Shown here: piece after piece, positions 1 through 50,980 of the stretch
Layout of the letters: each line of letters opens with the position of its first letter
Position numbering within the stretch: position 1 is the first letter of the stretch
Assembly (NCBI GenBank): GCA_000934665.2
Contig: JYFJ02000721.1
Coordinates: 62,001 to 112,980, forward strand
DNA from: Catajapyx aquilonaris
Taxonomy: Eukaryota
DNA length: 50,980 nucleotides
Reading direction: 5' to 3'
Position numbers and translations under genes: made by a program
Notes under the pieces: generated by a model
What the model was told of the DNA's origin: nothing
What the model saw: the letters and a program-made list of their open reading frames with translations, nothing else
The model's database searches: none

Positions 1-3000
1 ATTTATCTCAACGCGTCACAAAGTTAAGGCTTGAAGAAAAAGATAAAAAGCTGATTTTTTTTATAAGTCTGGGCTACCTTTGAGAGTTAAAGTTTCCGCT
101 GAGAGTATCGGAAAATCTTTCGACCCGAAGTTCTCCCTCTGAGCCCACTGATTAAATTTTAGGCATTGGTTAATACATGCTGATTAATGAGCCTAAGTGG
201 GCCGGTTCCCACCTTCTCATCACCACCAAAACCGCGCTAATGGGCCGCAAATGAATAGTTTAAAATCACCCTATAGGCTAAATTTCCAGGAAGTTTTTTT
301 TTGTGTCCAGACAAAACCATAAGCTTGTGAGTCACTTGTTTGATGAGAGAAATAATGTATACAAATGAAACTTCCAGGCATTCATTTAATTGCGTGCCGC
401 GGATATATGCGTAGTAAATATTTATGCAATTTGTTTCATGGCACGTAAACAGACCTTGATGAATGAAAAGCAGTGGAAATGAAATTTAGTGTCGCGTTGC
501 CCACTATATAAACGAGTCGATAGCATGCAACAGGTTTCTATATGAAAAAATGCTCCCTTTTTTCCAGAAGGAGAGGAAATGTTGCAACATCGAATTTCTG
601 TTCGGTACTGGTGCGTTGTAGAGATAATAATTACAGTTTGGTTAATTAACCTAACCACGCTCTGTTGCATGCGAGCTGATCATAAAGGATATAAGCCATG
701 TTTAAACAATTCAACAATGCACGCAGTTGTTATTGCGTGCATTATGATGTGTGCCCATCTTACATCATCAGCATGGTTCGCTACAAATGTTTCTTCCTAT
801 TGCAAACTTGTCAAGGGAATTTATGCCACACCCATCAGATCCATTATTCAATTGTTAAACTGTATATAATTGACTAACGCTCTTTGTTTATGTACTTGTA
901 GCGAAACATGTTCTTCGCAAGGTTATTTTCCATGGTGGATAAACAAACTGCATTTTATAATAACAGCGATTCAATACCCTGTCCACGGGCCAATTCATTA
1001 TACAGGGTGTTTCGTAATGTTTCAGAAAAGCCTGTAGCACAGTCTGTGAATAATTATGTAACACCAGGTACTTTCTCCGATTATAAGTACTTAAGTGTTG
1101 ACTATAGCCGAATGTGTATATATAAATTGCTTAGCTCTTGCCCAATGAGAGAGTGACCTTTTCGATGTTATTTCGCCTGAATTTGTAATGATCGAGACGT
1201 GACGTCGGTTCCGAATGATGGCGTCATCATTATCTCTGTATACTGTACTTGACATCAAAGTCTTATTGACCAATTCTGGTAAGTGGTGTTGGCTTATTCA
1301 TAATGTTCCTTCGATTTCAGCACGAAAGTAACTAGATTGCACGGCTCATTTCGCCTTTAAGGAAAGCGTATGTCTGATAATGAAGAATGTCCATATTCTC
1401 TCTCAGGACTATGTCGTGCGAATAATAATGGCTTGCTATCGACCAACGTACAAGTCATGCAGACTTCCAAGAAGTACATTATCTGCTGTAAGCATCGGAG
1501 CACACACAAAAAAAATGTTTCCTTATATTTGCGGACGTGAGTTGTTCGGGGAGTTCAGCCATTAAAGGTTTCCTCAGCAGATAAGTCAAGTACAGATTCA
1601 TTTCCAAGCAGAAAATTCTAGTGGTCCAGTGACTGGAAAGGCCAAGTTGAGCGAAAATTAAAGACGAAGCATTATCCTGACTTATTTCCGTCTCCCAAAG
1701 GAAATCTAGTTTCCTCGTGAATCCCAGGTAACAAGAAGCTATTAGCTAATCTTATATACATTTTACAAAGAAAAAAAGCTGTTCTAAGGGGACTCTTATC
1801 TCCCCTCGCATCAATATGGCCGTCTAGCAGCCTATAGTTGAAGTAATAAACACGCGTTTGCTCATGTCAGGACAAGCCGGTTGGAAATAAAGCTCGAATA
1901 TTATGAAGTCCATTAATATGGGTGCATTGTATAATCTGAAGCAATAAACACCTGGTAGTTCATCAAATAGGTCGTGAACAAGGCTATTTTGCCCCCCATT
2001 CAAATGTACAGGGTGGTCCAATAATAATAAAAAACGCTGCTTATTGAGCCACCTTCTACAAGTCGTAAATTCCACTTTCCATAATGCATTTGGACATCTT
2101 TAAACTGGAGAGCATTGGTTCTCAGGTCGTTCACAAATTTTAAGAGTAAAGTCCCAGTCGCATTTTGATGATGTTGGACAAAAGCCTTTTGATCATTGCA
2201 AAAAGGGGGGGGGGGGGCATGATTTATCCAATAGGATTTAAAGCTGGCTCGAAATTTACGCTCACGAAACTGCCAAAATTAATGTCTCCGCCGGACCGAA
2301 ACAAAGACAGAAGCTTTTCGCAATTTGTTTGGATTTTTTTTACAAAGCTGATCAGCTTCCTGGCAGTTATCATTTGCTGTGTTTTTGCGACTGTTTTTTG
2401 GCATAAATTTTTGACGAAATACAAATGCGCAATAAAATTGTTGCAATCCTCATTGATGAGCTTCTCCTCTGTGACCTACGCGGTTTGTTTGGATTGGAAC
2501 GGAAGTTTGGAAAAACCTCAGCAGGCTAATGAGATAAAACCGGATGTAAACCACTTTCAACCACGCGTGCTTAATTGGCATGGTACTACTCTTTTTTTGC
2601 AAAAAAAAAGGTACGTCAAGCCAATTCCAAATATATAGGAACTACCGGGATATTAGAAAAGAAACTATATGTGTGTAGGATTTCAGCACAATTTGTCTTC
2701 ACATTCGACCTTCATACATAACGTAAAACCCCGAGGTTCATACAGTGCAGATTACAGTTCCGCAATATTCTCTATTGTTTGCTGAAATTTCCCTGCCGGA
2801 AGTGCAACAAAAGCTCGCCGTAATTGTGACTGCATAATACAAGTTGTTAGATTTACCTTTCACCTCATCATGGTGGATTCATTTCCAAAGTGTATGAAAA
2901 ATTTGAATAAAATAATTGGGCAACGCACCTGAAAATGAGTTACTTGACACGAGCTGCTTTAACGTTGTGTGGATTATTATCACCCTTGGGAGTCACGATT

Positions 3001-6000
3001 CCGGATTAATTACCCCACAGAAGCTGATATCCGATGGAAGGTGTATGTTCGCAGGAAAGCAAAACCCGCTTCTTTTATTATCCCGTGCGAGATGAGAGTT
3101 AATAATAACCTTAAATTTTTATCGATAATAAAATATATTTGCTTGGGTGTACTCTTCACTATCGTATCGGGCTACAAAAGCCCCAATTATTTTGATGGCT
3201 GGAAGAGGAGGAAAAAGGAAACCAAAAGGGCGCGGCTCGTAAATTTTTCTGCAAAGATAACTGCAGTAATAAAAAAAAGGAAGAGATTTACGGACGTTAT
3301 CTCATGTCCGGTTCGTCGGGCATTGACAATCTGGCCCACCCAGTATTTCATGGCTGTTTCCCACACAATGATGGAGTTAGAAGCAGTATATCTATATGCT
3401 AAAGCTGCTCAAAATTCTGGCTCTACCCATACACATATAAGAGTAATGAAATCTGCAATCCGGAGCAAGAAGTTAATCACGAACTGCAAAGGTCCGAATT
3501 AAGTCTCCACAGATGGAATGAACCCTCTTGCATCACAATATAATGCCCCGAGAGAATACCTTTCCTTTTTCCGACTTTATCACGCGAGTGTTATTATTAT
3601 TGACCGCTCTCATAACTCTGCCGGAATTTAATTGTTGTCTTCTATTTAGCTGAGTGTATTATTTTCTTCGTTTATTGGCAAGTCTTGTTGAAGTTATTTG
3701 TCAGAGATTCTCTTTAAAAAATCATTCGAAGTACATGCGGGTATTTTTTTTCATGAATCTCAAAGGAATCCGAGCTTAATAAATGCAACGAATGAAATAT
3801 TGCAGCATTTCAAAATGTCTGCATCAGTATAATGCTACTGTCAATGTACTCTCAAAGGCACCAGGGGAGAACCACCTACACATCATACGGTATATCTGCA
3901 GTACTGTATGTCAAAGTTCTTGCCTGCTATAATTATGTAACCTTTAACACGAAAGCTTCTGGCGTTTTCCGCATAAAATAATTACATATATAATATACAT
4001 AAGATAATATGCATAATTGAATATTTTAACCAATTTAATTCACACAGCTGCACCTTTAGAGCAGTCATCAATGACATAATGACGTGATGCAGAAAGGACA
4101 TTAAAAATTTGAAGCTGTCCAACAAAAAATTGTAATTAGAGTGTGGCAAAGGTGTGGGTAAATAATATTACACGCGGAGGCAGTAAATTAAAGCCACTTT
4201 GATCTCAGTTGAGCTATGCTCTGTACGCTATACTTGAGAGCGCCATCCGTTGGAAAAGGCACTTTTCTGCACAAGAACAGTCTGCTACAGTATAATGTTC
4301 ACATTAAATATTAGTCCCTAAAAGTCCTATACAATTTTTAAAGCCCTGATATATCAAAATAAATCGATTTCTTATCGTTTGCATTTCAGCTGTCTTCACA
4401 ATATACGTATTTCTCCGGATCGAAATGGATTCAACTTTTTTTTTTCAAACGTCGCCTGTACAGTTTTCATAACTCTCTGAACTTTTCAGCTCCTGGTTTT
4501 TTGATGTCAGCCTTACAATATTCTTCTAAAATATGATCCTGCAAATATTCCTGGCATCGACCGCAAAAAAAAGCAGCTAAAGTAGGGCAGTAAGTCTTTC
4601 TCGCCCACCTGTTGAACCTCTTCTTATGGCACGTCCATTTCACATCATTTTCTGATCTGTCTTTTTCACACAATTTTTCGCGCGGATTTATTTCAGGAAC
4701 TCTATTTCTACCGATTCCCTATAGACGATGACTGCTGCGTCGACTAGTTTCTCATTACTAAATCTACACTATTTCAAACCTTGTACAAACATTGTACTTG
4801 CTCCGGCGGGAAATTAGTTTATTTTTATTTTTTTCTTTCCTCTCTCCCTTGAGTGACTTGAATTAGTTCCTCCTTACTTGACGCGGCGGTTGTTTGACGA
4901 TAAAGTGTCGTAAGCCAAATTATGCATTAAGCTGCGTAAACAGACCAGTCGGAGAGTGTGATTAAATTACCAATTGCGTCAAAGGCAAGTTTGTTACCGC
5001 TTGTTACCTCCGGGGGGGACCGTTGGTTTGGGGGGTAATGTTAGTTAGCTGGTGTTTGTCACACGTGTGTTTTATTCCGTATGATTTGAGAGCAAACATG
5101 TTATGCTGCAAGTTGTATGAATGGCAGAAGCAACTTGTTTTGAAATAGTCACAATGAGGTGCGTAATTATGGTGCGGATACAAAAAAAGGGGTGATTAGC
5201 ACATGCGGAATTACTGGAGGTGGACTGTAAATAGTGCGCATAATGTGCTATTTAATTAAAATGAATTGTTGAGCAGCAATGCAGTTAAGTGGAATAATGG
5301 AAAGGAAACATGTCCGCTTTTTTTGTACAGTGCACCGCAAAATAGGGAAATGCAGAGTCATTGCAGGTTTTTAATTCCTGAGGTCGTGCGGAAATGTGAA
5401 TTAGTGTAACAAAAAGAGCAGGAATAATTTTGGCTTATTAATATTTAATCATGCATTAGTAAACATGGACGTGCTAGTACTGTTAATGCAGCCAGTCAGG
5501 GGCAACATTAATGTGATTTAAAAGTACAAAATCTGAGACGATTTATTATGTACAGCCACAGCAAGTTACATTGATAGTTACTGAAACTTTACATGCTTTT
5601 TTTTAAAGAGGCGTAATTATTTTGCACCGCGTAAAGTTTAGTGCTGTAGAAAAACTAATTGCTTTCCTCTTTGTAGCTGATGAAAACTTTGCACTCATTA
5701 AGCCACGTTTATTATTTATAATCCAGCGTAAATGATTAGAAGCTTCAAAATATCCAAAAAAAACCATTTATGGCGTTCAAAGTGCGAAAATGTACATTTT
5801 GCCAGCATGTTGATGAATATGCTCGTGGATTATATAAGAGTGGTTGCAAATTAACTATTTCTTAAATAGTCTTAATATGATGCTGTGTATACTGGTTACA
5901 ACGTGATCAATAAAAAAATTTAAAGAAATATGTGTGTGGGTGAAAGTGAAAATAATGTTTATGAATTTATAGTGCACAATTTATTATTGGACAAACTTTC

Positions 6001-8021
6001 CTGCCACTTGCTGCATTTGTCATTAAAATTACGACATTTTCTCCCCATCTGGTCAGCAGTTTGAAAGTTCAGTGTTTCTGAAAGGTATGGCTTGTATACT
6101 TGTATAAATCTTCGAAATGAGTGCCAATGACCACCTGATGTTTCAAAACGTGTCAACACCCCACCGCAAACTATTATAAATCATACAAAGTTTTGCCTCT
6201 CGTTTATCTCTTCGGGCACTTTCCAATCAGCTCCTTTTAGGGGGATTTATCCAGTTAAAACTGAGTTTGGTTGGAGCTTCGAGCGGAGGAATTTCGACAG
6301 AGACGTTCGCAGCACAGGAAGCCATTAGTCAAATGAAACAATAACCCTCACGTACCCGGTGGGGGTAATTCAAATTGTCGCCAGTTTCTCCCGGATCTGG
6401 TCATCAAAGTTTCAACTCAATTCCTTTTCATAACTTTTTCCGCTCAAATATTCACCGTTTAAATTTAAATGGGTCTGCAATTAGTTCATTGAAAAGTTTT
6501 GGGATGTCTTTTCAGTCCGACTTTGCTGGAGAGAAGTAAGCGCGTTCATCTCTCTGCTCATATTATCACGATATTAATTGCCCCGTGGGCGGGACTAAGT
6601 TAAATCATCCATTTATATAATTGCTAAGCACAGAAGGAGGCGTCTGATTAATCTCGCCTTGATAACTCTGATTTACTCTCCTTAATACTGTGCTATGATA
6701 AAGAGATGAGTACGAGGTCTTTGTCTTATGCAGGATTAATATTTCAGACTTTTTCTTTCCAAAAGTCTTTGCCCTAACTCACTGTAAATCGATTAAAATA
6801 TAGGTTGCAACGACAGTAAGAAATTGCATAAAAATACAATGAAAATATTTTTGCGAATATTTTCTTAATTTATACTTTCTGAATCATAGAATTTTTGGCT
6901 GATTAATTTTATAGCGGCTACTTTTTGTACGTACCGCGAATTTTTCTTTGTGTGTACTGTACAACCTTCCGGCAACAGCTGAATTTGGCCGTCATAGTTT
7001 GATGTTGAATTTCTCTTTGTAAATTGTATTACATATAGAAACAAATTCTGTAACTGTAGACTCGGAGATTTCGCCGAATAATTAACATGCTTATCAAACC
7101 TTTTTTTTTAAACATACAATGTTTACCCGGAGGTAATGTGTTGCCCATTGATTTTACGCGCAGACCAATCCACCCCGCCAGCTCTTGAGAATTTACATTG
7201 CCAAAAAAAACACATTGCCAAAAACACATCTCCAATATTTTCATCCGCAAACCACAACATTTTTTGCGAAAGGAAATTAATCTGAGCCGTTCCTTAAAAG
7301 AAAAGGACGGGGGGAAAAACGGAAGGAATCTGAACGTCGAAACCTACACATTGTTACGAGGAATGACACGGTACGCCAGTCAAAAGGACGGACCTTCCCA
7401 TCCAGAAACCCTTGATTGCCTCCTGTAGGTGCCAACGATTTTTTTCCCTTTTTTTGTATGTGGGGCCAAACAGTACCTAGCTTTAAAGTAAATAGTGCAT
7501 GAAGATTGGCTCAATTAAATGACTAGAACGCGCCAATTTCCGATTGACTCTGAATAATATATTGTGGTAAGAAATCGATCTTTTACTGCCAACACTGTAA
7601 CAAATTGGACCAAGAAATGACGTCCGTGAACTTCATTACTGTAAATAAATCAAAAGGCATGCCGACGAGCTCCTAAAAATCATATGCCGATAATATAAGC
7701 TGAAACCGCATTTTTTTTTACTTCCAAATTTAGAATTATCTAAAAACCGCATTTTCCTTCCCACAGTATGTTGCGCAAATATTATCCGGCCCCAAAATTA
7801 AATTCAAATTCATTCCCTCAAAACTGCGTATCGACCTTAAAGCACTATGTAACTAAGCAGATGCGTTTTATAACCGAGGTTTTATAGCCAATAAATCTCT
7901 CTCTCGTCGAGGAGGGATTAATTAATGGCGTGATTCTTAAAACCTCGTGTTATCCAGGGTATTTTTCCACCATTTGGCTATTACACCTGTGCACTTGGTG
8001 AGAAAAAAAAAATTGTCAATA

Positions 8022-8230
8022 TTACCGGTGGGCTTGCGGATTAATTTTAAATGGACCTCGTCTGGTTGTAGGACTAGGTTTTAATACGCTGAAGCTGGGC
8101 TGACAAGTCCGAATTACAAACCGTAAAAATAATTCCTGTCTTGCGTTCCAGTTGATGAGTGAGATCCGGAGTGGGGCATTAGCGTCGTAATATTGCCCCG
8201 GAAATAAATCCACGTGATGTAAGCGGTACG
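8022..8230 (-). CDS. Candidate coding exon 2 of the 8.8-kb transcript; joined to ATG CCT G it gives a 71-aa unknown protein MPAYRLHHVDLFPGQYYDANAPLRISLINWNARQELFLRFVIRTCQPSFSVLKPSPTTRRGPFKINPQAHR
   Basis: Minus-strand acceptor gtcttgttgtctcag ends at 8231. The phase-1 frame matching the upstream donor is open to TAA at 8022-8024; a weak donor CG|gtaata at about 8025 could instead continue the gene. No family recognised. Confidence 0.3.
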
Positions 8231-8597
8231 CTGAGACAACAAGACACGTACGTTTAAATGACATGCACGAAACGACCAACAAAAGTGAGTACAAATTTTT
8301 TCCAACTCTCGCAATACACGTACTATAGGAAGTGTAGGTTTGTCACTCGAAAAGTCCCTATTAGAATACAAAGGTTATGCAAAAATGAAGTGAAAAAAAG
8401 AGGTAGTACGAAAATTTTTTGATGAAATACTTATCGCAATTTATGCTGACACACAATGATAACATTGCAACTAAATTTTCCCGCCTAATATTTCCTGAAA
8501 TAATATCGCAATTTACTTACATTACACTCAATTACCCTGAAATTGCACTGGCATAAAATTTATATATTTATTCACATTGAAAACATGGCAACTGAAT

Positions 8598-8683
8598 TTT
8601 CTCGACTAAATATGTCCCGCCTAAATATTTCGCGCCTAAATATTTCCCGCCTAAATATTCCCTCCCAACGTTTCCCGCCAAAA
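8598..8683 (+). repeat. Degenerate 15-bp tandem repeat (consensus TTTCCCGCCTAAATA, about 6 units) containing E2F-like motifs
   Basis: Units read tttctcgactaaata, tgtcccgcctaaata, tttcgcgcctaaata, tttcccgcctaaata, ttccctcccaacg, tttcccgccaaaa. A further copy, ttttcccgcctaata, lies at about 8476. Confidence 0.8.
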
Positions 8684-8712
8684 TCTTGAAAACCAAACGG
8701 ATGGAGACTTAC

Positions 8713-8808
8713 CAGGCATGGAAATCCTTTTTATATACGAGTAGTGGCTTGAGTTACTAAAAAAAATAGTGTTGTAGTTTCGTCGCCGGCGACTGGTGGA
8801 CGAATGGC
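8713..8808 (-). other. Putative first exon (5'UTR plus ATG CCT G) of an unidentified minus-strand gene
   Basis: Starts about 30 nt downstream of TATAAA and ends at a consensus donor G|GTAAGT (8712-8707). The ATG at 8719 has a weak Kozak context. Confidence 0.5.
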
Positions 8809-8930
8809 TGGCAGTCGGCTGCCTTTAGTCGTCTTTATAGAGCACAGGTGTCATCAACACTTTGCACACTTATGGGCGGCGCCCCCGCTACAGAACCCCC
8901 TGTGACATCACAGCCGCTCTCGGCCAATCA
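8800..8930 (-). promoter_or_regulatory. Pol II core promoter: TATA box, CCAAT box and GC-rich segment
   Basis: TATAAA at 8839-8834 (minus), Inr-like CCATTC near 8805, ggCCAATca at 8924-8928, and local GC/CpG enrichment (gggcggcgcccccgc). Confidence 0.55.
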
Positions 8931-9801
8931 AGGCTCCACAGCGGAGGCGGTCTACAGTAGTTGTAGGAGGCATACAGGGTGCTTTTGTAAAAAAAAAAAT
9001 ATGCAGGAAATAAATCGCAATGAAGCATCACACATGGACGCAAAGAACTATCCTGGAGCGAATATTATTTCATATTGTGACGGACAGAAGACAGTGCTTT
9101 TTACTCCAGGGCTGAGGTTGTGGGGAAAACCCTCATAATCCTTGTTTATACTGTATAACCCACGTTCATATACAATTCAATGTTCAAACATGAGGAAGCC
9201 CCGTGGCTGCAGGAATTACTGCATTGTGCGTATATATTCCTGGAACCTTACACGTAACCCAGCATTATATGGCTCGCTGCCTTTTGAATGAAAGATTTGT
9301 TATGGAAAAGGCTTGCTTGGCTTGCGTTGGATATATGCGAAAATAAACCCCTGGCCTTCGTTGGCCATTGATTGGCTAATCTCTAGGATTGCATTTCAAA
9401 GACTCAAATCGGATTAATTATCTCAATTTCGCGCCCTATCAATTCCGTTCTGCCATGACTCATCAGCGCCGAATGGGCTGCAAAGTGATTTCATTACGTC
9501 GCGTTTTTGACATTAACTGCTTTTCTATTCGGTTCAGTAAGATTGGTCACACGCGCAATTTTTATTGCATTCTTTACCACACCCAGAATATATATAGCTG
9601 TACATTATAAAATCATAAACAGAATTCACAATCCGTGACTCAATTCCATAAACAAGTTGACTCGTCACCTAGGTATAGTCTGTTGTTGAACGAAGAAAGT
9701 AATATAGCCCCCTGGTGGACTTTGTCCGCGCAGTGACTCATCACCAACGTGCATGTAGCACTACTTTCTCCCTGAGAGTGGCAGGAGTGTGCAGAGGGAG
9801 A

Positions 9802-9904
9802 CCCTATGCGCCAACTGGTAGTGGCCTATTGTACTACGTCCATGTTGGGGGGGATCAGTGTTGCCGAAATTTAAACGAATGCCACTACCAGTTGGCGCAT
9901 AGGG
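9802..9904. repeat. Perfect 24-bp inverted repeat with 55-bp spacer (MITE-like or hairpin)
   Basis: ccctatgcgccaactggtagtggc (9802-9825) is the exact reverse complement of gccactaccagttggcgcataggg (9881-9904). No clear target-site duplication (TSD). Confidence 0.9.
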
Positions 9905-12900
9905 ATTCCTACTTCGTTTCACTATTTTCAAATCAAAGCGTGACAAAGCGATAGTTTTCGCTCAAAATTAGGCGGTTCCGGGTCCGAAAATAAAAGGGGG
10001 GGGGGGGGGGATGATTGGCTAATGCCCCCGGATCCGAAACCGAACTCCTGATAATTAGCAGAGGGCCCTGTAATGCACTTGCAGGGCTATCAGCCGGTAA
10101 CGAGACGTCCGCCCTAACTGCGGTTCCCTGTGAGTGATAATCTCAGTTGCGCAAACGTATCCAACCATTCAGATTTCGCGCGCAAATTCGCACAGGGTGT
10201 ACCTTAAAATAACCGACAACATTTTAATAAGACCAACTCCTAATGCATAAAGTAATATATCACATAAAAATATTGGCTGTGTAGTCTGTGCCTCTGTTTG
10301 TCCGGAGTAACTGTGCAGAAAGGAATAAGGATGCGCCATCGCTGGAAGAGATATGGTACTAAATGGGCATTCCCAAGTTTTGGCGAAGTGCTGTTCACTT
10401 TCTTAGAATATTATGTAGGTGTCATTATTTTGGTACCCAGTAGTGTATAGAATGTTGTTTCGCCGTTGATATAGGTCGTGATGACGCAATGGGTTTCGAC
10501 ACTCTAGTGACGAAATCTGGATTGACGTACTCAAGACGAAACCCATTTTACCCCTAGTGTCAGACACCCCTCGCTGGTAAATCTCTCAAGTGCTCTTCTG
10601 TCTAAGTAACGAGTCGTGTTTTGTGTGAAGCCTAACAAGATCTGGTGGGGGTGAACTTCCAAATTGGCAATTTGGTTTCCTGTTAATCGTAATCGAATTG
10701 GGGGCCAATAGAGATCACCGTGAAGGGAAGGGGGTTGTCTTTTAAGGGCGTGCACTGTGTGTTATTGTGGCTTCATTCAAAGTCTTTCTTATTGCGTGGG
10801 AACTTCGAAAGTCTTGAGATGGAGAAGGTGGGTTCGTGGATCGGACACACAAAAGCATTCATTTTGCGCAAAACCTGGATCAAATTACGTTGATCAAAGA
10901 GTCAAGGTTAAACGATACTTTGAAAAACTTCTCGTGATACCAAGAAAAATCTCGTTTCATGCTGGTAGTTAAAGTGCTAACCAAAATGACGTTGTGCCTG
11001 TGCCCTTGGGTTAACCTTTGACCTCCAATGGCGGATTGGACTGGAATGCACTCACTTTGAGAGAGGTTGATGTACTGGTCCAAAACCACTCGACCTTCCT
11101 GGTATTTCGTCCTATCCGGTCTATATATACTGACCTGTTGCCACGGTACCTGTCATATGACCCACCTGTTGGCAACCCACTTGTCTCAACAGTTGCTCCT
11201 GTTCCAGCCCAAAATACAAGGCTGGTATGTGTTTGATGGAGGTTCTGAACTAAAAACGATCAGAACCCACGGTAATGCACAATATTATCAAGAGTATGGC
11301 CACTGATAAAGAAATATTTTAAAATGTGAATTTGATCAGATTTCTAAAATTCCACTAGCACAAGTTTGCATTCGTTTCTTTGATTTCCCCAGAGCCTGGT
11401 ACTCTTCGAAGATTAATTTCGTGGCGTGTAATTACACTAATAGTCCAGCAATATCTGTGTAAAAACGATTTCATTCCCTGATTTGCTAAGAACAATTTTA
11501 TCTTCACAGAGGAAGATTTGAGAGTCGAAAACAATTCTTTGAACCCGATGCCCCAGTTTTTCTCTTCTTCCGCTATTTTTTCCGCGTCGCAATATTTTCT
11601 CCCGGCCTGTGAGATACCGTAGCAACTTTTGAATAGTTTAATAAGGCAGTGTGACACTCCGGGGCATGATGCGACCTTTTTCCAGGAGGCAATTCCTGGC
11701 CTCTGATATGGGGAAGAGCCTAAAGATTTGTGCAGGGGTCGCACCCGTTCGCCTTTCTTTCTATCTGTCATCCTTTTTGCTGGAAGATAACGACGAATTA
11801 GATGCGACAAGACCTGCCTCAGTCCCCATAATAATAAACAAGGACGAAATGGCCCGATTGCGAAAACACACAATTTATATTCAGCATGGTTCGCCTTTGC
11901 TTTTAAGAAAGCGATGCAATTGCTCGATTTGAGTTGGGAATTCTAAAGACGTAATTTCAGTATCGCGACCTGCTTAAATTTCAGTTCTAACCAGAATATT
12001 GTTATTACAGCTTGAAGGTCAATAGGTTGTACTGTCAGATGCATACCAGCATATGATTTGGGATGCGGTAATATACAGTCGTGCACTGCAATGTACAGGC
12101 ATTGCAGCATTTCATAATGTTACATGCCACTTGCATGATTGTACAGTAGGTATCCTGCAATGTAAATCAAAGAGAATTATTAAGAGAAAGTACCACTTCT
12201 CCTTATTTAATAGGTATTAGGAAATGTGCTTAGTGGACTCCATGTTAAACAAAGTTGCAAATGCTTCCTGGAAAATGTCTCATGCAGACCATATAAATTT
12301 TGCACTTATTAAAGGCCATTTCCAGCAATTCGCTGAAATCACGCAGCATGAAAAATTTGATTATACAAATCCAGGTCCTAGATGATGAAGCTAGAGTGCT
12401 TTTCATGTAGATTATCACATAGGACAATGTCCTAGAGGTCAAATTTCTGATATTATACGCACCGTCAGATAAGTTATTTGAGCCCTCCTTATTATACAGT
12501 GCCACTTATCGTACTGTATAACGTGTCATCATGTTGATGGGTCTTGTTGCAACTGGGCGTGAGGGTAACAATTAAAAAGGTGGAAATCCCAGAGGAGACA
12601 TTTGGGGAAAGGTGAAAAACCCACTAGAATATGTGCTCTGAAATAATGCTTCACAGTTCACTTGTTGCAAGTCCACTACAATGCACATTAACTCTGGCAT
12701 ATTCAGTTTATGCATCCATTATTATTTATCTCATATGCACCCAAACCGCGAATCCCGCCTGGAGCGACCTTATGACACCCCTGCCTCTCCGGTTAATTAA
12801 CACCCTCCAGTAATTGCTTCTTGGTGTCAGACCTGCCCCTCCTTACCGTTTATGTCCAACTTATATCCTCATTAAGTGGCATGCTCACACGCTGTTTATA

Positions 12901-15900
12901 AGATCCTACGGTGGCCTCATTTTTTTCCTTATCTTATTCGCCTTCTCCCTTCAAGACATCAGTCAAATGCCAAATTAATTTTAGAAATCAGATTGACCTT
13001 GGTTCTGGTGCATTCAAGCCTTGTTTACCACTGGACCACTGGTCCGTAATAATTCCGACGAGATTGGCCCGACTTCTTCGGGAGAAATTATTTCCTTCAA
13101 ATCACGCGGCTGTCACAGAAAGAGTCAATAAAGGCGGTGCTCGCAACTCGAATTCTTATGGTATATAGTTCGAAGAGCATTCAAGGATCCAGATTATTAC
13201 GATGGCTAAAAGTCTGACAAGTACGCGTATTAATATTTTTTTTTGGAAACCTATTGAACAATAGTTGATAGTAATTCAGGTCGCTGCAGCATGATTGTTT
13301 TTTTTAAGTGTACTCTATAGCTGCACACATTTTGTCAGTAATATTTGCCGAGCATTTATATAATAGAGTTTAGTCCCAGTAATTCCACATTTTCAGCAAA
13401 CGACAGGTCTGGCAATGTGTATACAGTACAAGAGTATAGTGGTAGGGCAATATTGCCTTTTCTGCTTGACTGCAACCGAAATAGCCGGCCTCGAAAGGAA
13501 AACGGTCCTAACATTGTGTAGAGAGCGAAATGACCTGTGATGTCGTTAAACATGATATACAGAATTCCAAGTCTCACAACAGCAGGTGACGTTATTCTTT
13601 ATTTAATCAGAAATCATCAAACTTGACTAATAATATTATTATAATATTATTATTATTCAGAGCGTTGCAGCATTGCATAATTTGCTCCATGGATGAGTTA
13701 ATGACTAAAATTATTATTGTTGCGGAGTACAAAAGTGAGGACTATGCAGCTATATAGCAGACCACAAAGACATTGCCAACTGCTAGTGTTCGCATATAGC
13801 AAAACAATAGTGCTATGGGGCCCTTACCTGTTCAGCACTGCTGGTATGAAACATAAATGCGGTTTTAATAATGGCTGTATGTATATAAAGCGGAGAGATT
13901 GCTGAAAAAGTGGCATGCGAAAAGCAAATACTCTGCAGGCTCAGTTAATTATACGACACATGGACAATTCATGTTATACAATGCCAATGTAATATTGTCG
14001 ATTACGTGTTATGTATTAAAAAAATTATTACCGGTATGTAATTTATATGAAATCCTGGCTACCAAATGCTACCAAAGGAACCTTCGCTTATACACATTAC
14101 TGTTGCAATTATAATATGGTTTTAACTTTTGACGCTGAGAATAAACATGCACTTTTTATGAAATAATAAATCTGACTAATAAATTCCGTTGCAACATGTG
14201 ATCATGTGAACCTGTGAGTAAATGTAAAACCTGCATCGATTAACATCACTGCGACATTAAATCACACGAATAAATGCATTACACGGACGCGACGATTTTT
14301 TTCCCCCGCCTCGTGCTGTGCAGTGTAATTTATGTAAATTATCCGTGTGAGTGTTCTTTGTTGTCAAGTGTTGAAAGGTTACATAGTTATAATTCTGTGT
14401 AATTGCTGATGCTCCTCAAATGGAATAATTTTAGTTCAACGTTGTTTCGTTTTACAGTGCTCTTGTTTAGCGGGAGGTTTGGATGAAGCTGTGTGATAAT
14501 ACCTTATTTAAACATTTGTATTAGTGAACTTCTTTTATATAATGAGCAGTATAGTTACAGAAAAATAAATTCTGCTTAGTTTCCTAACCATTGTGTGTTT
14601 TTCTCAAATTTCATTGCTCGTAATGGTGCCGGCTGATTGTAGGAACTTTTGCTATATTTCAACTCGTTATTTCAACTGACAATGAGGGAAAATGTTTCAT
14701 GCCTTTGCTTCATGTACTTTTCTTTGATGATAATTAATTATTTGCTTATTGTGATAACAGTTTCAGTATGAACAAGATTACACCCACGTTAACTTCTCCA
14801 TTCCTGCAGTGTGTAGGTGGCAGGATCGATTTCATCGTTTCTGAACAAAATTAATGTGAAAATGTGTGGGTGAGGTTAGGAGGCCATTGTACCGTAAGAA
14901 GAGATATTGCTTGCAATTTATTAGATGAATCCATTTTAGTTCCAATTATGAACAAGCAAAAATTCCAACATCCAAATTATGTACTCTCCTATAATTACAG
15001 TGACATTTACATTTGAAATATAATATTTGCTAATATTTAATTAATTTCCAAAATAGATTAATTACATTTACTGTACATTATAGCTAGAGCTACTTTCCCA
15101 ATAATCGCTGCACACAATAGGTCACAAATTAACATTATGTTAACAGATTAATTTATTACCGTTTAGGAAGTTTGCGCAAGTTAAATCCCGTTTCATTAGT
15201 TTCAAAACCGCTTGTATTTCAAAATTACAGGCATGTTTATTCATGATTAAGTTTTATTTCAACTAGGAAGTGGAACATTCGCCTGATTATATAGTGAGCA
15301 CTATTTCCACCAGCAAGGTTCGATCAACAAAATGTAATTACCTGCAGTTGTAATTAATTGTATGGGCTTCCATGTGTCACGCTCATCTGCATTAACAAGA
15401 TTGTTATTAGTAGCTCCAAATTAATTTGCTGGACTATCGGTCAGTAAGACTCGGCAAGGTTGAAAATAATATTACTGTATAATTATGTGTTAGGCTATAC
15501 ACTTGAAATAATACGAAATAGTAAGCAACTATTATTTTCCTACCATTATTATTGAAATCTGTCTATAGTTCATGAACTATGTTTATTCACACATCTTAGC
15601 CTATACAGCTTCTATTTCTGGAAGGTAAACATTTTGGTGTGGCTTCTGGCCCCGACTTAGATTGACATCAGTTGACGCACGTTTCTGATCTCTATAGAAA
15701 TTCTTGTCACCTACACATGACCCAAACATGCAAACTGTTGATCAGAATTGGTCCCAATTTGAGCAGAACTCGCCATAATCATGAGTAATGATGATCAACT
15801 GTCTTTCACGCCGCCATAAAAGTGTCATGTTCACAATTTCTCTTCGTGACAGGGTCACAGACACGACCTAATTAGCCACGATGTGAATTATGTGGATGAC

Positions 15901-18631
15901 AAAACGGGTGGGTTTAACTGACCCCCAAAAACCATCTGGTTGCACCAAAGTCAAAGCTTAATCCGTGGGTTGAACATCTCTCACAAGAAAAGGCCATCAT
16001 CCCATAAGACGTGCCCATAAATCCTGTGAGGTCAAACAGAACTTTGACCCTATGAGCAACAAACCTTTGACCTAAGAACACTGTTGTGGACTCATTAGTA
16101 AGGAGTTTAATCCACACGTTAAATTTAAAAAAAAAACACGGTTGTAATAAAATCTTAGGAGCAGCCTCCTTAGTTAATTGGCTGACTCGCAAAATCCCTC
16201 AGACTTTATAAAAAGATGAAAAAGTTTCCCTGCCGAGATTAAAGAGCCTTGATGAATGATACCGGGTGCGCAGCCTCACCGGAAACCAGAATTAAGATCC
16301 ACCTGTGTGCTTTGCAGCCGAATCCAATTTTACAACCAGACTTTTTGTTTGAAACTTGCCGCGCCTCAGCTGTTAAAAAAGCTTAAAAAAAAGAGTACAC
16401 AGGTGGAAATAAATTATGGTCTCGGCATCATTTAAAGAGTAATCTCGCGGTGGAAGTTTGAGAAAAAGAAGAAAAAAAAATGTCAGAGGACAAAAACCAG
16501 TTTTATGAAGGTAATAATACTGAATAGATGGAGAGGGTAAGGCAGGTCATAAATTATTGCAAGGCCTGGGGTCTCCATGGAGAGCCAAAAATGGAAGGTT
16601 TTTCCACAGCAAAGTAGCTTTTATTATTATTTTTCCTCCCAGTCTGTTTGTTTTCAATATTCTGAAGTGTGGCCATTTTAATTTGGTTATGTATCGAAAT
16701 ATTTTTGCCATCAGAAGTAGCCACTTGAAGCTTCCATGTGCAACAGGTGCAATGTTCGATCGTTGGAAAGCAACGTCATTATAAAGGACGTGTTTTTTTT
16801 CAAAGATCTGCCCTTTTTTGCTAGGCTTTTGCGCACCTGTGCAAAATCCCTTGACTTATGTGCTGTGTGCAAATCTTCTTAGCAGTTGCTATGCATGAAT
16901 TTCCTTTTTTTTTATTTAATTTAGAACAGGATCCTGGAGGGTTGAGCAAATATATACAGTGCAAAAAGGCATCGCTTTTCAACCGGATGACACGAAGACT
17001 TGTCATGCGTCACCAAGGCTCGTCGACATGTGATCTGGTGTTGTTAAAATGAAAGGCGAATCTATTTCATTCCGAATTATCTCCATTTTGAGCTCGGTTT
17101 ACTTCAGCTGTTAAGGAGATTGGAGCAAGCAGAAACGAGGAGGTAATCATTCGAAGGAGAAATTTGGGTTGATAATATTATTCTGATGAGAATGTACCGA
17201 AATATTATGTTTAAGTTATGTTAAGGTCCATTGGTGAGGATTTCACTCTCATCAGTTTTCCAAACAGCTCTAGGGTCATAGTGTGCAATGATGCGAAATT
17301 TTAATTATGATAACATACTGTATACTATACGCGTATATACTGAATCCCTTGGGTGTAGCAATTTTTGCTTAAAATGCTTCGTTCAACAACCTATTCATGA
17401 TAACAAAAATGTGCTAATCAGGTATACTGAAACAGTGCAAATTTTAGCAAAAAAAAAGAACATACAAGTAAAAAAATATGTGGCGCAAATGTCAGCATAA
17501 GGGCATATCTGAAAATTGAATTAAAAATTTATTTTAACGAATTTGACGAACTGATTGCTTATTTAAAGAGTTTGTACGCCATCGATTTTTCTGAAAATAT
17601 TCTACACAATAAATACTGCCTTTTACTTTCTCTGACGTCAGCCAGAGGTGCGAATAAAATGATGAAAGCTTACAGCAACATGCAGTAGTTGTGTAGAAGT
17701 TGTTTTTGAAGGTTGTTTATGATTACAAACAGTTTTGTGTATACCCTTTTTGCGTTGTGTAACCACAAGCACAGTTCTGTTCATTGCATCTGTGGATGGA
17801 AGCCGAGAATTCTTTTTTTCTGGCAGGCAGCATTAAAGCTGCGTAAAATTTTGAGTAGTGCACTTGCAAAATCCATTTCAAATATTTTGCGTTGGAGAAT
17901 GAGGGAGGTATTTAAAATAATAATTCATATTTCTGGCCGAATTTACTAATGGAAGGATTGTTACTGAATTATTGCTTTCTACAGGGTGATGCAGTAATTA
18001 GCTCGCCAATAGAAGAATGCAATTATGAAAAATTATATTGAGGACTCATTTTAGTGTAATATTGCAGCAAAAATTATTATCGATAACAATCTGATAAATA
18101 GTGTATCTTATTGTATATCCATTGTGACAGTGTAATCTCCAGATTTTGCTCAAGATGTAAATAAAAATCGGCAAACTGACAAGGTTTTTGACCTACTGGT
18201 TGCCGTGAGAGTAATTATTATTGGTCTTGCTATATAACTGAAGAATAGTTGTTGGACACTTTTCATATTTTATCTGCTGGAGTGGAACTCATCTTCGGAT
18301 GAGATATACACACACTCCAAACCTGCACACATGAGCAGGTTTTAAATTAAAAATCAACAACCGATGGCCTACGATATTGACCTTCGTCCATTGCATCCGC
18401 CCAAGTATGGCAAAAAAATTTTATGAATGTTGAGAAAATAAGCGAGGTGAAGCTGTTATTAGATAATATATTGGTGAGGTGAGTTTAAAAAAAGGTTTTG
18501 TGGAAAAGAGAGGAAATAGGAAAGGTATTTTACTCCATATTATTTTTACTTATTATTATCCAGCCCTCTTGTTCGGAAGGATTATGTTTGTTGCAGATTA
18601 TATTTCTACCACATACAGCATTCCGTTACCG

Positions 18632-18684
18632 TATTCTTGCTGGAGACGGAATAAGGGGCCCTTATTCCGTCTCCAGCAAGAATA
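18632..18684. repeat. 53-bp palindrome (26-bp perfect arms, 1-nt spacer)
   Basis: tattcttgctggagacggaataaggg-g-cccttattccgtctccagcaagaata. Confidence 0.95.
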
Positions 18685-19446
18685 TTGCTAAACCTTCTGC
18701 GCAGTTGGTTATTCTCCGAGACACACTTGATTCACCGAACCTCATGGAAACTCACTGCCCACACTTTGATGTACCAGGATGATCAACTTTTCTTCTTCTT
18801 CCGGGAAAATGAGTCCAAATACTGTATCATTATCCCTATATTGTTGTTTCCAAAAATTCAGAAGCAAAATTCCGGTGAAGAGATGTGTATTGTCATGCTG
18901 GAAATAAAAAACGTAATTTTGTCTGGATTAATTGCATGATAACAAGTAAATTAACTTTTATCCTAGGGAAATGCGTCCAATATTATCGAATATGCAACCA
19001 GTTCAACGTGCCTAGTACTGTATACATTATATACGAAGCAGTGAATTGCATATGCAAATCTGCCTTCGCCAAAATATATACTGTAACTCCATTAATCCAT
19101 AGCTGATTGCAAGAACACTGGCTGGGTCAGCTCAGCGCAGGTTAAGCATGCAAAAATCATGAGTGGCACGTTGTCAGAAAAAGGATCATAAGTGGTATCA
19201 GCCGACTACAGGAAAATGCGCCTTAGGCTACGTCTATCATACTGGAAAGTTCTCTCAGTGATGATGAGCGAACTTTCAAGATAATATTGCATATCCGAGA
19301 AATATACATGGATAATGTTAATAACACAATTAATTTTTATTTCAATTAACACAGCACACGTTTTCACACATGTCAAATCATCCTCAGATTAAGGGAATAG
19401 GGAATCTGTCAATGAAAACACAGACACCCTTTGGTTTTGATGGTAT

Positions 19447-19890
19447 TCACATGATAGGAGTAGTCAGTAAGAGTATTAGTTCCCGGAAGAAATAGAGCAG
19501 GATCATTGTGGGAAGAAATAGAATGACGTGGCTCATGGGAAGGACGGACTTCAGGATGACCCAGATGTGGCACGCCACTAGCCAATATAAGAATTTGACC
19601 AATCGTCCATTTCCAAACGTCCGGATCCATCTTTCTAATTCATCAGTAAAGCCTGACAGCCAGGGTGGCAACATGGTGAAACGAATGTGTCGGATTCCGA
19701 ATGCAGGTAGGATATGTGGAGCTATCCAGACATCGAAGAAAACTATGGCCCATACGGTCCCCAGCCAGATGAATAGGGTTGACCAGACACGTACCAGGAA
19801 GTTGACAATGTAAAGAGGTATCCAGGAAGACTCTGATGCCCAGTGGTCCTCGCAATATTTCTCCTGGAATGATGTCCAAAGGGTGCCCAT
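19447..19890 (-). CDS. Putative 147-aa hydrophobic, Trp-rich membrane protein of unknown family
   Basis: Good Kozak context (AttATGG). A strong acceptor ttttttttattccag lies 37 nt upstream (19928-19930), and AATAAA at 19341-19336 follows the stop. Two long hydrophobic stretches (about aa 23-66 and 97-147); GC higher than the flanks. Confidence 0.55.
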   Translation of the reverse strand: MGTLWTSFQEKYCEDHWASESSWIPLYIVNFLVRVWSTLFIWLGTVWAIVFFDVWIAPHILPAFGIRHIRFTMLPPWLSGFTDELERWIRTFGNGRLVKFLYWLVACHIWVILKSVLPMSHVILFLPTMILLYFFRELILLLTTPIM

Positions 19891-20680
19891 AATCCTCGCC
19901 AGAACCGATTTTTCCTGCAGAAATCTGCTGGAATAAAAAAAAAAGATTCGGAGATTCAGTCACTCTAACGATAACCGGAAATTTTGACTGCAAATTTTTT
20001 TTGAAATTTTTTGCAAATAACCAGAGTGTTGATTTATGGTTTCCAGAGTTACGTTTAGATAATTTGTCAAATTGTTGTGATGCTTTCTCAGGCTACGTGT
20101 GCAAAAAGCAAATGACAGATCATAACGACATTGATGCGATTACGAACATTTTTATTTTCTACATAACATTTTGCGAGATTGGATTTGATTTTGATGATAT
20201 TCACATGAGAGTAAGTCACGGTATGATGAGACTCCAGATGATGAGAGGAACAAGCTCACCAAAATGGAAGCCCATTTATAGCTTTAAACTTGACCGACTT
20301 TAAGACTGGAATTCATCTAATCCCATCAGGACTATAGCACATGCATACTGTACAGTACACTCGAATAAAATATCACACTTTGAGGAAATATTGCTGGCTG
20401 CTGCCGTCATCCGCGGGACGCAATCTCGCAGGAGGTTTCTAACAAGCAATCACTATAGCAGGTTTGCTCACCTGCCAAGATAACATCGCACACAGTGAGG
20501 GAAATAAATTATATTTAATTTGATATCTGACTTGATAAGACGTTTCAGTTCAAGGCCTTGGCACCCTTGGCCATTACGGGACGGAAATGACGACGATCAG
20601 TAATATATATCAAAATAATATAGATTCACGTCAACGAGTGTGAACGTAGTACCACGTGGCTCACATAGATGGCGCATCAT

Positions 20681-20973
20681 CGCTCTGTAAAAATTTGAGT
20701 AATTTTTTCACTCAACCTCTATTGATTCCCACTCTTTTTGAGCTAAATGTTTTCACTCAAACTGAGTGATCATTTCACTCAAAATTTAGTGAAATGGGTT
20801 TAACTCACTGAAAGAGTAGTTTCCCGCTCTTTTTTTCTCTTTTTCTTTCGAGTAATATTTTCGACTCGATTTAAATTGAAGTTAATCGTTGCGGAGTGAA
20901 ATTCACTCAAAATTAGCATATTTCGAAATTGCTATTTTTTGAGTGAAATTTTCACTGTAACATTTTCAGAGAG
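20681..20973 (+). mobile_element. Non-autonomous DNA transposon (MITE), CACTA/EnSpm-like, copy A
   Basis: Degenerate termini cgctctgtaaaaattt and cattttcagagag, with many internal gagtgaaa/tttcactc motifs. Shares blocks (actcactgaaaga, ttctttcgagtaatatt, gaaattcactcaaaa) with the reverse complement of 30384-30771. Confidence 0.75.
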
Positions 20974-21025
20974 TAGGCCTACAGTATATACTCATGACTC
21001 ACCGAGGATAAAGACAGGCACTTAC

Positions 21026-21088
21026 CAATCCGATTTTAGATAAGATATTCCCAGGAGATAGCTGAGTTTTTTTGCATCTTATGAAGTC
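21026..21088 (-). other. Putative 63-nt 5' exon of the 147-aa membrane-protein gene
   Basis: Acceptor taactttcag| at 21091-21089 and donor TTG|GTAAGT at 21025. Contains a short upstream ORF, MQKNSAISWEYLI*. Confidence 0.45.
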
Positions 21089-22365
21089 CTGAAAGTTAAA
21101 CTTAATTATTGCTACACTTTAATACCTGGTTGCTATGCCTGATGTACATTTAGTTCTCTGCTGTGTAACAAGCTTGTAAATTTTGCACTGATACATGTGG
21201 ATTTATAGAGGGGGAATGTGGTATAGGCGGGCATGTGGAGTTTGATTGAAGCACGGTTTTTGGAAGCCTACTCAGAGGCTTTCCCATCATGTTGAGGAGT
21301 CAACAGCCGTGAAATAGGACACCGGATTCCGACTCTCGGTTGACATCAAGGAGTGAGGAACACGTCAGACACGCCTTACTCAGGGAAAACTGAGAACATT
21401 CGTGGTCTCTGGAGAAGCCCCAAATATACTTGGGAGGGGGGGGGGGGTGATCAGGTAGCTGGAGGGAGAAAAGAAGAATAAGAATAAGAAAAAAAAAATC
21501 AAGTGCTCCACCCATTTTATTTGAGGCTTATCGGGTTGACAGCAGGCGTCTCTCAAAAGGACTTTTTGAGATGTGTTCAATCTGACTTGCCCAGTATTGT
21601 ACTGGGTGAGATTATTTATTTTTAAATCCCTCTTCTATATATTACTTGTGTGACCTTTATTGGGTCAGAAAGTTCTGCGAACTCTAGCCTCCGAGTGTGA
21701 CGTACCATATACGATTTACATGTATTTCCATCTCATTTTCATGACTAATTGCTCAATAAACTAGGGAAAATGTTTTATTATGATAATAAGAACAGAATAT
21801 TAAATTCTGAAATAATAGAGTGTGCTAAATGAAAATAACGTTATAACAACACAAAATAATCAAAATTCATTTAAATGATTGCAACAGCAATACGAAAAAA
21901 TAAATATTAATAACTATGTGAAGAATTATTACAGTATTAGTAATGTATACAGTATGGTACGGGTCGTTGGCATTGTAATTATCTGTTCTGTAAGGTTTAA
22001 GTTCATGTGATTTTAAGCAGGTTATTGCTCGCATTAAGTGAGATTTTGAAAATGTTGGGCCATTCCTCGAGGGATATATTTAAGGCACTTTTTTTTCTTT
22101 CTAAATTATGCATGTATGATGATGACACTCTTTGATAGCTGCATAGTCCCTCAGAGTTGCCTGAATTATGTAGTATATTGTGTGGTATTTTTTTGAAACG
22201 TGAATATGAAACAGGAAGTGTTTTTATAGCACTTCAGGTTACATAATGGATGATATAATATTTTTAATGCAGGTAGATATCCTACGATGTTTAAGAAATG
22301 CTTGCATGTATAACACTGCGGTTAACTTTGGTCGATTTATCACTCTTGGTTATTGCCTACTTTAC

Positions 22366-22428
22366 CTTGAAAGCTGTGCGTTCAACTAATAGTATAATAG
22401 TCACCAGCTGATCCGTCGTTTATTTATA
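22366..22428 (-). promoter_or_regulatory. Putative TATA promoter and short first exon for the 147-aa gene
   Basis: TATAAATA at 22428-22421, E-boxes (CACCTG, CAGCTG) nearby, and donor AAG|GTAAAG at 22365, about 33 nt after the expected TSS. Confidence 0.35.
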
Positions 22429-25400
22429 CAGTCAGGTGTCAATCCACAGCACAAGGTGCGACATTATCCAAATTGAAAATTGCATCAATTTCTCACCCAA
22501 TTTGAAGATGCGCCTTGCACAAAACCCATCCGCGTGTTGTAATCACACTGATGATTCGCGAGGGGGTGTCCCTCTTCGCGAAACGACGGCTAAAATTTTA
22601 GAAAAGCAGCGTAAAGTTAGTGGGCGGATGATTCCGCTAATAGCAGGCCTAAATGGCCCGAAGACAGTGTGAGAGATGACGTAGCAATCCATCACTGGCA
22701 CAAGACTCTCTCCTTTCATCCATCATCACTTTGGAAATTGCCTGAAGACCTATCCCACTATATACACACACTTCCGAGACACGTGTCTTTATATGTCCCA
22801 CTTTCTGTATTTTAATAAAAAATGACTTCATTGTTAACACATTAAATTCAAGCATGTCCGTTCAAAACTTAAGTAATCAATCATACCAGAGCTAAATACT
22901 GAAATATTCAACGATTTTTGGCAGCACATTATTTTTCTTTAGTTCAGACAAGAGAAATTAGCAGCGTTTGACTTTAAAATAATGTAGTCGAGACGATCGG
23001 TAAACAGAATGATATTTTTTTTCGACCAGTGGTTTTTTTATAGCACATGATGTTGACGAGAAACTTGTTTGCCGATATCCCCCCCGCCACGCTGCAGTCT
23101 TCCTCTGAGGGTTTCAGTTCGATATGATTGCGAGGACGTAAAATTGAAAAGAATGGTTCTTCGTCGGTCTGGTGTCTGTTGTGTGCCGTTCAAAAAAATT
23201 AATAAGCAAGAAAAAAAAGTCGAGACCAAGTGCAAAGAGTGTGATATAACGTGGTGATAGGCCTGGTTTCATTTTCGGGAGACATCAAACTTGACTGCAT
23301 GTGACGCAGTAACGTGACCTAGACCTATGAAAGAAAATAGTGTACAAAACTCTCTGTAAAATAATAATATCCATGGTGGTGGGGTTGCTCAAGTTGTTGT
23401 AAAATGCTGCATTAAATTTGTTTCAGGTTATTGCAGTAATTTCATGCAAGTACAGTAGGAGGAGCAAAAAAGCATTTTAACACTGCTCCAGTAAGTACAC
23501 TTTAGTCTAATTAAACACTATTGTTACGAATCGTTTAACCGAAAGGATCATGCGGTGTATACTTTACAGTGGTTATACTTGCCTAATGTATACAAGACAC
23601 GTGTAATGTATGAAAACATTGCGAGTTTGCACTGCTAATCATGATACTAGTTGTAGGTATATTTGTTTCTAACAATTAATGCGAAATTAATTAATGTATA
23701 GGTCTAGGTCACTTTAAAAATTGAAACAGCTCAGCATTAACTACATATTGGAAAGGTTTTGGTGAAATTTTTTGCACCTCTTTGTTGTAACGAGAGCGCA
23801 ATTTATTAAATGGTCCTTTCAAATAATACTCATTCCAAAAGTAAGCACCATTTAGCGGCGTACTTTTTTTGGGTCAAAATATCCTTTAAAAATTATCATA
23901 GCCACATGACCGATCATTAAACGTAGTCTACATACTCTTGTTATGCGGTAATGTTTGTGAATACACAGTTAAAATGAATTTTAAATTTTTGCGGCATATT
24001 GGTTACCGGTTTAACATGTATGTTATCTACTGTATATGAAAACGAGCAGCCATTGGCACTTCTCTGTATAAATACATATGCAAAATGTCGCACACTTTGT
24101 ATACTGTTACTATATTCATTACGCTTGAGTGGGAAAGAAGTATACCTTGCCGTTGTTTTAATGCTGTACTGTCTTACGAAATAAATACACTGTACGCACT
24201 GTAATTTAACACATAAGTAAATAAGGTGACCTTCTGTGCCTCACGCTGTTGGTGCAAGGAAGTATGTGCATCAACATTTTGCTTACAATAATACATTACT
24301 GCACGTAATTACGATGCGGTATATACTGTACGAATTTGTATAACCGCCAGATAATTTGTATAATAGTATCCAAAATTTCGCAAACATTTTCCGGTTGTCA
24401 GACAGAATAAATCGCATGTAATAGTAATAGTTGTATACTCAACCTATGCAAATAACCGCATGGCACTGAGCATTCGGCGACTGCTGCGGAATTTATTCGC
24501 TAAAAACGGATCGAAACATATGTCAAACGCAATCTTGCCCTCTGTCAATTTGGATCCAGCTGAAAATTATATATATTCCAGAATGTACTAGCTTATAGTC
24601 CAAAGCCCGGATGCAAATCCAACGTTTGTTACGTCGAATTTGTCACCAGAATTGCGCGAAAATGTCACCATATGTCGCTCATTGCGGAAGGAAAAAAAAG
24701 ACCCACGCAAAAAAATTGCACCACGTCGCTTCGCCTTTATAAGGATAGAAGCTTAAAAAATTGATAGGCCTATACGTGTTGTTTCAAATATAGTGCGTCC
24801 CACATGACGGTCCGGATTTTTGGAGTCTTGGATTTATATCCTGAGGCGACCAATCAAGTCTGCTGCCATGCATAAGAAATATGAGAGCTGTTTTTCTTTA
24901 ATTTCTGCCTGCCAGTCTTTGGCGTTGCAAAAATTATAGTAGGAAAAAAGACGTCACTGAGCTTTCTCTCTTACTTATACCCCCAGATTTTCCTTCCTGT
25001 AAATCCTGTGCTTATGAAAATAGTGTGATTTTTAATTAATTATGAAAGTGATATTCTCGTCGGTGATCTAAGAAAGAAACATGATGAGATCAAAGTTGCT
25101 CCCATTATTGATCTCAGATTATATGAGATGATTTGATCAATAACGGGTTTGTTTCACGCCCAAGGTATAATTAGGGTCTTTCCTGCTTCATTTAGCTGTA
25201 GGTTAGTGTTACAGTATATAGGCTTACCTTGGATGATGCTTTTAATATCTAACAATAAAGTGGGAACCGTGCACTTCATAACAGTTATTGTTATATATGT
25301 TTTAATCTAATTAGAAAGTTCAATTACCCTTTTCCAGCATTTTGCAACTTGTGCTTAGTTATTTTAGCTAGCCTATAAAACAATATTTAAAAGCTGACAT

Positions 25401-27316
25401 TTTATTTCGTTACTAAAGAGGCAGGCTGCATGATTGTCTTACTCGGTTGTCCATATATAATGCCTATTTGCGCCTGTAGAAATAATTTAAAATGTTAATT
25501 ATTTTGATCATATTGGACCCTATGTAAACATAAAACCCACGCAATTCACAATTAAAAATTAATAACTTTTTGAAAATGTTTAAAATGTGGATTGCCTCAG
25601 CTGACCTCGTAAATTTTTAATTTTCAATATTTACACTTTGTTAGTGCATGATTCATGAACATGTTTTCCGCTTCAGGTGTAACTGTTGCGTATATAATAA
25701 TTTATTGATAAATAATATTTTGTGAATACTTGCTGCTTCTACTGCAAACAGTTTTCAACTGCACTATTGATAATATTATTTTGTTTCTAATTTATAATAA
25801 TTTCGTGGGCGTGAAATAAATAGTTCTACCTAGGTCTGACCTATAGGTATTTAATTCCTCATTACTTTGGTTGCAGGTGTTTATAATTGTGTCAGAGTTT
25901 GTAAAGTTACTAAGCTCACCTGAGCCTGTTTTCACCTGACAGAAGTGACGTTTAAAAGTTGTCACAACTAAATTTGACTAATTTATCTAATGAGAATCTT
26001 GCTGCGTCATTTATATGCAACAAGCCATTTCTAAATTTTGCAAACGAAACCTTGAATATATATGATTCAATTCGGTCTACTATAAGCAGCTAATAATTTT
26101 GATAAGCTTAAACCATGAAAATAATTACTCCAAGTAACTGTTTAAAGATAATAATCAGCTTCCCACATTTCATACAACTTAGTATAGCCTACTTAACATG
26201 AATAATTTTGCACTTGTTGGTTCAGGATTATTGTTTCTCATTAAACTGGTTGCTGTGATTATTAAAAATCCAGCGCACGTTCCCTTAGATTATTAGTCAT
26301 GATACTAAAACAATGGACTACGGTACGTTATACAGTTCATACACAACATATTGATTGAAATTGAGGCTGCAGTGAAATTCTCTCTCCTCTGCATAAAAAA
26401 CGTAGGTGTTAACCTATAAGCAGAGGAAATATTCCCTTTCTGCCCTTTCATTCACATGTTAGGTGGAGAAATTTCAATTTCAATATTTATCACTTGGTTT
26501 ACGCTTATGTTAGCTATACTGAAGTGTGCATTTTAAAATTATATTTGACAGGTAGTGTCCATTCAACGTATGCCTTTTAAATGTATTATGCAGCTGAACA
26601 TTAAAGTATGCCTATATTGAAACACGTCTTGGACACATTCTATCATCAATTATCTTCCTGGTGATTGATAGAGTGATATACTCCGTGAATTATGAAGATT
26701 AGTAAGAGTCTGGCTCCTTTTTTTTTGCGTCGGATGTGGCCTGCCCCATCTGGCGTGACAATCGCGAAGATCAATTTTGCACAAAGCTTTGCATGACATC
26801 TACCGTTGGAATATCATGCCATGGATGTAAACCAGGCGCTTAATTTAAACACGGGCTTCAGAGTGCACTACTTTCCTATCGAAATATTAGATGTCTCTGC
26901 CCGTATATTGACAGCCTCAGCTGTAAACTTAAAACATGCCTGAAATAACATGATCTATATAATATGATTATCTCATAAATTTTGCGTATTTTTATTTGGC
27001 TGTTACATGACTGGACCTAATTATTTTGTAACTCCCACGTTACATAGTTACTGATTAGAGAGCAAAACTATCGCTTCCTTCCAGATTCGCGCATTTTTTG
27101 CAGCAGGTCTTCTCTATCCTCCATGTCTCTAGTTAGAGAGAAACCAGATTCCGTGTCTTCGTCCACTGAAAGCAAAAATCGAATGGTTACCAATACCTTG
27201 AACCACACATCGGCATGCCCCACGTCCGTGTTTTTTTTAAAGACAGAATATAGTGAAGTAGAAGGAAGAACGTAACATACTGTACATAACTTGAACTCAG
27301 AAAGGAGGGTAGCTTG

Positions 27317-27322
27317 TTTATT
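27317..27322 (-). terminator. Candidate polyadenylation signal AATAAA of the neuropeptide-precursor gene
   Basis: tttatt on the + strand, about 40 nt past the TGA stop. Confidence 0.45.
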
Positions 27323-27361
27323 ATTTTGGTGAAATTACAGGTGTGTGAAGGTCCTCTGTGT

Positions 27362-27453
27362 TCACTTTCCGTTCTGTCTCATTTTTTCCAACGCATCTTC
27401 CCTACTCTCTTTCTGCTTATTCATGCTAGGCCCGTTCTCCGTGCTATCTCCAA
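27362..27453 (-). CDS. Neuropeptide/peptide-hormone precursor, last coding exon: (V)GDSTENGPSMNKQKESREDALEKMRQNGK*
   Basis: Acceptor ttgatttccag| at 27456-27454, phase 1. Ends in G-K-TGA, the canonical amidation signal. Confidence 0.85.
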
Positions 27454-27586
27454 CTGGAAATCAATGTTTGAAGAAGAAAAAATAATTAAAAATCATAAAT
27501 GTATAACGATGTGAGCAAAAAACACCCAGTCACAAAGGTTCACATTGTCAACTCTTGAATTCTGATTTATTAAAACAATAACTTAC

Positions 27587-27628
27587 CCATTCCTCCCTTC
27601 ACTGGGGCTTCTGCTTCAGGAGGGTCGC
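27587..27628 (-). CDS. Neuropeptide precursor, 42-nt coding exon: (S)DPPEAEAPVKGGM
   Basis: Acceptor atttcgcag| (27631-27629) and donor G|GTAAGT (27586). Phase 1-1, GC-rich relative to flanks, and keeps the frame. Confidence 0.8.
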
Positions 27629-30079
27629 CTGCGAAATATGTATTTAACTAAATAATCACTAAACTAAAAATTAATCCGAAATTAAAATTCGAACCAAAGG
27701 ACTATAGGGTGTGGATTAATTAGTTTGCCTGCTGTAAAACTGAAAATCATAATAAAACTTTGAGCGTGTGAACCAACTTGATACATTTCCAACCACGTTT
27801 TAATTTCATTTTGTTTACAAGAGTAATGGAATTTACTGGTTATGGTTGCAAAGTAAGGAATTCAAATGAAAACCCAATAAGCATTTGTTGTTCAATTATT
27901 CCTATGTTATTCACTGAAGATGCTGATTGTTGGAAATATATTCAACGAGTTAAATGGAAGTTTTGGTGGTACTTTGAATATGCTTGCTCGTAAAGAAAAT
28001 AAGTCACGTTTTACTGATAATTTATTGTACTGACAATACTTTTTTTTCTCTTTTTCACAAAAGGGAATGATGAACATGGATGGAGCTTAAAAGAATGAGA
28101 CGAAACATATTTTTGGCTTTTTGATGCGTGTATATAAATATTACTTTCCGTATTGCCTCATTCTCTCCAAAAGCAGCTCCCTCTCTACCTTATCCTGAGA
28201 CAGACTTCGTCCCGACTCCGTTTTGCTATCAACTGAAAAGGAAACAACACTTTTTAACACTACTTTTTTTAAAAATATTTTCAAACCCATATTCAAAGTA
28301 CCTATTTTGTGTAATGTTGGGGAAATATATATTTTTTTAAAAAAATGACAAGCGAGTTAGGAAGATAGCAGATAGCAGAAAGAGTAAAGAAGAAAGTGTG
28401 CTATCATATTTATTACACCGGTTCAGTGAAATAATTAAGAGTATACAGTACATTGTTAAAAATAGGAAATGTAAGTCGGAAGATAATATTGAGCACGGTT
28501 AACTACTGCACGATTGACATTATTTTTTGGAGGGAATTTACCGAATCGGTCCTAATTTTTGAGAACTATCACATCAAGTTGCGGTGCAGAAAGTTGTGTA
28601 CACGCATTGTGTTTAACGTACGTGACAAAGCATCAAAACATTTTTTTTTTGTTCGCGGTTATTGCCAGGCGGTACATCGCTTTTTTTAAAACTCTCTCTA
28701 TTTTTATGAACGAGCTAATTTTTTTGCTGAAGGTATAGAATTACTTCCTCTTTCCATTCCTTTCCATGAGTTTCATTAGTTCCCTCTGTTTTCTGTCGTC
28801 ATTGATACGCTCAGCGAGGCCCAAACCCACTGGAAGGGAAAAGATAAGCGATCAAGTTTCTCTAAATGTGGAATCACTATATGGTTTTATTAAAAATCCT
28901 AGGAAATCCCAAAATAGCAGCCTTTGTGAAAGATGAGAAATCGTTAACCTCAACTTCCTGCAAGTATGGTGCAATGGCCAAACCTTCAGTTCAAGGTCTG
29001 GAGATAAATGATTTAAATAGAAGAAATCTTGACGTGTCTGTTGCTAGTACTTAAACACGATTTCTGTAATAAACAATCCACTACTTCTCCCTGGGTGGTC
29101 AATGCACCATAATTGTATTTTTAGCACTTGTGTTTTTCATGAATGCAATCGAAATCAGTCACATGTCATGATGCTGGACAGAAGTCTATTTTGTAATAAG
29201 TTTTTACTATACTGGTTTACACATGATTTTGTTGAGTATACAGTATGTTGCTGATATGTTTGAGGAAAGACATTCAACTCCAGAAATCATTGATACGTAG
29301 CTTTTACTATAATATCTGTAGGCGTTAATTGAAGTCAGGAAAAATGTGGCCTTTAACTACTTGCACATCGGGGTCAAAACTTTGCAAGATTTAACAGAAA
29401 TATTTTTTTTAAAGTCTGAGGGGAAATTCTAGGATCATTTGGCGTGTGCAAAAGTAAAAGGAAAAAAATCAAAGCACATACTTTGATAGATCAGAAGTTT
29501 GAAAAGTTAGTTCCGTTATGAAAATTTCAACTTCTAATTGAACTTTCAAGGATGTGTAAATCAGCCATTTGAGGCACGAGAAAAATTATGCGGAAAGACA
29601 TCCATCTCGGGGGGTCCTGCCTCTGATGATGTTACAAAAATTTTGAGTCCTGCATTAATGCATTTCACATTAAACTCGTATCAGCAAAATATCGATATGC
29701 TTGCAATAAAATTGGGGGGCGGAAGTAACAATGCATAACAATGTCTTCCATCACACTCATTCTGTTGAGTTGCAGGTCCTGTATAGGTTGAAGCTTACTC
29801 TTACGTTAAAATGCTTAAAACAATGTAAAATGCTTTTTATCATTTGCATTTTTTGCTGACGTATTGCGATGCATAATTTTGCCATATTCTTACATTCCAT
29901 TGCTTTTATAGGCTGCTTGTATTAATTTACATTACTATCTACAGCGTGGGTTTCTAACTTTTACGTTGCGACAACAAATGACACACCATGTAAAACAACA
30001 TCGAAGCTGATAGGACGTGAGACATAATCCGAATTTTAATTATGGAAAGAAAGCAACAATGTGGACGTGTCGGGTCTGA

Positions 30080-30099
30080 GGGGTAGGGGAGGGGGAGGG
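30080..30099 (+). other. G-quadruplex-type motif GGGGtaGGGGaGGGGGaGGG in intron 3 of the neuropeptide gene
   Basis: Four G-runs of 3 or more with 1-2 nt loops. Confidence 0.5.
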
Positions 30100-30383
30100 C
30101 TTAATTGTTGGAAACATTGTTGGATAATGACTCTTCCAATCATGGCTCTGCTTTGGAACTCTACTGATCGGATAATTTAATGCCTGCTTTGGCCAATAAG
30201 ATTGATTGGGGTGACTTTATGGCATACCGAGCGTCACAGATTTGCAACAAAAAAAATTGGCCGTTTAATTTCAAAACGAGATTATCTTCGCACGCATCCA
30301 GGTCAATTTTAATTCTCGATTTATATGTGGCTGGCTTCAAAAGCTGATAAATATATAGGTCAGTACGGTAAAAACTTAACTAC

Positions 30384-30771
30384 CTCTCTAAATATTTACG
30401 AGTAAAAATTTCACTAAAATATGACCATTTTTGCAAAATGCTTTTTTTTGAGTGAATTTCCCTCTGCAAAAGATTTACTCTAACTCAAATCGAGTGGAAT
30501 ATTACTCGAAAGAAGAGTGAAAATAAGTGAGAGTCTTTCAGTGAGTGAAGTGATTATTTATTCTAATTGAAATGATTACTCATTCTAAGTGAAAATCACT
30601 CATTCTAAGTGAAAATCCCTCATTCTAAGTGAAAATCACTCGTTCTAAGTGAAAATCACTCAAGAGATCTAGTGATTTTCACTCAAAACGAATGGGATTC
30701 AAATCAATTGGCAGAAATTGAGCTAAAATCACTCGAAACGAGTGGAAAAATACTCGAAAATTTTTAGAGTG
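30384..30771 (-). mobile_element. Non-autonomous DNA transposon (MITE), CACTA/EnSpm-like, copy B, in intron 3 of the neuropeptide gene
   Basis: Terminal inverted repeats CTCTCTAAATATTTACGAGTA and (reverse complement of right end) CACTCTAAAAATTTTCGAGTA match at 18/21. Homologous to 20681-20973 in the opposite orientation. Confidence 0.8.
30581..30660 (+). repeat. Four tandem copies of the 20-bp unit cattctaagtgaaaatcact inside MITE copy B
   Basis: Units at 30581, 30601, 30621 and 30641, each with at most 1 mismatch and no spacers. Confidence 0.95.
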
Positions 30772-31193
30772 ATACTTTTGCATAAAGAGCGACTAATTTT
30801 CAACCCTCAGTTTGGTTAGGCAAAAAAAATGCCAATGTGACTTGACAGATTATGCAAGAGAGGAACAGATTTACAGCAAGCATTTCAAGAATCGGATAAA
30901 TCGCTCACTTCTGGGTTACACGTCGTAATTTTGCCAATTTCATGGTTAAAATTTGAGGCTGTCATTGTTATTATTAATTGTTTTGTGCACCACTGTGTAT
31001 TTCACAGTTTCAGCAAGTAGATGGCAGGAGTGACGCTTTGCCCACTCCCGCCATCTGTGGTTTAGTGAACGAACTAGTGACCTGTCCGCAGAAATGAGCA
31101 ACTTTTTCCGCCACAGAATAAAGGAGTTTGGTTAGTAAGCATTGAAGCTACTGGACGCTTCTTCCTCTCACAGGAGAACCCCTCAATACTTAC

Positions 31194-31379
31194 TATATCT
31201 CTTCTGGAACGCGGTTCCAATGGGCGCCATGAAGGGACGCCATCTTGGCTCCAGCTCCAGCTCTCTGTCGGCCATCATTTCGGCTGGAATTGAGCGTCCA
31301 GAATACGCATTGGCCTGTTGCTCCAGGTGATTCCAATACGAAGGGCTCATTCGGATATCGTCTTCCTGACCGAAGGCTG
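31194..31379 (-). CDS. Neuropeptide precursor, coding exon 2: (A)AFGQEDDIRMSPSYWNHLEQQANAYSGRSIPAEMMADRELELEPRWRPFMAPIGTAFQKRY
   Basis: Acceptor ttgcctcgtttcag| (31382-31380) and donor A|GTAAGT (31193). 186 nt, phase 1-1, GC-rich; contains the end of the signal peptide and the KR dibasic site. Confidence 0.88.
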
Positions 31380-31712
31380 CTGAAACGAGGCAAATGTTGA
31401 TCACACAGAATTTTGCGAGCGCGGTTTGGCATTTTAGTTATCCGGATGTGCGAATGACACTTTGGTGACGGGTTTGGGGTAACAGTCTATCGAGTAATTG
31501 TCGCTTGCATTGTGCGGATAATTAATGCTCCATATTTCCGTTATGCTAAGCGGACAGGTGTGGCACAATTTGTTGTGGCCAGTGGCATAACAGTCATCAA
31601 TATTAAACTGACCACTAATGTGGAATATGCAACAGTTAACAGTCAATCTCAAAAAAAATACATCGCACTAATGTGGACATTTTTCTCTTGAAAATTATTG
31701 TAGCTAACTCAC

Positions 31713-31785
31713 CGACAACTGAAAAAATACCCAGGGCGATCAGCAGGATTTTGGTGACTTGTGACGATTTCCACTCGAACTCCAT
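31713..31785 (-). CDS. Neuropeptide precursor, first coding exon (signal peptide) MEFEWKSSQVTKILLIALGIFSVV
   Basis: Exon 31799-31713 with acceptor ttttcccacag| and donor G|GTGAGT. ATG at 31785 (gagATGG). Lysine followed by a hydrophobic core ILLIALGIFSVV, continuing into A-A-F-G in the next exon. Confidence 0.88.
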
Positions 31786-33472
31786 CTCTGATGTGATGCC
31801 TGTGGGAAAAATTAATTTAAAAAAAATTTGGTCAGTGATATGAAGAGCGACCGTGGGGAACCCCAATTACAACGGCTGAAATACCGTATGTTATATGCAA
31901 ATATAGGGTTTTATTTGTGGGAGGCAGCGTTTGAAAACTTTTCTAGCCTTAAGCGAACCCTCGGGATTTGTGCAGTTTTTTTTGCGGATGTGCGATGGAA
32001 ATATAACGCTACAATTAACACTTCTGACGGCACTAAATGATGAACATACAGTATGCTGTAAACATTATTTTGGGGGGGGATAAGCGTCATCAAATATTTT
32101 GACGATTATTTTGAATTTTACAGTACTTTCGGAATAATTGTTTGCTATAGCGTCAATGCTTACAATCGTTAACGTCATAAAGGGCCACTTTACTAAATGC
32201 AGTTTGTGAAAAAAAAAAAAAATTTGATATGTATTTCCTCCATTATCGGCAGGTTTTGTGTCAAAGAATCCTTTGAAGTTTGTGTTAATGAAGGGTTTAG
32301 CTCTCCAATTATCCATGCAGACTAATTTTATAGCTATGTGTTTGATGGTCGCGTGTTTTTTTTGCACAATAGGCGTCAGTCACAATACCTGCGCAAATAT
32401 TGGCGATGCATTGCTTTCAGCTGTCGTCATGAATAAATTCATTTCATTAGATTCTGTGACGCTAAAATCTCGTTACGATTTTTTCGTACTTCATTAAACG
32501 TGAAATGCTACGCCGCGTCGAGATTACTTGGAATATTTTTTCTGCTAGACACGTCTAACCAGATATATCCGCGGCCGTCTAGAGTGTATAGTGATTATCT
32601 AAGAGGTCGTGTGTACATTGAAAGTGTCTCTTATTGGGATCGGGTAAACACCATGCTGCTAAGGTCAGTTGTTGACGCATTCCTCTTTTGCGTAAATAAA
32701 AATACTTGAAATCTTGCCAACCTCTGATAACTTATAATATTTCGGAGAATTTGTAGCAAACATTTTTATTACTGCTTGTGCGTAATTAAACATATAAAAA
32801 GACGTTTACTTATGGGCTTGATTGACGTCGAAAATATTGTGACATTTTCCAGTACCCTTCCAGTCCTACTAGTTAAACGCAAGATGGACATGCCATTACA
32901 AATGAACAATGTCATAATAATGGCATAAGTACATAATTATGTAGGAACCATTATAACAGTTGAAGGCAATGCAAAAGCAGCATGCAACAATAATTTTAGA
33001 TGTTCACACAGCATTTCATAATAATATTCTGGCAATGTAATCCATAGATTTTAAAATATCTACACTACATAATGTGCATCATTTGGCACAAGGCCACATA
33101 CCATTGATAGTCTCATAGTTCAAGAAGCCACAATACGTCTTAATATTATGAGTTGCATCCCTCTCATTATTTCAATCAAAATAAAAAATTCCTCCAGCAT
33201 ACTTGAAAAAGCTTCACTTCACATAGCTCATTCACTTCATAAGAAAAAAATTTCAACTTCTTCACGTGACTCTAGTGGACAATGCCAGTAATTTATTTAT
33301 GTAACAAGTAGCCTACTGTAAAACATGCTGTAAACCATACGTATTTGCATGCACCGCCTAAACTTCAAGTTTTATTTTAAAAAATAATATTGACTCAAAG
33401 CATTATTGAAGTGGAAGAATGGTTCGACGGAGAGAAGACCTTTTGCATAAGATCCAATTAAAAGTGACATAC

Positions 33473-33560
33473 CTGTGATCTGATGAGAATACCTCGCACA
33501 CAATACTGCTGATAGGGAAGCAGGACACGAAATGTTCTCGCTCCGGGGTCTACTCTCATT
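33473..33560 (-). other. Putative non-coding first exon of the neuropeptide-precursor gene
   Basis: Begins about 30 nt below TATATAT and ends at donor CAG|GTATGT (33472). The TSS position is approximate. Confidence 0.55.
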
Positions 33561-33581
33561 TTTATCTTTTTCGCGGGCTAA

Positions 33582-33797
33582 AATATATAGTCCTGTTGCT
33601 CTAGCCCACCCACCCACTCTTTCGCATGCAAAATGTTAACACCCCTCCTCCTCCTCCACCCCTCCTCCCTTCCCCTCCCCCGCACGAGGGTGGCTCTTTT
33701 TTTTTTTTTTCATCCTCCCACTTTGCTTATTGGACGTTTTAGCGTTGAGATCTGCCTTACCATTGGCAGAGCTTGATTTTCCCTCCCTGATGACGCA
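33582..33797 (-). promoter_or_regulatory. Promoter of the neuropeptide gene: TATA-like box, G-rich tract (G4/Sp-KLF-like) and CRE/AP-1-like TGCGTCA
   Basis: TATATATT at 33589-33582, GGGGGaGGGGaaGGGaggaGGGG at 33681-33659, and TGACGCA at 33791-33797. Confidence 0.5.
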
Positions 33798-34057
33798 AGC
33801 GGATTGGGAGCGTTTTATTGCTCAACACTGAAATTTCTGCGTTGGACATATTCGTCAAAATTTTCGGACTCATAATTTTTATTTCTCTTTCTGTCGAAAA
33901 CTATACTTGGATTAAAAGCGAAATTTCTGCAGGATGTCATAATTGCAAAACTTTGCCCAAACTTTGCCAAACTTAGCTTCACAGGTTTCGCACACTTGTG
34001 AAGTGTGCAACAGGTGTTCGCTTTGAGAAAGACCACCGCCTTATATTTGCACGTTGG

Positions 34058-34138
<81 letters not shown>
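34058..34138 (+). repeat. (ATT)27 microsatellite
   Basis: 81-nt perfect trinucleotide run; explains the poly-I and poly-L ORFs in the track. Confidence 0.98.
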
Positions 34139-34140
<2 letters not shown>

Positions 34141-36374
34141 AGGGTTACGACTTTTGCATCCTTTACCCGAAATGCTTGGGACCGGAACCGGAACACGATA
34201 TTCATGTACAATACTGCGTATTTCTTATGGTGAGTTATACGTACATTAGCCATGGAGGTATTCGTTTAATAATTTTAATAATTTTTCATGCATACAGATA
34301 CAGATAATTATACTAGTTATATGGTCTACTCACATGGAATTTTGTGTTTTTTTTTTTGGCGCTTCATGTCAGCACTAAAATGCTTTCGGATTTTAGAATT
34401 TCGGATAAATGATTCTCAAACTGTATTATTATTTCCATTTCGCTGGATTGTTCAGAGTAATCGTCGGTAATCGTTGAATAATTTGCACTGCGTGGATTGC
34501 GTATGTCAGTAGGCCTATATATACGAGGTATATGACGAGTATATGGAGTGAAATTTGCAAAGTGTATGAGCTGCATAATTTATTATACTAGTTACGTCAA
34601 GTCTGACCTTGTGTAATTTAGAAATGTGTTTTAAGTGATATTTGAACATGTGAATTATTAAATTTCAGACCTGTCTTTATTTGCTCTTGTGCTGGGCTTA
34701 TAGGCTGCTGAATTTTATTAGAGTTGTTAGGTGTATAGTGCAGCGGTTTAGATAGTTTTACTCAGTGGGTCAACCATTTCTAAATTCACATTATTATTAC
34801 AGTATTACTAATAAATCACTTGCACATTAATAGTTCCCGTAAAAAAGGGCAGCTTCTTTTTGAAACTCTGAGTTGAAGTATCGTGTCCATCAATGTTAGT
34901 TTCAAGGAGAAATAATTGCAAATCATATAGAGGTCATTAATATCATGCGTATATTGTCAAGCGCACTGTAAAAATGATGTCACCACCTTTCCCCGATCAG
35001 CTCAAAAAGTTGATTAAGTGTGACGTTACTCAATCTTCCAGAGAGATGAAGCTGTAGTATAGATTAATCGTTCACACTTCGTTGCGTGTCATTTTATCTG
35101 CTGAGTTTAGCTGTCAATTTATTGCTTCACGCATATTCCATTGGCCTTGGATTTAACCAGTTCAACAAACGAATCATCTAAACACGTGATGTGATGCCAC
35201 CTACAATAACCTTAATATCTCAATGGATACGAATTTTCGACTTTGTACACTTCCTAGTAAAATCTGTATACTATCTGTATGCTGTCCTAGATAAATTGTA
35301 AATTAACAATATGATAAGGCGTCATTTTTAAGAAAACATGTAATACGTAATAAGGCAAATATTTTCTCAGAAAATAATTCTTATTCCGTGTTGCTAATAT
35401 TTGTTATTATTTTATGGACATACGAAATGACTCATTGACTGAATTTTAAAAAAGGAGAAGAGTCGACGTAAAATCTATATGATTTACACCGCCGTGACCT
35501 AATTTTTAATCGGCTTATGGTTACATTAAGCCCCCATTTAATACGAATTAACTATTCCATTTGCCCATTTTAAATGACTTGTCCTCCGCACACGTGCATT
35601 AAATCTGTCTGCTGTGACTAATGAAATTTTCATCCTCGTCTATAGGAGTTGATATTACGCATTCTATATACCGTTATAACGACGAACCAGCGTTTGTGGT
35701 GGACGTCAAGCGTCATAAAGTTGAAAAGAAGATGAAAAGTCAGCCAACCGTCACGTTACGGAGTGATCAGGCGTACTCATTTGCATGGCTAAGAAGTACC
35801 TAAGTGATTGAGAAGAATGCGAGGAAGGAAATAACTTTCTGCTACTTTCAGGCCGGCCTGGAATTTAGAGTGCGTGGGCTGTTGTTTGAAAAATGAATTT
35901 ACATGTATCATAGGAAAAGGATTTGCTTAACGAAGAATGCGAAGGATAACGAGTTTCTTTTTGTTGTTAAAAATGGCGACAAAATGCCACTGAACTTTTT
36001 ACTATAACATTACCATGTAGTCTTGTACGTGCTTCACTCACAAAGATATTGGCTCATAATAATTGTATCGATGTGTCACCTTGGTCGAGTTTATCAGCTA
36101 TCAAGCATGATGTATCACCATATTTTCGATTGCCTTCTTTTCAAGACAAACAGAATATTAACATCAAAGTTCATTTAATATAAGCTTTTTTTTCTGTTAT
36201 CTCGTGCTGTGATTTTGTGTATGGCCCATCTAATGGGAAATGGGAGCCCCCAGTTCTTATTATGTGTACCAGAGGATCGAGTGTTCATTTTGTCGAAGCC
36301 TGCTCGTAATAATCTTTGTTTGCCAATGAGGTTCGGCGCAAATAGGGTTGTTATGGCATGGATAGACCAGCAAG

Positions 36375-36424
36375 TGCGCATGCGTGGCGTGGGTTAAGCG
36401 GCGTGGGTAAGTGTCGCCATTTTG
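36375..36424. promoter_or_regulatory. Cluster of promoter-type motifs (NRF1-like, 2x EGR/KLF-like, YY1-like)
   Basis: TGCGCATGCG at 36375-36384, GGCGTGGGT at 36386 and 36400, and CGCCATTTTG at 36415-36424. Confidence 0.4.
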
Positions 36425-39400
36425 TGGGGAGTTGTGGAGGCGAAAACAATAAGCCCCTCTCTATTAATCATCCATTACAGGGGCAATTTGTGGCTGTGGT
36501 ACTTGCATGCTGATGGGCTTTAGAGTCGTGATCTTTATGGTAATTGCCTGGGCTATTGCGTGGGTTTCAGCTCAATAGGTTGGGTTCTTGAAAAGTTGAA
36601 AGGGCCACATTTCTGCCGACCTTAGACAAAAAGGCGTAACTGCAATTTATGCAATAGAGTCGAGTATTTCTTGCCAGGCTCAATCAAATTACTGATTTAG
36701 TATAGCATAAATCTCTAAAATGGATAAAAATTAAAGAGTCCAAAGAGCAAAGCTCGATCGTAGGCTACTGCATATTCTAGTTGCATAATTTTTCCAAAGG
36801 GCTCCTGCGGTATCGAAGTTCCCTAGGCCAATATATTAATTTGCAAAGAATGGTTTTGTCCCTTTTTTATTGGGACTGCAAGTATAGTCGTGAGAAATCT
36901 ACAGAACTCTAATATTATAAGGAATTTGGTCTAATCTGTCTATCATTGTATTGTATACCTACAGCTAGTACATTCTTCCTTCCGGCTGAATATTTATTAG
37001 AACATTTATTAGGGTCGCTCTGTATTGTTGTAGAAACGTTGGGTAGGCTCTCTCGGTTCGCCACCTTGAATCACAGTCATCCTTAGAATCACAGATGGGA
37101 ACAGTATTTTCAAATTGCGCTACTGATAAGTTAGCAGTAACTAGCAGTGGGACGAAAATTCCACCCAATGTATTATATGAAGAAGTCAAATCTCTTCTCA
37201 TTTCAGCACATCGATATGAAAGTTATTTTGGGTTTGCGTGGGGATATCAGCAGTAGTAAGAACTACGCAAGTAATCTGATCTATAAGAGCTAAAGAATAA
37301 TTGCACATTCAATAAATTGTCAAAACAAAATAATATAACCTTGGACAACCATGGACAACCCACAAAAATTAAAATCTTGGGAAACGTGACAATGTGTGCA
37401 ATATGTTAAGAGCCATTACGTTTCCTAATCATACGTAAGTACCCTGCGACCTAACCCTCAAGGTAATAATTATGCTCATTATCGGAGTAATAATATGCTC
37501 AGATATACCGTATTCCTTTGCTTTCTGTCTCTTCATAAGCTTTTAACCATCGATAAATGACAGAGCCATTTGGCCTTTTTGGAATGCACCTCCTAAAATA
37601 AAAATAACAGGCCAGTGTCAGATCGCGTCAGAAGTGACCATGCCATAAAAAGACTAAAATTTGATTATATTGATTACTAACGTAAAAGGTAAACGTGCGC
37701 TTCGTTGAGAATGCTTTTATGCGTCAATATTGTGCTGGCTTTTTTTATTAACTGGGGCGTCAGATGCGGGTTCCGCATATGAGACCTTTTTTGCCAAATG
37801 GGTCAATTGCAAATTGTTTCGCATGCCGGATTCCAACTACAGAAGTATGGTGTGTGACTAAAGCCTGGAAATAAATAAACCCATTTTTTTAAAAAAAATG
37901 TCTCTACTTGACATGGACTAAGGTTGCTTCTGGCCTTGCAATCTCAAGGTCTTAATCCAGTTATTCATATTCAAATACGAGAATCCTTTTAAGTCTTCGC
38001 CGTTAACAGCTTATTATCTTCCATTCGTATGCATGCAAATACCTCTCGGTCGTAATCAAGGCTTTAAAATCCTGGCCACTTAATTCAGCCGATGAGTTGG
38101 CGTCGTGTAAGGACGCGTCTGTGCGTAATATTCTACTAATAATTTTTTTTAGTAAATTACTTAATGTTACATGGTTGTACATTTTGGTATAGCTTCGATT
38201 GACCTGTCCAAACTTGCTGGTTATTGCCAGCCAAATAATTCCTGTCATAAACAGACCAACAGTCATTGCATAATACATAACATTGAATTAATTTGTTTAA
38301 CATTCAGCTGACATGGTTTTAGGCCTTGCCAGGGGGATAAAATTCATGTTTTATCTGAACTGGAACATTGCTGTCCAAGTATATTCTTACGAAAAATAAT
38401 GTGAAACAGGAAACTGTTTACCTCAAAATCTCGGTGAGCGACAATTCCATGCAACCGGATTCATCGCCGGTGTAACAGTGAAAAGGTCAATCAATTCATG
38501 TCGCAACAAATCTATATACCATCCGGCGGCAGAAGTTTTTACTAACACTGATATGTCACCGCAAAGTTTGTTCACGTGTCTCTCATAGATATATCATATA
38601 GGTGGGAGGAATGCTTGTTTATACATCAAAACCTGAAAAATTATTCAGAGTCACAAACAATTTTTTTTTTCAATTTACTCGTTCGTTACATGTGACTGAG
38701 TGATGTCAGAATTTTGTGGCCGAATGATTGTGTAATAAGCCTTATAGTACGTAGTTTATTTGATTACATAAGACGCCAACAACTCATATAGAAACGCATA
38801 TAATGGGCCCAATATATTGCAGTTGAGATAAATTATTTCAAGACTGTTATAAAAGTGTTGACTTAGTTGAAATGCTTTTCACAGACTACTTAATTTGTTG
38901 TCCATTCGAAATCCTTTTGGGGACAGGTTACATTTAAAAATATCTCTATTTATCTAGACCTGACATTTGCAAAGTGCATCACTGCACTGTAATGCGACGC
39001 ATAAGCGGGATCCCAAAATCATGTGCAAGGTTTAAAATATAGTTAAGCGAGATAATTTACAGCCGAAAATCTGCGTGGAGAATCCTGGAATTTTATTGAC
39101 CGTGTGTATATGTTCACATTTATTACATACACTATAAATACGGATCAATACACAATATTTTCGGATGTTTCCTGCTTCAGAATAGACACAGTTTTTAACA
39201 CAACATTTCCCATAAAATCTTATGTGGGAGTATAGGTAAAGATGAACTCACCAAAATCAACGAGGGCAACTATTTTGACTATTAAGACCGTACTACGCAC
39301 CTTTCTACTGCTCTGAATGCAGCATGTCGACAATACAAAAGATTCTTACGAACTAAACATTCTTAATTTTTTGCTAAGCCTCCTCCATCATCCTTTGTTT

Positions 39401-42400
39401 GTGACTTTGACATCATTTTTTTTTGCTCTTTCCTCTCTATTGCATCTCTGTGTTCTGTGTATACACTATATCATTAATACCTTACATAAGTTAATTAAAT
39501 TCTGTTTTGTCTCCTGCTTACGATCCTACTATACTGCATTGTTGTGTGTTCTACAGAAACTCGCGAGATCAGTAGACTATAAGCATATATACACAGTGAA
39601 AGCTTCCCCCTGTATATAATATTATTTTGTCCTCGATTTTTATGCAAATTTAGTTTGGGAAAACTTGTAGTTATGCAAATTAAGAATGCCTGTTGATCCC
39701 ATTGTTTTGCTTCTGATTGTCTTAATAATATTTCTGATATCGAAACTACTTATAGTGCAGGTGTAACTGGATAGTGAATCGATATGGTACATTTTTACAT
39801 GATAGTATATATCAAAATACTTGTCCTGTCTGGACTCTTCACTTGAAAATAAAACATTTTAAAATTCCATCACAAGTCATCAGTGTTTTACTTCGGTCCA
39901 TATATTTTTTAAATAAGACTTAAATTTCTTTCATGCATTTTATTTGCCATTTTTGTGCATAAATTATTGCACGGTGACGTCAGAATGGCATAGTAATATT
40001 TTTACATCATCAAGCAGGACCACGGATATTTTAACGGCATTGAAAATTACACGGAAGAGGATTATTGGAGATGTGTCATTTATTATCCTATTATCTTATC
40101 TCACTCGTCAGTGAGGAAAAAAAAGCTGCTTTTCTCTGCCAGCAGGGACTATAATGTTTACGAATTGCACGATCCCTAATTGGCCAGAGATGAACACAAG
40201 CATAGTGCCATAAAGTTCAACATCGACCCACTTTTTTCAGTGTGTTAGTGTTTAAAGGAAATACAGTGCTGCTTTTGTGATTTTAAAAATTGATGCCATG
40301 TCACACGTTTTGTACAGTCATACCATGGATGTATAGTAGTATAGAGTATTGACAGTTTGTGCAAATATGACCTATAATATTATTCTCATTGCACTGCAAA
40401 AATGCGACTTCCCGCAGTTTCGCATGTTATGAAATGCGAACCAATACATATTGGCATGAAATCGTTTGCCAATTTTGCTTCGGTTGCAACATGTTGCAAC
40501 ATGTTACAAGAAAAAATAATATTCCGTGATACTTTTTTTCCCCTTGAGCTGACAAGACCGCACAACATACTTTTGCGCTACTCTGGTATATAACATCCTA
40601 TACATCATATTTAATATAAGGTCAGACCCCCCGTCGTGTACAGCAATGGCGTTATTCGAATATCAATTTCCGGTCGACTCTTCACTTTCTCAGAATATAC
40701 TCTGCGCTTGTGTTCTCTTACTGCTGGGGGGAGCCAAGGTAATCAAATCTCGAATTTTGAAAGGCTGTTCTATAGGTCAACCCCCTCTTCTTTCTTACTC
40801 AAGTTTCATTTTTGGCACTAAAAATATAGTATCTATTTTTTTGCATGAAAATCAGCATTTGCGAGCAGTCATCAGAAGAGATACGTCACATTAACTTCCT
40901 ATTTAAAGATCGCACAAGGCCTATATATAGGAAATGTTTCGTCAACCAAAAGGCTGTTTCTTTGAGGTTAAAGTCCTTTAGAGCTCTCATCCAATGGCCA
41001 ACTTTTCCTATGACTACTGAAGAGGATAGTATTCTAAAAGAAAGTTCATGACATCTTAAAACTCAAAGAAAATATGGCAAAAAATAACCGTCACAGAAAT
41101 ATGCAGCAGGTAGGAAAAAATGCATTACATTTTGGGGGTGAATATACTCCCTTCACTTACCTTAACGCAATGTAAATTGCGATAACTTATATTAAACTGA
41201 ATTTATTAGCAGTTATGGGACGACATCAAAAGTGAAACTACAGTAGTATAGGTAGACAGCATACAGAAAAGCACGACGTCCTTCGTCAAGTATTTCTTTT
41301 TGCAATATCAGCTTAGACAATTTTACCTCGATGAATGCTAAAAGTACTCGTATATAGGTACTTGTCAAAATTGAAACCTAATCTTCGCATAAATAAGATG
41401 CCTTAAAAGTCGAAGCACTTCTTTCAGCGAATATTTCAATTTGATGCAACCTAATGCGATTAGGTTTACTCTAAAATCAGGAAAAAAGGCAATCGTATCC
41501 AACAGCAAAATTAATATTAAGTTTTTGTGGACTTTTCAAATATGTCATATACCGTAGCCTACTGCAGGTCGATAATAAGGGAACTCCTCTTCCTATATTA
41601 ATTTGTCATGGAAACCAGCGGCCATGGTATATATTGCCAGTGTAGTCCCCCTCTCTTATTGCCCATTACCTTTTTTTCTCACTTGATAATTACTGAGGAA
41701 GTAACATAGGACACGTACAGTACAGTACCGTATGTGTATATTACGGCATGCAAAGCAATTCAAAGTTTATTGCACTGGTACTGAACTATTTGCAGCTTCA
41801 TCAAATATTTATCCATCCAGTAAAATTAATATTATACTACATTGAATTATATTGAATGCAGGTTGAATAACAGTCATTGAACTGAATGTAACATAATACG
41901 GCAGTGCAATTGACTTGAATCGACAGAGTTGTCCAAATAATTGAGTCAATTATGCAATTATTAATAATAATCAAACTGCACCAATTATTGAATTATTTCC
42001 ATCACTTGTCCTGTTGTTAACTGTGTACTGTTCTTCCTTCTTACTATAACATAGTACAATAAAATTCCCGTTGTTACAAGTAGATGTCAGGTATGGCAAC
42101 GCGAAAATTTCGCACAGAAGGTAGAACTTCGCCAAAATTTAACAGATGGCAGAAACATCGTACAAACCCTCGCAGATCGATACGCCCGTATTAGATCCCC
42201 CCTTTCTCTATAGCTCTGAGCTCACAATAACGAAGCATTTAATTCACTCAATAATTCCCCCCCCCCCTCCCCCGCATTACCTTAATTTCTCATGCAAATT
42301 GATATCCCATCCCCATGTCCTTGTGAAACGCCTTGTTCAAAATGAACTCTCCAGATTCCCATATCAGGAAATGGATATAGTTCAAGAGGATGATCTTTCC

Positions 42401-43794
42401 CCTGTGCCATCAGCTGCATTTGACAATTTTCCGATACATCTCCCGGATTATTTCCGTGGGAAAATCCATGCTTCGTTATAATATTCAGTTCATAACTTGC
42501 CCTCCAAGTAACCGTTGGGACAATTAATGCGTCGCATAGAATTTGAGAGTGATAGGTGTACAAAGGGCTCGTGTCCCATACAATCTGCCGGATTCCAGTG
42601 GAAAAAAAAGCGGAGGCGACTGAAGAGCACTTTTTTTTTGGACCCATTTTTTTTTTGTGGTCACTAGTTTTTACCTCAGTGGTTGCGTGCCATAATTAAA
42701 GTGCCCGGTGCAGCTGGTCACCCTCGAAAAGCGGGCTCAAAGTGAGTTGTAAATCGCGCTTTTTGGAATTAAAGGTAGGATTATTTTTTTTAGTGAAAAT
42801 TTTATCAATATGAGAGCTGGCGCGAAGGCTAAATTGACACCGCTCGAAAAAATCAACGAATTTTTAATTGCACTATATTTTCCAATGCGCAGCATAATAT
42901 TGATCATATAAATGTATTGTGGGCATACACTCATCGTTTAGACGAATGTTGGAGATTTAGCAACAAAAAAAAATTGTCGATAAAGTTTTTGAATTTTTCA
43001 GATCTGAGAGCTTGAGAATTTTCAGGTGCGATGGATGGTATACTAAATTAGGAAATTTTTACTCCTGGTGGGCGAAAATCTGTCACCGAAAGTGCCTGAA
43101 CTTTTGAAAATGTTGGAGCAAAACTAATGGCTTCTTTTGGCACAGTTTTTTTCCGGATCGGTAAAACATACGATAAACTACTGATGAAATTGGCAATTTC
43201 AATATTTTTGACTATAAAAAGCATAGTATACAACCTATAGGATGATTATGACGGAATTAAAATGATTTTGACCTTAACCTCGTCGACTTCATTATCGCAG
43301 ACGCCTAAGAGTCGTAAAAAATTTCGCAAAAATTTTCGCGTGGGCGGTGCAAGATGGGCAGGTTGGTCCAACCAGTCGCGAATAATTCGAATTAGTAAAA
43401 GCGGAGATCCGGACGTCGTCGGAAGGTTCACGGCCACAAAATCCGCGAGCATTTCGACGCAACAGCTGGTGTCATTTCTACTCGACGTGATTTTATCCCA
43501 CCCCGGATTGCCAAGTTCTCTGGCCGAATAAACTTCACATCTATTTTGCTGCGTCATTACCAGTTTCTGACAGCAAAAAATATGAGGAGAACAATCTTGG
43601 ATGTCAGAATGTATTACGTCATAAATTTCAATAGTTGGGTCACTCGATCCTAAATTTTTGAGGGGATAATGTCTATCAAAAATTACTTTATTCGCCTAGA
43701 TAGAGTGCTGATAATTTTTCGACATAAAGTTACAAGAGAGTAGCAGTGTCTAATTTATTTTGTTTAATTGCCTGAGGTTGTGCTGATTCGATTT

Positions 43795-44145
43795 TCACGT
43801 ACTGTAAACCTCTTTGCGACGGTATGTGTGGGATGAATGCGTCTTTGTCACTCGGAATTTGTTCTCTTTGATACGTTTCGACTGACTCTTCTGCCGGAGC
43901 TTAAGGTTTGACCTTCTGTGTTTGCACAATCCGCATTCCACGCCTTCATTCACGTGTACAGTACTTCCAAGCAAAATCCTTTTTTCACTACAAGGTTGGA
44001 AGAATTTTTCCGATTTCAATTTTGCGTGGATTCTTTCCCACTGTCCAGGTTTGTTCAGACCTGAAATATTAATTGTTTAAAAACTTATTTTGTTAGCAGG
44101 TACCGGTGGAACTGATTTTTCTATACACTTAAACTTACTGTACAT
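43795..44145 (-). CDS. Putative 2-exon, 90-aa basic protein with a CxxC motif (exons 44145-44139 and 44060-43795)
   Basis: aaaATG TAC A|GTAAGT, a 78-nt intron, then tatttcag|GT CTG open for 87 codons to TGA. Translation: MYSLNKPGQWERIHAKLKSEKFFQPCSEKRILLGSTVHVNEGVECGLCKHRRSNLKLRQKSQSKRIKENKFRVTKTHSSHTYRRKEVYST. Confidence 0.4.
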
Positions 44146-47100
44146 TTTCCACAACTTGCGTGTTGTGCAGCGTAGAAAAGTTTCTTTTCAACTAGAAGGT
44201 GCATGAATAATATTGGATAACTTTTACATAAATTCCTTTAGGGCATCTGTATATACAGCAAGCTCCCTCGTCTGCTTCTCTGAAAACGTAACACTCGCAC
44301 AATCTTCTCCGTGTAATAAAACCTTGCTTGAACATGACCTTTAAAATGCTGTGAACTCCTTTACTTTTACGATAACAAATAATAATAGTGTCAATTACAT
44401 TCACTCTGTAAAAATGAGAACGTATAGTCATGTAAGTTACTGTACACGAGAAATTTACGAAGTTGTATTATGAAATTGCGAAATAATTGTTCCAACAGTT
44501 TTGCAACTAATATTTTCGTATCATTACAAGTTCAACATTGCAATTCCAGACTGTGTATAACTGTACTTTTCTGACGCACATCTTCCCGCATCGTACTGTA
44601 TACTAAAGTGTTGGGTGTTATGTACTCAACATGCCCGTACGTATAACAGGCTGCTAACACATCACCGTAACAAACGCTTTGTTTATCCTGTAGCAGTTCA
44701 CGGTCACCGGAACGACTCTTCCGTTATTTGCAAGGATAATCGGACAGGCAGGATTATATACCCCTCCGGTTTATCCGGGCTTCTCACAGCAAGGGCCCGT
44801 ACAATTTTGCTCGTGTTTGAAGAGGAGGCTAACTTTCATCATGTCGCTTTTTACTGTGGGTATGCTAATGGTTGTCTCCTTTACAAAACAGGTAGGCAGC
44901 AAAATTATGTATTACATGCAAGCAGATAATGCTGTTGTTATTGATGCAAATTGAGTATTTTTTTTTCTAAACATTTGGTGTCGTATTCAGCCTTTTAGCT
45001 CTCATATTCCCTGGATATGGCTGCTAATTTTTCATGGGCGGGCTTATGAAATTTTGCAACTCTTCGGAAGCTGTTAATTATTGAAAGACTTAAATGCAAC
45101 GTTTGGGCACTTCCCATTGATTTCATTTGTGGTGTTCCCACATATCTGCCTCCGACGCGACGTTCCCCAAAGGCAAAAACTATAGTTCTGTTGCAAATTT
45201 TTAGCTGCTTAAACCATCACAGTCATATGTATACTTTATTATCCTTTATTACTGGTACTTTCCCAATGTATTTCGCATACTAGTGTCCATCGCATCATAG
45301 TGACCTTGGCCTTAAATCAGAAGACAGTCCATTAGCAGAATTCCCATCTGGATCTATAGACCGAAAGTGGACTGGACATCCGGACTCTGTCTCCGGAACT
45401 AATTTGATTCCAGTTCCCTACAGATGAAAGGGTGCTTCCCAATCTGTTCATGGAAAGTCAGACGAGGTTGAATAACATGGGCCTGTTTTGTGCGAGCCCA
45501 AATATGCAAAAAAATTCGGCCATAATTCGCTTGCCAATACCCCCGCTGCTTACAATGAGTGTGCCTTTAATAAAAAATTCGGAGTTACTGATTTCAGCAG
45601 CGAGGCATTATCCGAAGCTCCTGTAATTGAAACCAACTTATGGCGAGATTGGCAAATTTACTCACGACGGAGCAGTGTTGGTGTAGCTGTTTCAATCAAG
45701 GCCACACTCTGATTATAGGTGATTAGAGACAAAGGTTGTTTCGGTCTAATAAGGTAGTCGTAATCCAGTCGAAACAGGGCGCTAATTAGTCATGGTCTGA
45801 CGATGAAAAAACGCCGCGTTATGTCAGCTGGTGTGCATGAAAAATATTGCAAATTATAGCACATGTTGCATGAAATCAAATTAAGGAAAATCTACAATTA
45901 TAATTATGACAATACATAATCCGAGATTTCCTTTCTAATTTGTGTTGATTATTTTGGTTAACCTTAAAGTAATTTACAATTACGCATAGTACACAGTGAT
46001 CAACATTTACTGAAACGGAGATGATCAGTACATGATGTAATTTATTTCATTAAATTTATTCAATGTACACCATGATCTGGCTGACTATTTAACCCGAAAA
46101 CTGTTTCCCCAAAAACCTCTAATAGGAGTTTGGCCTCAATAAAAGGGATTGAAAGGCATAGATCACTGTGACATCCGCACAGATCCCTTGATAAGCCGAA
46201 AAGTACCAGTACTTGATCATACTAATTACTCAAAATGAGCTTTTGATGAAAGGCCATCTATGCAAATGTTTTTACCTGAGTTATTGTTGATTCCGTTCAA
46301 AAGAACTGATAGGTTTTTCAGGGTCAAAATTAGACTAATAGCTATCGCAGTGATTAATTATCAATCAAATCCGCCTCTTTTTATATTTGAAATCGACGCC
46401 TCGATTGGCAAGTCGAAATCCGTCGTCATCATTATCACAGTTCGATTTTCCTCCAATCCCAATCTCATTTTGCGCCCAGGAAATGGAGTAGAGGAGTCTG
46501 CCGAACCGAAATCGCAAAAAAATTGCATAAAATGCGCTCTTCTTTTTTTGTGTGTCCTATACCCTTTTCCCCCCGATAAATGATCACAACAACCTGATGA
46601 ACGTTCAACTTTAAGCGATGATCCAACTCGCGAATCTTGTTATCACAAATTCAGTTTCATTTCAGGTCTAGCTTTTGCATAAGTCGCATTTCATTTGGAA
46701 TTGAAGTGCAAGGGTGTCTTCAACAGTATTGAATTACATTGTCATTATTATGGAGTCGTATTAAGTGAAATGAGTTTTTTTTTTTTTGGTAAGATCAATC
46801 CAAAAAATGTAAGCACACTTTTAGACTGAGCTTCTTTGCTGTATGTGGTCCTATTTTTCATGCTTTCAGTTAGGTTCTGAGATCCTTTCGAGACACTTGA
46901 CACTTTTATTTGAAAACGAATGGTATAAGTCCGATACCCCCGACTGACCAAGAATGTGATTTATAGTATTTTCCAGCACCAGCAGAAAGTTTTAGCCATC
47001 AGCTGTCTTCTTAAAAACATGGGTTCAATTTTATAGCGTATAGTGAAAAGTTCTGACCTCGATTTCAAAATCTATTCAAAGCAATGAGTATGTTAGTCTT

Positions 47101-48912
47101 AAAACTTGCTTTGTGCATGACGTAAGCAGTTGTTGCTATCGGTTGCAATTTTTTTTCCATTACTGGTTTCATTTCCTGACATATGATCGTTCAGCTAACG
47201 AGTTATTCCAAACTGATGCAACAGATTACAAGAACTTATAGATTATGTCTCAACTTTCGCTGTGTATAACAAACGACCTCGTTGATTATTTTAAGCTAGA
47301 TGTTAAGAGGCGCCTTAATTTAAACACTTGCTGAAATTGTTCAGACTGGTTACTGTAATTCACGTCACACCATTTTTTACCGTATTCATATTTCATGCGG
47401 TGCTCTCAGAATGTAAAGCCTGGCTAAAATCCTGAAAATGCAAATTTGCGGGCAGATTTCAATCGGCAGTGAATATTGCATGAGAAAAGCATATGGCGAT
47501 AGTAGCGATTGACGTCCGTTCAAGCCCGAAATTTAACCAGAAAAAAATATTACGGAGTGTAAAAGGAAGGCGGGATCTGGCCGTTTGATATAGGTGTAAT
47601 CAATTACACAGCTTTAGTTTAGATCAGTGATTTTTTTTTTAAACACGGGGGCGGCAGATAAACGAAAGGCTGATAACTTTTTTTTCTTCTGAATTTAAAA
47701 AAAAGGTAACCTCGCCTTTTCCTTTGCCAAGAAATGGTTTTCCTGGAAGCTCTCTCCTAAGACATTGAGATCAAAGAGATGGATCAAACGTCACGCTTGT
47801 GACAAAGACGAGCACCCATTTTCGATCCAGATGGCAAGCCTTAGGCCAAATTGGGAGTCAAGTGTATATGACGAATCGTCTGTTCTGTTGATACGAGTAA
47901 TTGGATATTATCTCGGTTTTTTTTTAAATAAATTTGCGGCGAAATCGGTTTTTTTTTGTGTGTACGCGAATTTGCGGAGAGTCTTCCTTTGGAAGCAAAT
48001 AAAGGAATTGAGTGTTTTTTTTCTTACGGAGATAAAATCTAGTGGGTGAGAAACCTTAATCACGGTGAATCTCATTGATTGCATCTTGTCGAGCTTCCGA
48101 ATTGAGACTTTAGTGTTTCCAGACGTGTCCCAGAGGAGAAGTTTACGGTCCATTACAAGGCTTCTGCAACACTTCGAACGAAAACGGATTGGCTTCTTTA
48201 ATAGTGCGGCTCAAATCCAAATCTTATTAATTGTGTTGCCCGCACCACTGGAGAAGTTTCTGAAAAAAATATTGTTTTAACATTTTTGCGTGCAGGATCT
48301 ATCGAATATTTTGGTATACCAAGTAAAGTGATTATACGATTTTGGTGCTGGACCAAAAATGATGTTTGGGAAGGTTAAAATGGGATTTACTCTGAACGGG
48401 GACGTTTCAGGAGTAAGAAAATGTCATTTTCCTACCAGAAATTCAAAAACCTTTGACCCTGCTGTGCTATTTCTGTCTCGAAGAGTTCGTCTTAGAAAAT
48501 TGCTTGATAACATTTTTTGTTGACAAAAAAATATGCAAATATTAAGTATACGCCATTCAATCGAGCGATATGGTATACAGTTCTCTTACAAGGCTGCAAA
48601 GATATAAAATGATAATAATGTTTCCTTTTTGATGCAAGTATGTTACAACTGTGAATATTCTCTCTGTGATCTTTTCCCTTTGTGCGCTATAACTATATAA
48701 GACTAACAGTATATTAATTTTTTTCCGAATTTCTTCCATGCCTTTGATCCTATTTTCATCTGCGTATTCATCCCTCTACATGCTGACTATTTTTACTCAC
48801 ACTGTGCTGACAATGCGAAGTATAATTTTCCTGGTAATTTATTTTTTGGGGGGTCATACGCATGTTTACGCATGGACTACATACCTGTAATTGATACAGA
48901 TAATACTGTAAG

Positions 48913-49495
48913 TAGAGAACGGATTTCTAGGTTTTGTCCTACTTTTTATTCTCCAGTAAAAACACCGATACCAAAGTATCTATCCGTTTCATCATAACAC
49001 AAGGAGCTCACAGATCGTAGTTTGATAGAAACTGAAATTGCCTATTTTGAACATTGGGACCTACATGGCATATTAGCGCCTATTTGCACCTATTTCCGCC
49101 TTTTTTATGCTGCTTTTTGAATGGAAGATTTTCTGAGAATTTTGCGGGGTTTCCGTTCAAGAAATCCCCCTCCCACTTCAACCTGTGAAGGTCGAAGAAT
49201 CCGTAAGTATGCCAGACGTAGAAGACATTTGACTTTTTCATATGATCCAGTTAAATGTCATTTTCAGTGTATAAAGATATATTTTCAGACAGCCGATTAA
49301 TTGCCATTAACCAATGACAATATGGAACAACTGTTACTTTATTACTGTGCTACAAAATTCCATGGCAAATCGAGTGCGTTGTAATATTGCATATAGGAAT
49401 AGGACCTGCTTGATTTTTAGTGCCTATTTTTAATAGCCTATTTTGACTGGCCGTTTTCAGGGCCTAAATGCCTACCTATTTGAGGGTTTTTAATA
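48913..49495. repeat. Possible degenerate DNA-transposon relic with clustered (G)CCTA(T/A)(T/A)T motifs near both ends
   Basis: Starts tagagaacggatttctagg. gcctattt/cctattt/gcctaaat recur at about 49040-49095 and 49421-49481. The ends are not convincingly paired. Confidence 0.3.
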
Positions 49496-50885
49496 ACCTG
49501 AAAATCAGTTCTTTAATAATTAAGCAATGAAAGTCTGTTTTACACTGGTACATTTTTTTCTGCACTTGCACTATTTACTCCAAACTGGTAACTGCATTAA
49601 TTCGCACGACTCTCCCGACGTACACTCTCCCAAAAGTTTGATGTCCAGTACTTTCAACGCAAATGTACACAATTCCTCAGATCCGCCCCTCAAAAAAAAC
49701 TATACAGAATAGAAAACGACCGTCTTGAAAGACGTCTTTGTCCGCCAACTTCAATTTGGCGACTGTATAACGACGCTTGAGAACGCCGTAATCACACTTT
49801 CCTTTTCCCAAATCTGTCTTTACAATGCTACGGCGAGCCCCTTCAAATGTTTGTTCGTCACTCCAGGCCTTAACAATCTCTGTGCAGTTTCCCTGCTGTA
49901 CACACCCCTCAGAATGAACCACGTCTTCCTACTCCTTTCCTTGATCTCTCTTGAAGCTGCTGCCCCCAGGAAACCAAGGGCCGTCGAGCTTTCTGGGACA
50001 CTTGTTTGACTTGCTTGGGTTAACTCGAGGCTTGTGTGTTCTACACCAAAGTAACTGTGAACGACTATTTTCTGCGGAATAAGCGGAAGGCCCCTTGTTT
50101 ACTATAATGTCATCCGACGATCCGTTTTCGCTTCAAAGAGTGTTGCGTGGGTATTATAAACGTGCTGGGGACAAAGGTGAAGGTGGGCAGCCGGAAAATT
50201 CGGTTTCAGTTCATGTGGGCGACTCTCTTGGAATTGATGACAATCAACCAATTAAATCTGCATGAAGCATAAGCAATGTCGAGCTATAGCATAGGATTTT
50301 ATTTTTAAAATAATAAAAACTTATAGTGCACATCCTAACCTATAGCTGCCCTCATATTAACACTTTGCCACCAGTACTTCAAGCCGTAAATGAGGCCTCG
50401 TAATTTATGGACCGCCATTAGTGGAGCGCAAAAATGAAGTGAATAAAATGGGCTTGAGGTTTTGGCTTATTACCAGCAGGTGATGACATTATGTCTCACG
50501 CTGTAATTTTATCTTCTGCATAGTTTAACTTGTCTTTCCTGAGAGACAATATGCTCCAAAGTCGCGCCTATTTTAATGTCTGCTAATTGTTTCGTTATTA
50601 TAGAAGCAGATTTTATGCCCAGCAATTGTACTTCCTAATTTTCACTAAACTTTGTAATTTTAGTAATGTTTTGGTAAAATTTCTTGGGTAGTCGACTTCT
50701 GACCTCTCTCCTGCAACCCTGTCTCAGCAAGAAAGTATCACACGAAAGTAAGGGATGAGTGATATCCCACAGGCACTTTTTTATAGACCTTCTTATTGAC
50801 CGAAGAAAGCAATATGCTTTTATCTCTCGAGTCCGCCCGCAGCCCTTTATTTTATAAAAACCCTGCATGTATGATTTATAAGTTA

Positions 50886-50980
50886 CTAGCAGGATACCCG
50901 GCGTTGCTCGGGTTATGAAAGACTTTTCCATAGGAGTGACTCATTGATTTAGTAGTAACCTTTGCAATAATTATGGCTAT
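50886..50980 (-). mobile_element. Helitron 3' terminus; the element may extend beyond the right edge
   Basis: Minus strand reads cccgagcaacgccggg (GC hairpin, 50912-50897), then tatcctg, then CTAG followed by T. This is the canonical Helitron subterminal hairpin plus CTRR|T end. Confidence 0.7.

Follow-up and report, generated by a model that had tools for sequence, protein, structure and literature searches.

In the calcitonin/CGRP gene, alternative 3′ exons go with alternative polyadenylation, and different amidated hormones come from precursors with a common N-terminal part; its two endings look unrelated and involve a disulfide ring. The small precursors of vertebrate CRH, urocortin and urotensin-I each carry one amidated peptide, some 40 residues long, at their extreme C-terminus and end Gly-Lys-stop, and the secretin/glucagon/VIP/PACAP peptides have the conserved N-terminal motif H/Y-x-D-x-x-F-T. 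To our knowledge, terminal-exon duplication with poly(A) coupling is documented mainly in calcitonin/CGRP and in a few insect diuretic-hormone genes. According to the part of Veenstra (2019; PMC6585902) used here, the beetle CRF-like DH37/DH47 gene has a first coding exon for the signal peptide together with some of the precursor, and alternative splicing links this exon to either of two duplicated last exons (any of three in Aethina); the last exons are products of exon duplication, and each of them encodes an entire amidated hormone along with the cleavage sites for it. In the same part, the alternative peptides of the beetle DH31 gene are described as those that 'lack well defined consensus sequences' (PMC6585902). 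In the amphioxus PACAP/glucagon-like gene, as far as the cited excerpt goes (PMC9049855), alternative peptide exons give transcripts of differing peptide-coding potential.

The locus described here was analysed in a window of 50,980 nt (the whole stretch of DNA examined); coordinates are positions in this window and the gene is on the minus strand throughout. It is probably an animal gene that encodes a small secreted prepropeptide and that, by a choice among alternative 3′ terminal exons, would provide several amidated peptides. As in vertebrate CRH, urocortin and urotensin-I, the predicted amidated peptide is C-terminal in a small precursor, but here the terminal exons are alternative, a 'DPP' start occurs only with a predicted mini exon, and there is no sequence match. 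The predicted tie between 3′ ending and poly(A) choice is shared with calcitonin/CGRP, from which the locus differs in having four paralogous, Cys-free endings. A presumed signal-peptide exon, a common exon and duplicated alternative last exons for putatively different amidated hormones are features in common with the insect DH37/DH47 and DH31 genes, as the cited part of PMC6585902 presents them. Compared with DH37/DH47 in that account, there are four endings and an extra common exon, the K-R site lies in the common exon so that the splice junction falls within the mature peptide, and the peptides are shorter, without the CRF signature and without a Pfam CRF match. The amphioxus gene, in the excerpt cited (PMC9049855), swaps internal exons between common first and last exons, whereas here the last exons alternate, and no secretin-family Pfam match was obtained.

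Transcript evidence was taken from public run X5, treated as RNA-like on the basis of its own spliced contigs, without an RNA record; X1, a DNA run from the same organism, was used as unspliced control. One 345-nt X5 contig carries the joints 33473|31799, which skips 1673 nt, and 31713|31376; the skipped stretches read CT..AC on the plus strand and hence GT..AG on the minus strand. X1 spans the whole stretch without either joint, and the 5′ non-coding exon, the ATG exon and exon 2 are therefore confirmed. The locus is a real spliced gene, and it is expressed in the RNA-like run X5, in which exons, three splice borders and cover of two endings are demonstrated. Neither the mini exon with the two downstream junctions, nor any link of a terminal exon to exon 2 or to the mini exon, was among the X5 joints listed. 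The 345-nt contig ends at 31194, the final base of exon 2.

A TATA-like element, TATATATTTT (33580–33589, minus strand), was read from the sequence and may serve as promoter; it lies about 30 nt upstream of the transcript start proposed earlier, and the X5 contig extends to 33547. Transcription would start near 33560, just 3′ of this element. The observed part of the 5′ non-coding exon (33473–33547) contains no ATG and ends at the donor CAG|GTATGT. The ATG exon (31713–31799; start codon 31785–31783) is bridged by X5 at both borders, ends in phase 1 (G|GTGAGT) and supplies the n-region and the hydrophobic core of what is presumed to be a signal peptide. Its start codon, the first ATG in the transcript as observed, is preceded by a purine at −3 and followed by G at +4. 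Exon 2 (31194–31379), common to all predicted isoforms, completes the presumed signal peptide (A-F-G|Q), continues with a propeptide of about 55 residues without Cys, and ends ...F-Q-K-R-Y plus one base at a phase 1 donor (A|GTAAGT). An optional in-frame mini exon of 42 nt (27587–27628; acceptor TTTCGCAG|, donor G|GTAAGT) is predicted from sequence; being phase 1 to phase 1, it leaves the frame intact whether or not it is included. An unspliced X5 contig (27599–27964) enters it and ends 30 nt into it.

The 130-aa frame of the original prediction (minus-strand 31785–31713 + 31379–31194 + 27628–27587 + 27453–27362) was reproduced exactly from the sequence, with a consensus GT donor or polypyrimidine-AG acceptor at every border, but its acceptor at exon 2 is 3 nt away from the one in X5. 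Exon 2 has a tandem acceptor, CAG|CAG (NAGNAG), at which the earlier model took 31379 and the X5 contig the downstream CAG (31376), so that the T3 isoform has one Ala fewer and 129 aa. The single five-exon chain of that model was bridged over its 5′ non-coding exon, ATG exon and exon 2. It had missed the alternative terminal exons: besides its own last exon (T3), three further homologous terminal exons were overlooked, two of which (T1 and T2) lie inside its 'intron 2'.

The coding spans of the four paralogous terminal exons are 28829–28741 (T1), 28232–28141 (T2), 27453–27362 (T3) and 27165–27068 (T4). All have a phase 1 acceptor and an end of the form M-x-x-x-Gly-(Lys/Arg)1-3-stop. T1 (28396–28829 with its 3′ UTR) has its acceptor at 28829, ends ...MERN-GKRK-stop (stop codon 28743–28741) and has AATAAA at 28414–28409 in the 3′ UTR. 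It is covered by two X5 contigs, 28396–28812 and 28783–28829, from the acceptor to about 345 nt past the stop; the cover reaches 28396, 13 nt beyond the AATAAA, and the second contig ends at the acceptor with 29 further letters that are not placed at T1. These extra letters, like the contig stop at 31194, are what we would expect of a 31-mer assembly graph at a splice branch point. T3 (27312–27453) ends ...MRQN-GK-stop (stop codon 27364–27362), and the X5 contig 27312–27453 starts precisely at its predicted acceptor and runs just past the AATAAA at 27322–27317. T2 (28141–28232; ...MRQY-GK-stop, AATAAA 115 nt past the stop, at 28026) is supported solely by being paralogous to T3 and T4 and by coding-type conservation, and T4 (27068–27165; ...MRES-GRKR-stop, AATAAA 72 nt past the stop, at 26996) likewise by paralogy and coding-type conservation only.

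Protein identity among T2, T3 and T4 is 46–54% (tblastn E 1e-5 to 1e-6, within the window). For these three exons, identity is 0.55–0.66 at codon positions 1 and 2 versus 0.34–0.45 at position 3, and pS is 0.80–0.94 (saturated) versus a pN of 0.33–0.39. Their DNA alignment holds solely from acceptor to stop, the flanking 87–89 nt being unalignable with an identity of only 0.21–0.40. The codon-position pattern, the pS and pN values and the dissimilar flanks thus demonstrate T2–T4 to be old duplicates kept as coding sequence, in which, judging from these comparisons, the acceptor phase, the Gly-basic end and the stop are retained under purifying selection. T1 is only 21–27% identical to T2–T4, and the main grounds for its presumed homology are its position, its splice phase and the form of its end. 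R17, E18, M24 and G28 are invariant in all four exons. A chance origin is excluded by the spliced X5 contig together with the coding-type conservation among paralogous exons. It is highly improbable that the frame encodes a small membrane protein with a signal anchor, or that it is a chance ORF of a non-coding transcript: the n-region is indeed long (12 residues) with a net charge near zero, but the hydrophobic stretch spans no more than about 15 residues ahead of A-x-G|Q-E-D-D, the frame is maintained through all observed joints, and the codon-position pattern of T2–T4, with pN well below pS, indicates selection on protein.

The predicted N-terminus has a polar n-region of 12 residues and a hydrophobic core of about 15, with a Kyte-Doolittle 9-residue maximum of 3.23 at residues 13–21 (hydropathy profile); A and G occupy −3 and −1 of the proposed cleavage site (A-x-G). 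The amidated-precursor layout claimed originally was borne out by a single K-R, located at the end of exon 2, and a Gly-basic-stop in all four terminal exons. This K-R is the dibasic convertase-type site flanking the peptide; dibasic residues also occur at the ends of T1 (G-K-R-K) and T4 (G-R-K-R). Secretion, cleavage, amidation and signalling are predictions from sequence, with the processing steps modelled on the established prohormone pathway. Every transcript would contain the non-coding exon, the signal-peptide exon and the common exon 2, whose phase 1 donor would be joined to one of T1 to T4, optionally via the mini exon in the case of T3 and T4. With a separate stop and a separate AATAAA for each terminal exon, the choice of ending would be coupled to that of the poly(A) site. 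The precursor would then be cut by signal peptidase after A-F-G and by a prohormone convertase after K-R, its C-terminal Lys/Arg would be trimmed by carboxypeptidase E, and the exposed Gly would be converted to an amide by peptidylglycine alpha-amidating monooxygenase (PAM). Since K-R lies in the common exon, the splice junction would fall inside the mature peptide, after its first residue, and splicing itself would set residue 2 of the hormone.

The expected output is a set of distinct hydrophilic peptides, about 26 to 43 residues in length, that begin with Tyr throughout and have the common C-terminal core R-E-x-(x)-L-x-x-M-x-x-x-amide; they are probably extracellular signals for one or more receptors. 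Where a single mature product of 43 aa had been proposed, the four alternative endings and the optional in-frame mini exon make several peptides in this size range possible, and the junctions of the 43-mer were not among the joints listed. The endings have 24–27 residues ahead of the Gly and are very hydrophilic, weakly amphipathic and Cys-free, with net charges of +1, 0, −1 and −6 (the last for T4) and a hydrophobic moment over the last 14 residues of 0.21–0.25 for T2–T4 and 0.61 for T1. In this they differ from the typical helical ligands of class-B receptors, and inert acidic spacer peptides could have such properties. The functional product might then be the propeptide of about 55 aa in exon 2, which is constitutive, with the hydrophilic, spacer-like endings as precursor-related tails without a signalling function. 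We consider this improbable: Gly28 is invariant and followed by K/R in four of four endings although silent sites are saturated, and the Gly-basic-stop and the R-E...M core are conserved in four old duplicates, in which inert tails would lose the amidation signal; exon 2 is likewise without relatives.

Fast evolution, lineage restriction and exon-cassette diversification are common in genes for gland, venom, defence and pheromone peptides. A non-neuroendocrine secreted precursor of this kind, handled by the same convertase and amidation machinery, would have an identical layout of signal peptide, propeptide, K-R and Gly-basic end, and would agree with the exon cassette and with the failure to find relatives. 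It is nevertheless unlikely, because the endings, Cys-free and hardly amphipathic with net charges from +1 to −6, do not resemble cationic membrane-active or disulfide-rich toxins, and because pN is well below pS among the old paralogues, which points to purifying and not to diversifying selection.

No relative of any part of the gene was found in any database searched, peptides this short exceeding the reach of these searches. The exon 2 protein had no match among 1.84 billion representatives (a library derived from about 15 billion predicted proteins), which suggests that the gene lies outside current protein sets. With exon 2 and T1–T4 as queries, hmmscan against Pfam at E ≤ 10 returned neither a CRF nor a secretin-family match, although HMMER filters may lose very weak matches. 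A T1–T4 profile run against 177,635 distinct PDB sequences at E ≤ 10 gave two matches, spectrin and a viral portal, both with E > 1, and no CRF, urocortin or other class-B ligand chain. The likeness to CRH/urotensin-I/DH44 precursors noted originally is therefore not upheld, neither Pfam CRF (PF00473) nor a PDB class-B ligand being matched at E ≤ 10. Its secretin-superfamily counterpart fares no better, with no Pfam (PF00123) or PDB ligand match and no isoform with Phe at position 6. The 'xDPP' and 'Y-S-D' starts invoked for these likenesses need the predicted mini exon and are absent from the other isoforms.

The endings could still be very divergent, shortened members of the CRH/insect DH44/molluscan egg-laying-hormone superfamily acting on a class-B receptor. 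This would be a refinement of the preferred reading, not a contradiction of it, and we regard it as unlikely, though a little less so than a gland or venom precursor. Vertebrate CRH precursors likewise end Gly-Lys-stop. By eye, T2 and Tribolium DH47 have in common 'ESG-x-SLS' and, after a 4-residue gap, 'D-x-[VL]-x-R-x-LLLE-x-x-R' (bioRxiv 10.1101/2020.11.19.389874), but the gap deletes the hydrophobic 'IVN-L' core; T3 and T4 have 'PSM' and 'FSL' at the corresponding place. 'ESG' itself sits in the variable N-terminal extension of DH47 and is missing from locust DH (PMC3061863). The gene layout is that of beetle DH37/DH47 with two or three duplicated last exons, in the account cited above (PMC6585902), but the four endings have no Pfam CRF match and their profile no CRF, urocortin or class-B ligand match in PDB, both at E ≤ 10; they are low in amphipathicity and are without the C-terminal half (about 20 residues) of CRF-type peptides. 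CRF-type ligands have about 40 residues and bind the receptor ectodomain through an amphipathic C-terminal half. The endings do not fit this description: they have 24–27 residues before the Gly, and even the longest isoform is hydrophilic, with moments of 0.21–0.25 in T2–T4.

Given the preferred reading of several amidated signalling peptides, an undescribed peptide family is possible. More specifically, and tentatively, the gene may found an undescribed, possibly lineage-restricted family of signalling peptides, in which one promoter and a cassette of four endings give at least four Tyr-started amidated peptides with the R-E..L..M core, each perhaps tuned to a different receptor or tissue. 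If bioactive, they would be an orphan ligand set for invertebrate receptor deorphanisation, and the locus would offer a clean natural case of hormone diversification via terminal-exon duplication coupled to poly(A) choice. It also illustrates that linear single-chain gene models can conceal alternative endings within 'introns'.

Calcitonin-like DH31 was considered and rejected: a six-frame motif scan of the 51-kb window gave no Pro-amide DH31-type exon on the strand of the gene, and exon 2, having no match among the 1.84 billion representatives, is therefore not the conserved exon of DH31 genes. In the six-frame translation of the window, only 15 frames have at least 22 open codons ahead of a Gly-(K/R)1-3-stop end, and four of the 15 are T1–T4, inside 1.8 kb on a single strand.

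The minus strand was found to carry a multi-exon gene in the interval 33560–27068, in a window that is AT-rich and eukaryotic in character (GC 0.34–0.44 in 2-kb steps). Minus-strand reading and joining by coordinates exactly reproduced the 130-residue frame of the original prediction, which runs on that strand from an ATG exon (31799–31713, start codon at 31785) through exon 2 (31379–31194 as predicted) and a predicted mini exon of 42 nt (27628–27587) to a last exon at 27453–27362. The donors of the gene are all GT(A/G)AGT-like, and its acceptors are all preceded by a pyrimidine run and AG.

Five sequencing runs from two studies contain the stretch; none is on record as RNA, and the kind of run X5 is unrecorded. 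One 345-nt X5 contig bridged 33473|31799 and 31713|31376, the skipped parts being GT..AG on the minus strand, whereas in X1, a DNA run from the same organism, the whole region was colinear and both joints were absent; X5 thus behaves as RNA. The 5′ non-coding exon, the ATG exon and exon 2 of the predicted chain were confirmed by this contig, but with the exon-2 acceptor at 31376 instead of 31379. The site is a tandem acceptor, CAGCAG (NAGNAG, 31376–31381), of which X5 takes the downstream CAG and the prediction had taken the upstream one, so that in the observed form a single Ala, not two, precedes F-G|Q at the presumed site of signal-peptide cleavage. The first ATG of the observed transcript is that at 31785, which has a G at both −3 and +4. 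Another minus-strand ATG (33559–33557) lies at, or directly upstream of, the presumed transcript start and, if transcribed, would open an upstream ORF that runs over the main ATG in another frame. A long C/T-rich tract and then a T run were seen farther upstream, at 33640–33715 (minus strand), and a perfect (ATT)27 microsatellite at 34058–34139, ~500 nt upstream of the presumed start of the gene.

At the 3′ side, what had been observed in the original prediction was real but incomplete, its last exon being one of four similar terminal exons on the same strand. These endings are T1 (28829–28741, ...MERN-GKRK-stop), T2 (28232–28141, ...MRQY-GK-stop), T3 (27453–27362, the predicted last exon, ...MRQN-GK-stop) and T4 (27165–27068, ...MRES-GRKR-stop), all read on the minus strand. 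T1 and T2 fall within intron 2 of the predicted chain, and T4 begins 197 nt past the T3 stop. All four have a phase-1 acceptor, so that splicing from the phase-1 donor of exon 2 (31194) or of the mini exon (27587) keeps the frame in every case. An AATAAA hexamer was found 40–327 nt downstream of the stop in each case; this gives modest support, because the window averages 2.3 AATAAA/ATTAAA per kb. A further minus-strand frame ending Gly-Lys-stop at ~26876 was rejected, since its sole acceptor is phase 0, so that splicing from the phase-1 donors leads to an immediate stop; moreover, the AATAAA of T4 comes before it.

Direct cover by X5 was obtained for T1 and T3. One contig (27312–27453) starts exactly at the T3 acceptor; another (28396–28812) lies over T1, and a third (28783–28829) ends exactly at the T1 acceptor and carries 29 extra letters not aligned to the stretch. 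The contigs over T1 and T3 stop 13 nt and 5 nt, respectively, past their AATAAA hexamers. The main X5 contig breaks off on the final base of exon 2, two contigs start at acceptors, and an unspliced contig ends 30 nt inside the mini exon. As contigs cannot show RNA ends, these three coincidences are taken as consistent with, not as proof of, branching of the splice graph at exon 2 and separate poly(A) sites. Two low-depth unspliced pieces (27599–27964 and 28783–29680) were also present. T2, T4 and most introns were without X5 contig cover, which is uninformative on their use. Contig depths cannot rank the isoforms, and proportions solved from bin depths came out inconsistent and were discarded. 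An A>T change at 28813 in one X5 contig, an unspliced one (depth 4.79 of 28.2), is silent, since it alters the third position of an Ala codon in T1.

The endings were compared with one another at protein and DNA level. A tblastn search confined to the window recovered T2, T3 and T4 from one another (E 1e-5 to 1e-6, identity 46–54%), and R17, E18, M24 and G28 were invariant across the four-way alignment. DNA similarity was confined between acceptor and stop codon, identity in the flanks (0.21–0.40) being at background; inside the exons it was 0.55–0.66 at codon positions 1 and 2 and only 0.34–0.45 at position 3, and Nei–Gojobori counting gave a saturated pS of 0.80–0.94 against a pN of 0.33–0.39. 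This substitution pattern, with the unalignable flanks, identifies T2, T3 and T4 as old duplicates kept as protein, including the splice phase, the Gly-basic end and the stop. T1 is far more divergent (21–27% identity to the other endings); what ties it to them is its position, its splice phase, its R-E...M...G-basic end and the X5 contigs lying directly over it. Across the window, a Gly-(K/R)1–3-stop end preceded by at least 22 open codons occurs in only 15 frames, T1–T4 making up four of them. Within exon 2, an 18-residue stretch reading SGRS...DRELELE (31249–31302, minus strand) aligned at 50% with the T2 ending (E 1.3, searched within the window). It may represent a fifth, decayed peptide unit, or the likeness may be due to chance.

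The encoded N-terminus opens with a polar stretch of 12 residues and continues with a hydrophobic one of ~15 (9-residue Kyte–Doolittle maximum 3.23), after which A-F-G|Q-E-D-D places small residues at −3 and −1; by its composition it fits a cleavable signal peptide. Exon 2 encodes a Cys-free propeptide of ~55 residues that ends in K-R, the only dibasic of the shared part, and then Tyr. The codon after this Tyr is split by the intron, so residue 2 of the predicted released peptide depends on the exon chosen. In the established prohormone pathway of convertase, carboxypeptidase E and PAM, each isoform would yield one Tyr-started, C-terminally amidated peptide; its length would be ~26–29 residues where a terminal exon follows exon 2 directly and 43 residues where the mini exon precedes T3. 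Choice of alternative terminal exon and poly(A) site would then give rise to a small family of related amidated peptides, which is the most likely output of the gene; secretion, cleavage, amidation and signalling are what we infer from this layout. The claim of an amidated peptide precursor is well supported, by architecture and by conservation among the paralogous endings, as a peptide-hormone-type gene with alternative terminal exons. A 43-residue peptide as its single product is not supported, as the gene has four alternative endings.

Two insect hormone genes, DH37/DH47 and DH31, share this layout as described by Veenstra (PMC6585902). The first coding exon of the beetle CRF-like DH37/DH47 gene is spliced to one of two duplicated last exons, and the Aethina gene has three, each encoding one amidated hormone (PMC6585902). 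Kinship with CRH and secretin precursors, hinted at in the original prediction, found no backing: exon 2 and every ending were without CRF, secretin-family or calcitonin matches in Pfam at E ≤ 10, and a profile of the endings against 177,635 distinct PDB sequences (E ≤ 10) returned no class-B ligand and chance rows only. The 'DPP' and 'Y-S-D' cues behind those hints depend on the predicted mini exon and vanish in the other isoforms. A six-frame motif scan of the window found no DH31-type exon on the gene's strand, and on these comparisons membership in the CRF, secretin and calcitonin/DH31 families fails. That the endings are strongly divergent CRF-type peptides is improbable: T2 aligned by eye with Tribolium DH47, as given in a preprint (bioRxiv 10.1101/2020.11.19.389874), has 'ESG-x-SLS' and a gapped 'D..R.LLLE..R' in common with it, but the gap deletes the hydrophobic core of the CRF signature, nothing in the endings corresponds to the C-terminal half of a CRF-type peptide, and they are weakly amphipathic. 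A reading as an amphioxus PACAP/GCG-type gene was rejected on gene structure.

For the peptide-hormone-type precursor, homology searches returned no family. Exon 2 (60 aa) gave 0 matches at E ≤ 0.001 by phmmer against 1.84 billion representative proteins, and one candidate, none at E ≤ 1, in a word-indexed search of longer proteins. In word-indexed searches, residues 32–71 of the T2-containing ORF gave one candidate (none at E ≤ 10) and residues 49–88 of the T4-containing ORF none; the ESM Atlas gave no usable match for exon 2 or T4. The sole Pfam row, DUF6366 for T3 (E 0.15), was far below its cut-off and was taken as chance. Not even a self-match was found, which suggests that current protein sets do not include the gene. 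The exact peptide strings of the exons occur in no searchable paper text; figures and supplements lie outside that search, and publication there is possible. Propeptide sequences change rapidly, and peptides of 30 residues are too short for searches of this power, so the gene is to be read as unassigned, not as proven new, and that it founds an undescribed signalling-peptide family is a tentative proposal.

Of the window's 179 stop-to-stop ORFs with a length of 62 aa or more, 119 were scanned against Pfam, those overlapping the gene or the microsatellite and the shortest ones being left out. None of the 119 reached a curated cut-off, the best rows below it being FAM194 (E 0.041), DUF4470 (0.0042) and RPA_interact_N (0.0076). 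The window gave no tRNAs and no Rfam matches, and by these searches no recognisable gene was present in 1–25000 or 34500–50980. The large intron of the gene contains a high-copy repeat at 30445–30780, with a 20-nt tandem array (30544–30662, ~5 copies, 87–90% matches) inside it; X1 depth over the repeat was 354–816, against ~34 elsewhere, with many rearranged joints, and it probably represents a dispersed repeat or mobile element.
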